From Caldilineaceae bacterium (GTDB taxonomy: Bacteria > Chloroflexota > Anaerolineae > Caldilineales > Caldilineaceae), in contig JAHDWH010000004.1 in assembly GCA_023384455.1 (NCBI GenBank), positions 834 through 64,833 of the forward strand: 64,000 nt of DNA. The letters run 5' to 3'. Positions within the stretch are counted from its first letter, which is position 1. Every line of letters begins with the position of its first letter. The notes beneath the pieces are model-generated. The model was not told the origin of the DNA and made no database searches. It saw nothing but the letters and a program-made list of their open reading frames with translations. The position numbers were made by a program, and so were the translations under genes. Below, piece by piece: positions 1 through 64,000 of the stretch.

Positions 1-1866
1 TTTCGCCCCAGCCCCCAGAGCGTACAGCCCCGCAGCACCATCACCCTGGACATTTCGGGCAGCGAGGACGATATTTTAGCCCGGATGAAGAGCAAATGGC
101 GCTATAATATCCGCCTGGCCGAGCGCAAAGAAGTCAGTGTGCGGGTCGGGACGACAGATGACCTGGGCCATTTTCAGGAATTGATGGAGACCACCGGCCA
201 GCGGGATGGCTTTGCTGTTCACGCTTTCGACTACTACCGCACGGCCCACAACCTGCTGGTTCCCCAGCACGGGGTCTACCTCTACGCAGAATTTGGGGGG
301 CAGGTGTTGGCGTCGATTGTTGTGCTGCACAGCGGCAGCCGGGCCTGGTATGTGTGGGGAGCCAGCAGCGATGCCGAGCGCAACCGTATGCCCAATCACG
401 CGCTCCAGTGGGCGGCCATCCGCTGGGCCAGAGCACGGGGCGCAACCCATTATGACTTGTGGGGGATTCCCGACGAGATCGGCCAGATCGCGGCGGGGAT
501 GGCCGGTGGGCAGTCTCTCTCCGCCGAGGAGATGCCGGTGGATGTGGCTGCTTTTCCGCCGGGTGATCTGTGGGGTGTCTTTCGCTTCAAGCAGGGCTTC
601 GGCGGTGTGGTGGAGCGCACGGTCGGTCCCTGGGATCGGCCTTTACAGACGCCGCTTTATCATCTGTACCGGGGCGGCGTGGCGGCGCGTACGGCCCGGG
701 CCGCGGGTCAACCGCCGGGGGAGATTCTCGGCGCGGCTCTCACCGCCCTCCTGCCGTCGCCAGACAGAACGTCCCCCACTCACCCCGCCATCCATCCGGT
801 TGAGTCTCCGGGCGAGTGGCGCTCTCTGCTGGCCGATCTGCCCGATCCCCACGTGCTGCAAAGCTGGGAATGGGGCAGCCTGAAAGCCCAGACCGGCTGG
901 CAGGCCCGGCGCTTTGGCTTGACCGGGGCCGACGGTCTGCCCGAAGCCGCTTTTCAGTATCTCTGGCGACAGCCGGTGGCCCGGCTTCCTCTTCGCGTAG
1001 CCTATGTGCCCAAAGGACCGGTGGTGGATTGGACCGACGAACTGGCCGTGGCCCGGGTGCTGGCCGCGCTGGAAGTGACGACCCGGCGCACGGCTTCCCT
1101 CTTTGTCAAAATCGATCCGGACGTGGACGAGACGAGTCTGGCCGGGCGGCGGGTGAAGGCGCTGCTGGGGGCCAGGGGGTGGCGCTTTAGCCCGGAGCAG
1201 ATTCAATTCAAGAATACGGGTATCACTCCTTTGGCGGGCACGGAAGAGGCGCTGCTGGAATCGTTCAAGAGCAAATGGCGCTATAATATCCGGCTGGCCG
1301 AGCGGCGGGGAATGGGGGTGCGGCTGGGCGGGGCAGAGGACCTGGCCGCCTTTTACACACTCTATACAGAGACGGGACAGCGGGACGGCTTTCTGATTCG
1401 CCCCTATGCCTATTACGCCGACATCTGGCGCACATTCCTGGCCGCGCAAGAGGAGGCAGGCAACCCGGCGGGGGGCGCGCTGCTCCTGGCCGAACACCCG
1501 GAGGAGAACCAACCCGTCGCGGGGATTTTTCTGCTGCGTTACGGGGAGAGGGCCTGGTATTTTTACGGCGCCAGCAGCGAAGTGCGGCGGCGGGATATGC
1601 CCAACCATCTGCTGCAGTGGGAGGGGATGCGTTGGGCGCAGGCGCAGGGCTGTACAGCCTATGACTGGTGGGGTGCGCCCAGCGCGCCGGAAGACCCGGA
1701 GGACAGCCTGCAAGGGGTCTGGCGTTTCAAAGAGGGTTTTGGCGCAGCGCTTCGTCAGCAGATCGGGGCCTGGGACTGGTCGCCCACACCGCTTCTGTGG
1801 CGGCTCTATCAGCGGGCTATGCCCCTGCTGCTGGATGTGATGCGGCAACGCCATCGGGCGGGATAG
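1..1866 (+). CDS. FemAB-family peptidoglycan interpeptide-bridge aminoacyltransferase with two tandem FemAB modules; 5' end lies outside the window
   Basis: Frame 1 is open from nt 1, with no stop before the track ATG at 85. The block KSKWRYNIRLAER..GQRDGF..AWY.YGASS..MPNH.LQW..YD.WG occurs twice (from nt 85 and nt 1264), separated by a Pro/Ala-rich linker. Confidence 0.8.
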   Translation, partial: FRPSPQSVQPRSTITLDISGSEDDILARMKSKWRYNIRLAERKEVSVRVGTTDDLGHFQELMETTGQRDGFAVHAFDYYRTAHNLLVPQHGVYLYAEFGGQVLASIVVLHSGSRAWYVWGASSDAERNRMPNHALQWAAIRWARARGATHYDLWGIPDEIGQIAAGMAGGQSLSAEEMPVDVAAFPPGDLWGVFRFKQGFGGVVERTVGPWDRPLQTPLYHLYRGGVAARTARAAGQPPGEILGAALTALLPSPDRTSPTHPAIHPVESPGEWRSLLADLPDPHVLQSWEWGSLKAQTGWQARRFGLTGADGLPEAAFQYLWRQPVARLPLRVAYVPKGPVVDWTDELAVARVLAALEVTTRRTASLFVKIDPDVDETSLAGRRVKALLGARGWRFSPEQIQFKNTGITPLAGTEEALLESFKSKWRYNIRLAERRGMGVRLGGAEDLAAFYTLYTETGQRDGFLIRPYAYYADIWRTFLAAQEEAGNPAGGALLLAEHPEENQPVAGIFLLRYGERAWYFYGASSEVRRRDMPNHLLQWEGMRWAQAQGCTAYDWWGAPSAPEDPEDSLQGVWRFKEGFGAALRQQIGAWDWSPTPLLWRLYQRAMPLLLDVMRQRHRAG

Positions 1867-1894
1867 AAACGTTTCAGGCAGCGGGAAGATTTTT

Positions 1895-1949
1895 GACACG
1901 AATTGCACGAATGACACGAATTGATGCGGTCATTCGTGCAATTCGTGTC
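1895..1949 (+). terminator. Hairpin built from CACGAAT-type tandem units, 30 nt after the FemAB stop
   Basis: Arm 1895-1913 (gacacgaattgcacgaatg) is the exact reverse complement of 1931-1949. The loop contains a further acacgaattg unit. Confidence 0.5.
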
Positions 1950-1980
1950 AAGAGGGCTGATTGGAGCTAGTTTCGCCGAT

Positions 1981-2027
1981 TTGACATCTGTTATGTCTAG
2001 GTGTTATTATTTTAGCTATGACTAAAA
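1981..2027 (+). promoter_or_regulatory. Sigma70-like promoter (TTGACA, 17-18 nt spacer, TTATTA/TATTAT) plus a TTTTAG-N6-CTAAAA imperfect palindrome overlapping the start codon; possibly a leaderless transcript
   Basis: TTGACA at 1981-1986 and an AT-rich hexamer at 2004-2010. The ATG at 2018 lies only about 8 nt after the -10. Palindrome arms are at 2010-2015 and 2022-2027. Confidence 0.35.
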
Positions 2028-2719
2028 ATTATGTGTACGCCACCGAAAACCCCCTGACTCCGGCTCACGAGGATTATCTCAAAGCCATCTATCTGCTGGA
2101 AAGCAATGGCGAGCTAGTGAGCAACTCTGCCCTGGCCCAGCATATGGGATTTGCCCCGGCGTCGGCTACCAATATGGTCAAGAAACTGGCCGAGTTGCAT
2201 CTGGTCACCCACGAACCCTACCGGGGCGTGGAGTTGACTGCACTGGGTCGCCAGGTGGCGCTGGAAGTACTACGCCACCACCGGCTTATCGAACTCTTCC
2301 TCCACGAAACCCTCGCAATGTCCTGGGACCGGGTACACGAAGAAGCCGACAAGCTGGAACACGTAATCAGCGAGGCGATGGAGGACGCTATGGCCGCGGT
2401 GCTGGGCAACCCGACAGTAGACCCCCACGGCGATCCCATCCCCAGCAAAGAGGGACACGTAGATAAGACGCCCGGTTTTCTATTGACTGGGGCGGCTATC
2501 GACGCGCGCCTGCGCCTTATCCGTGTCCTGACCCAAGACCCGGATCGGCTCTGCTATCTGGGCAGCCTGGGACTCTATCCGGACGCGCAACTGGTGCTGC
2601 GCGAGCGAGCGCCCCTTGAGGGGCCCCTGCTGGTTGAGGTCAATGGCAAGCCCCACGCGCTGGCCTATGAAATGGCCGAATCCTTGCAAGTTGTTGTAGC
2701 GGAATTGGTTCTCGCCTGA
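2018..2719 (+). CDS. DtxR/MntR-family metal-dependent transcriptional repressor with a C-terminal FeoA/SH3-like domain
   Basis: HEDYLKAIYLL, HHRLIELFL and DPHGDPIP motifs typical of the DtxR family. Confidence 0.85.
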   Translation: MTKNYVYATENPLTPAHEDYLKAIYLLESNGELVSNSALAQHMGFAPASATNMVKKLAELHLVTHEPYRGVELTALGRQVALEVLRHHRLIELFLHETLAMSWDRVHEEADKLEHVISEAMEDAMAAVLGNPTVDPHGDPIPSKEGHVDKTPGFLLTGAAIDARLRLIRVLTQDPDRLCYLGSLGLYPDAQLVLRERAPLEGPLLVEVNGKPHALAYEMAESLQVVVAELVLA

Positions 2720-2731
2720 AATTTTTTGCGC

Positions 2732-2760
2732 TTGATTTTTAGTCACGGCTAATCTTAATT
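2732..2760 (+). promoter_or_regulatory. Candidate promoter (TTGATT, 17 nt, TTAATT) with a second TTTTAG-N6-CTAA box in the spacer
   Basis: atttttagtcacggctaa (2736-2753) is the near reverse complement (16/18) of ttagctatgactaaaaat at 2011-2028. Confidence 0.3.
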
Positions 2761-2786
2761 ACAGCCTATGCAAAGGAGTATACCGA

Positions 2787-3824
2787 ATGGAAAGTATATT
2801 CACCCAGCCTATCTTCTGGCTCGTCGTGATTGCTGTACTACTTATGGCGGGCTTCTGGCCTGGCCGCGGCCCCTTCTGGCGACGCTGGAAGAATAACGAG
2901 CGCCAGCGACGGGTGCTGATCGAAGATGGCCTGAAACACATCTACACCTTTCGCCAGCGGGAGATTCCCGTCACTGTGGAATCCCTGGCTGGCGCGGTGG
3001 AACTCAACCGCGCCCAGGCCAGCGAACTGATCGCAGAGATGGAGCAGTCCGCTCTGCTCCACTACGGCGAAAGCGGGCTGGAACTGACCCCCAAAGGCGA
3101 AGCCCTGGCCCTGCACGTCGTCCGTGCCCATCGCCTGTGGGAGACCCATCTGGCCGACAAGACTGGTCTGGCCCCTACCGACTGGCACAGCCAGGCCGAA
3201 CGCCAGGAACACAACTTGACGCCCGCCGAATTGGATGCGCTGGCCGCCAGCCTCGGCCATCCGGTCTACGACCCCCACGGCGACCCCATCCCCACCGAGA
3301 AAGGCGTGGATGCCCCCTCCAGTTTTGCCCTCACCGAAGCCAAACCCAATCAGACGTTGCGTATCGTCCATCTGGAGGACGAGCCACCGGTGGTCTTTGC
3401 CCAACTGGTGGCCGAAGGGCTGCATCCGGGCATGGCAATCCAAGTGATTGAAAAGAACGATCAATACCTGCGTTTTGTGGGTGAAGGCGAAGAGCGCCGT
3501 CTGGCTCCCCAACTGGCCGCCAATGTGGAGGTTCAGCCTGTCCGCCAGCCCAACGGACAGGTGTTGGGCAATGTCCAGCCGCTCCACAGCCTGCGCGTGG
3601 GCGAAGAGGCCAAAGTCGTGGCTGTCTCCCGCGCCTGTCGCGGACCCGAACGGCGGCGGCTGATGGACCTGGGCATCTTGCCCGGCGTACGCATCGAAGT
3701 CGCCATGCCCAGCCCGATGAATGACCCGGTGGCCTATCGGGTACGGGATACACTGATTGCCCTGCGCAGGGATCAGGCGCAGATGATATTGATTGAGCGC
3801 ACGCCCAGCGGAGTCGCGGCGTAG
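2787..3824 (+). CDS. Membrane-anchored DtxR-like (wHTH plus dimerisation) protein fused to a C-terminal FeoA domain
   Basis: N-terminal hydrophobic helix [15 protein letters not shown]; [11 protein letters not shown] and DPHGDPIP (DtxR core); C-terminal [23 protein letters not shown] (FeoA). Confidence 0.75.
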
Positions 3825-3826
3825 CT

Positions 3827-3948
3827 CGTATTGCGTATTGCGTAAGCAAGTGACGTTTGACGTACACCGGATCATCTGGGGCAGTGACGAAAAAACGCCA
3901 GATCAGCGGAAATCGTCACTACCTACGGAATACGCAATACGCAATACG
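3827..3948. repeat. Perfect 18-bp inverted repeat made of CGTATTG heptads, enclosing an 86-nt spacer with alternative inner pairings
   Basis: cgtattgcgtattgcgta (3827-3844) pairs with tacgcaatacgcaatacg (3931-3948). agtgacg (3849-3855) and gtgacga (3884-3890) can each pair with 3913-3920. Confidence 0.7.
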
Positions 3949-3966
3949 CGACGCCTCACCCGAAAG

Positions 3967-4884
3967 ATGAAAGGACTTAAATTTCCAATGGCCGACAAAA
4001 TACACATCGAACCCATCCCCCTCACTACTACCCACAGCGCCCACGGCGGCAGTTGCGATGGCTGCGCGGTCCACAACGCTGGCGCTCTGCTAAAATTGGG
4101 TGTGGATATGCAGAATTGGGATTACGTCGTCGCCCTGGCCGGCAATCCCAACACAGGCAAGAGCACCGTCTTCAACGCCCTCACCGGGCTGCGCCAACAC
4201 ACGGGCAATTGGCCGGGCAAGACCGTTGCCCGGGCCGAGGGCGGCTTTGTCTACAGCGACAAACGCTACAAACTGGTGGACTTGCCCGGAACCTACTCCC
4301 TTCTCGCCACCAGCCTGGACGAGGAGATCGCCCGGGACTTTATCCTCTTCGGCCAGCCCGACGTGACGATTATTGTGGTGGACGCCACCCGCCTGGAGCG
4401 CAACCTGAATCTGGTGTTGCAAACCCTGGAAATCACCGACCGGGCCGTCGTCTGCCTCAATCTGATGGACGAGGCCCGCCGCCACAAATTGCAGGTGGAC
4501 GACCGCCGCCTGGCGCGAGATTTGGGCGTGCCCGTCGTGCCCACCGCAGCCCGCCAGGGTGAAGGATTGGCAGACCTGCTCCAGGCCGTCCACGAAGTCG
4601 CCACCGGCGAAGTAGTCTGCAAACCCTTTCGGATGCAGAAGGAACCCAAAGCCATCAAAGGCGCGTTGGACCGGCTGGTGGCCCAGCTCACAACCGCCTT
4701 CCCCGGTCTGCCCAACGCCCGCTGGGTGGCCCTGCGTCTGCTCGACGGGGACGAAAGTATTGTGCAGGCCGTGCGCAGCGGCGAGCTGGGCCAACTGATC
4801 AGCGGCACGCCGGATGTGGCCCAGCGCCAATTGACCCATCCTCGTACTGAGCTTGTCGAACGTAAAATGGAGGTGACGGTATGA
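3967..4884 (+). CDS. feoB: Ferrous iron transporter FeoB, N-terminal GTPase domain, encoded as a separate ORF
   Basis: G1 motif [12 protein letters not shown] and DLPGTYSL. The start was trimmed to the ATG at 3967 (3988 is also possible) because the track ORF start at 3793 runs through the hairpin spacer. Confidence 0.85.
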
Positions 4885-6365
4885 CCGTCGATGTTTCTAC
4901 CGCGGGGATGCCCAACGGCTTTTCTCCCCGCCAACCCCAAACCACCACACCCGTCACTGCTGACTCGATTCTGGCCAGCGTAGACGCTTTTCGCCGGGAG
5001 ATGACCACCGACATCCACGAGGAGTGGGTGGAGGCAGTCTACGGCGAAGCCTCGAGGCTGGCCGAGCGCAGCGTCACCCGCCCGGGCAGAAAAGCCCAGT
5101 TCGATCTGGACCGCACGATTGATCGGCTGGTCACAAGCCGCTGGCTGGGCTTCCCGATTATGCTGGCCCTTTTCACTTTTGTTCTCTGGCTGACAATCGC
5201 CGGGGCCAATGTGCCCTCGGCCATGCTGGCCGACCTGCTCCTGGGCACGATCCACCCCTGGCTGAAAGGCATCGCGGCGGCCATCGGCCTGCCCTGGTGG
5301 CTGGACGGCCTGCTCATCGACGGCATTTACCTGGGCACGGCCTGGGTGGTCAGTGTGATGCTGCCGCCGATGGCGATCTTTTTCCCGATGTTTACGCTGC
5401 TGGAAGATTTGGGCTATCTGCCCCGCGTCGCCTTCAACCTGGACGCCATCTTCCGCAAGGCCGGCGCGCACGGCAAGCAGTCGATGTCGATGATGATGGG
5501 CTTCGGCTGCAACGCGGCGGGGGTCATCGCCACCCGCATCATCGACAGCCCCCGGGAGCGGCTGATCGCCATCATCACCAACAACTTCGCCCTCTGCAAC
5601 GGGCGCTGGCCCACCCAAATTTTGATCGCCACGATTTTTATCGGCGGGCTGGTGCCCGCCCAGCTGGCCGGGCTGATCTCCGCGGGCGCGGTGGTGGGCA
5701 TCGCCCTCCTCGGCGTGCTGCTGACCTTCGCCGTCTCCTGGGCGCTCTCCCGCACAATCCTGAAGGGCGAAGTCTCCACCTTCAGCCTGGAGCTGCCCCC
5801 CTACCGCCCGCCCCGGGTTTTACAGACGATTTACACATCGCTCATCGACCGCACGATGTACGTCCTGTGGCGGGCAATTGTCTTTGCCGCGCCCGCGGGC
5901 GCGGCCATCTGGCTGACCGCCAATATTCCTGTGGGCGACATCAGCCTGGCCGAGTGGCTGATCAATGGGATGAACCCCTTTGGCCTGCTCCTGGGGTTGA
6001 ACGGCGTGATTCTGCTGGCTTATATCGTCGCCATCCCGGCCAACGAAATCGTCATCCCCACGATTCTGATGCTGACTGTTCTGACCACGGGGATGGCCGA
6101 CGTCGGCGCCGGCGCAGGGGTGATGTTCGAGCTGGACTCTCTCAACGCCACCGAAGCCCTCTTCTCCGCAGGCGGCTGGACACTGCTGACCGCAGTCAAT
6201 CTGATGCTCTTCAGCCTGATGCACAACCCGTGCAGCACGACGATCTATACGATCTACAAAGAGACAGGCAGCGCCAAATGGACGACCATCGCCACACTAA
6301 TGCCGGTGGTGATGGGCTTTGTGGTAACATTTACCGTAGCCCAGGTATGGCGGCTGTTTGTGTAA
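4881..6365 (+). CDS. feoB: Ferrous iron transporter FeoB, membrane (gate/nucleoside-recognition) domain
   Basis: ATGA overlap with the GTPase ORF at 4881-4884. Polytopic, with the typical FeoB-C sequence [16 protein letters not shown]. Confidence 0.85.
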
Positions 6366-6610
6366 ACGATGCAAGACCAGCGCCGGTTGAGTAGTGTCCT
6401 GAGTTCATCGAAGGGTAGGAGCCATCTCAGAAAGCGGGGGCTTTTTCCCGCCGCGTGCGTAAACGATGAATGACCAGCGCCGGTTGAGTAGGCGGGTGTT
6501 TTTCCCCGCCGTATCGAAACCAAAGCGGGTTGACGAAGATTTCTCTCCTCACCCGTTCGCACTGGTTTCGATACGCCCTCCGCAGACTCCGGGCTACTCA
6601 ACCGGCGCTC
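6361..6610. repeat. Repeat family 3: 33-bp direct repeat (6361-6393 and 6459-6491) plus a roughly 137-bp palindromic pair of CAGCGCCGGTTGAGTAG..GTATCGAAACC units
   Basis: Forward unit at 6474-6535 and inverted unit at 6555-6610. The element starts at the feoB stop codon. Confidence 0.7.
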
Positions 6611-6691
6611 ACTGGCCTGGACTGTCCGCAACGCTTGTGACTTCGTCACCTTACGCAGCACGCAGTATGCAGCCAACCGAAGGAAACGTCA

Positions 6692-8989
6692 ATGATGCCC
6701 AACACAACCCTCTCCTCCACCCTCTCCCTCCCCATCTCTGGGATGGACTGCGCCGACTGTGCCCGCACGATCCAAACCGGCGTTTCCCGCTTGCCCGGTG
6801 TGGAAAGCTGTTCTGTCAACTTCGCCGCGGCCAAAATGAATGTGACCGGCGGTGTGGCCGAAGAAGCCGTCGTCGCCCGGGTGCGGGAACTGGGCTACGA
6901 CATCGCCCAGGAAGCCGCGCCCGGCGCGGCCCCAGTCCAGCCACCGGCTAATTTTCTGCGCTTTCTGCTCAACAGCCAAGAGACCCGGCTGGCATTATTA
7001 GCCGCGCTTTTCATCCTGCCCGGTCTGATCTTCAACGAATTTCTGCCGATGCTGGGTGTGGAGCATTGGCTTTTCGACGCCACTTCCCTGCTGGCGATGC
7101 TCCTGGCCGGTTTCCCCATCGCCCGCAGCGGCTGGAACGCGCTGCGCATCAACCGGCAGATTACCATCAACGGGCTGATGACGATCGCCGCAGTGGGTGC
7201 GGTGGTCATCGGCGCCTACAGCGAAGCCGGGCTGGTGATGGTTCTCTTTGCCCTGGGCGAGGCCCTGGAAGGCTACACCGTCGAGCGCTCCCGCCACTCC
7301 ATCCGCAGCCTGTTGGAAGTGGCGCCGGCAGAGGCGCTTGTCCTGCATCCCTGTATGGATTGCCAGGGACACCGGGGCAAACTGCTCGACGACGGCACGC
7401 CCTACGCCAGCGGCCCCTGCCCCTGGTGCGGCAGCCACGAGGAGAGCGTGCCTGTGGCGTCCCTGGCAGTCGGCGATATTGTGCTGGTCAAGCCCGGCGC
7501 GGCCATCCCCGTGGATGGCCGGGTTCTGACCGGCGCGTCTGCCGTCAACCAGGCCCCCATCACCGGCGAAAGCGTGCCTGTGGACAAGACCCCCGGCGAC
7601 GAACTCTTTGCGGGCAGCATCAACGGCCACGCCAGTCTGGAAGTGGAAGTCACCCGGCTGGCCGCGGACAATACCCTCAGCCGGATGATCCGGATGGTGG
7701 AGGATGCCCAGGAGCAGCGGGCCCCGGCCCAGCGCTTTGTGGACCGCTTCGCCGAAGTTTACACGCCGCTGGTGGTGGCGATTGCCGCGCTGACCGCGGC
7801 CCTGCCCCCCCTCTTTTGGGATGCCCCCTTCTGGAACACAGCCGATGGCGGCCAGGGCTGGCTCTACCGCGGACTGGCTCTGCTCGTCGTGGCCTGCCCC
7901 TGCGCGCTGGTCATCAGCACACCGGTCACAATCATCAGCGCTATCAGCAACGCCGCCCGCAACGGCGTGCTCATCAAAGGCGGCGCATTTCTGGAGGCGA
8001 TGGCGGGTATCCGGGCCATCGCCTTTGACAAGACCGGTACGCTGACCGCGGGCCGACCGGCGGTGGTCACAGTGCGTTCGGTCAATTGTCTTTCCCCCGC
8101 CCAAGAACCCTGCGCCCCCTGCGCCGATCTGCTGGCCCTGGCCGCGGCCGTGGAGCAGCGCAGCGAACACCCGCTGGCTCGCGCCGTGGTCAGCGCATCC
8201 CAGGGCTTCCCCAGCCCCTATCCCGTGGCCGAGGGTGTGACCGCGCTGGTGGGCGCGGGGGTCTCCGGCGCGGTGGCCGGGCGGCCTGTGCTGGTGGGCA
8301 GCCACGCCTATTTCGAGGCGAATGTGCCCCACGGGTTGGAGCAGTGCGCGGCCATCGACGCCGCGTCTGGTCTGGGCCAGACGCCGTTGCTGGTCAGCGC
8401 GGGACAGGAGTATCAGGGCTATATTACTGTGGCGGATGAAGTGCGGGAGAGCAGTCGCCGGGTGCTGGGCGAACTGAGCGAGGCGGGCATCGCCCATACA
8501 GTGATGCTCACCGGCGATAACCCGGCCACAGCCCAGCACATCGCCGGACAGGTGGGGGTGACGGATGTGCGGGCCGGTTTGCTCCCAGAGCAAAAGGCCG
8601 CCGCGGTGCAGGAATTGTTGGCCCGCTTTGGCCCGACGGCAATGGTGGGGGACGGCATCAACGACGCGCCCGCCCTGGCAACAGCGACGGTCGGTATTGC
8701 AATGGGCGCGGCCAGCGGTGGCACGGCTCAGGCAATGGAGACCGCCGACATTGCGCTGATGGGCGACGACCTGAGCCGCCTGCCCTTCCTCGTCCGCCTG
8801 AGCCGGGCCGCGATGCAGACGGTGCGGGTAAATGTAGCCCTGAGCATCGGCATCAAAGTCGTCTTTCTGTTGCTGGTGCTGGCGGGTTGGGGGACGATGT
8901 GGATGGCTGTCCTGGCCGACGTGGGCACGTCGGTGCTGGTGACGCTGAATGGGATGCGGTTGCTGCGCTGGCGGGGATACGTTGGGTGA
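6692..8989 (+). CDS. Heavy-metal translocating P1B-type ATPase (Zn/Cd/Co-type CPC motif)
   Basis: HMA motif GMDCADCA, TM6 CPC (VACPCALVIS), DKTGTLT and GDGINDAP. Confidence 0.9.
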   Translation: MMPNTTLSSTLSLPISGMDCADCARTIQTGVSRLPGVESCSVNFAAAKMNVTGGVAEEAVVARVRELGYDIAQEAAPGAAPVQPPANFLRFLLNSQETRLALLAALFILPGLIFNEFLPMLGVEHWLFDATSLLAMLLAGFPIARSGWNALRINRQITINGLMTIAAVGAVVIGAYSEAGLVMVLFALGEALEGYTVERSRHSIRSLLEVAPAEALVLHPCMDCQGHRGKLLDDGTPYASGPCPWCGSHEESVPVASLAVGDIVLVKPGAAIPVDGRVLTGASAVNQAPITGESVPVDKTPGDELFAGSINGHASLEVEVTRLAADNTLSRMIRMVEDAQEQRAPAQRFVDRFAEVYTPLVVAIAALTAALPPLFWDAPFWNTADGGQGWLYRGLALLVVACPCALVISTPVTIISAISNAARNGVLIKGGAFLEAMAGIRAIAFDKTGTLTAGRPAVVTVRSVNCLSPAQEPCAPCADLLALAAAVEQRSEHPLARAVVSASQGFPSPYPVAEGVTALVGAGVSGAVAGRPVLVGSHAYFEANVPHGLEQCAAIDAASGLGQTPLLVSAGQEYQGYITVADEVRESSRRVLGELSEAGIAHTVMLTGDNPATAQHIAGQVGVTDVRAGLLPEQKAAAVQELLARFGPTAMVGDGINDAPALATATVGIAMGAASGGTAQAMETADIALMGDDLSRLPFLVRLSRAAMQTVRVNVALSIGIKVVFLLLVLAGWGTMWMAVLADVGTSVLVTLNGMRLLRWRGYVG

Positions 8990-9176
8990 ATGTCCGACAC
9001 CAACTACGAACTCGCCGTCAACACTGCGAGACATTTCACAACACGTCCATACCTTTTGGGTTCTCACCCTCTCCGCCCAGCGATGGAGAATTCAAACAAC
9101 GCGCTATAAAATAGGTGATGATAGCGTTAGGGACACAGAAGGGCGCAAAAAATCGAGGTTGACATAGCGAAAAAAG

Positions 9177-9222
9177 TGTGTTTCAATGTCAATGTAATCG
9201 ATTACATTGACATTGAAACACA
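9177..9222. promoter_or_regulatory. 46-bp perfect palindrome containing a LacI/GalR-type operator core TGTAATCGATTACA
   Basis: Checked base by base. The symmetry centre is between 9199 and 9200, and the first mismatch is at 9176/9223. It lies 33 nt upstream of the LacI-family gene. Confidence 0.6.
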
Positions 9223-9254
9223 AATCTTCCAACCGATTCGAACAGGAATAGCCT

Positions 9255-10256
9255 TTGCCCACTATCAAGGACGTTGCTAAGCGCGCTGGGGTCTCAGTAG
9301 CAACTGTTAGTCGGTGTTTGTCGGGAGGGTCTCACGTAGCGACGAAGACCAAAGAGAGGGTCTTACGCGCTGCGGCAGAATTGAATTATCGCCCAAATCA
9401 GATCGCTCGATCATTGCGTCGGCGACGTACGACAGTTATCGCTCTGATCATCTCCACCATCGAAAATGTATTCTTTACGGAAGTTGCCCACGCTTCCGAA
9501 CTGGCTGCCCGCGAAAGAGGATACAACCTCATCGTATGCAATACCAACGAAGACCCCGCGCTAGAGGCTACTTACCTCAAAATTCTCGATCAACAACTTA
9601 TCGCTGGGGTTGTGCTGGCTCCAGCGCCTGGTGATGCTCCCCATTTGACACCGTACATTGAGAACGGGCTGCCTGTTGTGCTGATCAACCGCCGATTGAA
9701 TTCGGTGAGTTGTTCGTCGATTGTGTCGGATGATCGAAATGCTGCCTATCAATGCGTCAGCGGTCTGCTTGCCAAAGGCCGCAAGCGTGTCGCCGCCATC
9801 ACCGGTTTGCCCAATATCTATACAACAAAGGAACGTCTGGCGGGTTATGAACAGGTATTGAGAGAAGCTGGACTGGAAATTGATCCAACGCTCCAAATCT
9901 GTGGATGGGCCGGCATGGAAGGTGGCTATGGAGCAACCTATCAGTTGATGAACAGTGCCAATCCCCCGGACTCGCTGTTTGCATTCAACAATGTGATGAC
10001 CCAGGGGGCTGTGATTGCTGTGCAGGAAATGGGTTTGCGCTGGCCCGAAGATATAGATATTTCTGGTTTTGGCGCCTTCAAGACATCCCATCTCTATCAG
10101 CCCCGCCTCACCCTCGTCCAACAACCAGCCCGTGAAATGGGGCGGAAATCAGTGGAACTTTTAGTCGAACAGATCGAAGACCCCACCCAGAATGCGCAGC
10201 AAATTGTGCTGAACAATCAAATTACGACAGAAGCCACGTCTTTCCTTGCGCCGTAA
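9255..10256 (+). CDS. LacI-family transcriptional regulator (TTG start)
   Basis: N-terminal HTH TIKDVAKRAGVSVATVSR plus a periplasmic-binding-fold C-terminus. Confidence 0.9.
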   Translation: MPTIKDVAKRAGVSVATVSRCLSGGSHVATKTKERVLRAAAELNYRPNQIARSLRRRRTTVIALIISTIENVFFTEVAHASELAARERGYNLIVCNTNEDPALEATYLKILDQQLIAGVVLAPAPGDAPHLTPYIENGLPVVLINRRLNSVSCSSIVSDDRNAAYQCVSGLLAKGRKRVAAITGLPNIYTTKERLAGYEQVLREAGLEIDPTLQICGWAGMEGGYGATYQLMNSANPPDSLFAFNNVMTQGAVIAVQEMGLRWPEDIDISGFGAFKTSHLYQPRLTLVQQPAREMGRKSVELLVEQIEDPTQNAQQIVLNNQITTEATSFLAP

Positions 10257-10348
10257 GACGCGGTATGTCTCCGGACAGCGGCTGTTTAAATCGCCTAGGC
10301 GCAGGTGTTGAAGCCCCACAAGTAGACCCACAAGAGAAGATAGATCAA

Positions 10349-11009
10349 ATGGCACAGTTCAATACCGATTTTACGCGTATGCCCGGTGACCTCCTGGCCG
10401 CCTTTGCCAGCCAGGAGACGGCCACCGTCTATGAAGCCAGCGACCGGATGGGGGCGATGTCTCATCGGATGCGTCCTATCGGTCCGGGCTTCAAACTGTG
10501 TGGCAGCGCGTTGACCGTGCGCTGCCAGGCGGCAGACAATCTGACGCTGCATGCGGCCATTGCCCTGGCCCAGCCCGGCGATGTGATTGTAGCCGATGTG
10601 GGCGAAGCGTTGGAGGCCGGGTATTGGGGCGAAGTGACGACTGTTGCCGCCCAGAGTAGAGGTGTTGGCGGGCTGGTGATCAATGGCGGTGTGCGCGATG
10701 TGGCCGCGATTAGGGCCAGAGGATTCCCAATTTTTTCTGCCAGCATTTCTATGAAAGCCACTGTTAAAGCCACGCCGGGCTTTATCAATTCTTTGTGGCG
10801 GCGTTTTGGTGCGTCCTGGTGATCTGGTGCTGGGCGACGACGACGGCGTTGTTGTGATTGCACAGGAGAAGGCCGCATCTGTGCTGGCCGGCGCACAAGC
10901 GCGTATGGAGAAAGAGGCCGAGGTAATGGATCGTCTGCAAAACGGCGAATTGACTTTGGACCTGCTAGGCTTCCGTGACATTCTGGCCGAACGCGGTATT
11001 CATCTCTGA
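10349..11009 (+). pseudogene. RraA-family protein (HMG/keto-deoxy-acid aldolase-like) interrupted by a frameshift near 10786-10800
   Basis: Frame 2 carries ..GGVRDVAAIRARGFPIF..ATPGFINS. Homology continues in frame 0 as LCGGVLVRPGDLVLGDDDGVVVI. This may be a sequencing error. Confidence 0.6.
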
Positions 11010-11087
11010 AGTCATTCTTTGTCAATTTAGTCACTATTTGTAAAGCGTCCCTTTTCAGAAGTTCGACTCCACGAAAGGAAGTAGATT

Positions 11088-12539
11088 ATGTCTGACAAGC
11101 TTTCTCGTCGCCAGTTTTTGCGCATTTCCGGTATGGGGCTGACAGTTGGTGTGTTGGCTGCTTGTGCCCCGGCAGCCGCCCCATCCGCAGCCCCATCGAG
11201 TGGCTCCCAAGCAGCACAGGAAGGAGGTGCAGCACCCTCTGTCGAGCCGATCGAACTCATCCATTGGGGGCGCAACCCAACAGAAGAAGACGTTGTGTGG
11301 AAAAAGATCGTCGCACTTTCGGCTGAGATGAATCCGAACATTACTATCACACTCCAGTCGCCGCCGGAGAGTATGGTCGAAAAACTCCTCATCGCCTTTG
11401 CTGGTGGCACGGCTCCGGACACAGCCGTTGGCGGGTTGTCCTCCTTCCGGGGTTGGATCGGTATCAATATGATTAACCCTATCCAGGACTATGTGGAAGG
11501 TGACGCGGATGTCAAATCCTGGCTGCCGGACTATGTGCCCGCTGCGCTTGCAGGTTACAGCCACCAGGGCAGTCTCTATGGGGTGCCAACTGTCAACGAA
11601 GGCATTTTCACTTGGTATCACAAAGACGCCATCGAAGAGGCGGGCCTGAAGCCCCCGGCGGAGATTCAGGATGACCCGGATCAATGGAACTGGAACACCT
11701 TCCTGGAATATGCCCAAGCGCTCAATATAGGCGAAGGCTTCCGGCGTGAACGTTTTGGCGCCATTGCCACATCCAAGCGGGGCATCAACAGCATCTCCGA
11801 GGCGTGGGGCAATCTTATGTATGCCAACGGGGGCCGCTATTTGGACGCGGATGGGGAAAATGTTGTGATTGACTCGCCCGAAGCCGCGGAGGCTGTGCAA
11901 TGGGTCTCCGATCTGACATTCAAACACGACGTCCAGCCCAATCCCAGCGAAATGGGTGCCGCGGACATTCTCGATCGGGCTATGTTCCAGAACGGTCAAT
12001 TGGGGATGGTTGTCCAGGGAGAATTCTTCCGTCGTTATTTGTGGGGTACTGGCAAACCGTCGGAAGGTATCCCCTTCAACTACGACTTTGCCCTGATGCC
12101 CTTCAACCCCAATACCGGACTACGGACGAATATCTATCACGGCAATGGCTCCTTTATGACGACCCAGACCGAAACCCCTGATGCTGCCTGGGACTGGCTG
12201 AAGGTCATCTTCACCAAAGAAGCGCAGGAGATCATCACAGCGAACTGGGGTTCCCGGGGTGCCCATACAGGAACGTATGGCGGCTTCCTGGAATCCAATG
12301 CGGGGGGTGGCCCGGATGGATTGAACTACGACGCATTCAATGTCGTTGATCAGGGAACGGACACCTACCCGACGACCATCTACCTTACAAAAGAGGCATT
12401 GATGGAGCCGGTTGTGCGTCTGATCTATGATAACATTTTCGCCGACACAATGTCTGCGGAAGAGGGATTGGCGCAGATTGCGGCAGAGGCGACAGTCTTA
12501 CTCGACCGGGGCCGCGAAGATCATCAGGCCCGCAAGTAG
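11088..12539 (+). CDS. ABC sugar-type transporter substrate-binding lipoprotein
   Basis: Tat/lipobox leader RRQFLRISGMGLTVGVLAAC, an AAGGAAG RBS, and family-1 SBP features. Confidence 0.85.
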   Translation: MSDKLSRRQFLRISGMGLTVGVLAACAPAAAPSAAPSSGSQAAQEGGAAPSVEPIELIHWGRNPTEEDVVWKKIVALSAEMNPNITITLQSPPESMVEKLLIAFAGGTAPDTAVGGLSSFRGWIGINMINPIQDYVEGDADVKSWLPDYVPAALAGYSHQGSLYGVPTVNEGIFTWYHKDAIEEAGLKPPAEIQDDPDQWNWNTFLEYAQALNIGEGFRRERFGAIATSKRGINSISEAWGNLMYANGGRYLDADGENVVIDSPEAAEAVQWVSDLTFKHDVQPNPSEMGAADILDRAMFQNGQLGMVVQGEFFRRYLWGTGKPSEGIPFNYDFALMPFNPNTGLRTNIYHGNGSFMTTQTETPDAAWDWLKVIFTKEAQEIITANWGSRGAHTGTYGGFLESNAGGGPDGLNYDAFNVVDQGTDTYPTTIYLTKEALMEPVVRLIYDNIFADTMSAEEGLAQIAAEATVLLDRGREDHQARK

Positions 12540-12582
12540 TAATCACAAGGCAGCGAATACTGCCTCTTGAAGGTTCTATAGA

Positions 12583-12618
12583 GTTCCCCTCTGGGTGCAA
12601 GATCACTCAGAGGGGAAC
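12583..12618 (+). terminator. Intra-operon stem-loop after the SBP gene (11-bp stem)
   Basis: gttcccctctg (12583-12593) pairs with cagaggggaac (12608-12618). Confidence 0.4.
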
Positions 12619-12651
12619 GAACCAAACAAACCTGTCTGAGGTACATTGGGG

Positions 12652-13626
12652 ATGAGCATTCAAGCTACAAGTTCACCGACAACAGCGCAAGAAGGACGGT
12701 ATCCTGCGCGGTCCGCAGAATCCTTGCGTAAACGTCGCCGCCGGGATATGATCCGCAATCTTGAAGGCTGGCTTTTCGCTTCGCCCTGGATTATCGGTCT
12801 TGTCACCTTTTTTCTGGGGCCAATGCTGGCGAGTATTTATCTCAGTCTGACTTCGTACAATATCGTCCAATCCGCTCGCTTTATCGGATTGCGAAATTAT
12901 ACGGATATGCTGAAGGATCCGCTGATCTGGCAGTCTCTCAAAATTACGACTATCTATGCGATTGCCAGTGTACCTCTCAGCCTTTTCCTCGGTCTGCTGC
13001 TTGCTATCCTGCTCAACCAAAAGGTCCGTGGCATTGCCTTCTGGCGGACTATCTACTATCTGCCGGCGATTATCTCCGGTGTGGCAGTCGCCCTCCTGTG
13101 GGAATGGCTTTTCAATGGCCGGTATGGGCTGGTGAACTATATGCTAGATCGAGTATTCGGCATTGAGGGGCCGAATTGGTTGGCTGATCCGCGTACAGCA
13201 ATCTGGTCCTTTGTCATCATCGCGATTTGGCAGGTGGGCGCTTCGATGTTGATCAATCTCGCCGCGCTACAGGGCGTGCCCACATCCCTCTACGAAGCGG
13301 CGGAAATCGACGGCGCCAATAGTTGGCGAAAATTCCTCAACGTAACCGTACCCCTCATCTCTCCCGTCATCTTTTTCAATCTGATTATGGGGATCATCTC
13401 TGCGCTCAAATCGTTCGATCTCTTCTTTATTATGACCGAGGGCGGGCCAAACAATACCACCTTGACTTACATGCTCTATTTGTACCGGCTCTCGTTTGAA
13501 AGTCTGCGTATGGGGTACGGCTCGGCCATGGCCTGGTTACTCTTTGTCTATCTCATTGTGCTGACTGCGATTGTGTTCAAGTCTTCCTCCAAATGGGTCT
13601 ACTACGAATCGACTGTCAAAAAATAG
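12652..13626 (+). CDS. ABC sugar transporter permease (MalF/UgpA-like)
   Basis: Polytopic with an EAA-type loop EAAEIDGANSWRKF. The ATG at 12652 is preferred over the track TTG at 12646. Confidence 0.85.
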   Translation: MSIQATSSPTTAQEGRYPARSAESLRKRRRRDMIRNLEGWLFASPWIIGLVTFFLGPMLASIYLSLTSYNIVQSARFIGLRNYTDMLKDPLIWQSLKITTIYAIASVPLSLFLGLLLAILLNQKVRGIAFWRTIYYLPAIISGVAVALLWEWLFNGRYGLVNYMLDRVFGIEGPNWLADPRTAIWSFVIIAIWQVGASMLINLAALQGVPTSLYEAAEIDGANSWRKFLNVTVPLISPVIFFNLIMGIISALKSFDLFFIMTEGGPNNTTLTYMLYLYRLSFESLRMGYGSAMAWLLFVYLIVLTAIVFKSSSKWVYYESTVKK

Positions 13627-13660
13627 CCCCGGTTCAACCATCTACAGAGAGAAACCTATC

Positions 13661-14557
13661 GTGAGAGCAACTTCTTCTTCTGCGACTCTACGCAAAACAG
13701 TCAATCATCTCAGCCAGCGAACCATTGTTTATCTCGCTCTGTTTGTGGGTGCCGTTCTTGTGGCGCTACCTTTTTTCTGGCTGGTCCGTTCCTCGCTGAT
13801 GGTAGAGGGAGATCATTTTGTCTGGCCGCCGATCATCTGGCCGACAAATGTTGTCTGGCGAAACTACGTCGATATCTTCCAAATATCCTATATTCCGTTG
13901 CCCACATTTTTCTGGAATTCTATCGTTCTTGTTACAGCAGCCACTGTCGGCGAGCTGATTGCCACATCTTTGGTTGCCTTCTCTTTTGGACGGCTTCAAT
14001 GGAAGGGACGGGACCTCCTATTTGCCGTCCTCGTGGCGACGCTCTTTCTGCCATCGCAAGTGACGATTATTCCTCTCTTCTTGCTCTTCCGCCAACTCGA
14101 CTGGATCGACACACTGCTGCCGCTTATCATTCCGTCCTGGTTTGGGCATGCGTTCTTCATTTTTCTGATGCGCCAATTCATCACGTCGATTCCTTTCGAA
14201 TTGGACGATGCCGCCAGAATCGATGGCTGCAACACCTATCGAATTTTCTGGAATATTATTCTCCCGCTTGCCAAGCCCGGTCTGGCAACCATCGCCATCT
14301 TTTCTTTTCAAAACAAGTGGAATCAGTTCTTCGAGCCGCTTATCTACATCAGCAGCAAAGAAAAGATGCCTCTTGCCGTAGGCGTGCGCAGTTTTCAAAG
14401 TGCGTTGTCCCTGCCCGGTGGCACCACTACGTATAATGTAAGCTGGAGCCATCTGATGGCGGCGACAATCGTGATGGTGCTGCCCATTATCATCGTTTTT
14501 TTCTTCGCCCAACGGATTTTCATCCAGGGCATTGTCATCTCAGGCGTCAAGGGTTAA
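13661..14557 (+). CDS. ABC sugar transporter permease (MalG/UgpE-like)
   Basis: EAA loop DDAARIDGCNTYRIF. The start was trimmed to the GTG at 13661 to avoid overlapping the upstream gene. Confidence 0.8.
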   Translation: MRATSSSATLRKTVNHLSQRTIVYLALFVGAVLVALPFFWLVRSSLMVEGDHFVWPPIIWPTNVVWRNYVDIFQISYIPLPTFFWNSIVLVTAATVGELIATSLVAFSFGRLQWKGRDLLFAVLVATLFLPSQVTIIPLFLLFRQLDWIDTLLPLIIPSWFGHAFFIFLMRQFITSIPFELDDAARIDGCNTYRIFWNIILPLAKPGLATIAIFSFQNKWNQFFEPLIYISSKEKMPLAVGVRSFQSALSLPGGTTTYNVSWSHLMAATIVMVLPIIIVFFFAQRIFIQGIVISGVKG

Positions 14558-14637
14558 GTGCAACCAGACCCCGCTCTGTTTGCTGAAAACAGTCGGTTCT
14601 TTGGGAGCACAGGGAGCCGGGAAGTAATCATTGGGAT

Positions 14638-14692
14638 CAGCGTCGATTGAGTAGGCTGGTGCTGTTTCCAGCCGTATCGAAATCAGCGGGTT
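14638..14692 (+). repeat. Repeat family 3, solitary unit
   Basis: cagcgtcgattgagtaggctggtgctgtttccagccgtatcgaaatcagcgggtt aligns with 6474-6530. The inner stem shows a compensatory change (ggcggg/cccgcc versus ggctgg/ccagcc). Confidence 0.65.
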
Positions 14693-14925
14693 ACCCCCTG
14701 AATTCCTGTTGAGCCAAACAGTCATCATCTGCCTATCCCTGCGTTAAGTCTGTCGCGAAAAAGCTTGAAACACTAAATCGGTACAGTCAACCCCAACGAA
14801 CACAGTCCACATATAGGGCCTGCATTTCTGGCTTGAGCAATAACCGATTACTCCAGCTTTCAAATCAGGCCACGCGACCGGTAGACACCAAATAACGACG
14901 AAAATAGGAACGCCATCATTTGTAA

Positions 14926-14989
14926 CCCGAACTGTTAGTTCGGGCTGGGCTGGCGCAAGCTAACAGCTTGCGTTACAGGGCTATTTTCA
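14926..14989 (+). promoter_or_regulatory. Twin stem-loops with complementary loops (TGTTA / TAACA), followed by a GGCTATTTTCA box
   Basis: cccgaacTGTTAgttcggg (14926-14944), cgcaagcTAACAgcttgcg (14954-14972) and the box at 14979-14989, 35 nt before the GTG at 15024. Confidence 0.45.
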
Positions 14990-15023
14990 AATCAGCACAC
15001 AATCGAACCAGAGGGAGAGATCC

Positions 15024-16244
15024 GTGGACGCACAATTCCAAATTCTGAGCGAGACTGAACAGGGACGGCAGAAGATCCGTGACATTAAAGTGATGGTCCT
15101 GCAAGGACCGCGCACTTACACACTGGTGAAAGTCATCGCCGAAGACGGCCTCTACGGGATCGGCGAGGCGTACGGCAGTCCCGGTGTCGGGATGAAGGAG
15201 CAGATCGAAGCGATCAAGCCGGCCCTCATTGGACGGGATCCGCTGGCGATCGATGTGCTCTACACTCTGATGGGTCAAAAGCCGAATCCAGGAACCGGCT
15301 GGGCGGGTGCCAGCCGTACGGATGGCTCGGCCCATGCCCTGATGCGGGCCGCCAGCGGAATCGAAATGGCGCTGTGGGACCTGGCGGGGAAAATTCTGGG
15401 CGTTTCGTCGACTGTGCTGCTGGGCGGGAAGTTTCGCGACAAAGTGCGGGTCTATAATCACGCGCACCCCAGAGACATTCTCGACAGAGCTTCGTGTGCG
15501 GAATGGGCGCAGCAGGTCAAGGAAGACCCGGCCGGCTTCACCTGCCATAAGTTCGGCTTTCCACACACAACACCCGATACCGATGCAGGACGTGATCTCG
15601 CCAATCGGGTGCTGACGGTGCGCGAGTTGCGGCAGATCGAGGAAGGCTTTGCCAACTGCCGCGAGGCACTCGGTTGGGACCACGACATTATGGTTCACTG
15701 TCATTGGGAATACGATGTACGCACCGCGATCCAGATCGCGGAGGCGGTAGCGCCAATCAAGCCACTGTGGCTCGAAGACGCGATGATCGTGAACTATTCG
15801 GAGAGTTGGAAACGGCTGACCGCAAGCTCGTCGGTCCCAATCTGCACGGGTGAGAACCTGTGGCGGCGGCAGGAGTTCGCCGACTTCATCGTTCATCAGG
15901 GATGCGACATCCTCCACCCAGACCTGCGCAACAGCGGCGGTTTCCTGGAGAACAAACGGATCGCTGACATGGCGGAGGTGTGGGGAGTGCCGATGGCGAC
16001 GCACAACACCGGCAGTCAGCTCAACACCTGGGCAACGTGCCAGTGGGCAGGGTCCATTCGCGACTTCATCGCGTGTGAAACGGTCACTGGAAAAGGCGGC
16101 TGGATGGACGAGTTGTTGATTCTCGACGGGCCTTACGTCGAAAATGGGTATCTGAGAATCACGGAGAAACCGGGCTTGGGTGTCGATCTCAATCCTGATG
16201 TGGCCCAGGCTCACCTGGCGGATGGCGAGACTTGGTGGGGTTGA
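15024..16244 (+). CDS. Enolase-superfamily (mandelate racemase/muconate lactonising enzyme) sugar-acid dehydratase
   Basis: GIGEAYG N-terminal capping region, barrel-domain pattern and a GGGAGAG RBS. Confidence 0.8.
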   Translation: MDAQFQILSETEQGRQKIRDIKVMVLQGPRTYTLVKVIAEDGLYGIGEAYGSPGVGMKEQIEAIKPALIGRDPLAIDVLYTLMGQKPNPGTGWAGASRTDGSAHALMRAASGIEMALWDLAGKILGVSSTVLLGGKFRDKVRVYNHAHPRDILDRASCAEWAQQVKEDPAGFTCHKFGFPHTTPDTDAGRDLANRVLTVRELRQIEEGFANCREALGWDHDIMVHCHWEYDVRTAIQIAEAVAPIKPLWLEDAMIVNYSESWKRLTASSSVPICTGENLWRRQEFADFIVHQGCDILHPDLRNSGGFLENKRIADMAEVWGVPMATHNTGSQLNTWATCQWAGSIRDFIACETVTGKGGWMDELLILDGPYVENGYLRITEKPGLGVDLNPDVAQAHLADGETWWG

Positions 16245-16366
16245 TGACGCAGGCTTTTGCGACTCCACGCACACACCTGAAACATACGCTGGCAGGGCTG
16301 GATCACTCGGAGGCGTCTACCGACTGTTGCCAGTTGTGAAATGACCCACACGAAAGAAATCGACGA

Positions 16367-17338
16367 TTGAATACCATCGAATTTGCCAATACAGGTACAC
16401 CGGTTTCTGAACTCTGTTTGGGAACAATGATGTTCGGTGATCGCTGCGACGAAGCCGAATCGGACCGCATTTTGGGCGCCGCTATGGAGCAGGGCGTTAC
16501 TTTTATCGACACAGCAGCCAGCTATTGCAACGGCACGACCGAAGAAATCCTCGGCAAAATTATGCAAGGCCGACGTGACAAACTCTTTGTGGGCACAAAG
16601 ATCTCCAAGAGTCCCGACGCGGCCTGGATTCACGAATGTTTGGACGAAAGTCTGGCCCGGCTACAAACGGAGTATGTGGACCTATTGATGATCCACTGGC
16701 CCAAGCCCCAAATGAATATCTTTGCGATGATGGAAGCATTGAATTCGGTAGCAGAGCAGGGGAAGGTTCGCTATGTGGGCTGTTGCAATTTCCCGGCCTG
16801 GCTGTTGGCCCACTGCAATTCCGTGGCCCAGGCCAATGGTTGGGCCAAACTGCGCTGCAATCAGATTCCCTACAATCTGGTCGAGCGGGGGGTGGAAGTG
16901 GAGGTGCTGCCCCAGGCAATGGCCGAGAAGATCGCCATCACCGTTTACCGGCCCCTGCTGATGGGCGTGCTGGCCGGCAAATATACCCCAGGCGCGCCTC
17001 TGCCTGTGGATTCGCGGGGCTATAACGACAAGCGCGTCGTCGACTGGCTGGAACGCTTTGGGGACTCGCTCAACGCATTCGCTCGTTTTGCCGCGGATCG
17101 CAATCTGCATCCGGCCCAACTGGCCGTGGCCTGGGTTCGCAAATCACCGGGCGTCTCCCATCCGATCTCCGGTGTCAGCTCCCTGCGCCAGTTGCAGGCG
17201 TCCATCGATGCGATCGGGGTTGAACTGACCGATGCTGAATATGCCGAACTGACCGGATTCTTTGACACCGCGGTCAAGGAAGAATCGGGTGGCAGCTTTG
17301 TCGGTCTGCGACGGGCGACCGATCTGGTGGCAGCGTAG
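16367..17338 (+). CDS. Aldo/keto reductase
   Basis: LGTMMFG, FIDTAASY and the typical AKR layout. The TTG start is uncertain. Confidence 0.8.
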   Translation: MNTIEFANTGTPVSELCLGTMMFGDRCDEAESDRILGAAMEQGVTFIDTAASYCNGTTEEILGKIMQGRRDKLFVGTKISKSPDAAWIHECLDESLARLQTEYVDLLMIHWPKPQMNIFAMMEALNSVAEQGKVRYVGCCNFPAWLLAHCNSVAQANGWAKLRCNQIPYNLVERGVEVEVLPQAMAEKIAITVYRPLLMGVLAGKYTPGAPLPVDSRGYNDKRVVDWLERFGDSLNAFARFAADRNLHPAQLAVAWVRKSPGVSHPISGVSSLRQLQASIDAIGVELTDAEYAELTGFFDTAVKEESGGSFVGLRRATDLVAA

Positions 17339-17424
17339 GCGAAAATGGCTGATCATCGCCGCGTATTGGGTTCTCATCGCTTACGATGTCGGACATTCGA
17401 CGATCCCCAGCGGCGAGAACCCAA

Positions 17425-17521
17425 GTAACTGTTCAGCCACCCCACCCTACCCCTCCCCATTCCAGGGAGGGAAGTGGATCGACTCCTCCCCCACGGTGGG
17501 GGCGGGGGGGTGAGCAGTTAC
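17425..17521 (+). mobile_element. MITE family 1, copy A (about 97 bp, TA-flanked)
   Basis: Termini ACTGTTCAGCC and GGTGAGCAGT form inverted repeats. The C-rich and G-rich halves are self-complementary. Confidence 0.7.
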
Positions 17522-17921
17522 CTTTGAATTTGGCTGTGCGCAGCCCGCGCATCCAGCCCGTGCCCGGCATCGTCTGGCTGCTCCTGGGCATATGAAAACT
17601 ATCCGTACTCACCATAAAGGGGTCGTCTGCCGGCACTTCTGTCAGTGCCTCGCCCAGCATAACCGCACCTGTCTTCTCTTCATCAAACCGGCCTTCGCTG
17701 AATATCCGGTACCAGGCGCTCCAATCTTCATCTACCAGACCCAGCGTTAGCAACAGTTGGGTGATCGTATGTCTTCCAAAGGCAAATAGCTCTGCCATTA
17801 TCAGGGCAAGTACCCGGTTGAATACCCATTTCTGCCCATATACCGCTTCACATTTTGCCACCAAGCCCATTAACTCTGTCAGCAGAACTGGCTTTTCTTG
17901 GATCTTTTGGCTATCGTTCAT
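17522..17921 (-). pseudogene. N-terminal fragment (about 133 aa) of a DDE-type transposase, truncated at MITE copy A
   Basis: RHTITQLLLTLGL.DEDWSAWYRIFSEGRFDEE..GTGWMRGLRTAKFKG resembles transposases common in cyanobacteria and Chloroflexi. Homology stops at the MITE junction. Confidence 0.5.
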
Positions 17922-18032
17922 CTGGGATGACCTTTTTTCTATACCTATTTGCAACATCCAAACCTTACACATACTGTTCTACACCAAAATCGTCCCTCTT
18001 TCTACCCCCCTCGCCAAGAAGCCAAACTTAAG

Positions 18033-18087
18033 GACTGGATCGACTCCTCCCTAAGGTGGGGGAGGTTGGGAGAAGGTGAGCAGTTAC
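18033..18087 (+). mobile_element. MITE family 1, partial copy B (3' half)
   Basis: gactggatcgactcctccc..gggggaggttgggagaaggtgagcagttac matches the 3' halves of copies A and C. Confidence 0.6.
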
Positions 18088-18671
18088 CGCAGAGGAGAGA
18101 CTGCCCCCGCGCCCAGACGGCAGACGTGGCAGGTGGGTGGTTGCCAGTGATCCGCCACTGCCACGCCACAGGTGATACACGCGGTCACCTGGCCCGCGGC
18201 CAAATGCTCGGCCTGGGGTGAATGTAACTTTTCAACCAACAGATTGTCGTCAAATGCAATAGCATCCTCCGGGCAGGCCACCTGGTAAATGGTGCAGTCG
18301 ATGCAGAGCCGCGTCTGAAAGTCGAGAGCGTAGGCAGGATTGTTGCCAGCGCGCAAAAACCCCACGCCTGGCCCGTCGAAGTATAGCACGTCTGTGGGGC
18401 AGACGCGGGCGCACAGTCCGCAGGCAGAACAGACGTCGGTATCAACAAGCACAGACGCAAAGGGGAAAGCGGCCAGGGCGGATAGGCGGGCCAACAGTTC
18501 CTTGCGGCTGTGGGGCAGACGCCGGGGCAAGCGCTGGTCCACAGCTACCGCGGGCCGCAACATCGGCGGTGCTTCCTCCTCCAACGCACGCTCCATCCGC
18601 TCCTTCCCCATCTGACCCAGCGCGCCAAAGAAACCCCGGCGGGAGAGTTGGGGCTTCTTCCCATCCAGCAC
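18084..18671 (-). CDS. 4Fe-4S dicluster ferredoxin-domain protein
   Basis: CSACGLCARVCP and CIDCTIYQVACP motifs. The stop codon lies inside the MITE terminus. Confidence 0.65.
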   Translation of the reverse strand: MLDGKKPQLSRRGFFGALGQMGKERMERALEEEAPPMLRPAVAVDQRLPRRLPHSRKELLARLSALAAFPFASVLVDTDVCSACGLCARVCPTDVLYFDGPGVGFLRAGNNPAYALDFQTRLCIDCTIYQVACPEDAIAFDDNLLVEKLHSPQAEHLAAGQVTACITCGVAVADHWQPPTCHVCRLGAGAVSPLR

Positions 18672-18723
18672 AGGCCGGTCTTTTTGATTGAGGATATCTT
18701 CACCGATATTCTGTCAGACACGG

Positions 18724-19195
18724 TTACTTGTTCAGGAGAGGATGCCCGGCCGCCTGCCACGCATTGAAGCCACCATCCAGTTCGTAAATTTGGGTGTAGC
18801 CTGCTGCGGCTAGTTCGGCGGTAGCCTGGGTGCTCATACTGCTGCTGCGGCAATAGATGACGATAGCCTGTAAATTGACGCAAAATAGTACGATATCGAG
18901 CCAAAATTGACGAAAACCGACCCGGAATTGGGGTGCATTTCGCGATCTTGACTATCAAATTGCCCTGTTCTGCCTATGACGCACCGCGGCTCTAAACTCA
19001 AGGTGTTAAGTTTTTGCCGTCCAATGTAGGGGGCAATTATTCTACGGAAATATCCACGTATCCATCCCTGTTTTTGGCTGTGTCGGGCAGTGATACCTGG
19101 GCAGCCTGACTGCTCCCTGTCGGGGTGGCGGTCTGGGGCGCGCCGGTACAACTGACCAGCATTCCTGCGGCGAGAAGCGCTTGCCACCGCCTCAT
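18724..19195 (-). pseudogene. Disrupted lipoprotein rhodanese: N-terminal 52 aa (19037-19195) and C-terminal 48 aa (18724-18867), with unrelated sequence between
   Basis: N-terminal piece: MRRWQALLAAGMLVSC lipobox ..GYVDISVE then a stop. C-terminal piece: AIVIYCRSSSMS..GYTQIYELDGGFNAWQAAGHPL. Confidence 0.45.
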
Positions 19196-19211
19196 CGGTT
19201 TGTCTCTCTTT

Positions 19212-19622
19212 CTATGCCGGCATGGGTTCGGACAGGCTCGCCAGCACCTGACGCAAACGACTGTTGGCTTCATCGGCCACGGGCTGTAAATCTGGATTGC
19301 CCACAAAACCTATCATTTGCAGGGGATCGACGATACTGACTGTGCTTGTCTCGTCGCCGTTATCGTAGACGATGACATTGCAGGGCAGAAGCAGTCCCAG
19401 TTCTGGTTCGGCTTGCAGGCCGCGATAGGCCAGTTTGGGGTTACACGCACCCAGAATGATGTAGGGCTGCACATCTACATCCAGCTTCTTCTTCATTGTG
19501 GCCTGCACGTCGATTTCGGTCAAGACGCCGAAACCTTCTGTCTTGAGGGCGTCCGTGACCAGGGGGATTGCCTGGGCATAGGGGGTGGGGATAATTGTGC
19601 GGAATCCGTATTCGATTTTCAT
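19212..19622 (-). CDS. DUF302-domain protein
   Basis: FGVLTEIDVQATMKKKL..YIILGACNP motif. An AAGGAGAAG RBS precedes the ATG at 19622. Confidence 0.75.
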   Translation of the reverse strand: MKIEYGFRTIIPTPYAQAIPLVTDALKTEGFGVLTEIDVQATMKKKLDVDVQPYIILGACNPKLAYRGLQAEPELGLLLPCNVIVYDNGDETSTVSIVDPLQMIGFVGNPDLQPVADEANSRLRQVLASLSEPMPA

Positions 19623-19812
19623 CTGTTGGGTCTTCTCCTTTGTAAACGGCAATTCAACAATACGACTATTCTACAAGACTCAACGCCCAGTGTGCTAAAA
19701 ACGTTCCCAGCGTACACCGGGGGCATTGACTTGACCGAATCCGTTTGACCCACAGGCAAAGCCGCGCTAGACTATCCTCAACGGTTCCTGTCACCCTTTC
19801 CGCGAGGTCACT

Positions 19813-21798
19813 ATGCCTGCCCATCCCACCGTTCGCTCCAGCTATTGGCGTCTGCTTCCCCTGTTGGCCCTTCTTCTCCTGGCGGCCTGCGTCTCGGCTA
19901 CGCCGGCTCCCACCGTTGACATCCTTTCGCTCCCGGCTGATCCGGCGACACCCGCGGTCACCCCCGTTCCGATCTTTACACCGACTCCGCCCCCGTCCCC
20001 GGCCGTCACCGGCGGGGTCGAGCTGCCTCAGCTTTTCGCCGACAGCCTGGGCATCCTCCTGCAACCGGGCAGCGGTACGTGGGAGAGCGTGCAAGTCTTG
20101 CCCCTGACGCCAGAACTGTGGGCCGCCTTCACCACCGGCTTCCGCTCCTTCGACCCGCTCCGGAATCACGCGGTCGCCATCTTCACCCAGGAGGACGGCT
20201 TCTGGATTGAGTTGGGCCGAGCCGAACTGGAATGTCCCGACTACGTGGACAGCCGTTCGGTCCAGCAGGTGGTATTGGATCAGGCATCGATCTGGCTGGT
20301 CGTTGATGCGGGCACAGGCGCACACAGCGGCTGCTTCGATCTTCTGCGCTGGGATGGCGCGGCCCTGACGATTGCCGCCAGCGGCTTCAACAGCAGCCCC
20401 GGCGCGGGGGAGGTGCGGGATGTGGACGGCGACGGCCAGCCGGAGGTCGTGCTGAACAACACAGACCCGTATGTCTTCTGCTATGCCTGTGGCGTGCGTC
20501 TCTTTGATTTGTCGATTCTGCGCTGGAATGGCACAGAACTGCTCCCGGTGGAACTGACCCGCCTGCCCGCCGACACCGTAGCCGATCTGCGCGAGGCCAA
20601 CAACCGGGCGGTGGAACTGGCCTCGGCCAGCCTCTTCCCCGCCGCCCTGCCCCTCATCGACGAAGCCTTGACCTATGCGCCCAACGACGAACGGGTCTAC
20701 TGGAATCATCAGCTACTCCACGCCCTGGCCCAGGGGCGCAGAGAGTATGCGGATTCTACACCCTTCCCCCTTCTCAACTGGGCTTTCTATGGGGATTGGG
20801 ACGCAGCCCTGGCCGAGTTGGACGAATATACCCCAGCCCAAATTTTTGATCCCCAGAAGGCGCTGCTGCAAGAGACCGCCGCCGCAGGCTGGGAGGAGAC
20901 CCTGGCCGACTGGATTCTGGCCTTCTCCGAACCAGCCCTGGCCGCCCAGCCCGACCTGGCCCCGGCCTGGTTTTTGCAGGGCTGGGCGCGCTTTCTAAAA
21001 GACCCCGGCGATCCGGCTGTGCGAACGGATGTGGAGCAGGCCGCCCGCCTGACCCCAACGAAACCCCTCTACCGGGCCAGTCTGGAACGTCTGAGCAGCC
21101 GGGGCGTCAGCCAGCCCACACCCACAGCACTACCGACGGCTATGCCCGCTTCGGCTATGCCCGCTTCGGCTATCCCCCCGCCAGCCACCGTCGAGACAGT
21201 GCGCTTCCTTACGGGCGCAACAGTCCACGAACTGCCGGTCAATCTGGGCGACGGCGCTGTGCGTGGCTACCGGCTGGGGATTGGCGCAGGCCAAAAGCTC
21301 TACGTGACTGCTTCGGGCACTGCGCGCGTCTGGCTTGTCGATGGGGCTGACCGGCCCGTAGCTTCGATTGGCGATGGGGGTGCAATCCGCTTCGACATCC
21401 CGGCCACTGCGAACTACACACTCATTCTTCAGGGCAGCGGAGCAGCGGATATTCTGCTGGCGATCCCACCCCTTTCCCCACCGGAAACCCTTCCCCCAAC
21501 CAGCACCGAACGGGTACGTTTTGCCACTGGGACAACATCCGCCACTTTGGAAGCGACGCTGGCGCGGGGTGCGCCCATTGGCTATCTTCTGGGCATCGGC
21601 GCGGGCCAGCGGTTGTGGGTCACTGCCACGCTGGGGGATGTGGGCTTTTGGCTGCTGGACCCGGAGGGCAAAACCCTTTCGCCCCTCAACCGCACCAGCC
21701 GCGTTGGCGAATATGCCATCCCCCGCACGGGGAACTATACGCTTGTGCTGGACGGGGAAGGGCCTGTGCAGATAGTAGTGGAGATTCCGCCACGATAG
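19813..21798 (+). CDS. Secreted lipoprotein with an FG-GAP/VCBS-like motif and two C-terminal beta-sandwich repeats of about 95 aa
   Basis: Lipobox LLLLAAC, DVDGDGQPEVV, and a duplicated block VRF.TG.T...L...L..G...GY.LGIGAGQ.L.VTA. Confidence 0.65.
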   Translation: MPAHPTVRSSYWRLLPLLALLLLAACVSATPAPTVDILSLPADPATPAVTPVPIFTPTPPPSPAVTGGVELPQLFADSLGILLQPGSGTWESVQVLPLTPELWAAFTTGFRSFDPLRNHAVAIFTQEDGFWIELGRAELECPDYVDSRSVQQVVLDQASIWLVVDAGTGAHSGCFDLLRWDGAALTIAASGFNSSPGAGEVRDVDGDGQPEVVLNNTDPYVFCYACGVRLFDLSILRWNGTELLPVELTRLPADTVADLREANNRAVELASASLFPAALPLIDEALTYAPNDERVYWNHQLLHALAQGRREYADSTPFPLLNWAFYGDWDAALAELDEYTPAQIFDPQKALLQETAAAGWEETLADWILAFSEPALAAQPDLAPAWFLQGWARFLKDPGDPAVRTDVEQAARLTPTKPLYRASLERLSSRGVSQPTPTALPTAMPASAMPASAIPPPATVETVRFLTGATVHELPVNLGDGAVRGYRLGIGAGQKLYVTASGTARVWLVDGADRPVASIGDGGAIRFDIPATANYTLILQGSGAADILLAIPPLSPPETLPPTSTERVRFATGTTSATLEATLARGAPIGYLLGIGAGQRLWVTATLGDVGFWLLDPEGKTLSPLNRTSRVGEYAIPRTGNYTLVLDGEGPVQIVVEIPPR

Positions 21799-21803
21799 TT
21801 TTG

Positions 21804-21873
21804 AACGCAGATTTTCGCAGAAGGGCGCAGATTGCGCAGAAAAAACCTCTTTGCGTCTTTGCACCTTTGCGTT
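21804..21873 (+). terminator. Repeat-built hairpin (CGCAGA units against UUUGCG units) that pairs fully only as plus-strand RNA, through G.U wobbles
   Basis: Four CGCAGA(A/T) units at 21806-21840 and three CTTTGC(G/A) units at 21849-21873, directly after the stop at 21798. Confidence 0.45.
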
Positions 21874-21887
21874 GAAAAGGTAACCGA

Positions 21888-22727
21888 ATGATCCGTGAAA
21901 TTCCCGTCGCCCGCATCCGGGAAGCCGTCGAGACGCTCCTGAGCGAAGCCGCCTACCGCCTGCCCGCCGACTATCTGGCCGGCCTGGAAGCCTCCGCGCC
22001 CGCCGAGCCGTCGCCCATCGGCCGCCAGGTCATCGAACTTCTGCTGGAAAACTCGGCCTACGCCCAGGCCGAACAGATTCCCACCTGCCAGGATACGGGG
22101 ATGGCGATGCTCTTTCTGGAAGTGGGACAGGAGGTCCATTTCAGCGGCGGCGACCTGCACGGGGCGATTCAGGACGGAGTGCGGGCGGCCTATGCGTCGC
22201 TACGTAAATCGGTGGTGGGCGACCCCATCCGCCGGGCCAACACCGGCGACAATACGCCGGGGCTGATCCACTACGAAATTGTGGCGGGGGATCGGGTGGG
22301 TTTAACCGTTCTGCAAAAAGGCTTTGGCGCTGAGTTGGTGAGCCGCTTGCAGATGTTCCCGCCGTCGGTGGGCGTGGAAGGGGTCAAACGTTACGTCGTC
22401 GAGACAATCGAACTGGCCGGCCCCAACGCCTGCCCGCCGGTAATCGTGGGCGTGGGGCTGGGCGGCAGCTTTGATACGGTGGCCCATTTGGCAAAAAAGG
22501 CGCTTCTGCGTCCCATCGGCAGCCTGCATCCCGCGCCCCACCTGGCCGGGTTGGAGGCCGATCTGCTGGACGCCATCAACCGCACGGGCATCGGCCCCCA
22601 GGGGCTGGGCGGGCGGGTGACTGCCCTGGCCGTGCATATCGAAGCCGGGGCCACCCACATCGGCGCGCTGCCCGTGGCCGTCAATCTCAACTGCTCGGCC
22701 CCCCGGCGGGCCCGGGTGGAGATTTGA
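21888..22727 (+). CDS. Fe-S type (class I) fumarate/tartrate hydro-lyase, alpha subunit
   Basis: CQDTGMA motif and the length and layout of the TtdA/FumA N-terminal domain. Confidence 0.85.
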   Translation: MIREIPVARIREAVETLLSEAAYRLPADYLAGLEASAPAEPSPIGRQVIELLLENSAYAQAEQIPTCQDTGMAMLFLEVGQEVHFSGGDLHGAIQDGVRAAYASLRKSVVGDPIRRANTGDNTPGLIHYEIVAGDRVGLTVLQKGFGAELVSRLQMFPPSVGVEGVKRYVVETIELAGPNACPPVIVGVGLGGSFDTVAHLAKKALLRPIGSLHPAPHLAGLEADLLDAINRTGIGPQGLGGRVTALAVHIEAGATHIGALPVAVNLNCSAPRRARVEI

Positions 22728-22731
22728 GAGT

Positions 22732-22823
22732 GGGGACTGGGGACTGGGGATCGGGGATCGGGAACGGACGCCCGACTCATTTACAATTCATAATTCACTA
22801 TTCACTATTCACCATTCACTATT
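22732..22823. repeat. Two unrelated heptad arrays side by side: (GGGGACT/GGGGATC)x4-5 and (TTCACTA)x5
   Basis: Arrays at 22732-22766 and 22787-22823. They have no complementary arm and lie between the alpha and beta subunit genes. Confidence 0.8.
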
Positions 22824-22834
22824 TTCCCCTCCCT

Positions 22835-23383
22835 ATGCCCAGCCTAACCCTTCCCCTCACCGACACTGACCTTCTGCCTTTGCACGCGGGCGACAGCCTG
22901 CGCATCAGCGGCGTCATCTACACCGCCAGAGACGCGGCCCACAAGCGGCTGGTCGAACTGATCGAGCGGGGCGATCCCCTGCCCATCGACCTGGCGGGCC
23001 AAACCCTCTATTACGTGGGACCGGCCCCGGCCAAAGCGGGCCACGTCATCGGCCCGGCAGGACCGACCACCAGCGGGCGGATGGATTCGTATACGCTCCC
23101 CCTCCTGAGCCTGGGCGTGAAACTGCTGATCGGCAAAGGCTACCGCTCACCGGAGGTAAAGGCGGCGCTGGTGGCGCAGCGGGCCGTCTACGCCGCGGCC
23201 GTGGGCGGCGCGGCTGCACTGCTGGCCCGCCACATCCACAGCAGCCGGGTGGTGGCCTGGCCGGAACTGGGCACAGAGGCCATCCACGAATTGACCGTCG
23301 AGGGCTTTCCGGCTATTGTCATCAATGACTGTCACGGCGGGGACGCGTATGTGGATGGACGGGGAAAATGGATGATGGGATGA
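22835..23383 (+). CDS. Fe-S type hydro-lyase (fumarase/tartrate dehydratase), beta subunit
   Basis: GVIYTARDAAHKRL..GPTTSGRMD motif. The start was trimmed to the ATG at 22835, beyond the repeat arrays. Confidence 0.85.
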   Translation: MPSLTLPLTDTDLLPLHAGDSLRISGVIYTARDAAHKRLVELIERGDPLPIDLAGQTLYYVGPAPAKAGHVIGPAGPTTSGRMDSYTLPLLSLGVKLLIGKGYRSPEVKAALVAQRAVYAAAVGGAAALLARHIHSSRVVAWPELGTEAIHELTVEGFPAIVINDCHGGDAYVDGRGKWMMG

Positions 23384-23476
23384 TGGCACGTCATCATCTC
23401 ATTATCCCATCATCTTTTGCCTGCCCCACCTGCCACCTGTGACTTTTCACCGCCACCTTCCACAGGAGGTCATCCA

Positions 23477-24352
23477 ATGCAATTCGGTCTTTCTCTGCCC
23501 CAATTTGGCCCGTTTGGTGATGTGCGTAAGCTGATGGAGCTGGCCCAGACCGCGGAAGCCGCGGGCTGGGACGGCTTCTTTATTTGGGATCACGTAATTT
23601 TTGACGATCTTTGGCGACCGATGGTGGACCCCTGGGTAGCCCTGGCCGCCATCGCCACCGCCACCGAGCGGGTGCGCATCGGCCCGCTCATCACTCCCGT
23701 AGCCCGGCGGCGGCCCTGGAAACTGGCGAGAGAGAGCGTCTCCCTCGACCGGCTCTCCGGCGGGCGGCTGATTCTGGGCGTGGGGTTGGGGTCGCCGGAG
23801 AAGTGGGAGTTCGGCGCGTTTGGCGAAGAGACCGACAACCGCATCCGCGCCGAAAAGCTGGACGAGGGGCTGGAGATTCTGCTCGGTCTGTGGAGCGGGG
23901 AAACCTTCCGTTTTCAGGGCAAGCACTATCAATTGGAGGAGGTGCGCTTTCTGCCCACACCGTTCCAACAACCCCGCATCCCCATTTGGGTGGCCGGTCT
24001 CTGGCCCAACAAACCGCCTATGCGCCGGGCCGCCCGTTTCGACGGGGCCATCCCCATCAAAGTCCAGGGCACGCTGACCCCGGACGAGTGGCGGGATGCC
24101 CTGGCCTACATCCACCAGCAGCGGGCGGGCGACAAACCCTTCGATGCCGTGGCGATGGGCGTGACGCCGGGGGACGATCCCCAGCGGGCCGGGGAGACAA
24201 TCGCCGCCTACGCCGACGCCGGGTGCAATTGGTGGATCGAGGACATCAGCCCCTACGGCTACGGCCTGCCCTGGAGCGCCCGGGAATGGCCCACTGGGAT
24301 GGAAGTCCGTCTGGAAGAGCGCATCCGCCAGGGGCCGCCGAAACAAATCTGA
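23477..24352 (+). CDS. LLM-class (luciferase-like), probably F420-dependent, oxidoreductase
   Basis: MQFGLSLPQFG start preceded by an AGGAGG RBS, and GRLILGVGLG. Confidence 0.75.
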   Translation: MQFGLSLPQFGPFGDVRKLMELAQTAEAAGWDGFFIWDHVIFDDLWRPMVDPWVALAAIATATERVRIGPLITPVARRRPWKLARESVSLDRLSGGRLILGVGLGSPEKWEFGAFGEETDNRIRAEKLDEGLEILLGLWSGETFRFQGKHYQLEEVRFLPTPFQQPRIPIWVAGLWPNKPPMRRAARFDGAIPIKVQGTLTPDEWRDALAYIHQQRAGDKPFDAVAMGVTPGDDPQRAGETIAAYADAGCNWWIEDISPYGYGLPWSAREWPTGMEVRLEERIRQGPPKQI

Positions 24353-24484
24353 CAAGGTGACACGCGTAGGGGCATAAGGTGGGGCGGGCAGATCATTCGC
24401 CTTCGCCGGCAAATTTTGTCCCGCCCCACCTCGTGCCCCTACACCTGCAACTTTCTGCTTTCAACACACACCGAGGCTCTTTCA

Positions 24485-25297
24485 ATGTACACACTTTCCA
24501 ACGACCAACTGACTGTTTCTATTCTCGACCCCATAGCGGACCAGGCGCGCTTTGGCGTGCGCTATTGCACGGGCGGCTATATTTTCCAGATTTCCGATGC
24601 CCGGCTGGGCGATCTGATGAGCGGGCCGACCTACCCGGAGAGCTTCAACTGGTTCGACGGCCAGGGCATCCCCGACGCTTTCAACCTGCACCCCCTGCGC
24701 GACCCGAAGGGGGACGATTCCCTGGCGCTGATACTCGGCATTGGCCTCTGCAATCTGGCCGAGCGCACTGTGTCCGAATTCTGCGTGTGGGATGTGGAGG
24801 AGAGCGCCGATGCTATCCGTATGACCACCCATCACGACTGGCGGGGCTACGACGTGACCCTCGAACGCACCGTTTCGCTACACGAACGGACTGTGCGCTC
24901 GGATACCCGGCTGGTCAACCGGGGTGGGCCCCTGCCCATCCGCTGGTTTCCCCACCCGTTTTATCCCCAAACGAAAAGCGACGAACTGTTGAAAGTGAAT
25001 ATCCCTGTGACAGTCGTAGACAATCCCGGCTACGAACTGGCCCCCAGCGGCTTTATCGCCCGCAAGGGCTGGCCCTGGGACAAAGGCTACTATCTGGCCC
25101 TGGACCACACCGCCGGGCGCGGACTTACAATCTTCCAGCGCCACCCCCTGCTGGGCACAGTGACAGCCTCGTGCAGCTACGACCCGACCTACTTTCCCAT
25201 CTGGGGCAACCCTCGGACTTTCTCCTGGGAGCCTTTCCTGGAGCGCACAATCGGCGGCGGGCTGGCATCCGAATGGCGGATTGATTACGATTTTTAG
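24485..25297 (+). CDS. Hypothetical protein (possibly a mutarotase-like beta-sandwich)
   Basis: Long ORF with native codon bias and no diagnostic motif. The start was trimmed to the ATG at 24485. Confidence 0.55.
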   Translation: MYTLSNDQLTVSILDPIADQARFGVRYCTGGYIFQISDARLGDLMSGPTYPESFNWFDGQGIPDAFNLHPLRDPKGDDSLALILGIGLCNLAERTVSEFCVWDVEESADAIRMTTHHDWRGYDVTLERTVSLHERTVRSDTRLVNRGGPLPIRWFPHPFYPQTKSDELLKVNIPVTVVDNPGYELAPSGFIARKGWPWDKGYYLALDHTAGRGLTIFQRHPLLGTVTASCSYDPTYFPIWGNPRTFSWEPFLERTIGGGLASEWRIDYDF

Positions 25298-25335
25298 GTG
25301 AAAGAAACAGTAGATTGGCAGGAGATTCTCGCCGA

Positions 25336-25396
25336 AACGTAAAACGTAAAACGTGAGATCACCCGGCCTTTTTCACCCATCACATTTCACGTTTCC
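25336..25396. repeat. AAAACGT heptad array with a weak complementary arm (tttcacgttt)
   Basis: (AAACGT)(AAAACGT)(AAAACGT)GAGA at 25335-25358, with the partner at 25385-25394 (one mismatch). Confidence 0.45.
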
Positions 25397-25430
25397 AGGC
25401 AAGGCTACAGCTTTCAGGCAGGAGAACCCA

Positions 25431-26372
25431 ATGCAACTCAACGGCATCCATCACATCACCGCAGTCTCCGCACAGATCGGCGTCAATGCAGATTTTTATA
25501 CGCGCGTGTTGGGTCTGCGGCTGGTCAAGAAGTCGGTGAATCAGGACGACACCTCGGCCTATCACCTCTTCTATGCGGACAAGACGGGCGCGCCTGGCAC
25601 GGATATGACTTTCTTCGACTGGGCGCAGGCGCCCCAGGAACGACGGGGCAGCGACAGCTTTGCAGCCACAGCTTTCCGGGTAGCCAGCCAGGAGGCGCTG
25701 GACTGGTGGCAGGCGCGGCTGGACGCCCACGGGATTCCCAACCACAGCCAGGAGGAGTTCGCCGGGCGGGCTGTGTTGCGCTTCGACGACCCGGAAGGCC
25801 AGCGGCTGATGCTGGTGGACGACGGCGGCGCGGCCTGGGACGGTACATTTTGGGAGAACGGCGGTGTGCCCGAAGCCTACAGCCTGCGGGGCTTCTACGC
25901 AGCGCTCATCGCCACGCCCCGACCAGACCAGATGGCGCAGATCGCCACCCGGCTGCTCAATTACCGGGAAGTGGAGCGCCAGGGAGAGGTGACGGTCTAC
26001 GCCACGGGCGAGGGCGGGCCGGGGCGGGAGCTGTGGGTGATGGAAGATCCCGGCGCGCCGGCCCATCCCGGCGCGGGCGGGGTGCATCACCTGGCCTTTC
26101 GGGTGGCGGATGCGCAAGAGCAACTGGCCTGGCGCAGCCACCTGACCGCGCTGGGCGCGGCTGTCTCCGATGTGATCGACCGTTTCTGGTTCAAATCCAT
26201 CTACTTCCGCATCAGCCGCGGCCTGCTCTGCGAGATTGCCACAGACGGCCCCGGCTTTGCCGTGGACGAAGACCCGGACGCGCTGGGGGAGCGGCTGGTC
26301 CTGCCCCCCTTTCTGGAAGGTCGGCGGGCGCAGATCGAAGCGGGGTTAAAGCCGATAGTTCAGGCCGGATAA
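25431..26372 (+). CDS. VOC-superfamily ring-cleaving dioxygenase / glyoxalase-family protein (two VOC modules)
   Basis: NGIHHITAV..FY..VLGLRLVKK..HLFY and a second module GGVHHLAFRV. Confidence 0.8.
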   Translation: MQLNGIHHITAVSAQIGVNADFYTRVLGLRLVKKSVNQDDTSAYHLFYADKTGAPGTDMTFFDWAQAPQERRGSDSFAATAFRVASQEALDWWQARLDAHGIPNHSQEEFAGRAVLRFDDPEGQRLMLVDDGGAAWDGTFWENGGVPEAYSLRGFYAALIATPRPDQMAQIATRLLNYREVERQGEVTVYATGEGGPGRELWVMEDPGAPAHPGAGGVHHLAFRVADAQEQLAWRSHLTALGAAVSDVIDRFWFKSIYFRISRGLLCEIATDGPGFAVDEDPDALGERLVLPPFLEGRRAQIEAGLKPIVQAG

Positions 26373-26419
26373 TCCAGAAAGCCAAACCACAAAGAGCCAA
26401 AGGCACGAAGTATTTCCCG

Positions 26420-28342
26420 ATGATATTCCGCAACCCAATGACAGCTTTCCCCCATCGCTTGCGCCGAATGTTCACCCGCTTCTCGGTTTGGGCCGAGAAG
26501 ATCGACCCCTACCTGGTGCTGATCTTTCTGGCTGCGCTCTTTGCGCTCTGGCCCCTGCTGGCCCCCGGCTATTTCTTCGGCGCGCACGATGGCCGCCACA
26601 GCGTCTTTTTCGTGTCGATGTTCGACGAGGCGATCCGGGATGGCGCGTTGTGGCCGCGCTGGGCTATGCACCACAACGCGGGCTATGGCTACCCAACTTT
26701 TATTGTCCAGGCACCCCTGGCCTTTTATGCGGCGGAGCTCTTCATTCTGCTGGGTGCGGGGATTACGACCGCGGTCAAGCTCACCTGGGCCGCTGGCTTT
26801 CTGCTGGGCGGCCTGGGAATGTATCTGTTGATTAGGGACTGGGGATTGGGGAACGGGGATCGGAGACTGCGATCTGCCCAGTCCCCAGTCCCCAGTCCCC
26901 AGTCCCTTCCCGCCCTGATTGCTGCCCTCCTATACATCTTCATCCCCTACCATCTGCTGGACATATACGTGCGGGCAGCCCTGGCCGAGACGACGCTGAT
27001 GGCCTGGTTTCCCTGGGTCATTCTGGCCTTCGACCGGCTGATTGTGCGGGGAGCCGATCCCGGTTGGCAACGACGCTTGCTCTGGGCCAGCCTCGCCTAT
27101 GGGGGGCTGTTGCTCACCCACGTCATCGCGCTCATCACCTTTACCCCTCTCCTTATCGCCTTCATTCTCTTCCGCCTGTGGACAGTCCGCCGTACTGCCC
27201 CGCCTCCCGTTTCCCGTTCTACGTCATCCGCCATTCGCAACTCGCAACTCGCCCCGCTCCTTCTATCTGCCAGCGCTGGTCTGGCCGCCCTGCTGCTGGC
27301 GGCCATTTTTCTGCTGCCGCTGCTGGCCGAAGGGCCCCTGCTGGACCAGAACGTCTACACCGGCAATACGTACAGCTACACCCGCCATTGGGTGCAGGTC
27401 AGCCAGTTCTTCGATCCCTTTTGGGGCTATGGCTTTTCGGATGATCCGGTGGGGGCCAACGACGGCATGGGTTTTCAGGTGGGGGTGCTGGCGCTGTTGC
27501 TGGGGATTGTGAGCGGACTGGGGCTGGGGCAGACGCGCAGGCCACGGGATCAGCGCTGGCAGATAGAGACCTTCCTGCTGCTGATTTCCGGCGGACTTCT
27601 GCTCTTTATTACACCCCTGGCCGAACCGATCTGGCGGCGGCTGCCGATGGTGGAGGTGATTCAGTTCCCCTGGCGCTTGCTGGCCCTGAGCAGTTTCACC
27701 CTGAGCGCGCTGGGCGGGCTGGCCGGGGCACGGCTGCTGGCAACCACAGACCCGGCGGCGACAGGCGGCGGCGTTGTGCTGGCGCTGTTGATTCTTTCCG
27801 CCAGCGGGAATTTCACCCGCCCGGAGTTCTTGCAACCGGTGGAGGCCTGGCGGGAAGATGGGCGGGCGGTCTATCAGTTCGAGCAGCAACACCCGGATAT
27901 GCTGGGCTACACCCGCTGGGTGGAACAGCCCTTCAGCCAATCCGCTATGACGCCCCAATACGCCGCGGACGATTTCGCCAATAGCCGATTGGAGCGCCTG
28001 GGGATTCTGACAGGGGAAGGCAGGGTTCTCAGCCACTACAGCCGGGGGCACTCCTTTGGCGGGGAAGCGGAGATGGGGTCCGCCGGGGTGGTGCAGCTAC
28101 GGGTCTACTTCTTTCCCGGCTGGCAGGTGCGGCTGGATGGGCAGCCGGTGGCCCATCGCCTTTCCCCACCGGACGGGCTGATCGAAATCGACGTACCGGC
28201 TGGCCGCCATCGGATCGATATGCGTATGGGCAGTACGCCTGTGCGGAGTGCCGGAATAGGGATTTCCGGCCTGGCACTGCTACTGTTGATTGTTCTTGAC
28301 GTGTCCAGTGGCTGGAAAAGAAAAGACGCGCAATTGGATTGA
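26420..28342 (+). CDS. Polytopic membrane protein, YfhO/COG5617-type glycosyltransferase-like
   Basis: GYFFGAHDGRHSVF..WP.W..HHNAGYGYPTF typical N-terminus and more than 10 TM segments. The upstream 240 aa of the track ORF overlap the dioxygenase gene and were trimmed. Confidence 0.7.
   Translation: MIFRNPMTAFPHRLRRMFTRFSVWAEKIDPYLVLIFLAALFALWPLLAPGYFFGAHDGRHSVFFVSMFDEAIRDGALWPRWAMHHNAGYGYPTFIVQAPLAFYAAELFILLGAGITTAVKLTWAAGFLLGGLGMYLLIRDWGLGNGDRRLRSAQSPVPSPQSLPALIAALLYIFIPYHLLDIYVRAALAETTLMAWFPWVILAFDRLIVRGADPGWQRRLLWASLAYGGLLLTHVIALITFTPLLIAFILFRLWTVRRTAPPPVSRSTSSAIRNSQLAPLLLSASAGLAALLLAAIFLLPLLAEGPLLDQNVYTGNTYSYTRHWVQVSQFFDPFWGYGFSDDPVGANDGMGFQVGVLALLLGIVSGLGLGQTRRPRDQRWQIETFLLLISGGLLLFITPLAEPIWRRLPMVEVIQFPWRLLALSSFTLSALGGLAGARLLATTDPAATGGGVVLALLILSASGNFTRPEFLQPVEAWREDGRAVYQFEQQHPDMLGYTRWVEQPFSQSAMTPQYAADDFANSRLERLGILTGEGRVLSHYSRGHSFGGEAEMGSAGVVQLRVYFFPGWQVRLDGQPVAHRLSPPDGLIEIDVPAGRHRIDMRMGSTPVRSAGIGISGLALLLLIVLDVSSGWKRKDAQLD
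26835..26907. repeat. GGGGAYT / AGTCCCC heptad hairpin lying in frame inside the membrane-protein CDS
   Basis: Left arm gggactggggattggggaacggggatcgg and right arm cccagtccccagtccccagtccccagtccc. It is translated as DWGLGNGDRRLRSAQSPVPSPQS. Confidence 0.8.
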
Positions 28343-28408
28343 AGAGACCTGTTTCCTATGGTATGATTGAGCCACAACACCCAGCCGGGCCAGTAGGTAC
28401 GTTTTTTT

Positions 28409-28511
28409 GTACCTGTTCAGCCACCCCACCCGACCCCTCCCCATTCCAGGCAGGGAACTGGATCGACTCCTCCCCCAAAGTGGGGGAGGTTGGGAGGGGG
28501 TGAGCAGTTAC
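28409..28511 (+). mobile_element. MITE family 1, copy C
   Basis: TA-flanked (tgTAcctgttcagcc .. gagcagtTAcg), with the same core as copy A. Confidence 0.75.
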
Positions 28512-28559
28512 GTTTTTTTTCGCGACGATGAGCCAGTGAAAGATTTCACGGCAAAGGAA

Positions 28560-29426
28560 ATGGGTATGACAATTACACGCCAAAAAGAGAAGCCAAATTT
28601 CGAGATAGCGGCTCCCGAACGTGGCGCTACGAATGGTCATCGCGGTGTCGAACAGCCAATCTCCATGCACGGAGTCAATGTATCGGAGGAAGAATATTGG
28701 GAGCGTTACTACGAATATCCCGATGTCAGCTATGAATGGAACAATGGCATCCTGGAGGAGAAACCCTTGCCTGACTATCGCCGCGTTACGATGTATGGGT
28801 GGTTTATGCAGCTCCTGCGTGCCTTTCTGGATGTCAATCCGGTTGCCAAAATGATGTTTCTGGAAACGGGCTTTCGGCTGGCGCTCCCGGACAAGACAAC
28901 CATCCGCAAACCCGATCTTTTTATCATTCGCAACGACAACCCTACCCCCCTCCTCGACAGCGACCTCTCCTACCGGGGCGTCTGCGATCTCTGCGTGGAG
29001 TCCCTCTCCATCTCCAGCCGGCAAGAGATCGAACGGGATACAGTAGTCAAGAAGCGGGAGTACGCCGATATTGGCGTGCGAGAGTATTACATTCTCGACC
29101 CCGACGATAAAACAATTTTCTACCGGCGCAATGAATTCGGAGAGTACGCGGAAATCGAACCGGACGAGGAGGGCGTTCTCCACTCGGCTGTGCTGCCTGG
29201 TTTCCGCTTTCGGGTGGCAGACCTGTATACCACACCGACGCTGGAAGCCCTGGCTGACGACCCGGTCTACCGTAACTTTGTCCTGCTGCAATATCAGGCC
29301 GCAAAACAGCGGGCCGAAGTAGCAGAAGAACGGGCCGAAATGGCGGAGGAACAGGTCGCAGCCGAGAAGGACCGCGCCGACCGCTACGCCGCGCTCTTGC
29401 GCGATTTGGGGGTCACCCCAGAGTAG
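28560..29426 (+). CDS. Uma2-family (DUF820) PD-(D/E)xK endonuclease with a C-terminal coiled coil
   Basis: EYPDVSYEWNNGILEE, KPDLFII, CVESLS and KKREYADIGVREYYILDP. The start was trimmed to the ATG at 28560, after the MITE. Confidence 0.75.
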   Translation: MGMTITRQKEKPNFEIAAPERGATNGHRGVEQPISMHGVNVSEEEYWERYYEYPDVSYEWNNGILEEKPLPDYRRVTMYGWFMQLLRAFLDVNPVAKMMFLETGFRLALPDKTTIRKPDLFIIRNDNPTPLLDSDLSYRGVCDLCVESLSISSRQEIERDTVVKKREYADIGVREYYILDPDDKTIFYRRNEFGEYAEIEPDEEGVLHSAVLPGFRFRVADLYTTPTLEALADDPVYRNFVLLQYQAAKQRAEVAEERAEMAEEQVAAEKDRADRYAALLRDLGVTPE

Positions 29427-29466
29427 CCCCAGAACTGCGCCAATTGCCTAAAACTGGCGGATATCG

Positions 29467-31674
29467 TTACTCCTCTGTCTCCAATAACTCCTCCGCGTCG
29501 GCGCTGTGTACCAGCAACACAGTGCCGATGACGTCGGAGAGTTCAGCCATCCGCTGCCCGTAGAGTTCGCTCTCCTCCTCATTCGGTCGATTCATTCCCA
29601 GAATTGTTAGGTCCGTTTGGCGGCTCTGGTTGTGGAAAGCCTGGGTAATCGGTGTGTCGTCGGGCAGCACAAGCACCACCGGTTCTCCCACCACCCGCAC
29701 GTCGTTGAGCAACTGGCACATATGGTTTTCGGTCTGTGTTCTGCCTTCCTCATTGCCAATCACCCGGATCAGCCGGATGGTGGCCCCCCGCCAGTCCCGA
29801 TGTTGGGCCACAATGTGGGCCAGGAGCAGCATCAGATCCGCGTTGCGGCTGCGCCCCCGCCACCAGACATCAATCGTCTTTTTCTTGCCAAAGCCCGCGT
29901 CTTCGTCCATATGCAAAAAGAGGACTGATTTACGCATCCGCACCAGCACATCCATCAGCAGGAGCTGGGCAGTGCGCCCTTGCGCCGAGCGGCTCCACCC
30001 CAACAGAACAGTATTCGGCTCCAACCCGCCGACGCCGTGGGCCTGGGCCACAATCGCCGCGCCCGTGTAAAAGTCTGGCACAATCTCTGCGGAGGCGAAG
30101 GCGGCCATATGGCGGTCCTGGATGTAGGCGCGAATCTGACGGCGGGCTGTATCACGCAGGCCGCGCCCGGCCAGTTTGCCGATGGTACCCGGCAGCAGTT
30201 GCACAAAGGAGAGAATCCCGCGGCCCATACTCAGCCATTCGGCCATCTGCACCAGCTCTTCCCGGTTGTGGGGCTGGCCAGTAAAGACCAGAATGTTGGG
30301 CCGCCAGTTGCGGATGTGATAGGTCATGCCTTCCAAGTTGAGCAGGGACCAGCGGGCCAGGGTAAACCAGATGCCGTTGCGCACATCGCCCCAGGTGCGG
30401 GTCAGAGTGCGCCGCTGCAGAAGAACGAAGATGCTAAAACTGATGACGATGGCGGCTACCGTCGCCGGAGGGTTGATCAGAAACATTGCGCCATAGCAGC
30501 CCAGCGCGCCCAGAATCGAGACGCTCCAATGAATGTGGAAACGGGGGCGGAAGCTGGGGTTGCCCACCAACCTCTCAATCCCGGCCACCAGATTGGTCAT
30601 GCCATAGGTGTTGAGAAAAAACATTGTGATAATCGGGGCCACAAAATTCAGATCACCAGCCCAGATGACGATGACAGCAATCACCCCGCTGACCAGAACA
30701 GCCAAACGGGGTTCTGTAGGGCTGCCCAATTGGGCCGTAAGCATTCGGGGCAGAACGTCGTCTTTGGCAATGGCTTGCAGGGTGCGGGGCGCGGCCATAA
30801 TGCTGCCCAGGGCAGAAGAAAGCGTAGCCGCCCAGACGCCCAGAAAGATAAGGAAGGGCCAGCGGGCAACATCCCGCATAACGAAGGAATTGTTGATCAG
30901 TTCATCCGGCGTAGCGTGGGTAGAAAACCAATAAATAGCGACGAAATAGACAATCGCAGTGACTACAATGGAGGCAATCGTCCCAACCGGAATACTGTGG
31001 CTGGGATTTTTCAGATCCCCGGACATACTCGTACCCACTTCAATGCCGGTGACAGCCGGGAAGAAGACGGCAAAGACCAGCCAGAAGGTGACATTCGGGG
31101 AGTAGTTGGCGACCAGAGTGGGCGCACCAATAGAATCCCAGCCGCCGGTGAAGAAGGAGATGAGCGCGCCCACCAGAATTGCCAGAATAAAGTACTGGAT
31201 TTTCAGAGCGAAATCGGCGCCGATCCAGGCGATGCCCGCAAAGATAATGACGACAACCGTCGCGATCAGCCGGGGATCGAACTGCTGGAAGAAGGCAACC
31301 GCCTGGATGGATTCGGTAAAACCGATGACGTAAAAAGCGATAGAAATGGCCTGGGAAAGATAGAGGGGAATCCCAATGGCGCCGCCGATCTCCAGCCCCA
31401 GGGTGCGGGAGATGATATAATAGTTGCCCCCGGCCCGCACATTCATACTGGTAGCGATGGCTGAGAGGGAAAGGCCGGTCAGAAAGGAGATGGCATTGGC
31501 GGTGGCGACAATAATCAGCGCGCCGATCAGCCCCGTCTGTCCCACCACCCACCCAGCGCGCAGGAAAAGAATAATGCCGAGAATAGTAAGCACATTGGGC
31601 GTGAAAACGCCGCCAAATGTCCCAAAACGGCCTGTTCCATTGCCCCGCGGTTGTTGTGTTGCTGCGACAGCCAT
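29467..31674 (-). CDS. APC-superfamily / SLC12-like cation-chloride cotransporter homologue with a cytoplasmic C-terminal domain
   Basis: FGTFGGVFTPNVLTILGIILFLR..GW, 12 TM segments plus a soluble tail of about 270 aa. An AAGGAG RBS precedes the ATG at 31674. Confidence 0.8.
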   Translation of the reverse strand: MAVAATQQPRGNGTGRFGTFGGVFTPNVLTILGIILFLRAGWVVGQTGLIGALIIVATANAISFLTGLSLSAIATSMNVRAGGNYYIISRTLGLEIGGAIGIPLYLSQAISIAFYVIGFTESIQAVAFFQQFDPRLIATVVVIIFAGIAWIGADFALKIQYFILAILVGALISFFTGGWDSIGAPTLVANYSPNVTFWLVFAVFFPAVTGIEVGTSMSGDLKNPSHSIPVGTIASIVVTAIVYFVAIYWFSTHATPDELINNSFVMRDVARWPFLIFLGVWAATLSSALGSIMAAPRTLQAIAKDDVLPRMLTAQLGSPTEPRLAVLVSGVIAVIVIWAGDLNFVAPIITMFFLNTYGMTNLVAGIERLVGNPSFRPRFHIHWSVSILGALGCYGAMFLINPPATVAAIVISFSIFVLLQRRTLTRTWGDVRNGIWFTLARWSLLNLEGMTYHIRNWRPNILVFTGQPHNREELVQMAEWLSMGRGILSFVQLLPGTIGKLAGRGLRDTARRQIRAYIQDRHMAAFASAEIVPDFYTGAAIVAQAHGVGGLEPNTVLLGWSRSAQGRTAQLLLMDVLVRMRKSVLFLHMDEDAGFGKKKTIDVWWRGRSRNADLMLLLAHIVAQHRDWRGATIRLIRVIGNEEGRTQTENHMCQLLNDVRVVGEPVVLVLPDDTPITQAFHNQSRQTDLTILGMNRPNEEESELYGQRMAELSDVIGTVLLVHSADAEELLETEE

Positions 31675-31704
31675 ACGACTCTCCTTACGATAAGAACACA
31701 AAGA

Positions 31705-31804
31705 TAACTGCTCACCCTCACACGACCTCCCCCACTTTGGGGAGGAGTCGATCCACTTCCCGCCCTGGAATGGGGAGGGACAGGGTGGGGTGGCTGAACA
31801 GGTA
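31705..31804 (-). mobile_element. MITE family 1, copy D (inverted), 30 nt upstream of the transporter start
   Basis: Its reverse complement aligns end to end with copies A and C. It is flanked by TA. Confidence 0.75.
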
Positions 31805-32147
31805 CACACAAAGGGACAACGCAAAGGGTGTGAATACACGTAGCCCTGGGGTGAATTAGAATCTGCGACACACCAGTTTACTGTATAATCCAAAAAAAAC
31901 GCGAAGTTGGGTAACTGTCTATTTCCGAATAACAGAATACGGGACGCTTGCAGAGCGATTGCCCCGGTGATACAATAGGCCCGCATAGATTGCAGGTGAT
32001 AAGTCTCCCCATGACAACGGGTAATCAGTCCCACCACCCGTCTGATGTTGGCCGGTTGGCATACCCAGGCCCTGAGGTTTGTGAGTCACCGGCTATTTTT
32101 GTTTCGGAGTTTCCGCAATTGGATATGGCCCAAAGGAGGGCAAACAG

Positions 32148-33308
32148 ATGAGCAAGACAAAAAACCGCTTTTCTGCATTGATCGCTGTATTTGTGATTCT
32201 TTCCGTTGTTCTGGCCGGTTGCGCCGCGCCGCCACCGCCGGCTGTGCCCAGCGCTGCTGCGCCAGCCGCCGAGATGAGCGAGATGGACAAGCTGATCGCC
32301 GCGGCCCAGGCCGAAGGCTCGCTGACCACCATCGCCCTGCCCCACGACTGGTGCAACTACGGCGAGTCGATTGAGACATTCAAGGCCAAATATGGCATCG
32401 CCATCAATGAACTGGACCCCAACGCCGGTTCGGGGGATGAGATCGAGGCTGTCAAGGCCAATATGAACAACAAAGGCCCCCAGGCCCCGGATGTGCTGGA
32501 TGTGGGTTTTGGCTTTGGCCCCCAACTGGTGGACGAGAAGCTCTCTATGGCCTACAAAGTCGCCACCTGGGACACCATCCCTGGGGACGCGAAGCACCCG
32601 GACGGTGCGTGGGTGGGTGATTACTACGGCGTGCTCTCCTTCCTGGTCAACACCGATGTTGTGACGAATGTGCCCCAGGACTGGGCCGATCTGCTCAAGC
32701 CCGAATACAAGGGCCAAATTGCCCTGGCCGGCGATCCCCGGGTCTCCAACCAGGCGATTATGGCAGTCTACGCCGCGGCCCTGGCCAACGGCGGCTCCCT
32801 GGACAATGTGCAGCCCGGTCTGGACTTCTTCGCTGAATTGAACGCCGCGGGCAATCTGATCCCGGTTATTTCAAAGGGCGCAACCCTGGCCAAGGGTGAG
32901 ACCCCCATCGTCATTGCCTGGGACTACAACGCCCTCTCCTGGCAGCAGCAGTTTGAAGACAATCCCCGCACGGAAGTGGTCGTGCCCGCCAGCGGTATCA
33001 TCGGCGGCGTCTACATCCAGGCCATCAGCGCCTATGCGCCCCAGCCCAATGCGGCCAAACTGTGGCAGGAATTTCTCTATTCCGACGAAGGCCAGCTCAT
33101 CTGGCTGAAGGGCTTCTGCCACCCGATCCGCTACAACGATCTGGCCGCCCGCAACGTCATCCCCCAGGAGATCGCCGACGCCCTGCCCCCCGCGGACCTC
33201 TACGCCAAAGCCGTCTTCCCGAATCTGGACCAGCTCGCCGCGGCCAAAGAAGCCATCACCACCCAGTGGGATTCGGTGGTGGGTGCAGATGTGAAGGCTT
33301 CGGAGTAG
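32148..33308 (+). CDS. ABC importer substrate-binding lipoprotein (PotD/iron(III)/thiamine-type family 1)
   Basis: Lipobox VVLAGC and an AAAGGAGGG RBS. Confidence 0.8.
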   Translation: MSKTKNRFSALIAVFVILSVVLAGCAAPPPPAVPSAAAPAAEMSEMDKLIAAAQAEGSLTTIALPHDWCNYGESIETFKAKYGIAINELDPNAGSGDEIEAVKANMNNKGPQAPDVLDVGFGFGPQLVDEKLSMAYKVATWDTIPGDAKHPDGAWVGDYYGVLSFLVNTDVVTNVPQDWADLLKPEYKGQIALAGDPRVSNQAIMAVYAAALANGGSLDNVQPGLDFFAELNAAGNLIPVISKGATLAKGETPIVIAWDYNALSWQQQFEDNPRTEVVVPASGIIGGVYIQAISAYAPQPNAAKLWQEFLYSDEGQLIWLKGFCHPIRYNDLAARNVIPQEIADALPPADLYAKAVFPNLDQLAAAKEAITTQWDSVVGADVKASE

Positions 33309-33445
33309 GTGGGAAGGTTGAAGGTTGCAAGTCGAAAGTGGCAGGTGGTCCGTCGGGTGAGTTGATGAGAAACCTGTAGCGTGAGGGATGGGGGCGGTCT
33401 GCGGGCCGCTCCCATCCATAGTTTTTTCAGCAAGGCAATATAAAA

Positions 33446-33736
33446 ATGCAAGAACAAACGAATTTGGTACAAGCCATTTCAGACATCGCTGCGGCTATGC
33501 CGATCACGCGAACGATACAACTTTATGAATTCGCGCGCTTTCTTGAGTCACATCCGTTGCCGATGGAAGAAACATTGGAGGAGATCGCAGCCGATGAAAC
33601 GCTCTGGGAATCACAATTTGCTGCGACCGAAGACGACAAACTGGCTGAGTTGATTGCAGCGGTAGAGGCTGAAATCAGCGAAGGCAAAACTTTCCCAATG
33701 TTTGATATGCAAGGCGAGTTCAACGAGTACAAATGA
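33446..33736 (+). CDS. Small acidic protein, antitoxin-like (DUF2281-like LYEFARFL motif)
   Basis: 96 aa with lower GC than the flanks. Its stop overlaps (ATGA at 33733) a 33-codon ORF that dissolves into CTGCG-type repeats. Confidence 0.45.
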   Translation: MQEQTNLVQAISDIAAAMPITRTIQLYEFARFLESHPLPMEETLEEIAADETLWESQFAATEDDKLAELIAAVEAEISEGKTFPMFDMQGEFNEYK

Positions 33737-33830
33737 AGTCGCAAACGACAGTTGAAATCTGCGAAAATCAATCCTTTCTGCGTCATCTGCGTTCCATCTT
33801 TCATCCCCATCACCGCGCAAGGACTCGCCT

Positions 33831-34700
33831 GTGACAGCGACCCCAATACGCCGTCAACAATTCTCCTGGGCCTGGCTGGGGCTGGTCCCCTTCTTTCTTT
33901 TCGCCCTGGCCTTTTTGATCCTGCCCGCGGCCTCTCTCGTCTCTGGCAGCTTCCAGGACGGCCAGGGCAACTTCACCATCAAAAACTTTTTGGACCTGGC
34001 CCAGCCCAATATCCTCAGCGCCTACCGGCTCAGCATCAGCATCAGCGCGGTGACAGCCATTGGCGGCGCGATCCTCGGCTTTCTGTTGGCCTACGCCACA
34101 ATTCTGGGCGGTCTACCCCGCTGGATGCGGGTCTTTCTGGCGACTTTCTCCGGCGTGGCCTCCAACTTCGCGGGCTTGCCCCTGGCCTTCGCCTTCATCG
34201 CCACATTGGGGCGCACGGGTCTGGTCACAGTTCTGCTCAAGGAACTTCTGGGCATCGATTTATACGATATGGGCTTCAGCCTCTACAGCTTCACCGGCCT
34301 GAGCCTGACGTATATCTATTTTCAGTTTCCCCTGATGGTGCTGGTTATCTCCCCCTCCATCGACGGTCTGCGCAAGGAGTGGCGGGAAGCCGCCGAGAAT
34401 CTGGGCGCGTCCAATTGGGAATACTGGCGCTATGTGGCCTTCCCTGTGTTGCTGCCATCGATTTTGGGAGCGTCGATTCTGCTCTTTGGCAACGCCTTCG
34501 GGGCCTACGCCACAGCCTTTGGGCTGACCGGCGGGCTGCTCAATCTGGTGACAATTGTCATCGGCGCGCAGATTCGGGGGGATGTGCTGCACAATCCGGG
34601 GCTGGGCTATGCCATGGCGATTGGAATGATAGTAATTATGGCAATCAGTCTGAGCGGCTATTCCTGGCTGCAACGGCGCTCGGAAAGGTGGCTGCGGTGA
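33831..34700 (+). CDS. ABC importer permease (PotB-like)
   Basis: Six TM segments and an EAA-like loop REAAENLGASNWEYW. GTG start. Confidence 0.85.
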   Translation: MTATPIRRQQFSWAWLGLVPFFLFALAFLILPAASLVSGSFQDGQGNFTIKNFLDLAQPNILSAYRLSISISAVTAIGGAILGFLLAYATILGGLPRWMRVFLATFSGVASNFAGLPLAFAFIATLGRTGLVTVLLKELLGIDLYDMGFSLYSFTGLSLTYIYFQFPLMVLVISPSIDGLRKEWREAAENLGASNWEYWRYVAFPVLLPSILGASILLFGNAFGAYATAFGLTGGLLNLVTIVIGAQIRGDVLHNPGLGYAMAIGMIVIMAISLSGYSWLQRRSERWLR

Positions 34701-35494
34701 AAAAGCGCGCTTCGTTCTGGGCCTGGCTCTGGATTGGGCTGGGTACACTCTATTTTATACTGCCCCTCTACGCCACCTTCGACTTCTCCCTGCGCGCCAA
34801 ACGGGATGTGTTGAGTCTGCGCGCCTACGAGCGGGTGTTGGAAGACCCCCGTTTTCTGGCGACCTTTGGCTTCTCGGCCCAGGTGGCGGTGGTGACAATT
34901 GTGATGAGTATGCTGCTGATTGTGCCCACCTCCTATTGGGTCCATCTGCGCTTTCCCAAAATGCGCCCAATTGTCGAATTTATCACCCTTCTGCCCTTCG
35001 TCGTCCCGGCGATTATTCTGGTCTTCGGTCTCATCCGCATCTACAGCCGCCCGCCCTTTTTGCTCACCGGCTCGGTCTTTGCCACCAATTTTCTGCTGGT
35101 CTCCGGCTATGTGGTGCTCTCCTTCCCCTATATGTACCGCTCGGTGGACGCAGGGATGCGGGCCATCGATGTGCGCACATTGACCGAAGCGGCCCAAAGC
35201 CTGGGCGCAGGCTGGCCTACAATTTTGTTCCGGGTCATCTTTCCCAATCTGCGCACAGCTCTGCTCAGTGGCGCGTTTTTAACCTTTGCGATTGTGATGG
35301 GCGAATTTACCCTGGCCGTCTTCCTGGCCCGCCCAGCCTTTGGGCCGTATATGGCCCTCATCGGCCAGGACAAAGCCTACGAACCCTCCGCCCTGGCCAT
35401 CCTCAGCTTCGCGATGACCTGGGCCGCAATTGGGATCATCCAGCGCATTGGCCGGGCCTCGCCGGGGCAGGCACAGATGGGTGGGACGCACTAG
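34697..35494 (+). CDS. ABC importer permease (PotC-like)
   Basis: The GTG at 34697 overlaps the upstream stop (GTGA). Loop TEAAQSLGAGWPTILFRV. Confidence 0.85.
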   Translation: MKKRASFWAWLWIGLGTLYFILPLYATFDFSLRAKRDVLSLRAYERVLEDPRFLATFGFSAQVAVVTIVMSMLLIVPTSYWVHLRFPKMRPIVEFITLLPFVVPAIILVFGLIRIYSRPPFLLTGSVFATNFLLVSGYVVLSFPYMYRSVDAGMRAIDVRTLTEAAQSLGAGWPTILFRVIFPNLRTALLSGAFLTFAIVMGEFTLAVFLARPAFGPYMALIGQDKAYEPSALAILSFAMTWAAIGIIQRIGRASPGQAQMGGTH

Positions 35495-35536
35495 TTGCCG
35501 TGATGACTCTCTAAACAAAAACAAGTGGTGGTAGGC

Positions 35537-36094
35537 ATGAATGAATACGAATTTGTTGTACCGTCGGTAGCCTTGCAAAAGTACGGGATGCATCTTACCG
35601 CACAACAAGAAGAATTTAGCATTGCTTATGTACACTCATTGGCATCATCAATGGGATATGGAGTCGAAGAAATTCGTAGGGATGTGGATAGCGTTGATTT
35701 AACAATTCGTCAGTATGGAACGCAGAATGGTTCGACTGTAGACTACCCTATGATCGATAGTCTACGCGTACAAATGAAATGCAGCTACTACTCTGAACCG
35801 AAAGACAATACTCTTGATTTTCAGTTAAAGCGCAAGAACTACAACGATCTAAGCCAAAACACAGTATTTCCCAGAATTTTGGTAGTTCTTCATATTCCAA
35901 GAGATGTAAATACTTGGTTGACCCACGCCGACGATCATATGATTTTGAGACATAATGCCTATTGGATTTCTCTTTACGGGGAGCCGCCAATTCAAGCAGG
36001 TAGTAAGGTCGTAAAGATTCCGCTTTCGCAGCGACTTACTGCTGCAGAATTGCACAGATTAATGAACATCCTGGCCCAGGGGGGACGACCATGA
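35537..36094 (+). CDS. DUF4365-like PD-(D/E)xK (restriction-endonuclease-fold) protein; ORF A of the low-GC cassette
   Basis: QQEEFSIAYVHSLA, RRDVDSVDLTI, then LRVQMKCS (D..D / QxK arrangement). The GTG at 35525 is an alternative start. Confidence 0.65.
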   Translation: MNEYEFVVPSVALQKYGMHLTAQQEEFSIAYVHSLASSMGYGVEEIRRDVDSVDLTIRQYGTQNGSTVDYPMIDSLRVQMKCSYYSEPKDNTLDFQLKRKNYNDLSQNTVFPRILVVLHIPRDVNTWLTHADDHMILRHNAYWISLYGEPPIQAGSKVVKIPLSQRLTAAELHRLMNILAQGGRP

Positions 36095-37254
36095 GAGTTG
36101 ATATCCTGGAACATGAAATCATTGATACAATTGATCCGGGTTTGATCACCCGGTATCTCATATCTCATAATTGGACTAAATTGCCAGATTCTCCTGAGGG
36201 ATTAGAGATTTGGGACAAGGAGTCGGCTGATCACCGACACTTCCGAGTTTGGATTCCCCAAAGCCGCAGGTTTGCGGATTTTGATACAAGTATACTTCGC
36301 GTCGTCAAGACATTAGCACAAGCAGAGGATCGATCCCAATTACAGATAATCGAGGATTTTGAAACCGTTGGCACAGGTGACATTATTCGCGTCAAAACGG
36401 AGGATGACTTTCAACGACATAACGGGACGCTTCCGCTTTTCAACGGTATTGAGCTAATGCATCAAGCCCGCGATATGACAATCGCAGCAGCTCTTTCCAC
36501 TATTGAGCGACGCGAGGTTTATTCTAATCGTCGTCCCAATCAGGTAGTTGATTACATCAAAAGTGTGCGAATGGGGCAATCCGAACGTGGAAGCTATGTC
36601 GTGAAGTTGATCTCGCCTATTGACTCAGCACAATATCAACAGCTTGGTTTGGAAGGGATCGGGCCATCAGAAGCACCACCATTCGAGAGACAGGTTGTAA
36701 TCAATCTTGAGCGTAGTTTGAACGCTCTTTCGTCGGTTGCTAACGATGCATATAAAAGAGGACGGTTTTTCTTTCGGGCATTTCAGGAGGTTGTAGATGA
36801 AGGGATCAGTGCTAACTTATGCGAAGCCATCGCTCCACTTAGAGACCCCAATGAATACTTTCATCCTGTGGAAGTAAACATAAGTTGGTCATACATTATA
36901 CAATCACCTTACACAACGACAAGTTCTGTGGTCTTTCCTGTACAAGTAATGCCCCTTATTGCCGAGGCCGCTCGAGAATTTCGCCAGAAAAACCCTGAAG
37001 ATATTTTTCTTCGGGGATATGTAACAGGTCTCCGGCGGCGTAAGAAGGGTGATCCCAATTCCGTGACATTGGCGGGCAATGTAGACGATCGCCTTAGAAG
37101 TGTGAAAATCACCTTAAGCGAAGAGGCATATGAATTGGCGATTAAGGCACACGAAAATGATTCTGAGGTTTCTGTAATGGGTACGCTTCTCCGACAGGGA
37201 ACTTTTCTAGCCTTGGAAAATCCCACAAATTTCCACATTCGTGACAACGACTAG
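36091..37254 (+). CDS. 387-aa protein with no recognisable family; ORF B of the low-GC cassette
   Basis: ATGA overlap with ORF A and a G-rich RBS. No P-loop, HNH, HEPN, PIN, TIR or SIR2 motif was seen. Confidence 0.7.
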   Translation: MRVDILEHEIIDTIDPGLITRYLISHNWTKLPDSPEGLEIWDKESADHRHFRVWIPQSRRFADFDTSILRVVKTLAQAEDRSQLQIIEDFETVGTGDIIRVKTEDDFQRHNGTLPLFNGIELMHQARDMTIAAALSTIERREVYSNRRPNQVVDYIKSVRMGQSERGSYVVKLISPIDSAQYQQLGLEGIGPSEAPPFERQVVINLERSLNALSSVANDAYKRGRFFFRAFQEVVDEGISANLCEAIAPLRDPNEYFHPVEVNISWSYIIQSPYTTTSSVVFPVQVMPLIAEAAREFRQKNPEDIFLRGYVTGLRRRKKGDPNSVTLAGNVDDRLRSVKITLSEEAYELAIKAHENDSEVSVMGTLLRQGTFLALENPTNFHIRDND

Positions 37255-37301
37255 GGAGATGATCTCGTAGTCCCAGATAACACATTTCATAGCAGGTATC
37301 C

Positions 37302-38348
37302 ATGTCTCTCCTCGAACTCAAAAACATCGCCAAATCTTATCAAAACGCCGTCGCCGTCCGGGACTTCAGCCTGGACGTGGACGAAGGGGAGTTTGTCTCC
37401 TTTCTCGGACCCAGTGGCTGTGGTAAGACGACGACCCTGCGGATGATCGCGGGCTTCGAGCGGTCCGACGGCGGCACGATTCGGCTGGAAGGCAAGGACA
37501 TCACCGAGACGCCGCCCAATCAGCGCAATGTGGGGATGGTCTTCCAGTCCTACGCCCTCTTCCCCAATATGAATGTGGCTCAAAATATCGGCTTTGGGCT
37601 GAAACTGGCCCGCCGCCCCCAGAGCGAGATCACCCGGCGGGTGGCGGAGATGCTGGAGATGATCCATATGGAGGGCTACGGCAACCGCTACCCCTACCAG
37701 ATGTCCGGCGGTCAACAGCAGCGGGTAGCCCTGGCCCGGGCCATCGCCATCCAGCCCCAAGTGTTGCTCCTGGACGAACCTCTCTCCGCGCTGGATGCCA
37801 AAATCCGCGTGGAACTGCGGGAGGAGATTCGCCGTATCCAACACGACCTGAATCTGACGACGATTTACGTGACCCACGACCAGGAGGAGGCGCTCTCCCT
37901 CTCGGACCGGGTGGTGGTGATGAGCGCGGGGGAAGTGGAGCAGATCGGCCCGCCCTTTGAAATTTACAACTACCCCAAGACCGCCTTCACCGCCTCTTTT
38001 ATCGGCCACCTGAACCACTTGACCGTCGATGTGCTGGACAGCGCAACCGGTCGTTTTGCCTGGCAGGGCACAGAAATACGGGTGGAAGAGACCCAGCCCG
38101 TTACAGGCAAGCAGGCCCAGCTCGCCATCCGCCCGGAAGAGATGCGGCTGGGCGGCAACGGCGACAACCGGCTGCCCGGCACAGTGGCGGCCATCTCCTT
38201 CCTCGGCTCGATTGTGCGGGTGAAGGTGGATGTGGGTGGAACGATTCTGGCCGTGGATCTGTTCAGCACACGCAGCCTGACTCTGCCCAAGGGGGGAGAT
38301 GCGGTAGAAATCACATTCTCCTCCCAGGCTTGTTGGGTGGCGGAATAG
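37302..38348 (+). CDS. ABC importer ATP-binding protein (PotA/FbpC-like with a C-terminal TOBE domain)
   Basis: Walker A GPSGCGKTT, signature MSGGQQQRVALAR and Walker B LLLDEPLSALD. Confidence 0.9.
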   Translation: MSLLELKNIAKSYQNAVAVRDFSLDVDEGEFVSFLGPSGCGKTTTLRMIAGFERSDGGTIRLEGKDITETPPNQRNVGMVFQSYALFPNMNVAQNIGFGLKLARRPQSEITRRVAEMLEMIHMEGYGNRYPYQMSGGQQQRVALARAIAIQPQVLLLDEPLSALDAKIRVELREEIRRIQHDLNLTTIYVTHDQEEALSLSDRVVVMSAGEVEQIGPPFEIYNYPKTAFTASFIGHLNHLTVDVLDSATGRFAWQGTEIRVEETQPVTGKQAQLAIRPEEMRLGGNGDNRLPGTVAAISFLGSIVRVKVDVGGTILAVDLFSTRSLTLPKGGDAVEITFSSQACWVAE

Positions 38349-38356
38349 AAGCTGTC

Positions 38357-38725
38357 ATGAATTATCTTCGTTGCATCCAAAATAGCGCCTATATTCAATT
38401 CGGCGATGAACCCGTACGCGACCAGCCTTTGGCCAGTCTGACAGTCGGCTATATCTACAAAACTTTGCCGCCGACACCGGACGAGCAACGGTTGGGCGAA
38501 GTGCGTATAATCGACAACGAGGGCGAAGATTATCTCTATCCGGTAGATTATTTTGAGAGCGTTCCGTTCGATGGGGGCAGTGAGGCCACTGCGACGACGA
38601 CAGTGCATCTCGACCCGGTGACAAAAGGGATATTGCGGGCCGAGGCGATTGCGGCCAAGACATCTGTCAGTGCGCTGTTGCGCGCGTGGATTGACGAACG
38701 TTTGGATCTGCCAGTCACACAGTAG
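38357..38725 (+). CDS. Hypothetical protein with a C-terminal ribbon-helix-helix (CopG-like) segment
   Basis: VHLDPVTKGILRAEAIAAKTSVSALLRAWIDERL. It starts 9 nt after the ATPase stop. Confidence 0.55.
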   Translation: MNYLRCIQNSAYIQFGDEPVRDQPLASLTVGYIYKTLPPTPDEQRLGEVRIIDNEGEDYLYPVDYFESVPFDGGSEATATTTVHLDPVTKGILRAEAIAAKTSVSALLRAWIDERLDLPVTQ

Positions 38726-38751
38726 ATCGATCAACAACTACGAACGGTTGC

Positions 38752-39777
38752 ATGACACCTGTGGCCGAACTTGCGAACCCCCACGACAAATTCTTCAAAG
38801 AAGCGCTGACCCAACCGGAAGCAGCCCGCGTCTTTCTGCGCGATTTCCTGCCCCCCGCCGTGGCCGAAGAGCTTGACCTGGCCCATCTGGACTTGCTGAA
38901 AGACTCCTTCATAGACGATAGCCTCCAGGAACACTTCGCCGATCTGGTCTTCGAGGTCACACTGCGCGAGCAGAGTCCTCTCCGGAAGGAGACTCTCTTT
39001 GTCTGTGTCATCTTCGAGCACAAAAGCTATGTGGACCCACTGACTGCGCTGCAACTGTTGCGCTATATGACGCAAGCCTGGGACTATAGCCTGCGCCAGC
39101 GAGGACGGCTGCTGCCCGTGCTCCCGGTGGTCATCTATCACGGGGTGAACCGCTGGAGTGTTGCCGCAAACTTTCAGGCCCTCTTTTCCCTGCCGGACGC
39201 GCTGCGCCCATACGTGCCCGAATTCCGCTATCTCCTGACCGATCTGTCAGTCTATAGCGACGAGGAGTTGAAGCGCACCGCGCAGTTGGGCGTTGGGCTG
39301 TTGACGTTAAAATACATCTTCCGTCCGAGCCTGCGCGCCCGTCTGCCCGAAGTGCTGGCGCTGTGGTATACTATCCAGGAGCAGGAGCGCGCGCTGGGCT
39401 ATTTAGAGGCGATCATTCGCTATGTCACCTCTGCGAGTCAGTATGTGAGTGCGGAAGATGTAAGAGCGGCCATTGAAACGGCTGCATCGGAAGGAGATCC
39501 GTTGATGGGTACTATCGCGCAGGAATGGTTACAGCAGGGCTTACAGCAGGGCTTACAGCAGGGCTTGCGAGAGGGTGAAGAACGCGGCCTGCGACAGGGC
39601 CTGCTCTCTGGAATTCGGCTGGCCCTGAAGCTAAAGTTTGGCCTGGCGGGGGCCGCGCTGATGCCGGAGATATCCCGTATCGAAGATATACCTTTGTTGC
39701 AGACAGTCGGAGATGGGATCGAATTGGCCGACACCCCGGAAGATCTGCGCCGACTCTATCAGCAACCCAACGGCTGA
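38752..39777 (+). CDS. Rpn-family (YhgA-like) recombination-promoting nuclease / putative transposase with a DUF4351-like tail
   Basis: HDKFFKEALT, ADLVFEV, VIFEHKSYVD and a C-terminal QQGLQQGLQQGLREGEERGLRQG. Confidence 0.75.
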   Translation: MTPVAELANPHDKFFKEALTQPEAARVFLRDFLPPAVAEELDLAHLDLLKDSFIDDSLQEHFADLVFEVTLREQSPLRKETLFVCVIFEHKSYVDPLTALQLLRYMTQAWDYSLRQRGRLLPVLPVVIYHGVNRWSVAANFQALFSLPDALRPYVPEFRYLLTDLSVYSDEELKRTAQLGVGLLTLKYIFRPSLRARLPEVLALWYTIQEQERALGYLEAIIRYVTSASQYVSAEDVRAAIETAASEGDPLMGTIAQEWLQQGLQQGLQQGLREGEERGLRQGLLSGIRLALKLKFGLAGAALMPEISRIEDIPLLQTVGDGIELADTPEDLRRLYQQPNG

Positions 39778-39815
39778 CCACAACTTCAAAATAACCACCC
39801 ACGGATACTCTCCCT

Positions 39816-40862
39816 ATGTACGATCTCATCAAAGAACTGACTGAAATGAGCGGCCCGGTAGGACAGGAAGGGCCGGTGCTGGACCGGATGGAGGCGCTCT
39901 GGCGGGAGGCCGGGGCACGGGTGGAGCGCACCCGTATCGGCAATGTGCTGGGCCGGGTGGGTGAGAACGGGCCAAAGCTGCTGCTGGCCGCCCACGCCGA
40001 CGAACTCTGCTATCTGGTGCGGGCCATCGATCCCCGGGGCTTCCTCTGGCTGGCTAACGGTCAAGCCTGGCAGCGCACTACCAGTCTGAGCAACGGTTTT
40101 ACGATTGGTCAACGGGTGCGGGTACTGGCCCGCTCCGGCGAAATTCCCGGCGTTATCGGCAGCGTCACCGGCCACGTGGCAACTCTGGCCTTGCCGGAAC
40201 CTCGAGAACTGAACTGGTACGACTTCTGGGTGGACACGGGTCTTTCGGCCAGGGAACTGCGGGAGGCAGGTGTCACCCCTGGCACCCGAGTCATCTGGGA
40301 CGCTAAGACCGAGCGCTTTGGCCCTCATGTGGTCGGCAAAGCCCTGGACGACCGGGCCTGTCTCGCCATTATCACTGAAGTCATCCGCCGGGTTTCTGCC
40401 GAAGAAATGAAGTGGCAACTGACTCTGGCCTGTACTGTTCAGGAAGAGATCGGACTGGTGGGTGCCTACGCCGCGGGCAACCGGGAGGCGTTCGACGCCG
40501 CCATTGTCGTGGAAATCGGGCTGGCCGGCGACATCCCCGGCGTGGGCGAATCGATGATGCCTGTCCATTTGGGAGCCGGGCCAATCCTCGTGCATAAAGA
40601 CGCCCAGGTCCACTACGACTATGCGCTGACCGCCTCTTTAGAACAGACTGCGGCGGAGAACTACATCCCCATCCAGCACGCGGTCTTTGGCTCTTTTGGC
40701 AGCGATGGCGGCGCGCTGATGAAGTCGGATATCCCCTCGGCGCTGGTCGCCTTCCCCGCCCGCTACACCCACACCCCCTTCGAGACGGCCCATCTGGGCG
40801 ATATGGAAGATCTGGTGCGCTGGCTCTGTGCGTTTGTGAGAAACGATTCTCAGAAACGGTGA
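39816..40862 (+). CDS. M42-family metallo-aminopeptidase / endoglucanase-like (FrvX/YsdC type)
   Basis: LIKELTEMSGPVGQE start, AHADE and GKALDDR motifs. Confidence 0.8.
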   Translation: MYDLIKELTEMSGPVGQEGPVLDRMEALWREAGARVERTRIGNVLGRVGENGPKLLLAAHADELCYLVRAIDPRGFLWLANGQAWQRTTSLSNGFTIGQRVRVLARSGEIPGVIGSVTGHVATLALPEPRELNWYDFWVDTGLSARELREAGVTPGTRVIWDAKTERFGPHVVGKALDDRACLAIITEVIRRVSAEEMKWQLTLACTVQEEIGLVGAYAAGNREAFDAAIVVEIGLAGDIPGVGESMMPVHLGAGPILVHKDAQVHYDYALTASLEQTAAENYIPIQHAVFGSFGSDGGALMKSDIPSALVAFPARYTHTPFETAHLGDMEDLVRWLCAFVRNDSQKR

Positions 40863-40904
40863 GCAAGAGAATTACCACCTCATCTCAATTTGAGATACAA
40901 TTGT

Positions 40905-41192
40905 ATGCACATTATCTCCCGCAAGCGACTTCGAGAATTCTGGGAAGACAATCCCGACAGCACAACTTCATTGCAGCGTTGGTATAAAATCGTCAGCCGC
41001 AGCAATTTTGATAATTTTCAGGCGATACGGCATACGTTTCCGTCGGCTGATCTTGTGGGGGAACTGGTGGTTTTCAATATCGGCGGAAATAAATACCGTC
41101 TCATCGCATCAGTTCACTTCAACCGCCAGAAGCTGTATGTACGGCATGTTTTGACTCATTCAGCATATGACCGAGGAGAATGGAAACAATGA
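40905..41192 (+). CDS. higB: Type II toxin HigB (RelE-superfamily mRNA interferase)
   Basis: MHIISRKRLREFW..VVFNIGGNKYRLIASVHF..LYVRHVLTH..YD. Confidence 0.85.
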   Translation: MHIISRKRLREFWEDNPDSTTSLQRWYKIVSRSNFDNFQAIRHTFPSADLVGELVVFNIGGNKYRLIASVHFNRQKLYVRHVLTHSAYDRGEWKQ

Positions 41193-41587
41193 ATGTCGCG
41201 TTCGATACACTTTTGCCGCACTGGACAGCCATCGAACCTGTTCTCTCGATACGCAATGAGCCGGAATACGATCGTGCACTTACCCGGCTTGACCAACTGC
41301 TCGACGAAGTGGGTAATGACGAACGACATCCTCTCTACAATCTAATGGATACATTAGGCTCACTTGTCCACAGTTACGAAGAAGAATTTGTCACCCTTCC
41401 TGAGAGTTCTGGGATTGATGCCCTGCGCTTTTTGATAGAAGAACACGGGTTGAGCCAATCGGGTCTGCCTGAAATTGGCTCTCAAGGCGTTGTATCGGAA
41501 ATTCTGGGTGGGAAACGGGAACTGAATGTGCGCCAGATTCGCGGACTAGCGGCGCGCTTTGGCGTCTCACCTGCCGTCTTCTTCTGA
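41189..41587 (+). CDS. higA: HigA-type HTH antitoxin
   Basis: ATGA overlap with higB and a GAGGAG RBS. C-terminal Xre-type HTH GLSQSGLPEIG..VSEILGGKRELNVRQIRGLA. Confidence 0.8.
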   Translation: MNVAFDTLLPHWTAIEPVLSIRNEPEYDRALTRLDQLLDEVGNDERHPLYNLMDTLGSLVHSYEEEFVTLPESSGIDALRFLIEEHGLSQSGLPEIGSQGVVSEILGGKRELNVRQIRGLAARFGVSPAVFF

Positions 41588-41605
41588 TAAAAGGAGGGTG
41601 TCCAA

Positions 41606-42043
41606 ATGTCTCAAACCGTCGTGCTCGAACTACCCGATGAGATCCTTGTAAGTTATCAGAAAGGGGCGACTGCCGCGCGCAAACCATTGGAAGAATTTCT
41701 GGTGGACAGGCTCAATGAGGCGGTTTCTGTGTACGTTGCGGATACCAGAACGGATACTCAAACAGAATCGCCGGCGCTGCCCCGTTCTGAAGCCAAACTA
41801 TTGCAGCAGATCAACTTAGGATTCAGCGAAACAGAATGGGCAGAATACCGCGGGTTGATCGCCAAACGTCGGGCTGGCACTCTGCTGCCCGACGAACAAC
41901 ATACCCTGACCCAAATTGCGGAAAGACACGAACAGGCAAATGCGCGACGAATGTATGCCCTCGTCAAATTGGCACAGCTTCGCCAGATAGAGTTGGACAT
42001 CTTGATGGACGAATTGGGCATCTATACGCCTGGCTATGAGTGA
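41606..42043 (+). CDS. Hypothetical protein, partner of the downstream HNH gene
   Basis: 145 aa with an AAGGAGG RBS. Its 3' end overlaps the HNH ORF start. Confidence 0.55.
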   Translation: MSQTVVLELPDEILVSYQKGATAARKPLEEFLVDRLNEAVSVYVADTRTDTQTESPALPRSEAKLLQQINLGFSETEWAEYRGLIAKRRAGTLLPDEQHTLTQIAERHEQANARRMYALVKLAQLRQIELDILMDELGIYTPGYE

Positions 42044-42222
42044 ATGGATTTCGCCCGGCCAAAAGCGTCAGGTTGCTGAACGCGCACGTTTTGTCTGCGA
42101 ATACTGCCTGAGCCAACTTCGCTATTCACCGGACCCGTTCTCCGTCGATCACATCATTCCTGTTGCCCGGCAAGGCTCAAATGATGTGGACAATCTGGCG
42201 CTGGCTTGCCAGGGATGCAAAT
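42036..42222 (+). pseudogene. HNH endonuclease, 3'-truncated after the second CxxC
   Basis: FVCEYC..DHIIP..NLALACQGC. After this point the ORF reads the ABC ATPase gene out of frame. Confidence 0.6.
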
Positions 42223-43117
42223 GCCCATCTACTCCATCCGCTCTCTCTCCAAAAGCTACCCCGGCCAGAGCCGCGCCGCCAACGACGACATCAGTTTCGA
42301 CGTGCAGTCCGGCGAAATTTTCGGGCTGCTGGGGGACAACGGCGCGGGCAAGAGCACCCTCGTCAAGCAGATGGCGAATCTGCTGCGCCCCACCGCCGGG
42401 ACGATTACCCTCTTTGACAGACCCATCGACGCAGACCCGATGCACGTACCCCTGCACGTGGGCTATATGCCCCAGGACGGCCGCGCCCTCAACAGCCTGA
42501 CCGTCGGCGACGCGCTCTACTTCACTGCCCATCTGCGGGGACGTAGTAGGCGCGACGCCCAGGCCGAGCGGGAACGATTGATCGACCTGTGGGAATTGGG
42601 CGAGATACACAACAAACCCACCAGCCGCCTTTCCGGCGGACAGAAGCGGCTGCTGCAATTGGCTGTGGCCATGGCCGGTCAGCCGCTTGTGCTGATTCTG
42701 GACGAACCCACCAACGAATTGGCCCCCCAGCGCCGCCGCCACGTCTGGGAATCCCTGCGCGCCGAGAACCGGGAGCGGGGCACGACAATCATTTTCATCA
42801 CCCACGACGCGCTGGAGGCCGAGAAGATCATCCAGCGGGTGGGCATTCTGGGCGGCGGGCGGCTGCTGGCGTTGGGCACACCCCAGGCGCTGAAAGCACA
42901 GATCGACCGCCAGTTGCGCCTGGAAATCTTCTTCCCGCCCGAAGAACCACCGGCCATTCTTTCCCATCTGCCCTCTGTGGAACTCACACCGGGACGCCAT
43001 CTTCTCTATCTGGAACGGGAGCAGGTCGATGGTATCCTTGCCAGTCTGAACGGCGTAGACGACTTCCGGCTCTATTCTGCCACCCTGGAAGACCTCTATC
43101 TCTCCTATGCAGGATAG
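42215..43117 (+). CDS. ABC-2-type transporter ATP-binding protein with no cognate permease nearby
   Basis: Walker A GDNGAGKST, signature LSGGQKRLL and Walker B LILDEPTNEL. The start is ATG 42215 or 42221. Confidence 0.85.
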   Translation: MQMPIYSIRSLSKSYPGQSRAANDDISFDVQSGEIFGLLGDNGAGKSTLVKQMANLLRPTAGTITLFDRPIDADPMHVPLHVGYMPQDGRALNSLTVGDALYFTAHLRGRSRRDAQAERERLIDLWELGEIHNKPTSRLSGGQKRLLQLAVAMAGQPLVLILDEPTNELAPQRRRHVWESLRAENRERGTTIIFITHDALEAEKIIQRVGILGGGRLLALGTPQALKAQIDRQLRLEIFFPPEEPPAILSHLPSVELTPGRHLLYLEREQVDGILASLNGVDDFRLYSATLEDLYLSYAG

Positions 43118-43155
43118 TTCTTCGTGCGACGAGTTGCGCCACGGGGGATGAAAAG
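43117..43155 (+). repeat. R45 dispersed repeat, copy 1
   Basis: gttcttcgtgcgacgaGTTGCGCCACGGGGGATGAAAAg, beginning at the ABC gene stop codon. Confidence 0.6.
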
Positions 43156-43292
43156 TGGGACGCAGCGTCCAGAGGGCACCCGGCAGAAACCGCAAATAAA
43201 CGCAGATTAAATCCCTTCGACCCTTCGACAAGCTCAGGACAGCGCCGTGCAAATCCGTTTTTTCCGTGTCCATCCGTGTTCTATTTTTCAGG

Positions 43293-43335
43293 GCAGTTCC
43301 CCATACGACTTCGTTGCGCCACGGGGAATGAAAAT
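43293..43335 (+). repeat. R45 dispersed repeat, copy 2
   Basis: GCAGTTCCCCATACGACTTCGTTGCGCCACGGGGAATGAAAAT, preceded by CTATTTTTCAGG, which can pair with TGAAAAT. Confidence 0.65.
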
Positions 43336-43339
43336 GTAG

Positions 43340-43414
43340 GTCGGACTGTTAGTCCGACGGGCCTGCACCGTCGCTGGTCGGACTAACAGTCCGACGTACA
43401 AATGGCTATTTTCA
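43340..43414 (+). promoter_or_regulatory. Twin stem-loops (loops TGTTA / TAACA) plus a GGCTATTTTCA box, second locus
   Basis: gtcggacTGTTAgtccgac (43340-43358), gtcggacTAACAgtccgac (43377-43395) and the box at 43404-43414. Confidence 0.45.
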
Positions 43415-43527
43415 GGGCAGCCGTGCCGTGCCGCGGAATTCACTAATCCCAGCGGTATTTCCGAGTTCGCCCGGTTAACGGCTATACTCAGTACCATCTG
43501 GCATCCTTTCCAAAGCAAAGACCTTTT

Positions 43528-44043
43528 GTGTCCCAGCAACCCGTTCGACCCGAACCCAAACCCACCCGCAACTTTTTTTGGCCCGGTTTTGCCATTGGCT
43601 TTGCCCTGCTGGCCCTGACCAGTTGCGGCAGTCTGGCTCTGATGGTTGGGCTGAATCCCGGCACACTGGCCGACCTTCAGTCCACTGGCCCGATGTGGAC
43701 ACCGCCGCCCCCGCCCACGCCCCTGCCCGCAGATATGACCGCGCCGGCCAGCCTTCCCCCCGCGGATGCCAGCCAGCCGGGCCGCTTGCAACCGGGCAGC
43801 CCGGCCCGCAACGTCGCCAGCAGCCGGGTCAACATCCGGCGCACGCCGGGCTATCTGGGCAAAGGCGACGACGACATTCTGGCCCAAATGGAGCCGGGCG
43901 CAAGCGTCGCCATTCTGGAATGGCCCCAGGCCGCGGACCAGTTGACCTGGTGGCACATCCGCGCCAACACACCTACCGGCCCAATCGAAGGCTGGGTAGC
44001 AGAATCCACCGCCAGCGGCGTCCAAATTCTGGCTGGGGAGTAG
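43528..44043 (+). CDS. Membrane-anchored bacterial SH3-domain protein
   Basis: One TM segment (FAIGFALLALTSCG), a Pro-rich linker and SH3b-like VNIRRTPGY..GASVAILE..WWHIR...GPIEGWV. GTG start. Confidence 0.6.
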   Translation: MSQQPVRPEPKPTRNFFWPGFAIGFALLALTSCGSLALMVGLNPGTLADLQSTGPMWTPPPPPTPLPADMTAPASLPPADASQPGRLQPGSPARNVASSRVNIRRTPGYLGKGDDDILAQMEPGASVAILEWPQAADQLTWWHIRANTPTGPIEGWVAESTASGVQILAGE

Positions 44044-44119
44044 GGATTGGGGACTGGAGATTGGGGACTGGGGATCGGACAGTTCCCAGTCCCCAGTCCC
44101 TAATCCCCAGTCCCCAGCC
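44031..44119 (+). terminator. GGGGAYT / AGTCCCC heptad hairpin starting in the last codons of the SH3 gene
   Basis: The G-rich arm ends near 44078, the loop is acagtt, and the C-rich arm is 44085-44119. Confidence 0.6.
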
Positions 44120-44133
44120 TCCAACCCCCACCT

Positions 44134-46405
<2,272 letters not shown>

Positions 46406-46416
<11 letters not shown>

Positions 46417-46487
46417 GGACTGGGGACTGGGGATCGGAGACCGGGAAGAAGCTTTGCCCCAGTCCCCAGTCCCCAATCCCCAATCCC
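46406..46487 (+). terminator. GGGGACT / AGTCCCC heptad hairpin overlapping the helicase stop codon
   Basis: G-rich arm 46406-46445 and C-rich arm 46457-46487. Confidence 0.6.
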
Positions 46488-46493
46488 TGCGCC

Positions 46494-47711
46494 ATGCGCA
46501 TCCTTCACCTCTACAAAGACTACTTCCCCGTCCTGGGGGGGATCGAAAATCATATCAAATGGCTGGCCGAGGGGATGGCGGGCCGGGGGCACGACGTCTC
46601 TGTGCTGGTGACGAACACTGGGCGCGGCGATGTGTCGGAGACTGTCGCGGGCGTGTCAGTCGTCAAAGTCAGCCGCCACTTTAACATTTCTTCCGCCCCG
46701 ATTGGGCTGGGGATGGCAGGCCAGTTGCGCCGGATGGCACGAGAGGCGGATGTCGTCCATCTCCACGCGCCCTACCCGCCGGGAGAACTGGCCCAATTGC
46801 TGGTGAGCGCGGGCCAGCGCACAGTCATCACCTGGCACAGCGATATTGTGAAACAGGCCGGACTGCTGCGCTTCTATGCGCCCTTTCTGCGCGCCGCGCT
46901 GAAAAGGGCGGACAAAATCCTCGTCGCCAGCCCGCCGTATGTGCAGAGTTCGGCTTTTTTGCGCCCCATTTATGAACGCACGCCAGGGAAAATAGCGGTT
47001 GTCCCCTTTGGGATCGACTTGTCGCGCTTTGCGAAAGAACCCCCACCCCGACCCTCCCCCGCCGCAGGGGAGGGAGAAGAACCCTCACCCCGACCCTCCC
47101 CCGCCGCAGGGGAGGGAGAAGCTTCGGTGGAAGCCCAAGCCGCGGCTCTGCGCGCCGGCTACGGGCCGGGACCGCTGGTGCTTTTTGTGGGGCGGATGCG
47201 CTATTACAAAGGGCTGCACGTACTGGTGCAGGCGATGGCGCAAGTGGAAAATGTCCGCTGTCTGGTCGTCGGCGTCGGCCCGCTGGAAGGGGAGATTCGG
47301 GCGCAGGTGGCCGGGCTGGGATTGGAGGAGCGGGTACTCTTTGCCGGGGAAGTGGACGACGCCGATCTGCCCGCCTATTACCGGGCCGCGGATATTTTCT
47401 GCCTGCCCTCCGTCCACCGCAGCGAAGCTCTGGGCATTGTCCTCCTGGAAGCGATGGCGAGCGGTCTGCCGCTGATCTCCACGGAACTGGGCACGGGCAC
47501 GTCCTGGGTAAACCAGCACGAAGTCACCGGGCTGGTAGTGCCGCCGGGAAACGCGGACGCCCTGGCCGAGGCCATCGAGCGGCTGGCCCGCAATGACGAC
47601 GAGCGGCGGGCTTTCGGTCAGGCCGCGCTACGCCGGGCCCGGGAAGAATTTGGGTTGGAGCAAATGTTGGATCAGACGGAGGCGGTCTATCGGGGGGTTT
47701 TGGATGGGTAG
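46494..47711 (+). CDS. GT4-family (GT-B) glycosyltransferase
   Basis: MRILHLYKDYFPVLGGIE start and the C-terminal E(x7)E region PSVHRSEALGIVLLEAMA. Confidence 0.85.
   Translation: MRILHLYKDYFPVLGGIENHIKWLAEGMAGRGHDVSVLVTNTGRGDVSETVAGVSVVKVSRHFNISSAPIGLGMAGQLRRMAREADVVHLHAPYPPGELAQLLVSAGQRTVITWHSDIVKQAGLLRFYAPFLRAALKRADKILVASPPYVQSSAFLRPIYERTPGKIAVVPFGIDLSRFAKEPPPRPSPAAGEGEEPSPRPSPAAGEGEASVEAQAAALRAGYGPGPLVLFVGRMRYYKGLHVLVQAMAQVENVRCLVVGVGPLEGEIRAQVAGLGLEERVLFAGEVDDADLPAYYRAADIFCLPSVHRSEALGIVLLEAMASGLPLISTELGTGTSWVNQHEVTGLVVPPGNADALAEAIERLARNDDERRAFGQAALRRAREEFGLEQMLDQTEAVYRGVLDG
47044..47121 (+). repeat. In-frame 42-bp tandem duplication (1.9 copies), each unit a CCCTCCCC..GGGGAGGG hairpin
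   Basis: Units at 47044-47085 and 47086-47121. It encodes PRPSPAAGEGEEPSPRPSPAAGEGE within the GT4 interdomain region. Confidence 0.8.
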
Positions 47712-47719
47712 AACGAGGA

Positions 47720-48139
47720 TCAGTGATGGAGCGGCAGGAGAATAGAAAACCCGGCTTGCTCGAAGTGATGATCGGAGGTAAACGCCTGGGCAATCTGATG
47801 ATCTGCCATACAGGCAAAGCTGATGCAATCTGTCAATCCCCAATCTTTGTCCGGGCGATTGCGGTATAGCACCCACCCTGCCGCGTGAAGCTCATCAGCA
47901 AAGGGGAGCGTTTCCAGAAGCGGCAACCGCCGAAGCCCATCAAGAAATGCGACCGTTCGACTGCGGACACCTGGCGCGGATAAGGCATCTGCGACTTCCA
48001 ATAACACAAACTCTGTGGTCAGAAGGCGCGTGTTCTGTGCGCGAAGGGTTTGCATGACTTGCATAGCCCGTTCGTGCAGATCGTCGCTATGGTTGAGCAG
48101 CGCGATCCAAGCGGCTGTGTCCACAAAGACGGTCGCCAT
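47720..48139 (-). CDS. vapC: PIN-domain toxin VapC
   Basis: VFVDTAAWIAL, TTEFVLLEV and GLTDCISF acidic motifs. Confidence 0.8.
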   Translation of the reverse strand: MATVFVDTAAWIALLNHSDDLHERAMQVMQTLRAQNTRLLTTEFVLLEVADALSAPGVRSRTVAFLDGLRRLPLLETLPFADELHAAGWVLYRNRPDKDWGLTDCISFACMADHQIAQAFTSDHHFEQAGFSILLPLHH

Positions 48140-48142
48140 TGC

Positions 48143-48388
48143 CTACCCGCGCTTCGGTTTGTGGTAGAGATAGTGGTCGTGCTGGTGGGCGAGATCGGCA
48201 ACCCCTGTCTCGACAGCATTTTGCTGCACCAATCCCATCAACACAGCCCAATCGTCTGTGTTCTGCTCAACACCCCAGTCCTCTGTTTCTTCGAGAAATG
48301 TGATGATGACAGCCTGCCCCTCTCGTCCCGGCACGGACTGATCGGGACGGATGATCCCTTTTTCAAAGCGTCCACGGATGGAAAGCAT
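48143..48388 (-). CDS. Antitoxin-like protein (AF2212/DUF104-like N-terminus) paired with VapC
   Basis: MLSIRGRFEKGIIRP..GQAVIITFLEE. It ends 3 nt before the vapC start. Confidence 0.6.
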   Translation of the reverse strand: MLSIRGRFEKGIIRPDQSVPGREGQAVIITFLEETEDWGVEQNTDDWAVLMGLVQQNAVETGVADLAHQHDHYLYHKPKRG

Positions 48389-48485
48389 TCGGGTGTACCT
48401 CCTGTGGTCAGTATACCACATCTATTACAGATGATCTGCGCCGCGCTCAGCCAGTGGCGTTGCAGAGCCATTTCGTGCTGGCGCG

Positions 48486-48585
48486 TAACTACTCAAGCCA
48501 GAAGGCCCATTCCGGGAATCGACCAGACCAATGCGGGAGTTCCGAACAGCTTCTGGTCGATTCCCGGAATGAAGTCAAGCACTTA
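48486..48585 (+). mobile_element. MITE family 2, copy E1 (TA-flanked, about 100 bp)
   Basis: TAactactcaagcc..cattccgggaatcgaccagac..ggtcgattcccggaatg..caagcactTA. Confidence 0.7.
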
Positions 48586-48600
48586 CCGTAACTGTATGTG

Positions 48601-48760
48601 ATGCACAGATGCTGTACCCGGCGCACAGATGCCGTATCACGCGTACAGCCTCTGTACGCCATGCGTAGACGCTGTGGATCACACACAGATGCCATACCTC
48701 GTACACAGCTTCTGTACGCGACGCACAGAAGCTGTACCCGCTCCACACAAGCTGTAGGTG
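48601..48760. repeat. Eight tandem 20-bp units (consensus RYGCACAGAYGCTGTACNCG), each a mini-palindrome ACAG-N4-CTGT
   Basis: The units fall exactly on 20-nt register from 48601. Confidence 0.8.
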
Positions 48761-48780
48761 GGTTCTTCCGACCCACGTCG

Positions 48781-48881
48781 TAACTACCCAGGCCAGGAGA
48801 CCCATTCGGGGAATCGACCAGACCAATGCGGGGAATTCCAGATAGCTCCCGGTCGATTCCCCGAATGAGGTTGAGCAGTTA
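48781..48881 (+). mobile_element. MITE family 2, copy E2
   Basis: Aligns end to end with E1. Its terminus gttgagcagtTA resembles the family 1 terminus. Confidence 0.7.
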
Positions 48882-48885
48882 CGCC

Positions 48886-49013
48886 GACGCACTGCCATTT
48901 CGCGGTGTTGCAGAGCCATTTCGCGCTGACGCATTGTCATTCGGGTAGTGACGCACTGTCGTTCGGGAGCGTTACACTGCCGTTCGGGAGTGATGCAGAG
49001 TCATTTCGTCGCC
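48886..49013. repeat. Six tandem 21-22-bp units (GAYGCACTGYCRTTCGGGAGY); one further unit at 48459-48479 lies on the other side of the MITE complex
   Basis: Units begin at 48886, 48907, 48928, 48950, 48971 and 48992. Confidence 0.75.
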
Positions 49014-49024
49014 GCGCGCTCCTC

Positions 49025-51433
49025 TTATCGCTGCACTGCGGGCAAGAAGAGTTGATTAATCTGCACCACCACATCCACGGGCGTTGTGCGCCAGGCCGTG
49101 CCGTCACCTAGTTCATCGGAACTGTTCCTTCCCCAGCATTTGGCCCCCCCCGTCGTAGTAAGAGCGCAGGTATGCGCATCGCCACTGGTGATGGCGACTG
49201 CACCGCTTCCTAACCCTACTACATCGACCGGGGTATTGGTGTCGGTTGTCGTGCCGTCACCTACCTGCCCGAAGTGGTTCCATCCCCAACATTTAACTCC
49301 GCCTGTCACGGTCAAGGTACAGGTGTGAGAGCCGTTATTGCCGCCGCCAGCAACGATGGCGGTCATACCGCTGCCCATCCCCACTACATCTACCGGAGTA
49401 CTCTTGTCCACCAGCATACCGTCGCCCAATTGACCATTGTCGTTTCGTCCCCAGCACTTGGTCCCACCCGCCGTGGTCAGAGCACAAGTGTGAGATCTAC
49501 CAGCAGCAATGGCAATTGCCCCACTACCTAACCCCATAACATCCACCGGGGTACTCTTATCCACCAGCGTGCTGTCGCCTAGTTGGCCGTAGTCGTTGCG
49601 TCCCCAACACTTGACGCCACCTCCTATAATCAGAACGCATGTGTGAGAACCACCAGCGGCAATAGCAGACACACCACTGTCCAACCCCACTACATCCACC
49701 GGCGTACTCTTATCCACCAGCGTTCCATCGCCCAGTTGGCCGTAGTCGTTGCGCCCCCAGCATTTACCTCCGCCTACCGTACTCAGAGCGCAAGTGTGGG
49801 AATCGCTAGCGGAGATGGCGGCTATATCGCTGCTCAATCCCACCACACCCACCGGAGTGGCCACAAAATATCCCGCCGTGTCATTACCCACTTGACCTGA
49901 TGTGTTGATTCCCCAGCACTTAACCCCGCCCGCCGTACTCAGGGCGCAGGTATGGGAGTTGCCACCGACGATGGCAGCCACACCGCTACCTAACCCTACC
50001 ACATCCACCGGGGTATTCTTATTGGCTCTCGTGCCATCACCCAGTTGACCAGCCCAGTTGGCTCCCCAACATTGGACCCCACCCATCATACTCAGGGCGC
50101 AAGTATGAGCACCGCCACCGGCGATGGCGGCCACGCCGCTTCCCAGCCCAGCCACATCCGTTGGGGTACTCTTGTTCCCTCCTGTGCCATCACCCAGTTG
50201 GCCGTATCTGTTGCTCCCCCAACACTTAACACCGCTCGTCATAGTCAGGGCACAGGTGTGAAATCCGCCAGCGATAATAATGGTCACGTCGTCCAACCCA
50301 TTTACATCTACTGGGGTGATCTTGTTCGCTGTTGTGCCATCTCCCAATTGGCCACCTCTATTGTTTCCCCAACACTTACTCCCACCCGTCGTACTCAGGG
50401 CGCAAGTATGGGAGTAACCAGCAGTAATGGCGGTTATACCACTTCCCAAACCTATCACGTCTACCGGGCTCGACTTTAGCGTTGTCGTACCGTCACCTAA
50501 TTGCCCGGAACTATTGTATCCCCAGCACTTGACTCCGCCCGCTGTACTCAGAGCGCAGGTGTGGGCACTTTCCCAATCTCCCTTACCAACAGCAATGGCG
50601 GCCACGCCGCTGCCTAACCCTACCACACCCACTGGGGTGGTTTCGGGTCCTCCCGTTGTGCCGATGCCCAGTTGGCCGGAACCATTGACCCCCCAACACT
50701 TGACCCCACCTGCTGTACTCAGGGCACAGGTGTATAAGTAGCCAGCAGCAATGGCAGTCACACTGCTATCCAGGTTCACTACGCTCACCGGACTACTCTT
50801 ATCTACAATCGTGCCGTCGCCCAATTCACCAGCGAGGTTGTGTCCCCAGCACTTAACCCCACCCGCCGTGCTTAGGGCACAACTATGGGAGCCACTAAAA
50901 CCGCCTCCAGTAGCGATGGCAGTCACACCACTGCCCAGCCCCACCACATCCACTGGGGTGAATTTGTCTATCGTTGTGTTGTCACCAAGCTGACCGTAGC
51001 CGTTGTTTCCCCAACACTTGACCCCGCCTGCTATAGTTAGGGCGCAGGTGTGAGCGTAGCCAGCGGCGATGGCGGCCACACCACTGCCCAACCCGACTAC
51101 ATCCACCGGGGTATTCTTGTCCGACGTGCTGCCGTCACCCAGTTGGCCGAAATCGTTTCTTCCCCAGCACTTGACCCCGCCCGCCGTTGTCAGCGCACAG
51201 GTGTGGTTGCCACCAGCTACCACCTGCACAATGCCGTCCAGAGGAACTAACGCCTGGGGCTGGGATTGGGCATTGTCAGGCAGAGCAACTTCACTGGCCT
51301 GGAGGGACGACAGCGACCAGACCAGCCAAAGAGCAAGTGCAGTCAACAGCCCCAACAGGGCTATGGCTGACCAAACGATTTGCGACTTCGAGCCCGTTGT
51401 ACGTTGAGCGGAAGTGAGTGTCACAGAGCGCAT
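49025..51433 (-). CDS. Membrane-anchored RCC1-repeat (beta-propeller) protein with 14 repeats
   Basis: 14 occurrences of HTCAL...GG.KCWG.N..GQLGDG and an N-terminal TM segment IALLGLLTALALWLVW. Confidence 0.85.
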   Translation of the reverse strand: MRSVTLTSAQRTTGSKSQIVWSAIALLGLLTALALWLVWSLSSLQASEVALPDNAQSQPQALVPLDGIVQVVAGGNHTCALTTAGGVKCWGRNDFGQLGDGSTSDKNTPVDVVGLGSGVAAIAAGYAHTCALTIAGGVKCWGNNGYGQLGDNTTIDKFTPVDVVGLGSGVTAIATGGGFSGSHSCALSTAGGVKCWGHNLAGELGDGTIVDKSSPVSVVNLDSSVTAIAAGYLYTCALSTAGGVKCWGVNGSGQLGIGTTGGPETTPVGVVGLGSGVAAIAVGKGDWESAHTCALSTAGGVKCWGYNSSGQLGDGTTTLKSSPVDVIGLGSGITAITAGYSHTCALSTTGGSKCWGNNRGGQLGDGTTANKITPVDVNGLDDVTIIIAGGFHTCALTMTSGVKCWGSNRYGQLGDGTGGNKSTPTDVAGLGSGVAAIAGGGAHTCALSMMGGVQCWGANWAGQLGDGTRANKNTPVDVVGLGSGVAAIVGGNSHTCALSTAGGVKCWGINTSGQVGNDTAGYFVATPVGVVGLSSDIAAISASDSHTCALSTVGGGKCWGRNDYGQLGDGTLVDKSTPVDVVGLDSGVSAIAAGGSHTCVLIIGGGVKCWGRNDYGQLGDSTLVDKSTPVDVMGLGSGAIAIAAGRSHTCALTTAGGTKCWGRNDNGQLGDGMLVDKSTPVDVVGMGSGMTAIVAGGGNNGSHTCTLTVTGGVKCWGWNHFGQVGDGTTTDTNTPVDVVGLGSGAVAITSGDAHTCALTTTGGAKCWGRNSSDELGDGTAWRTTPVDVVVQINQLFLPAVQR

Positions 51434-51574
51434 AGAGTTCTCCCCTTCAAGAATAGGATTGGTACCGCTATGGAGGGCTTATGGCAGCGATGGAGAGAGG
51501 ATGGAAGCCCGAGGAAATTACATTCTCATTGTAAATCCGCCCGTCAGGTGTGTCAAGTGCAGCGCGTGCAGAGG

Positions 51575-51654
51575 ATGGGCAGGATCGCTGATTCCGGGAA
51601 TCGCCCAGACGTTCTTGGCTTTGCAGGCTGGATGTGGGCGATTCAAACCGTTAC
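51575..51654. mobile_element. Degenerate MITE family 2 remnant
   Basis: gattccgggaatcgcccagac .. gggcgattcaaaccgttac resembles the E1/E2 core and terminus. Confidence 0.4.
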
Positions 51655-51663
51655 CCAACCCCC

Positions 51664-51803
51664 AATGCAGACCTACTCTCCGAAGAGGATCAGCGCGCCA
51701 TCCACGAAACCCCTATTTGCTGGCGATTCCTGGTATGCGCGAGTCCATTCTGGAAGGAATGCAGACCCCCATCGACGAATGCAGCGATGAGGTGGTGTGG
51801 TGA
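51664..51803 (+). pseudogene. yefM: YefM/Phd antitoxin remnant: N-terminal half missing and a 1-nt frameshift at 51712-51714
   Basis: Frame 1 reads NADLLSEEDQRAIHET and frame 0 continues YLLAIPGMRESILEGMQTPIDECSDEVVW, then a stop. Confidence 0.6.
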
Positions 51804-52063
51804 GCTGGCGCGTGGTCTTTGCCCAACAGGCCCAAAAGGATGCAAAAAAACTCTCCGCTTCCGGTCTCCAAGCCAAAGCCGAGGAGTTGCTGGAACTTCT
51901 CCGCCAGAATCCCTATCAGAACCCGCCACCCTATGAAAAGCTGGTTGGCGATCTGGCCGGGGCCTGTTCCCGCCGTATCAACATTCAGCATCGCCTCGTC
52001 TATCAAATTCTGGAAGAAGAAGAGACTGTGAAAGTGCTCCGTCTGTGGAGCCATTACGAATGA
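51797..52063 (+). CDS. yoeB: YoeB/Txe-family toxin, apparently intact
   Basis: YEKLVG, SRRINIQHRLVY and a C-terminal WSHYE. The GTG start overlaps the antitoxin stop. Confidence 0.8.
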   Translation: MVSWRVVFAQQAQKDAKKLSASGLQAKAEELLELLRQNPYQNPPPYEKLVGDLAGACSRRINIQHRLVYQILEEEETVKVLRLWSHYE

Positions 52064-52259
52064 TCCGTAGACCGCAGACAGCGGACCGCAGACCGCTTCT
52101 TGCACCTTATCAGGTGCGGTCTGCCGTCAGTGGTCGGCGGTCTACAGGCAGTGCGGGCACGCCCATTTCCCCTCCCTCGAATGCAGGCGCGTACCTTCAC
52201 GCCTTTTGGGCACTTTCCCCTGGGGCGTTGAAAAGTTGCACCAAACAATTTCACTAACG

Positions 52260-52538
52260 CTAACGAGCAAAATCGTGCGTCTCCTGCATCACTCTTTCGC
52301 GCAGCCAGGTCTGGACAAGCATCTGATAAGGAATTCCGCGGCGTTCGGCGGCGTCCACGATAGCAGCGAAAAGATCGGTGCGCAGGCGCACGTCCAATGG
52401 CTTTGTTGTGAAATGGGTTCGCTTCACAACAAACGTCTCGTCAGCATCTTCCATTTCATCCATATACTCTGCCGTGTCGTGGGTGTCAACCCAGTCGGCC
52501 AGTTCTTCTTCCGTCCGAAATTCTGGTAGTTTGGGCAT
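52260..52538 (-). CDS. brnA: BrnA-type (CopG/RHH) antitoxin
   Basis: EEELADWVDTHD..VRLRTDLFAAIVDAAERRGIPYQMLVQTWLRERV. Confidence 0.75.
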   Translation of the reverse strand: MPKLPEFRTEEELADWVDTHDTAEYMDEMEDADETFVVKRTHFTTKPLDVRLRTDLFAAIVDAAERRGIPYQMLVQTWLRERVMQETHDFAR

Positions 52539-52563
52539 ACTGATCTTCTATTCTCCGATACAA

Positions 52564-52833
52564 CTATCGCTGTCGATACCTGCGTTTCTCAATAGGCGTC
52601 ATATCTCGGGCTGTGACTACACGTATGCGATTACCAGCCTTCGGCGCAAAGACGACTACCAGAAAACGTCCCTCATCCGTTTGTCCGTAAGCCAGATACT
52701 TTCCTTCGCCGCCCCGCTTCAACCGGGGTCTATTGGTAATTACTTCTTCCGCTTCGTAGGGTTCAACGCCGTGATTTGCAATGTGCTCAACGTTATCGTC
52801 GTCCCACCAAAATTCATCTTCCGGCATAGACAC
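52564..52833 (-). CDS. brnT: BrnT (DUF497) toxin
   Basis: FWWDDDNVEHIANHGVEPYEAEEV..RFLVVVF....IRVVTARDMTPIEKRRY. Confidence 0.8.
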   Translation of the reverse strand: MSMPEDEFWWDDDNVEHIANHGVEPYEAEEVITNRPRLKRGGEGKYLAYGQTDEGRFLVVVFAPKAGNRIRVVTARDMTPIEKRRYRQR

Positions 52834-52951
52834 CTCACCCTGTGCATTCGCATATCTGAAACAGATTATACCATAGGAATCTTTGCCCTGTGCTATAATG
52901 GCTTCTAAACCTCACAACGCGCGTACCTTCACTTCTTTTGGACACGACCCT

Positions 52952-55900
52952 ATGCAGAAGTCAAAAATCCAGTCCTGGTGCGAACATATCATCGAAGCGG
53001 GCTGGCTGGCCGCGTTGATTGTGGCCCCCCTCTTTTTCAATGTCTTTTCCAGCCGGGTCTTTGAACCCGACAAAATCAGCCTCGTCCGCTCCATTTCGCT
53101 GGTGATGCTCCTGGCCTATCTGGTGCGTCTGGCTGATGGCGGCCCTTTCTGGCTGCCTGCCCAGTCGTCCGGCCCAGAAAGTACAGCCACAGAGACGGAC
53201 AACCCGGCGCAAAAGCGGAGTGTGCTGGCGCGCTTTATCCACATCCCGTTGCTGCTTCCTCTGACCCTCCTCGTCCTGGCATACGCCATCAGCACGGCCC
53301 TGAGCGTGGCCCCGGCAGTCAGTTGGTGGGGGTCCTACCAGCGCTTGCAGGGCACCTACAGCTTCCTTAGCTACGTCATCATTGCTGTACTCACGGCAGC
53401 CCATCTGCGCCAACCGGAACAGCTACGCCGCCTGCAACATACAATTATCCTGACCAGCCTGCCCATTGCCGTCTACGGCATCATCCAGCACTACGCCATC
53501 GACCCCCTGCCCTGGGGCGGCGATGTGATCACCCGTGTCTCTGGCAACGCGGGCAACCCTATTTTTCTGGCCGCCCATCTGATCATCGCCCTTTTCCTGA
53601 CACTGGAGCGCATCTTCAGCAGCTTTGCCTTTCTGCTCAGCCCGGAAAATGGGCGGGATGCAGACTCCCCGCCGGTCCACGACATCCCCAGCGCGCTGGT
53701 GGGCGGTTCCTATCTGTTCATTTTTATCGTCCAACTACTGGCGATTTATTGGACCCAGAGCCGCGGCCCCTGGCTGGGGCTGGCTGCGGGGCTGTACGTC
53801 TTTGTCCTTCTGCTGATTACCGGTCTGCGCCCCAGGGGATACCGGGCCTGGACCGCGGGCTGGGTTGGGCTGGGTGTGGCTGGCGCGGCATTCCTGCTAT
53901 TGATCAACACAACCAATCTCTTTCCAGGGTTGGCGAGCGTGCCCAATTTGGGCCGCTTGACCACACTCCTGGCAATGGAGGGCAGCACAAACGAAGTCCG
54001 TCTGCTCATCTGGGGCGGCGTCTCGGAGATGATCACCCCCCACGACCCGCTGGTCTTTCCCGACGGCGAAGAGGATCGGGTCAATCTGATACGGCCTCTG
54101 GTCGGCTATGGCCCAGAGGCTATGTGGGTAGCTTTCAACAATTTCTACCCGCCCCGGCTGGCCCAGGTGGAGGCGCGCAACGCCAGCCCGGACCGTTCTC
54201 ACAACGAAACCTGGGACAGCCTGGCCATCACCGGCGGCTTTGGCTTTCTGGCCTACGTAGCCGTCTTTGTCTCCCTCTTCTATTGGGCGTTGCGCTGGCT
54301 GGGACTAATCACCTCCCGCCGGGACCTCTACCTCTTTCTGGGCTTCTGGCTGGGCGGAGGTATCCTGCTCAGCGCCATCTTTATCATCTCCGACGGGAGT
54401 TGGCGTTTCTTTGGCGTGGCTCTGCCCACAGGCTTTATCATCGGGCTGATCTTCTACGTAACCCTGGCCGTCTTTCTCCACCCGGAGGCCAAAATCGAGG
54501 GGGCCAACCGCCGACGCCAACTGCTGATCGTCGCGATTCTGGCCGCGATTGTGGCCCACTACGTGGAGATTCACTTTGGCATCGCCATCGCCGCCACCCG
54601 CACCTATTTCTGGATTCTCAGTGCGGTCCTGCTGGTGTTGGGGATGGGGTGGGTGGTTCCCGAGGCGTTTGCCGAGACACCCCAACCGGTGACCGCGGAA
54701 AAGAGCGGGCGCACTCTCCGCCGCTCCCGCACACGCACAGCCCCAGCCCAAAAGCGGGAGGAGGGCTTCTTCTCTGCCCTGCCGGCTACGGTCATGCCCG
54801 ACCTGCTGGTGATGCTGACGCTCGTCTATCTCTACACCACCAACTTCCAGGGGTCCAGCAGCCCCTTTGAGATTCTGACCCGCAGCCTGGCGACACGCAT
54901 GGCAGGGGGGCAGCCCGTGAGCAGCCCCGGCATCCTCTTTTTGATCCTCTTTACCTGGCTGATTATGACAGTCATCGGTCTTTCTGTGGCCGCGCTGCGC
55001 AGTGGCGAGGGAAGAACAGCCGGCTGGTGGCTGCGGGGATTCCTGCTCTATTCGGGGGTGCTGTGGGGTGGCTGGCTGATCTACGGGCTGATCCAGGCGG
55101 GACGGCTGGCCCCCGGCTCCGCAGGCAGCCAGCTCACAGAGCAACTCAGCCACATCGCCGGCCATTTCAGCCTCTACACCTGGCTGGTCGTCATTTGGAT
55201 CATCGCCGGGGGCACGGTCTTCGCCTGGGCCAACCTGACCGAAGCACGACGCAAGGCTATGTCCCGAGCCCTCGTCACCGTCTTCGGCGGCGCGGTTCTG
55301 GCGGTCATCACCTTTCTGATTGTGGGCAATGTCAACGTAGCCCTGGTGCGAGCCGATGTCTTCTACAAGCAGGGACAGCAGTTCGACAGCACCGGCGACT
55401 GGATCGGCAGCGTGGAACTCTATCGCCGCTCCCTGGCCGTGCGCCCCTCGGAAGATCACTATATGCTCTTTCTGGGGCGCAGCCTGCTGGAACAGGCCAA
55501 ACGGGCCCAGCCCGAAAGCCCGCTGACTATGCCAGCCGAGTTGACAGTACAGATGGTTCTGGGGCTGAGCGCCCAGGAAGTCTCGCAAATGAAGCAGGAA
55601 GACCTGCTGCGCGCCGCGGAGACGATTCTGCTGGAGGCCCAGCGGGTCAACCCGCTCAACACCGACCACACGGCCAACCTGGCCCGGCTCTACCGTAGCT
55701 GGGCCGATCTGGAAAGCGATCCCGCGGCCCGGGACCCGGCCCTGCAAAAGAGCCTGGCCTATTACGACACAGCCGTAATGCTCAGCCCCAACGCGGCCCA
55801 CCTGTGGAACGAGCGGGGAGCCACCCTGACACTGATGGGGCGCAGCGAAGACGCCGAAGCCGCCTATCTCCACAGCCTTTCCCTGGACGACCGTTTCGAG

Positions 55901-56563
55901 AACACCTATCTGCTGATGGCCGAATTCTACGAGCGCTCCGGGCAGTTAGAAAAATTGACCGATCTGCTGGAAAAGGGGCTGGAACTCATCCCCAACAGCA
56001 GCCAATTACGCAGCTTTCTGGGTGTCGTCCTGGCCCGCACCGGGGATATGCAAGGCGCGCTGGAGACCAATTTGAGCATTGTGGAGAAGAACCCCACGGA
56101 CCTGAACGCGGTGCGCAACCTGGCGATCCTCTACCGGGATATGGACCAGCCCGCGGACTCCATCCTGTGGGCAGAGCGGGCTGTGGAGTTGGCCGGCAGC
56201 GACACCAGCATTGCGCTGCCTATCCTGCGTCTGCTGGTGGAACTCTACAGCCGCCAGGGCCAGCCCGAAAAGGCGACCATCCAGTACGAACGGATGCGGG
56301 CGCTGGCCCCGCAGGATGCAGGTATCCTCAACACCCTGGCCTCCCTCTACATTCAGGAGCAGCGCTGGAACGAAACCATTCCCATCCTGCAGGAATTGAC
56401 AACGCTCGAACCGGCCAACTATCTCTATCCCCTGCAGATGGCCCAAATTTATGTCCAATTGGGCGATCCCAACACGGCCAAGAGCTTTGCTCAAAAGGCG
56501 CTGGAACTGGCCCCGGACGCGGAAAAGGCAGGGATTGAGCAATTTCTGGCAACACTGGGTTGA
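52952..56563 (+). CDS. O-antigen-ligase-like (Wzy_C) polytopic membrane protein fused to C-terminal TPR repeats
   Basis: Many TM segments, the loop SRGPWLGLAAG typical of O-antigen ligase-like proteins, and about 10 TPR units in the last 450 aa. Confidence 0.75.
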   Translation: MQKSKIQSWCEHIIEAGWLAALIVAPLFFNVFSSRVFEPDKISLVRSISLVMLLAYLVRLADGGPFWLPAQSSGPESTATETDNPAQKRSVLARFIHIPLLLPLTLLVLAYAISTALSVAPAVSWWGSYQRLQGTYSFLSYVIIAVLTAAHLRQPEQLRRLQHTIILTSLPIAVYGIIQHYAIDPLPWGGDVITRVSGNAGNPIFLAAHLIIALFLTLERIFSSFAFLLSPENGRDADSPPVHDIPSALVGGSYLFIFIVQLLAIYWTQSRGPWLGLAAGLYVFVLLLITGLRPRGYRAWTAGWVGLGVAGAAFLLLINTTNLFPGLASVPNLGRLTTLLAMEGSTNEVRLLIWGGVSEMITPHDPLVFPDGEEDRVNLIRPLVGYGPEAMWVAFNNFYPPRLAQVEARNASPDRSHNETWDSLAITGGFGFLAYVAVFVSLFYWALRWLGLITSRRDLYLFLGFWLGGGILLSAIFIISDGSWRFFGVALPTGFIIGLIFYVTLAVFLHPEAKIEGANRRRQLLIVAILAAIVAHYVEIHFGIAIAATRTYFWILSAVLLVLGMGWVVPEAFAETPQPVTAEKSGRTLRRSRTRTAPAQKREEGFFSALPATVMPDLLVMLTLVYLYTTNFQGSSSPFEILTRSLATRMAGGQPVSSPGILFLILFTWLIMTVIGLSVAALRSGEGRTAGWWLRGFLLYSGVLWGGWLIYGLIQAGRLAPGSAGSQLTEQLSHIAGHFSLYTWLVVIWIIAGGTVFAWANLTEARRKAMSRALVTVFGGAVLAVITFLIVGNVNVALVRADVFYKQGQQFDSTGDWIGSVELYRRSLAVRPSEDHYMLFLGRSLLEQAKRAQPESPLTMPAELTVQMVLGLSAQEVSQMKQEDLLRAAETILLEAQRVNPLNTDHTANLARLYRSWADLESDPAARDPALQKSLAYYDTAVMLSPNAAHLWNERGATLTLMGRSEDAEAAYLHSLSLDDRFENTYLLMAEFYERSGQLEKLTDLLEKGLELIPNSSQLRSFLGVVLARTGDMQGALETNLSIVEKNPTDLNAVRNLAILYRDMDQPADSILWAERAVELAGSDTSIALPILRLLVELYSRQGQPEKATIQYERMRALAPQDAGILNTLASLYIQEQRWNETIPILQELTTLEPANYLYPLQMAQIYVQLGDPNTAKSFAQKALELAPDAEKAGIEQFLATLG

Positions 56564-56566
56564 AAA

Positions 56567-56647
56567 TGATAAGGTGACAAGAAGAGGGTGACATAGCAGG
56601 CGCCTTGTCTCCTTGTCTCCTTGTCTCCTTGTCTCCTTATCACCCTC
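56567..56647. repeat. CCTTGTCT octamer array (x4-5) with an imperfect complementary arm upstream
   Basis: Array at 56603-42. gagggtga (56584-91) pairs with tcaccctc (56640-47). Confidence 0.6.
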
Positions 56648-56660
56648 GGAGTAGGAAGCC

Positions 56661-57659
56661 ATGACCCCATTCATTCTGATGGCCGCCAGCGCGCTGATCT
56701 TTGCCATCGGCGGGACGCCTGTAGCCCGTTGGGCAGCCCTGCGCCTGGGCATCATCGACCAGCCCGCGGCCCGCAAAATCCATATGGCCCCGGTGCCCCT
56801 GCTGGGCGGTGCCGCCATCTACGCCGCCTTTATCCTGGCCCTCTTCTTTTTTGGCGATCTCTTTTATGTCAACGAAGTGGTGGCAATCTTTATCGGAGCC
56901 AGCCTGTGCAGTCTGGTGGGCGTGCTGGACGACAAAAAGGGGCTGGGCAGCTACACGAAACTGGCTGTCCAGGCCCTGGCCGCGGGCGTCCTCATCTTTG
57001 GCGGGGTGCAGGTGCGCCTTTTTGGGAATTGGCTGGACATCGCCATCACCCTCTTTTGGGTCGTGGGAATCACCAACGCCTTCAATCTGCTGGACAATAT
57101 GGACGGTCTCTCCGGCGGGATCGCAATGATTGCCGCGGTCTTCTTCACCCTCTTTGCCGCGCTGAGCGACCAGTATCTGGTGGGGATTCTGGCCGCGGCC
57201 CTGGCCGGGGCCTGCGCCGGCTTTCTCGTCTACAATTGGAACCCGGCCCATATCTTTATGGGCGATACAGGCAGCCTCTTTCTGGGTTTTCTGCTGGCCG
57301 CGGTGGGCATCAAACTGCGCTTCCCCTCCAACAGCGTGGCCGTCACTTGGCTGATCCCCGTGCTGGTGCTGGGGCTGCCCATCTTCGACACGACCCTCGT
57401 CTTCATCAGCCGCCTGCGCCGGGGACTCAACCCCCTGACCGCAGCTGGAAAGGACCATCTGAGCCACCGGCTGGCCCGGCTCACAGGCAGCCGCCGGGAA
57501 GCCGTCCTCATCTGCTATCTCATCTCTGGGGCCATCGGCCTGGCCGCGGTCTTTCTCACCCAGGCCGTCCTCTCCGAAGCCATCGTCATTGGGCTGGGCC
57601 TCTTCCTCCTGGGCGTCAGCGCCGTCTGGTGGCTGGAGTTTCGCCAGGGCGGGGTATGA
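56661..57659 (+). CDS. MraY/WecA-family polyprenyl-phosphate N-acetylhexosamine-1-phosphate transferase
   Basis: [18 protein letters not shown] and [17 protein letters not shown] motifs. Confidence 0.85.
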
Positions 57660-59317
57660 TGCAGCCCATCCGCCACTGGCGTCTGGGCTGGCTGCTCCTG
57701 GCCGCCGCCCTCTTTCTCCTCCTGGCCGCCTATCAGTTGGGTCTGCCCGGCCTGCACTACGACGAAGCCAAAGAAGCGGGCGTCAACGCCCTGGAACTGC
57801 TCGCGGACAGACCGGTCACAGCCTTTCGCGGGGCAACGGTCACCCTCTTTGGCACGGCCCTCCCCCTGATGGTTCAGGACTACATCGGCGCGCTGAACGT
57901 CTACCTCAGCCTCCCCTTCCTGGCCGCCACGGGCATCGGCGTACCCAACCTGCGCTTTTTGCCCATCCTTCTCGGCCTGCTGGCCCTGCTCGCCCTGGAA
58001 CGGGCCATCTCCGAATGGCTGGCCCTGACCCGCTCGGATTCCAACCCGCCGGCCATCTCCCTGGCCGGGCTGTTTGCGGTCACCCTCCTGGCCGCCTCCC
58101 CCAGCTTTGTCTTCTGGCAGCGCCAGGGCATTTTCGTCACCAACGCCATCCTGCCCTGCACCTTTGCCGCGCTCTGGCTGGCCCTGCGCTGGCTGCGTAC
58201 AGGCGGGCCCGGCGCGCTCATCGCCGGGGCCTTTGCCGCGGGTCTCGCCCTCTATGCCAAACTGCTGGCAGTCTGGGTCCTTGCGCCTTTCGCCCTGCTG
58301 CTGGGGGGCTGGTGGTTGCTTCGGCTGCGGGAAAAGGGGGGGACGATCAGCCCCACAGCCACCCCGCTTCCCCACGTCTCGTTGGTCTCTCTGCTGGTCG
58401 CAGCAACGGCTGGCACAATCCCCCTCCTCCCATTGCTCCTCTTCAACTGGCAGACGGGCGGCACCTTTGCCAGCATCGGCGGCAACCTGAACCAGAGCTA
58501 CTACGGCGTGGAAAACGCCGCCCTCCTCGCCAACCTGCCCGTGCGCCTGGCACAGATGGCTGGCGTCCTCCGGGGGGATCACTTCTGGTATCTGGGCGGA
58601 ATCCACGCCAACAGCCTGGCCCCCTGGCTGGCGGGGGTTGCCCTGCTGCCCGCCCTGCTCCACCCGGAGGGGCGCAGATGGGTCGCGCCGCCCCTGGCCC
58701 TGGCCCTGCTGGCCGTGGGGGCCAGCCTCTTCACAGTCAGCGATCTCTTCATCACCCACTACGCCCTGCTCCATCCCCTGCTGGTGGTGCCGGTTGCCAT
58801 CGCCCTGGCCTGGCTATACGACTGGAGCCGGGCCCGTTTCCCCCTCCTTCCCCTGCTGCCGGTTGCCCTGCTCACCCTCTGGCTCGGCGGCGATCTGAGC
58901 GCCACCCTCGCCTATCACCAGACCCTTGCCCAGAGCGGCGGTCTGGCCGACCATTCGGACGCCACCTATCACCTGGCCTATCACCTGCGCTACAACGGCC
59001 TGGGCGCGCCTATCGCCCTGGACTGGGGGCTGGATGCGCCGGTCCGCTACCTGAGCGCAGGCACAGTCACCCCCATCGAGATTTTTGGCTATGCGTCCCT
59101 GACCGAACCGGACGAAGAATTCCCCACCCGGCTTGACCCCTTTCTGGACAACCCGGACAATGTATATCTGCTCCACGCGCCGGGGCAGGCGGTCTTTGGG
59201 GGGCGGCGGGAGGCCTTTTTTTCCCTGGCACGGCTACACGGGCGGGAGCCACGGCTGGAGGCAACCTTTGCCCAGCGGGATGGCCTGGCGCTGGTTGAGT
59301 TGTGGCGGCTGCGTTAG
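57656..59317 (+). CDS. GT-C fold (GT39/ArnT-like) membrane glycosyltransferase
   Basis: ATGA overlap with the upstream gene, YDEAKE motif near the N-terminus, and more than 10 TM segments. Confidence 0.6.
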
Positions 59318-59359
59318 GCTATTGACGCCCCGCCGGGCTGGTGCTAGAATAGGGCGGTG

Positions 59360-60397
59360 ATGAATGAAAAACAGGAAGCACCTACCCATCTACTTGGCGA
59401 GAGCAGCAGAGAGCGCGGGCAGACCCAGACGATTGACGGTTCTCGGGGCCGCCGCGGTCTGCTTCTCCTCTTTGCCCGTCTGCTGCGCCCCGCCCTGACC
59501 ACAGCCCTGGCCCTGCCGATTCTCTGGGGGCTGGCCCTGGCCCACTGGCACGGCGCACCCCTCAACGGCTGGTCCATCGCCCTGCTGCTCACCGCCACCG
59601 GCGCCTTTTGCATCGGTCTCAGTCTGGCCGGTCACTACGCCGACTTTCAGCGCTGGCTGGCCCAGGAGCGCTCGACACCCGGTGGCGAACAGCTTTTGCC
59701 CGAAGAAAGACAGATCTCCTCTGGGCAGGATGTCTTTCAATTGCTCTACAGCCGCCAGGTGCGTCCGGGCGCCGTGCGCAGTCTGGTGCTGCTCTCTCTC
59801 TGGATCACCCTGCTGGCCTCCCTCTGGCTTGGCGAGCTGGTGGGCTGGCCTCTGTTCTTTTTCGGTCTGCTCAGCGTCCTGTTGGCTGTGCTCTCCCTGC
59901 TGCCCGGTGTGCGCTACTCTCGCTGGCTGTGGATTGTGGGTGATCTGGCCGTGCTGGCCGCGGTGGGCTTTCTGCCTGTGCTCAGCGCCTATTACGCCCA
60001 CCGGGAAGTGATCGACCGCTGGGTGCTGCTGGCAGCCGTCGCGCCCAGCCTCTTGGCCTGGCTCACCTGGACCAGTTACAATCTGCTCAGTTGGCGACGG
60101 GACTGGCGAATCCGCCGGGGTACGGCAGTGGCGATCTTTGGCCCGGAGCGGGCCCTGGACGCTGGCGCGGTCATAGGCGTCGCCGCCTTTACCTCCGTGC
60201 TACTGCTGATGGCCCTGGGCGGCCTGCCCCTCTCTTCCCTGCTGGTGCTGGGCAGCTTGCCCATCTTTCTGCGTGCCTTCACCCACACCAACCAACAACC
60301 TCTGACCCCAACGACCGCCGCCTACGTCATCGACCGCTCCACCCAGGCCGCCATACTGGCCGGGCTGCTCTGGATGCTGGCGTTGTGGAATGGGTAG
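59360..60397 (+). CDS. UbiA-prenyltransferase-like polytopic membrane protein with degenerate Asp-rich motifs
   Basis: GHYADFQR stands in place of NxxxDxxxD, and SWRRDWRIRRGTAVAIFG resembles the second UbiA motif. Confidence 0.45.
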   Translation: MNEKQEAPTHLLGESSRERGQTQTIDGSRGRRGLLLLFARLLRPALTTALALPILWGLALAHWHGAPLNGWSIALLLTATGAFCIGLSLAGHYADFQRWLAQERSTPGGEQLLPEERQISSGQDVFQLLYSRQVRPGAVRSLVLLSLWITLLASLWLGELVGWPLFFFGLLSVLLAVLSLLPGVRYSRWLWIVGDLAVLAAVGFLPVLSAYYAHREVIDRWVLLAAVAPSLLAWLTWTSYNLLSWRRDWRIRRGTAVAIFGPERALDAGAVIGVAAFTSVLLLMALGGLPLSSLLVLGSLPIFLRAFTHTNQQPLTPTTAAYVIDRSTQAAILAGLLWMLALWNG

Positions 60398-60446
60398 GGG
60401 GCTGGGGGCTGGGGATTGGGGACTGGGGATTGGGGATTGGGGAATC
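60397..60446 (+). repeat. Seven GGGG(G/A)(C/T/A)T heptads directly after a stop codon, with no complementary arm
   Basis: ggggctgggggctggggattggggactggggattggggattggggaat. Confidence 0.8.
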
Positions 60447-60491
60447 GTCACCTGCGCCGCTTGCTACTTTCCACCTGCCTTGAAAATAGGC

Positions 60492-60559
60492 TTGTATACA
60501 CGGATGAAAAAGAACACGGATTTTTATTAATCCGTGTTCTTTTTCATCCGTGTATACAA
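60492..60559. terminator. Perfect 31-bp inverted repeat with a 6-nt loop (ACACGGAT-type units)
   Basis: The arm at 60492-60522 is the exact reverse complement of 60529-60559. Confidence 0.7.
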
Positions 60560-60560
60560 A

Positions 60561-60602
60561 ATTTTCATCCCCCGTGGCGCAACCCGTCGCATGGGGAACT
60601 GC
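60561..60602 (-). repeat. R45 dispersed repeat, copy 3 (inverted)
   Basis: The reverse complement reads GCAGTTCCCCATGCGACGGGTTGCGCCACGGGGGATGAAAAT. It abuts the ATG at 60604. Confidence 0.65.
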
Positions 60603-60603
60603 T

Positions 60604-61122
60604 ATGACCGAACTAACCCGCAAGGAATTCTACCAGTTGGCGATTGAGTGCCGGGAGCGGGCGCTGGATTTGGCGCGCCACGACCAGCACCGGGTGGACA
60701 GGGAGCAGTGCAGACGCTTCAATAGCTGGCTGGTGGAGCTGAAAAGGTACACGCGCCTGCAAAGCGCGGTGGGAAAGATGCCGCCAGCCCGGCCCATCAC
60801 CCGCTGGCATGTGATGACCGGTGCGCTGGTGCTCTGGCTGCTGGTTGTCTTCTTCGCCGGGGATCAAATGGGCAATAACGGCCAGCGGGTGCTGAGCGTT
60901 ATCCTGGCCGGTATGCTGATTCTGATCTATTTTCTGCCCGAACGGCTCTACGGCACCACAGTGGAGTTGCTGGAGGGGAAGATGCTGCGGGTGGTGGAGA
61001 CGCTGGAAGCGATTCTGCAATCCCAGGAGATGCAGTTCACCGAAGCCGCCTATTTTCAGGTGAAGGAAAATCTACAGATCGCCCGCCAGGAGCTGCGCCA
61101 GCAGATTCATCTGGCCCATTGA
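60604..61122 (+). CDS. Hypothetical membrane protein (two TM segments)
   Basis: ORF with native codon bias. The start was trimmed out of the hairpin and repeat region. Confidence 0.5.
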   Translation: MTELTRKEFYQLAIECRERALDLARHDQHRVDREQCRRFNSWLVELKRYTRLQSAVGKMPPARPITRWHVMTGALVLWLLVVFFAGDQMGNNGQRVLSVILAGMLILIYFLPERLYGTTVELLEGKMLRVVETLEAILQSQEMQFTEAAYFQVKENLQIARQELRQQIHLAH

Positions 61123-61177
61123 AATGTAAGACGTAAGGCATAAAACGTAAGGTGATGTAGCCACAAAGTGCGGGCCA

Positions 61178-61240
61178 AAACGTGAAGAGGTGAAACGTGA
61201 GATGTCGTCACATACTCTCACGGTTCACCTCTTCACGTTT
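61178..61240. terminator. 25-bp-arm hairpin built from ACGTGAA-type units, lying between convergent genes
   Basis: aaacgtgaagaggtgaaacgtgaga (61178-61202) pairs with 61216-61240 (one mismatch). ACGTAAG units lie upstream at 61130-61160. Confidence 0.65.
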
Positions 61241-61274
61241 CTGCACGCAAATTGTGGCTGCGCGACCTTATGTT

Positions 61275-62054
61275 TTACCCCATCTGCGAAAAATCCGGCT
61301 TGCGTTTCTCAAAGAACGCCTGCAACGCCTCTGCCGCCTCTGGCCCCTGCAACTGTGCCCCAAAGACCGCCAACTCTGCGTCCATTGTTTTTGCGATGAG
61401 GTCGGCCTGGGCCGCCTTCATCAGCCGCTTTGTCTGGCCCAGGGCCGTGGGGGCTTTGGCAGCCAGGATCAGCGCTTTGGAGCGGGCCACCCCTTCCACC
61501 TCCTCCGGCTCGAAAACCCCGTTGACAAAACCCATCGCCAACGCCTGCTCTGCGCCAAAAGGCTCGGCCAGCATCAGCAACTCAGCGGCCCGACGCTGGC
61601 CCAGCAGTTGGGGCAGGAGCAGGCTGGAGCCGGCCTCGGGTACCAGCCCCAAATCCACAAAGGGCAGGTGAAAACGGGCGTTTGTGCCCGCATAGGCCAG
61701 ATCGCAGTGGAGGAGCAGCGTCGTGCCGATGCCGATGGCAACCCCGCAGACCGCGGCCACCAGGGGTTTGGCAAAGGAGCGCAAAGTGGGCAGAAATTGC
61801 ACCACCGGGCTGTCCGGGCTGGTGGGCGGGTTGTTGAGGAAGTCCATCAGATCGTTGCCCGCCGTAAAACAGGCCGGGCCGCCGGTGATGAGCACCGCCC
61901 GCACTTCGTCGTCCCCGCTGGCCCGGACAAGCGCGTCGGTGATCCCCGCGTACATCGCCAGGGTCAGCGCGTTCTTCTTGGCGGGGCGGTTGATGCGGAT
62001 GGTGAGAATGCGGTCGGAGAGATCGGTGAGGATAAGAGAATCTGAATCGGCCAT
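61275..62054 (-). CDS. Enoyl-CoA hydratase/isomerase (crotonase) family protein
   Basis: ILTIRINRPAKKNAL and FTAGNDL. A GGAGG RBS precedes the ATG at 62054. Confidence 0.85.
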   Translation of the reverse strand: MADSDSLILTDLSDRILTIRINRPAKKNALTLAMYAGITDALVRASGDDEVRAVLITGGPACFTAGNDLMDFLNNPPTSPDSPVVQFLPTLRSFAKPLVAAVCGVAIGIGTTLLLHCDLAYAGTNARFHLPFVDLGLVPEAGSSLLLPQLLGQRRAAELLMLAEPFGAEQALAMGFVNGVFEPEEVEGVARSKALILAAKAPTALGQTKRLMKAAQADLIAKTMDAELAVFGAQLQGPEAAEALQAFFEKRKPDFSQMG

Positions 62055-62077
62055 TGTGCCTCCGTTCGATTGTGAGG

Positions 62078-62136
62078 CGTGAAACGTGAAACGTGAGTTC
62101 AATCGGATCTTCTCACGTTTCACGCTTCCCGTTTCT
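62078..62136. terminator. ACGTGAA heptad hairpin after the ABC exporter gene and upstream of the crotonase gene
   Basis: tgaaacgtgag (62087-62097) pairs with ctcacgtttca (62112-62122). Slipped alternatives are possible. Confidence 0.55.
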
Positions 62137-62150
62137 GTGGCAAAAAAGTG

Positions 62151-63968
62151 TTACGAATAGCGGGCAAAAATATCCCGATAGGCCTGGGAACTCTCCAGCA
62201 ACTCCTCGTGGCTGCCCACCGCGGCCACCCGTCCTTTGCGCAGGACCACAATTTTGTCAGCCCAGCGAATCTGGGATAAGCGGTGGGTGATGAGAATCGT
62301 CGTGCGCCCCCGGGTGGCGGCCTCGATGGCCCGCTGAATCTGATCCTCGGTGGCGCTGTCGATGGCGCTGGTGGAGTCGTCCAGAATCAGCACAGCCGGG
62401 TTGGTGAGAAAGGCCCGGGCCAGGGCGATGCGCTGGCGCTGGCCCCCGGAGAGCATCACCCCCCGCTCGCCCACGACTGTCTTGTAGCCCTGGGGAAAGG
62501 TGCTGATGAATTCGTGGGCCTGGGCCGCTTTTGCCGCATCTTCAATCTCTGTCTGGCTGGCCTCTGGGCGGCCAAAGGCGATATTCTCCCCAATCGTGCG
62601 GCTAAAGAGGAAGATGTCCTGCTCGATAATCGAAATCTGCCTACGCAGCGTGGCGATATTCCACCCCCGCACGTCCACCCCGTCCACCGTCACCCGGCCC
62701 TGGGAAACGTCGTAGATGCGGTTGATCAGCTTGGCAACCGTCGTCTTGCCCGCACCGGTCTGCCCCACCAGAGCCAACGTCTGACCCGCCTCAATCGTAA
62801 AGGAGACGTTCTCCAGGGCCGGGCGGCTGACGGATGCGCCATTTTTGCCATTGGCACGCCCTCCCAGCTTGCCGTTGGCGTCCAGAGTCGATTCGTAGCC
62901 AAAGGTGACATTTTCAAAGCGAATCTCGCCCCGCATATCTTCGCTATAGCCGCCCTCGTTGCGGTCGAGTTCGGTCTCCGAGCGCAACAGTTCCAGAATG
63001 CGCCGGGCGCTGGATACGCCGGAAGACACCTGGGAATAGGCGAAGATGGAGACGAAAACCGGAAAGCTAAAGAGCGAAATCAGCCCTGTATAGGCCACCA
63101 CATCGCCCAGAGGCAGAATCTCGGCCCGGAAAAGCACCAGCGCGTGCCAAATTCCTGTGGCCTGGGCAATGCCCAGCAACAGCAGGGGCAGATAGCGGGC
63201 CTCCACCCGGCCCTGGCCCACAAAGGCTTCCCGCACCCGGCGGGCATTCTTCTCAAAGCGCTCGATCTCCACCGTTTCCTGGGCCGCGGCCTTGACGGTT
63301 TCGATGCCCTCGATGGCCGCGGTCAGCCCTGCGTTCATCTGCCCAAAGCTGGCCCGCACCTGGGCCGTGGCCGGGGAGAGGTCCCGCAGGTATTGGGCCA
63401 GGGCAAACGTATAGAGAATTGTAAAGATCAGCGGCGTCCAGATCAGTTGGGGGTGGATGCTGGGCGCAACCAGAATGGGCACGATCAGAAAGTTGGCCGA
63501 GCCGACCACCAGATTGAGGCCGGGGGCTACCAGCAGGGCCAGTTCGCGCACGTCGTTGGTGGCCCGGGCCATCATCTCGCCCGTGGGGTAGCCGTCGTGA
63601 AAGCGCATGGACTTGCCCAGCAGGGAGGCGTAGAGCTCCTGGCGGCTGTCCCGTTCCAGCCGCTGGCCCTGGACTTCGCTGGCCGCGTTGCGGGCCAGTT
63701 GGAGCAGGCTGCGCACCAGCTGGGTGCCCACCATCAGCAGGGAGACCCACAGGATCGTCTGCAAGTTCACCACATCGCCCCGGGCCGCGTTGAATGCCTG
63801 GCCGGAATAGATGGGGATGGCTGTGGCCAGGGCCGCGTTGCCAAAGGCGCCCAGAATGGAGATGATCACCAGCCACATATTGTGTTGCAGATGGGAACCG
63901 AGCCAGCGCACAGGCCCTTTTTTGTTGGTACGGACGGGGTTGGCGACGACAAATTCAGATTTGAGCAT
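62151..63968 (-). CDS. ABC exporter, fused permease-ATPase (MsbA / multidrug type)
   Basis: Six TM segments in the N-terminal half, Walker [10 protein letters not shown], signature [13 protein letters not shown] and Walker [12 protein letters not shown]. Confidence 0.9.
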
Positions 63969-64000
63969 CGGGGGATGTTCCTGATGGAAAAGGAAGGACA

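Follow-up and report, generated by a model that had tools for sequence, protein, structure and literature searches.

Within the 64,000 nucleotides of Caldilineaceae DNA analysed here (hereafter the window), the interval 35495-37301 was acquired horizontally and is inserted between two cistrons of an ABC importer operon. It carries two genes, A and B, and the profile matches of both products make it almost certainly a member of PDC-M02. Our overall reading, which we consider probable, is that of a horizontally acquired PDC-M02 operon and candidate defence module in which B would control the nuclease A.

A two-gene insertion in an importer operon

The importer genes around the cassette encode an SBP_bac_6 protein, two BPD_transp_1 permeases and an ABC_tran+TOBE_2 ATPase (Pfam). 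The cassette fills the gap from the stop codon of permease 2 at 35494 to the ATPase ATG at 37302, with A and B co-directional. Its features, and those of its immediate flanks, are as follows.

34697..35494, + strand: permease 2 of the ABC importer, left flank (Pfam BPD_transp_1; orthologue P0115 94% identical; junction alignment)
35495..35536, + strand: left spacer, 42 nt, unlike the 107-nt empty-site spacer
35537..36094, + strand: ORF A, 185 aa, DUF4365/DREN nuclease, PDC-M02A (Pfam, PADLOC, alignment, phrog_27905)
36091..36094, + strand: ATGA stop/start overlap of A and B, translational coupling (4-nt overlap in most homologous loci)
36091..37254, + strand: ORF B, 387 aa, PDC-M02B (PADLOC profile match)
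36091..36990, + strand: ORF B residues 1-300, two alpha/beta regions (alignment, AF2 model, Foldseek)
36991..37254, + strand: ORF B residues 301-387, OB-fold-like barrel (secondary structure, Foldseek)
37255..37301, + strand: right spacer, 47 nt
37302..38348, + strand: ATPase of the ABC importer, right flank (Pfam ABC_tran and TOBE_2; junction alignment)

All coordinates given in the initial annotation for the two ORFs, their ATGA overlap and the 42- and 47-nt spacers were reproduced. The ATG of ORF A at 35537 has GTG 35525 and ATG 35588 as possible alternatives, and the start may be the latter (M18) because most homologues begin near there. The right spacer holds no terminator-like hairpin, which makes read-through from the cassette into the ATPase gene plausible, and cassette and importer operon are probably carried on one transcript. 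No significant hairpin or repeat was found in the left spacer. A scan of the cassette ends for Rfam families, promoters and terminators revealed no mobility or regulatory signature.

The base composition of the insertion sets it apart from its surroundings. Its G+C content is 44.5%, against 59.5% for the whole window, which is the minimum among all 1807-nt segments in the 64 kb (z = -3.46; 0.08% are equally low). GC3 is 0.40 in A and 0.41 in B, compared with 0.75-0.79 in the four ABC genes. The 100-nt samples that had first drawn attention to this difference were recomputed as 41.0% inside the cassette (36121-36220) and as 64.0% (35301-35400) and 56.0% (37321-37420) in the flanks.

Comparison with the orthologous operons of relatives identified the site in its empty form, the empty allele being that of GCA_046766455.1. 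One relative, L090, has a 94% identical permease 2, and there the ATPase gene follows directly after an unrelated 107-nt spacer. Junction alignments show that homology to this relative stops at the permease-2 stop codon and restarts at the ATPase ATG. A second empty site was found in L098, where the cassette is absent from the orthologous operon, and in a sister lineage (L094-L097) an unrelated LRR gene occupies the identical operon slot. All 22 contigs examined from the window's own population carry the cassette, and a Caldilineaceae (Chloroflexota) MAG has an annotated protein 100% identical to A, which led us to abandon a cyanobacterial origin considered at first. The initial annotation had proposed horizontal acquisition from base composition, and the outlying G+C and GC3, the empty sites in relatives and the sharp junctions bear this out. 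The comparison with orthologous operons that it had suggested, with empty sites in L090 and L098 and the LRR gene in L094-L097, indicates that the cassette is not a native component of the importer. The junctions are without target-site duplication, repeats or an integrase. An attC-like inverted repeat is absent from the 3' border, the segment 37245-37310 shows no significant hairpin (z 0.56), and the borders carry no repeats.

The neighbouring genes had also been taken as the signature of a defence island, and this part of the original argument is weak. The empty-site relative has the Rpn gene as well, and the HNH ORF near the cassette looks like a remnant. In the sister lineage the slot is filled by an LRR gene that is not a defence gene, so the location of the cassette is uninformative on its function.

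Membership in PDC-M02 and properties of the two proteins

The PADLOC profile search matched both proteins over their full length. Residues 18-183 of A align with positions 1-163 of the 165 in PDC-M02A (E 2.4e-51), and residues 1-385 of B with positions 1-375 of the 380 in PDC-M02B (E 9.9e-102). The pairing, thought to be undescribed when it was first noticed, is thus already catalogued. PDC-M02 corresponds to cassette CAS_00021, for which a count of 894 is given (Payne, Hughes, Fineran & Jackson 2024, bioRxiv 10.1101/2024.01.29.577857), and was predicted by 'guilt-by-embedding' from cassettes within BREX, DISARM or Type I R-M (10.1101/2024.01.29.577857). The systems of the PDC set were put forward as predictions, among which the embedding-derived candidates show weaker defence association (Payne et al. 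2024, 10.1101/2024.01.29.577857). In the literature we found no experimental test of PDC-M02, and its name occurs in no searchable main text. Gene order, orientation and adjacency are as in the catalogued pair, and nothing structural differs; only the context is different, with the present copy lying in an ABC importer operon and the definition having drawn on copies from operons of the BREX, DISARM or Type I R-M kind.

The initial assignment of ORF A to the DUF4365 PD-(D/E)xK proteins is confirmed by a Pfam match above the cut-off and an intact catalytic signature. A matches PF14280 (DUF4365) with E 1.3e-19 and a score of 71 bits (cut-off 24.3), over positions 1-137 of the 139 in the profile, and it also matches phrog_27905. 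The 185-aa protein is a stand-alone DUF4365 domain without APAZ. In an alignment of 44 family members, D49, D54, Q79 and K81 (RDVDSVD ... VQMKCS) are invariant, while D51 and S52 reach at least 90% conservation. The four invariant residues appear to represent the DxGxD...QxK signature of DUF4365 proteins, apart from the precise alignment of the first Asp pair with the Pfam HMM. In EAT16, where this signature comprises D42, D46, Q66 and K68, mutating three of the four singly abolishes toxicity (PMC11297309), and TmuRE is inactivated by mutating the signature residues Q62/K64 (PMC10810196). From these experiments on other DUF4365 proteins we infer that A is a metal-dependent PD-(D/E)xK nuclease. 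On its own the DREN domain is an inactive monomer, and tetramerisation switches its activity on (PMC12205087). A profile of the A family detected no PDB chain, the SPARDA DREN chains included, which places A in a distant DUF4365 branch to which the analogy of activation by tetramerisation may not transfer.

ORF B had been described as a protein without a placeable motif, and this largely remains the case: it has no match in Pfam or NCBIfam, and Foldseek on its predicted structure yields weak OB matches alone. A Pfam search over 89 relatives of B gave a single stray sub-threshold match, an exhaustive profile search revealed no informative domain fusions among its top 150 relatives, and the PDB yielded nothing significant for A or B in either sequence or profile searches. 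The family is large and uniform, comprising 7,018 clusters of proteins of about 375-400 aa, and the structure of B as a whole is predicted with confidence. Residues 1-300 are modelled confidently (AF2 pLDDT 90.9) and contain the conserved positions W28, D97, RxGQTERGSY around 160-168, PFER at 197-200 and GVSANLCEA at 237-246. A Foldseek search of this model against the PDB gave no match (best probability 0.14). A viral fold search hinted at a Nodularia phage protein, but tblastn with residues 1-105 of B failed to find it.

The C-terminal region, residues 301-387, is predicted to form an OB-like domain. Its modelled topology is b1-b2-b3-helix-b4-b5, with strands at 303-315, 323-331 and 334-342, a helix at 344-355 and strands at 359-369 and 372-383. 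Foldseek matches this region to Stn1, SSB, RPA32 and the AspRS/LysRS OB domains, with weak E values of 5e-3 to 7e-2; TM scores against Stn1, SSB and RPA32 are 0.37-0.55 on the target, with all E values weaker than 1e-3. B is acidic overall, and its OB-like domain is acidic across the family (median pI 5.7), which argues against simple ssDNA binding and weakens the role of 'ssDNA sensor' that we had considered for it. A few Arg and aromatic residues are conserved in this domain (R298, R316, R336, R368, Y347 and H354).

Distribution and genomic context of the pair

A and B homologues co-occur elsewhere, a point that the initial annotation had proposed to check, and their translational coupling is conserved. 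A DUF4365 gene lies directly upstream of B in 72 of 80 other genome loci, mostly with a 4-nt overlap; two of the eight exceptions are at contig ends. The pair was also present in all six of a further set of loci (6/6), and in an M. abscessus prophage as genes 1-2. It is patchily distributed across many phyla, with 573 matches among 185,579 species representatives. Fourteen plasmids, 2 prophages and 8 IMG/VR contigs carry it, and it is present in phrog families. Low G+C is a frequent property of these loci, with 23 of 40 lying more than 0.03 below their flanks.

The insertion contexts differ in almost every genome, and co-directional genes tightly enclose the pair at about 8 of 40 loci. In L036 and L051 the context is a Type I R-M operon in which the pair sits between HsdS and HsdR, and neighbours at other loci include HsdR, Type IIG, Type IV-like or PD-T4-6-like genes. 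Of 110 ORFs that neighbour the pair in other genomes, most are absent from the listed defence matches, by a qualitative count. Close relatives adjoin an IS, a VapE-primase element or BrnTA. Toxin-antitoxin pairs stand beside the cassette in L100 (RelE/HTH), L104 (BrnT/BrnA) and the window (HigBA). None of the other loci shows a link to transport.

Proposed function and its alternatives

From its embedding and associations, it seems probable that the cassette has a defence or conflict function. This was the proposal of the initial annotation, and it stands as the best reading of the cassette, although the pair itself was already a listed candidate. In our model A would be the effector nuclease and B its family-specific partner, made 1:1 with A through translational coupling. 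B would bind A and hold it inactive or monomeric, and would act as its sensor and regulator. On an infection cue, which might be a phage or plasmid protein or a nucleic-acid intermediate, B would free A or assemble it into an active oligomer. Active A would then cut DNA indiscriminately and stop phage or plasmid propagation in an abortive-infection-like manner. The specific mechanism, control of A by B through oligomerisation, draws on an analogy with SPARDA and is tentative.

SPARDA (short prokaryotic Argonaute plus DREN-APAZ) shares with the cassette a DUF4365/DREN PD-(D/E)xK effector with the D...QxK signature, whose gene lies beside that of a larger sensor partner, and the SPARDA DREN alone is inactive until assembled. 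It differs in that A is a stand-alone protein of 185 aa without an APAZ fusion, in that B has no similarity to MID/PIWI or APAZ (Pfam; Foldseek with the full model and with residues 1-300), and in that no guide-nucleic-acid machinery is evident at the cassette. DUF4365 also serves as a toxic or defensive nuclease module in EAT16, an eCIS-associated toxin with an N-terminal DUF4365, and in 'Divona', an integron cassette in which DUF4365 is fused to crr6. In both, however, the domain is part of one fusion protein and the delivery or host context is another, whereas A is a separate polypeptide with a dedicated partner, and unlike integron cassettes such as Divona the present cassette has no attC-like structure at its borders. 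Embedded defence genes such as PrrC inside Type I R-M resemble it as small cassettes between cistrons that leave the flanking genes undisrupted, but here the host operon encodes a housekeeping transporter and not a defence system. Two-gene toxin-antitoxin and abortive-infection modules are similar in their translationally coupled genes, one of which encodes a potentially lethal nuclease, and in being mobile and near TA pairs. They differ in that the partner, B, is large, multidomain, encoded downstream and without an antitoxin-type DNA-binding domain.

The tight coupling and strict co-occurrence of A and B would also suit a toxin-antitoxin or addiction module, in which A is a toxic nuclease and B its neutraliser; loss of the pair would kill the cell and carrier elements would be stabilised, with no dedicated anti-phage role. 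The carriage of the pair on plasmids and beside other TA pairs (L100, L104 and the window) fits this explanation, as does the toxicity of DUF4365 domains on expression (EAT16), and the acidic B could occupy the DNA-binding surface of the nuclease. We nevertheless consider it unlikely. With 387 aa, a position downstream of the toxin, three folded regions and conserved motifs, B does not resemble a typical type II antitoxin, which is small and partly disordered, and it matches neither HTH nor RHH nor AbrB; embedding in R-M operons suits defence better, although toxin-antitoxin and abortive-infection roles are not mutually exclusive. It is quite unlikely that B recognises modified or structured foreign DNA and recruits A for specific cuts that spare the host, as a split Type IV-like or methylase-independent restriction enzyme would. 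In its favour, PD-(D/E)xK is the classical restriction fold, the cassette has no methyltransferase, the pair is often within or beside R-M loci, and the OB-like domain of B has a few conserved Arg and aromatic residues. Against it, that domain is acidic, no domain of the DNA-binding, NTPase or modification-reading type is recognisable in B, and characterised DUF4365 nucleases are non-specific once activated.

A homing-like selfish cassette, with A (and B as specificity factor) cutting empty inter-cistronic sites and repair copying the cassette in, would explain both the precision of the insertion between cistrons and the lack of an integrase or target-site duplication. DREN tetramers are said to resemble the homing endonuclease I-Ssp6803I (PMC12205087), and the tightly embedded loci also fit. 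We think this very unlikely, as contexts vary in almost every genome, which leaves no conserved target site, and homing endonuclease genes are normally single; moreover, the unrelated LRR gene in the same slot suggests that the slot, rather than its cargo, is permissive. A housekeeping or operon-native role, either as a DNA repair or recombination pair (a resolvase-like nuclease and an OB protein) or as an accessory or regulator of the ABC importer, is highly improbable. DUF4365 resembles Holliday-junction resolvases, OB folds are common in repair proteins, and the cassette is fixed in 22/22 of the population contigs examined. Its absence from the orthologous operons of close relatives largely refutes a native role, however, and the strongly deviant G+C and GC3, the patchy distribution over many phyla with plasmid and prophage carriage, and the want of a transport link at other loci also stand against it.

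Returning to the defence reading, the locus alone is one further copy of the catalogued candidate. The reasons to test PDC-M02 are that the pair is widespread and strictly coupled, and that it shares a nuclease domain with SPARDA, whose activation logic was recently solved, but has an entirely different partner, B, which is unmatched in the PDB. A possible, though rather doubtful, extension is that PDC-M02 is an Argonaute-independent DREN immune system in which B, a new type of sensor with a novel 300-residue fold and a protein-binding OB domain, would switch A on by oligomerising it, and whose cassettes would spread by clean, integrase-free insertion between the cistrons of arbitrary operons such as those of R-M systems and ABC importers. 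The alleles described here show that embedding is not limited to defence operons, a caveat for guilt-by-embedding predictions. The filled, empty and LRR-filled alleles of a single slot in related Caldilineaceae also provide a clean system for the entry of cassettes into inter-cistronic spacers.

Base composition and alleles of the operon slot

The interval 35495-37301 separates the second permease gene from the ATPase gene of an ABC importer operon, whose genes were assigned with Pfam as SBP_bac_6, two BPD_transp_1 permeases and an ABC_tran+TOBE_2 ATPase. The ORF map reproduced the layout of the initial annotation, including the ATGA overlap shared by the two genes and both short spacers:

35537-36094, + strand, ORF A, 185 aa (ATG start of the initial annotation; the ORF map also lists an upstream GTG at 35525)
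36091-37254, + strand, ORF B, 387 aa
Left spacer, 42 nt, from the permease 2 stop at 35494 to ORF A
Right spacer, 47 nt, from ORF B to the ATPase gene start at 37302

The G+C content of this cassette is 44.5%, against 59.5% for the window, and no 1807-nt window in the 64 kb has a lower value (z -3.46). A and B have GC3 values of 0.40 and 0.41, compared with 0.75-0.79 in the four ABC genes, and the earlier hand counts of 41.0, 64.0 and 56.0% G+C were exact on recount. The stretch from B to the ATPase gene contains no terminator-like hairpin, and the left spacer of 42 nt has no convincing promoter; the cassette is therefore probably co-transcribed with the ABC operon.

Comparison of the slot using permease 2 orthologues revealed three natural alleles, showing that the cassette is inserted into the operon. 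Gene order matches the window in all 22 contigs read with an identical A. The cassette is absent and the slot empty in L090 (GCA_046766455.1; permease 2 94% identical), while a second, sister lineage (L094-L097; permease 2 92% identical) has the slot filled by a leucine-rich-repeat (LRR) protein of 422-432 aa, with a hydrophobic N-terminal segment that by eye resembles a signal peptide:

L090: SBP, 96-aa ORF, permease 1, permease 2, 107-nt spacer, ATPase
L097, 3199-4497 (also L094-L096): LRR-protein insert in the permease-2/ATPase slot, replacing the A-B cassette (PADLOC candidate PDC-M02)

The LRR gene is unrelated to A and B, and the slot therefore accepts unrelated cargo. In the distant relative L098 (73% identical) the permease 2 and ATPase genes are adjacent and the slot is again empty. 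In nucleotide alignments, homology stops at the permease-2 stop codon and restarts at the ATPase ATG, filled and empty alleles have unrelated spacers, and the cassette junctions lack a target-site duplication. Border repeats, significant hairpins and Rfam families were not found at the cassette. Such clean filled, empty and alternatively filled alleles of a housekeeping-operon slot are moderately interesting.

Assignment to PDC-M02 and distribution of the pair

Searched against PADLOC-DB, A hits the PDC-M02A profile (E 2.4e-51) and B the PDC-M02B profile (E 9.9e-102), with full-length alignments of protein and profile in both cases. Based on these matches, the cassette is assigned to the PADLOC candidate system PDC-M02, and the novelty that the initial annotation implied for the pairing falls away. 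Payne, Hughes, Fineran and Jackson derived the PDC systems from gene cassettes located within BREX, DISARM and Type I R-M operons, and put 145 curated "phage defence candidates" into PADLOC as predictions; in their supplementary table 8, CAS_00021 (FAM_01850>>FAM_00842) has a count of 894 and carries the decision "Assign as candidate PDC-M02" (bioRxiv 10.1101/2024.01.29.577857). The string "PDC-M02" does not occur in the searchable main texts of the literature. Given this listing, and as the published tests of PDC candidates concern members other than PDC-M02, the pairing is catalogued but appears uncharacterised.

Scanning one genome per GTDB species with a pattern yielded 573 stretches that encode relatives of B, spread over many phyla. 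According to iterated HMM searches, B is directly preceded by a co-directional DUF4365 gene in 72 of 80 fetched loci, mostly with a 4-nt overlap; in two of the other eight, B lies at a contig end. The pair also occurs in six further loci and an M. abscessus prophage; A and B form a conserved unit.

The ORFs next to the pair (110 in 40 genomes) include a minority with defence matches, which comprise Type I R-M subunits, Type IIG and Type IV enzymes, MADS and PbeA components, and ResIII/SNF2 helicases. The pair sits between HsdS and HsdR in L036 and L051, upstream of HsdR in L012, and near a Type IIG enzyme (L014) or a PD-T4-6-like kinase (L032). Co-directional genes flank it tightly on both sides in roughly 8 of the 40 loci, and its G+C is below that of the flanks by >0.03 in 23. 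Carriers include 14 plasmids, 8 IMG/VR contigs and 2 M. abscessus prophages, where the pair occupies the left end as genes 1-2. Among the PHROG families, it matches phrog_27905 and phrog_27927. The copies most closely related to the window's cassette lie beside an IS, within a VapE-primase element, between another ABC importer and BrnT/BrnA, or alone. In the ABC importer case (L104 2076-9182; B 45% identical), the copy follows a different operon (Peripla_BP, ABC_tran, BPD_transp_2) and precedes the BrnT/BrnA toxin-antitoxin pair. PDC-M02 is thereby linked to a transporter operon for a second time, which may be coincidence.

The nuclease, its partner and their possible function

The initial DUF4365 call for A is borne out by Pfam (E 1.3e-19; score 71 bits, cut-off 24.3). 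D49, D54, Q79 and K81 are invariant in the A-family alignment, and D51 and S52 are at least 90% conserved; the published DUF4365 signature is DxGxD...QxK, and mutating Q62/K64 inactivates TmuRE (PMC10810196). A protein annotated from a Caldilineaceae MAG has the same sequence as A (100% identity). As the A-family profile detects no PDB chain, A represents a distant branch.

B has no Pfam or NCBIfam match, and 88 of 89 aligned relatives likewise lack a Pfam match. The family comprises 7,018 representative clusters (E <= 1e-3), nearly all of 375-400 aa, with no domain fusions among the best 150 relatives. In an AlphaFold2 model built from 89 sequences (mean pLDDT 90.3, pTM 0.86), the only Foldseek matches in the PDB are weak, local ones of residues ~300-385 to OB folds (Stn1/Ten1, SSB, RPA32 and AspRS/LysRS N-domains; E 5e-3 to 7e-2), and the predicted secondary structure there follows the classic b1-b3, helix, b4-b5 order. 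This OB-like domain is acidic family-wide (median pI 5.7) with a few conserved Arg and aromatic positions, so protein binding is as plausible as nucleic-acid binding. Residues 1-300, modelled on their own (pLDDT 90.9), gave no meaningful match in the PDB (best probability 0.14, TM about 0.2), and hence resemble neither Argonaute nor APAZ structures.

In a viral structure library, Leptospira phage LE1 encodes a full-length B relative (E 4.5e-24), and weaker matches include a DUF6575 protein. The 101-aa Nodularia phage protein A0A482MK90 from BFVD aligns with B over 83 columns (TM 0.73 on target, rmsd 1.7 Å); a tblastn search with residues 1-105 of B missed it. The protein could be a phage-encoded version of a B subdomain and might then serve as a decoy or inhibitor.

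The collateral DNase/RNase effector of SPARDA is a DUF4365/DREN domain, which in isolation is monomeric and inactive until filament formation forces it into activating tetramers (PMC12205087). By analogy, we infer that B may control A: A would be held inactive, and B, made 1:1 and coupled with A, would act as a sensor or scaffold licensing A assembly upon an infection cue, leading to indiscriminate DNA degradation.

Rival readings of the cassette are a toxin-antitoxin or addiction module, a split restriction-like enzyme and a homing-type selfish cassette; a housekeeping role is essentially excluded by the empty site. The feature described initially is real and was correctly described, and a conflict module built on a nuclease and acquired horizontally is a reasonable reading of it, its implied novelty aside. 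Interest is moderate, and lies in the function of a widespread candidate and in a B fold unmatched in the PDB.

Other features of the window

The ABC operon carries a second low-G+C insert (33386-33736) between the SBP and permease-1 genes. It comprises a strong terminator-like hairpin (33386-33417; 14-bp stem and T-run) followed by a 96-aa ORF (33446-33736; G+C 0.474, GC3 0.505), which has no match in Pfam, PADLOC, NCBIfam or PHROGs, and is found in L090 and missing in L094-L097 and L098. A small ORF overlapping the 3' end of the ATPase gene (38330-38725; called as 122 aa in public contigs) matches a ribbon-helix-helix profile below threshold (RHH_1, E 1.4e-3) and is another lineage-specific insert, as it is missing from L090.

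The low-G+C HigB/HigA-like pair at 40890-41587 matches PADLOC PD-Lambda-2_A (E 5.9e-27) and PD-Lambda-2_B (E 4.3e-19), the latter over the initial ~110 of its 402 positions. An ordinary HigBA toxin-antitoxin pair seems likelier than the complete three-gene PD-Lambda-2 system; neither gene is among the L090 gene calls. The HNH ORF cited in the initial annotation (42036-42500) does have an HNH-like motif in its first ~55 residues, but the rest overlaps the start of an ABC ATPase gene (42206-43117) out of frame; it is not among public gene calls and looks like a remnant. A Uma2-family (putative restriction endonuclease-like) ORF at 28500-29426 matches PADLOC candidate PDC-S03 (E 4e-18).

Follow-up and report, generated by a model that had tools for sequence, protein, structure and literature searches.

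Why should so many genes in one short stretch of a bacterial genome end in long hairpins that are built alike, from tandem units of about seven bases and their complements, while the unit itself differs from site to site? The question is raised by a 64,000-nt stretch of Caldilineaceae DNA (hereafter the window; G+C ∼60%), in which one such hairpin stands immediately before a helicase gene whose closest matches, at 89–93% amino-acid identity, are in Caldilineaceae and Litorilinea aerophila MAGs. Heptamers of the STRR type have posed a problem of function and origin since about 1990 and have served chiefly as fingerprinting markers. We examined the window together with ∼200 kb of DNA from relatives, and all statistics refer to these sequences rather than to whole genomes; genes in the window were located through open reading frames, codon usage and Pfam matches instead of being taken from an annotation.

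Results

The hairpin at 44031–44130 consists of a GGGGAYT array (six copies), a 9-nt loop and an AGTCCCC array (five to six copies). Its arms (44031–44070 and 44080–44119) measure 40 nt each and show 85% complementarity across a spacer of 9 nt, TRF resolves them as (TGGGGAT)x6.0 followed by (CAGTCCC)x5.4, and the predicted RNA fold has an energy of about −75 to −80 kcal/mol. The TAG stop codon of the upstream gene (44041–44043) lies within the 5′ arm, and the 3′ arm is followed after 3 nt by the start (44134) of the UvrD-like helicase gene. The helicase gene ends in a second hairpin, 46408–46487 (GGGGACT x3.7, a 24-nt loop and CCCCART x4.4), where a unit variant, ACTAGGG, supplies its TAG stop (46414–46416), and a glycosyltransferase gene starts 6 nt beyond the element, at 46494. 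The helicase-glycosyltransferase pair is syntenic in four relatives (L001–L004), and both gaps flanking the helicase gene contain hairpins in the window and in all four of these loci, with GGGGAYT, TATTGGG, GAGATTRR or CAGTRAK as units. When the five orthologous upstream hairpins were aligned to ask whether the loops are ancestral and the arms replaced, the shared strings were short (TAGCCGC, GGATAG). A metagenome scan with the helicase yielded five loci, among which only L031 is a close relative; because it lacks the upstream synteny, these loci do not provide a micro-evolution series.

Hairpins of this kind greatly exceed what shuffled sequence produces. In the window, 18 hairpins have 16 or more paired bases, whereas 30 dinucleotide shuffles gave 0.37 on average, and 11 have 20 or more, whereas the shuffles gave none; period-7 arrays of at least 2.5 copies (TRF) number 16, against 0.4 in shuffles. 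About 13 of the window hairpins combine an array of a 7–9-nt unit with an array of its complement, heptad-type sites total ∼16, and the stems (17–40 bp) are predicted to be very stable as RNA. An Rfam gathering search of the entire window returned no matches. An initial annotation of this DNA had described at least 12 intergenic sites sharing one architecture with a varying unit. Repeats and a predicted stem were present at all 11 sites that it listed, but their quality varies, and one of them (26835–26907) lies in frame inside a gene instead of between genes; the shared architecture, tandem 7–9-nt units with their complements, was borne out by TRF, by the folds and by the relatives. That annotation had also allowed for assembly artefacts, a reading that we reject because independently assembled relatives have hairpins at the same sites. 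We conclude that gene-end heptad-repeat hairpins are real and fast-evolving.

The remaining sites vary in unit and in strength. Near the start of the window, a perfect 23-bp palindrome at 1893–1951 (CACGAAT(TG) repeats, period 9) begins 26 nt past the stop of a FemAB-like gene and ends 66 nt before a DtxR-like gene, and a hairpin at 3811–3957, with arms of CGTATTG x2.6 and TACGCAA x3.7 and a structured loop of 79–86 nt, overlaps the stop codon (3822–3824) of a DtxR/FeoA-like gene. Around the fumarase genes, a weak hairpin at 21804–21873 (CGCAGA(nn) and TCTTTGCG arrays; −24 to −30 kcal/mol) starts 5 nt past a stop codon and ends 14 nt before the start of the alpha subunit; two adjacent plus-strand arrays at 22731–22823 (GGGGAYY x∼5, then ATTCACT x4.4), which are mutually non-complementary, occupy the gap between alpha (stop 22727) and beta (start 22835); and the TGA stop codon of beta (23381–23383) sits within a unit of an 8-mer hairpin at 23370–23415 (GGATGATG and TCATCATC). 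A weak stem at 25336–25396, 38 nt past a stop codon, joins AAACGTR x2.9 to a short complementary TTTCACGTTT arm; this site and 21804–21873 are the two weak ones on the initial list (predicted −16 to −30 kcal/mol).

In the second half of the window, a hairpin at 52065–52145 (GACCGCA/GGTCTGC; 25 of 30 bp paired) begins 1 nt past the stop of a ParE-toxin gene, and its GACCGCA unit reaches 12.6 copies in the relative L024. The element at 56567–56647, with a degenerate GACAAGGA-type 5′ arm and a perfect CCTTGTCT x4.5 3′ arm, lies 3 nt past the stop of a 1226-aa TPR/Wzy gene and 13 nt before the start of a GT4 gene. A plus-strand GGGGRYT x6.7 array at 60397–60443, which is one-armed and has no complementary partner, begins at the TAG stop (60395–60397) of a UbiA-like gene. 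At 60492–60559 there is a perfect 31-bp palindrome with a 6-nt loop in which ACACGGAT(T) is present twice; its 9-mer unit is shared with L026 and with L018, a cyanobacterial locus. Both here and at 1893–1951 the “unit” is present just two to three times, at a spacing of 9–15 nt. A large hairpin at 61141–61277 (62-nt arms, 82% complementary, with AAACGTG units) bridges the gap between convergent genes, starting 18 nt past the stop of the plus-strand gene and extending to the stop codon of a minus-strand enoyl-CoA hydratase gene, and a CGTGAAA x2.7 hairpin at 62078–62131 lies 19 nt downstream of the stop (62151–62153) of a minus-strand ABC-transporter gene. The sites at 22731–22823, 23370–23415, 27235–27252 (see below), 52065–52145 and 60397–60443 are absent from the initial list. 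A separate, REP-like hairpin at 43335–43400 starts with GTAG and has a copy in L024.

Some arrays lie within genes. The GGGGAYT/AGTCCCC hairpin at 26830–26907 (predicted fold −56 to −64 kcal/mol) is in frame in a 640-codon gene for a PTPS-related membrane protein (26420–28342) and encodes the protein loop RDWGLGNGDRRLRSAQSPVPSPQS. Arrays occupy the same loop in the window and in seven relatives, and in four of these eight the arrays fold into a hairpin (−47 to −79 kcal/mol). A second loop of this protein contains the peptide AIRNSQLAP, encoded in frame by a one-armed plus-strand TCGCAAC x2.6 array (27235–27252), and two relatives (L023 and L034) have arrays at a similar distance from the gene start (codons ∼247–272). 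Some relatives, but not others, have an in-frame palindromic insert in the glycosyltransferase gene.

The association with gene 3′ ends proposed in the initial annotation is upheld by all 16 co-directional gaps, in each of which the element is closer to the upstream stop than to the downstream start (p = 3e-5), and 33 of 48 arrays in six relatives with independent gene calls fall in the 9.9% of the DNA that is intergenic (p∼1e-22). Elements lie −14 to +38 nt from the stop codon, apart from 60492 at 94 nt, so the claim that they sit exactly at stop codons describes a strong tendency and not a rule. Six elements finish 1–14 nt ahead of the next start codon. Array density is highest in convergent gaps (6.8 per kb versus 1.15 per kb in divergent gaps), and arrays are present in 4 of 17 divergent gaps. 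Among GGGGAYT hairpins the polarity is fixed, with the G-rich array first in 11 and the C-rich array first in none; counted by family, a G-rich 5′ arm is favored 16:6 (p = 0.05). Purine-first order as a general rule was rejected, being a trend only, with exceptions at 3827 and at 16887 in L026. Of the 18 window hairpins that reach 16 paired bases, seven are perfect. G·U pairs number 62 in the sense folds versus 87 in the antisense folds, and the more stable fold is antisense in 16 cases and sense in 9; a search of 29 sites for a sense-strand G·U bias thus found none, in a test of low power.

These positions bear on the possibility that the elements are functional stem-loops of the sense transcript, terminating or attenuating transcription without a U-tract, or serving as RNase III processing or 3′-end stabilizing sites that set operon stoichiometry. 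In keeping with this, the elements lie at stop codons in 16 of 16 cases and most densely in convergent gaps, the 17–40-bp stems are very stable, and a hairpin is maintained at the same sites in orthologs; the literature, too, has suggested roles in transcript stability or translational coupling (PMC2670836). Termination itself fits poorly. In the 12 nt past the 3′ arm at 14 sites we found no T-tract (1–5 T each), a terminator scan gave 18 matches versus 15.5 expected and flagged none of the heptad hairpins, and of the six short gaps before a start codon, the two within the scanned region (before 44134 and 46494) had no promoter-like match. Because the T-tract is missing, the next start codon may be 1–14 nt away and relatives retain such a hairpin inside a gene, terminator function is unlikely for these hairpins; from their sequence, they are poor candidates and probably not terminators. 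Against an RNA function more broadly stand the like hairpin kept within an intact gene, the arrays in divergent gaps, the one-armed, non-complementary arrays between fumarase alpha and beta, and the lack of a sense-strand G·U excess. On balance, we consider a primary role as RNA stem-loops unlikely.

A further proposal, that G-rich arms fold as G-quadruplexes in competition with the hairpin, is correct as to the motif. At least four runs of three or more G with loops of up to 7 nt occur at 22732–22762, 26835–26858, 46406–46432 and 60392–60442, and on the opposite strand at 44085–44115, and Nostoc GGGGA(C/T)T oligonucleotides form quadruplexes in vitro. The competition is nevertheless predicted to be lopsided: with quadruplexes allowed in ViennaRNA (RNA parameters), the three two-armed sites are still predicted to form the hairpin (−53 to −75 kcal/mol), and a quadruplex on a single arm there reaches −11 to −20 kcal/mol. 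Quadruplexes are predicted only at the one-armed arrays 60397 and 22731 (−48 and −38 kcal/mol), of which 60397–60443 is the strongest candidate in the window (−48 versus −10 kcal/mol). One-armed G-rich arrays are thus the only credible quadruplex formers by these models. Since most unit families other than GGGGAYT have no G-runs and do not match the motif, quadruplexes are unable to explain the shared architecture, and that the G-rich arms serve as quadruplex switches is extremely improbable; the modeled energies indicate that the heptad hairpins are probably not such switches.

The commonest unit is GGGGAYT, with 23 of 79 arrays and five sites in the window (22731, 26830, 44031, 46408 and 60397). 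Rotated and read on the other strand, it is CCCCAGT, which we take to be the STRR1 heptamer. It is also the heptamer described for Nostoc PCC 7120, GGGGA(C/T)T (PMC4692102), and the initial identification of the dominant unit therefore holds. A scan of 2.9 million viral contigs for the GGGGAYT x3.7 pattern found 12 stretches. In all, about 250 kb contain at least 49 distinct units, among which GATT/AATC and CAAT/ATTG are ∼4-fold enriched. Comparison with the relatives revealed a common unit set together with unit turnover at orthologous sites, which retain the element while its unit family switches. GACCGCA, CACCTGC, GAGATTRR, AATCAGT and ACACGGATT recur across loci, the last of them also in L018, a Pseudanabaenaceae locus; a limited set of units thus recurs both among unrelated sites and among genomes, with one unit shared by a cyanobacterium. 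Arrays change by gain or loss of whole units even between near-identical strains. L024 and L025 are 99.7% identical, with 36 SNPs in 13.9 kb, and of their five longest indels (9–36 nt), two are single-unit changes in end-of-gene arrays (+GAGTAGGAA and −TTTCCGCTT), two are copy-number changes in a coding repeat and one is an 11-nt change at a hairpin base.

Such a repertoire could have been spread by copying. Elements that are mobile or copied in the manner of REPs/REPINs or MITEs, with unit families dispersed by an enzyme acting in trans (for instance a RAYT/Y1 transposase, or some conversion system), would inherit their polarity and shared unit set from master copies, and the occurrence of identical units with fixed polarity at many unrelated sites, the swapping of unit families at orthologous sites, the presence or absence of the glycosyltransferase insert among relatives and the existence of the GTAG-tagged hairpin at 43335–43400 all fit this account. 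So does L002, in which the hairpins on either side of the helicase gene have common arms and a common loop start, TTTCGTAGYCRCG. The loops nevertheless differ among non-orthologous copies, the three GGGGAYT hairpins that were inspected have neither conserved termini nor target-site duplications, Pfam matches of ∼30 window ORFs include no transposase or reverse transcriptase, and change at the strain level involves single units, not whole elements. We regard mobility as rather unlikely.

If instead the arrays were sites for a DNA- or RNA-binding protein specific for the unit, hairpin formation would be secondary, and the units would be shared because the factor recognizes them. A limited unit set common to genomes and phyla, the enrichment of GATT/AATC and CAAT/ATTG and the occurrence of one-armed arrays are compatible with this; a study of Nostoc recF/recO speculates that a protein binds heptamer repeats, and for the TAACTGA repeats MacGregor suggested that S1, Csp or CsrA might bind (PMC4679880). 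At least 49 distinct units in ∼250 kb are, however, too many for a single factor, and units switch at orthologous sites. A binding-site origin is accordingly judged very unlikely.

Discussion

The reading that we prefer, to which we would give an even chance of being right, is that the heptad arrays are a genome-wide Caldilineaceae repeat family of the STRR class, palindromes that are generated as repeats at the DNA level and retained at gene 3′ ends. Arrays would grow through slipped-strand mispairing, and both arms would be made, and made perfect again, by intrastrand template switching or inverted duplication. An origin of the arms in DNA is favored because many stems are perfect even across irregular sequence and because mismatches show no sense-strand G·U preference. 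Just past a stop codon, a transcribed stem-loop may be harmless or mildly useful, which would allow it to persist there; it might protect the 3′ end or act as an intercistronic stem, and, because the stop codon and the following start codon are held together where the stem closes, it would permit translational coupling. Efficient termination would not be among its effects.

Slippage and template switching leave unexplained why the same units occur at unrelated sites and in different genomes, why loops are site-specific and why polarity does not vary; the model lacks dispersal, conversion or sequence-specific selection of some kind. The close association with the upstream stop is, moreover, a property of the sense strand, and could reflect a real RNA function and not mere tolerance. 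One way to supply what is missing, which we think decidedly unlikely, would be horizontally shared, sequence-specific machinery that writes or homogenizes polar inverted arrays, G-rich arm first, beside stop codons, for instance a templated enzyme that adds repeats at 3′ ends, or a nicking or conversion enzyme. Were this true, it would explain why few units, many of them GATT plus 3–5 nt, recur at unrelated sites, why they recur across Chloroflexota, Cyanobacteria, Xanthomonas and Beggiatoaceae, and why loops are site-specific, arms overwritten and polarity fixed. In that case STRRs would mark the action of a DNA-repair or repeat-seeding system not yet described, rather than being passive microsatellites.

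These results place the architecture, down to identical units, in a second, unrelated filamentous phylum. The elements are unusually regular here, in that they abut stop codons, have fixed polarity, turn over their units at fixed sites and include conserved in-frame copies in protein loops, and they offer a comparative system for separating generation at the DNA level from function at the RNA level. They also have practical side effects, as they mislead gene callers, can break assemblies and insert low-complexity stretches in proteins: L026 has a spurious 51-codon ORF across a hairpin, and the longest-ORF starts at 3793, 22724, 25353 and 60550 fall within hairpins.

Several known classes of palindrome resemble these elements in part. 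A MITE was rejected, as loops differ between copies and inspection found no flanking direct repeats at 44031, 46408 and 26830. So were integron attC sites, the hairpins having by inspection no R″/R′ core sites (RYYYAAC…GTTRRRY) and the flanking genes (the syntenic helicase-glycosyltransferase pair, the housekeeping fumarase subunits) not being cassette-like. Intrinsic terminators share with them G+C-rich stem-loops downstream of stop codons; the elements here have no T-tract and much longer stems (17–40 bp), and one is inside a gene. REPs carry a GTAG or CGTC tag and have a linked RAYT gene, and they are transcribed with the upstream gene, whose mRNA they have been proposed to stabilize. REP, BIME and REPIN elements are similar in being gene-end palindromes of species-specific families, different ones of which may occupy orthologous gaps, but REPs are not tandem heptad arrays, and the heptad hairpins here have no GTAG/CGTC tag; a search for a common end tag on them found none, GTAG being present only where the stop codon makes it.

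Heptamer arrays proper are known from several bacteria, although the literature that we searched contained no description of heptamer hairpins in Chloroflexota. The TAACTGA repeats that MacGregor (2015) described in Beggiatoaceae, Cyanobacteria and Bacteroidetes are nearly always direct and placed immediately before start codons, just one case being inverted (PMC4679880). They are likewise intergenic heptamer arrays with a patchy distribution across phyla, and units one mismatch from TAACTGA occur in L004 (AATCAGT/ACTGATT) and L010 (ACTGATA, TAACTGG), but the arrays described here are inverted pairs abutting stop codons.

Among the nearest counterparts are the cyanobacterial STRRs, which Vioque reportedly described in 1997 in an RNase P RNA gene. 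Like these, the arrays here consist of tandem 7-nt units that are dispersed in the genome, mainly intergenic and sometimes inside genes, with GGGGAYT as the dominant unit and with hairpins possible between co-transcribed genes; STRR hairpins lie between hupS and hupL, where transcript stability or translational coupling has been proposed (PMC2670836). The window and its relatives thus have the head-to-tail 7-nt copies, the GGGGAYT unit and the many dispersed, mainly non-coding copies that characterize STRRs, but their host is a member of Caldilineaceae with 60% G+C and not the heterocystous or filamentous cyanobacterium of the original description, and their attachment to stop codons is strong.

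Also near are the GGGAATC repeats of Xanthomonas (Rehm et al. 2015), of which 70–75 inverted pairs in “convergent” orientation have been described at stop codons, mostly between co-directional ORFs; their repeat number differs between species, and competition between hairpin and quadruplex has already been discussed for them (PMC4692102). They share with the present elements G-rich heptamers and a G-first polarity, and the architecture is not new, inverted G-rich heptamer arrays having been published for Xanthomonas and STRR hairpins for cyanobacteria. Xanthomonas, however, has one dominant unit that is conserved between two species (PMC4692102), whereas here there are dozens of families with units of 6–9 nt, turnover at orthologous sites and conserved in-frame coding copies.

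Results

The element at 44031-44119 comprises six GGGGAYT-type units from 44034, a 9-nt spacer, and five to six AGTCCCC units; its 40-nt arms (44031-44070 and 44080-44119) show 85% complementarity and are predicted to fold as RNA at -75 to -80 kcal/mol, in agreement with the initial annotation. All 11 sites listed there carry repeats and a stem, but their quality is unequal: 21804 and 25336 are weak members, and the perfect palindromes at 1893 (23 bp) and 60492 (31 bp) contain the "unit" just two to three times, at 9-15-nt spacing. We identified additional hairpins at 23370-23415 (unit GGATGATG) and 52065-52145 (GACCGCA), one-armed arrays (i.e., without a complementary arm) at 22731-22823 (GGGGAYY, then unrelated ATTCACT) and 60397-60443, and a short array at 27235-27252. 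The window holds 18 hairpins with at least 16 paired bases as compared to 0.37 in dinucleotide shuffles, 11 with at least 20 as compared to none, and 16 period-7 arrays as compared to 0.4 by chance; the periodicity score of the arms is matched by 0.6% of random window 25-mers. The feature is real and statistically strong, and its outline had been drawn correctly. Perfect palindromes, irregular sequence included, make up 7 of the 18 hairpins, and an Rfam search of the window gave no match. The window is about 60% G+C, its UvrD-like helicase (44134-46416) shares 89-93% identity with Caldilineaceae and Litorilinea aerophila MAG proteins, and, judged by sequence, the host is a member of the Chloroflexota, not a cyanobacterium.

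The majority of window sites lie between co-directional genes, with the gap nearly filled by the element. At 44031, the TAG stop of the upstream gene is within the 5' arm and the helicase start is 3 nt past the 3' arm; at 46408, the unit variant ACTAGGG supplies the helicase stop, and the start of the glycosyltransferase gene is 6 nt past the element. Stop codons at array starts are G-to-A unit variants (TGGGG to TAGGG). Overall, the element begins -14 to +38 nt from the stop codon, and at six sites the next start is 1-14 nt away. In 130 kb of relatives' DNA with independent gene calls, 33 of 48 arrays were intergenic, with intergenic DNA making up 9.9% (p~1e-22); array density was 6.8 per kb in convergent, 2.5 in co-directional, and 1.15 in divergent gaps, although 4 of 17 divergent gaps nonetheless contained arrays. 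The element was closer to the upstream stop than to the downstream start in 16 of 16 co-directional gaps (p=3e-5). The hairpins also give rise to annotation artefacts: in the relative L026 a called 51-codon ORF spans one (19947-20102), and the window's longest-ORF start codons at 3793, 22724, 25353, and 60550 fall within arrays, so that the true starts are downstream.

The array at 26835-26907 had been listed as intergenic, which is wrong: it is in frame within a 640-codon gene (26420-28342) for a PTPS-related membrane protein, where it encodes RDWGLGNGDRRLRSAQSPVPSPQS, and the source's own gene call (P0001) continues through it. Homologs of this protein vary at the same loop, with peptides that are translated heptad arrays (DWGLGTG...SPIPNPQSP, YWLLGIG...NTQYPIPITQY, and IRNSQFAIRNSQ). 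The loop was compared at the DNA level in seven relatives; the gene contains in-frame hairpins in three (L023, -54 kcal/mol; L024, -47; L026, -79), and three more distant relatives (51-58% amino-acid identity) have one-armed arrays at the same loop, with units CCATTCG, CGCAATC, and CCTTGCC. A second loop also carries arrays (window 27235; L023 10782; L034, another relative, 10743). GGGGAYT arrays are stop-free in all six frames. In the GT4 glycosyltransferase gene (46494-47711), a 42-nt unit repeated 2.1 times at 47035-47121 is in frame in the interdomain linker; it contains a small C-first hairpin (CCCTCCCCCGCCGCAGGGGAGGG) and encodes EPPPRPSPAAGEGE twice. Against two copies in the window, the orthologs of L002 and L003 have a single one and those of L001 and L004 lack it; as judged from these loci, the coding palindromic insert is a presence/absence polymorphism.

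Both helicase-flanking gaps contain hairpins in all five Litorilinea-like genomes (the window and L001-L004), but the units differ: GGGGAYT in the window and L001, TATTGGG on both sides in L002, GGGGAKC and the 8-mer GAGATTRR in L003, and CAGTRAK on both sides in L004. The earlier proposal, of an architecture shared between window sites whose units vary, is also supported. The gap after the gene for a 1226-aa protein has CCTTGTCT in the window and CACCTGC in L004, with no array in L001 and L013. Of 79 arrays with a period of 7-8, 23 are built from GGGGAYT, a unit present in the window, L001, L002, L003, L023, and L026; GACCGCA, CACCTGC, GAGATTRR, and AATCAGT also recur between genomes. The 9-mer ACACGGATT is common to window 60492, L026 21243-21391, and a hairpin of a Pseudanabaenaceae MAG (L018 16750-16870), the latter composed of 9-mers of the form NNNNNGATT (ACACGGATT, AGACAGATT, ACGCTGATT, and others) and their complements. 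Among 49 distinct units, GATT/AATC and CAAT/ATTG are enriched about 4-fold; loops are specific to each site. All 11 GGGGAYT hairpins run G-array, loop, C-array and none the reverse, an order valid on both strands because the element is palindromic; when counted by unit family, G-rich 5' arms prevail 16:6 (p=0.05). Between L024 and L025, which are 99.7% identical, the longest indels alter the copy number of a coding repeat, add or remove single units in the two end-of-gene arrays, or, in one case (11 nt), fall at a hairpin base. In a distant Chloroflexia MAG (L010), one-armed arrays in opposite orientation flank the helicase ortholog (~9970-10000 and 12430-12470), with ACTGATA/ACTGGYW-type units right before the start codon and four AATCAGT units over the stop; a single mismatch separates these units from the TAACTGA repeats of Beggiatoaceae and cyanobacteria.

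The initial annotation over-reached on terminator and G-quadruplex (G4) function. T-tracts are missing from every site (1-5 T among the 12 nt past the 3' arm), and a consensus scan gave no excess of terminators (18 as compared to 15.5 expected), flagged no heptad hairpin, and found nothing promoter-like in the short gaps that precede 44134 and 46494. An efficient terminator in these gaps, or within the membrane-protein gene, would silence conserved genes, and we consider this reading unlikely. G4 switches are likewise improbable: with G4 folding allowed, three two-armed sites are still predicted to form hairpins (-53 to -75 kcal/mol; G4 on a single arm, -11 to -20), G4 is predicted only at the one-armed arrays 60397 and 22731, and most units have no G-runs. 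Selection of RNA structure on the sense strand is not favoured by 29 sites of known orientation, in which G·U pairs number 62 in sense and 87 in antisense folds, and the more stable fold is antisense at 16 sites and sense at 9, in a test of low power; together with the seven perfect palindromes, the pattern looks like DNA-level copying rather than wobble-tolerant selection on pairing. Nor do the elements look like MITEs or attC sites: inspection showed no conserved ends or target duplications at the three GGGGAYT hairpins (26830, 44031, and 46408) and no attC core sites in the hairpin sequences, the flanking genes are not cassette-like, and the helicase-glycosyltransferase block is syntenic in relatives. 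By sequence features, the elements match neither terminators nor MITEs, attC sites, or GTAG/CGTC-tagged REPs.

Other repeats were observed in the window. A GTAG-tagged double hairpin at 43335-43400 (TGTAGGTCGGACTGTTAGTCCGAC, an 18-nt spacer, and the complement of TGTAGGTCGGACTGTTAGTCCGAC), with a near-identical arm at the non-orthologous L024 7887-7943, resembles REP/REPIN-type elements and differs from the heptad hairpins. A long structured inverted repeat (6472-6618; 52-nt arms, -84 kcal/mol) lies between feoB and the gene for a copper P-type ATPase; it has no Rfam match, and L002 carries a copy of 75.6% identity in opposite orientation (19029-19188). This repeat may represent either a conserved non-coding RNA or a repeat element. 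The ATPase gene is followed by a perfect 46-nt loopless palindrome (9177-9222; TGTGTTTCAATGTCAATGTAATC then its complement), with CAATGT twice in each arm. The stretch ~47720-52880, about 5 kb long, has no counterpart in the syntenic regions of L001 and L004 and is probably an inserted island. Its products are a PIN-domain protein, a ParE/YoeB-like toxin, and an RCC1-repeat protein of 802 aa whose gene is built from 153-nt DNA repeats (49356-51205). Between the island's PIN-domain and RCC1-repeat genes lie two copies, about 300 nt apart, of another perfect palindrome (CATTCSGGGAATCGACC...; 48508-48571 and 48803-48867).

Discussion

The arrays are microsatellite-like, gaining and losing whole units, and they are concentrated at gene 3' ends, polar, and drawn from a limited shared set of units. 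In the most likely mechanism, array growth would occur by slipped-strand mispairing, and the second arm would be made and re-perfected by intrastrand template switching or inverted duplication, a known mechanism of quasipalindrome correction. Selection would then filter where elements survive: a stem-loop right after a stop codon would leave promoters and ribosome-binding sites undisturbed and might protect the 3' end, and with the inserted DNA looped out, stop and next start would stay adjacent at the stem base, an arrangement that would suit termination-reinitiation coupling. Copies in permissive protein loops would survive only if in frame and stop-free. However, this slippage and template-switching model does not account for the fact that unrelated sites and different phyla share identical units, nor for the fixed polarity. 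Both would be covered by dispersal, gene conversion, or sequence-specific machinery, including REP/RAYT-like elements, which is a possible source of the unit spread.

The closest precedents are the cyanobacterial STRRs (short tandemly repeated repetitive heptamers), the Xanthomonas GGGAATC repeats, and the TAACTGA repeats. The window elements fit the structural definition of STRRs and depart solely from their original taxonomic restriction, and the link to STRR1 (CCCCAGT) had been correctly drawn, the dominant unit GGGGAYT being equal to it by rotation and strand. In Nostoc PCC 7120, GGGGA(C/T)T forms 89 arrays, 68% intergenic, with few inverted pairs (PMC4692102). Heptamer hairpins between hupS and hupL in cyanobacteria have been proposed to act in transcript stability or translational coupling (PMC2670836). 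In Xanthomonas, GGGAATC forms 70-75 convergent inverted pairs, mostly between aligned ORFs, that are enriched at most 50 bp after stop codons and at times overlap them; these repeats form G4 in vitro, and hairpin/G4 competition has already been discussed (PMC4692102). For the TAACTGA repeats, a patchy distribution over Beggiatoaceae, Cyanobacteria, and Bacteroidetes suggested horizontal spread (PMC4679880). We found no report of heptamer hairpins in Chloroflexota in the literature searched. What our analysis adds to these systems is comparative: unit turnover at conserved sites, cross-phylum unit sharing, and fixed polarity, together with unit indels between strains and the conservation of in-frame copies in coding sequence.
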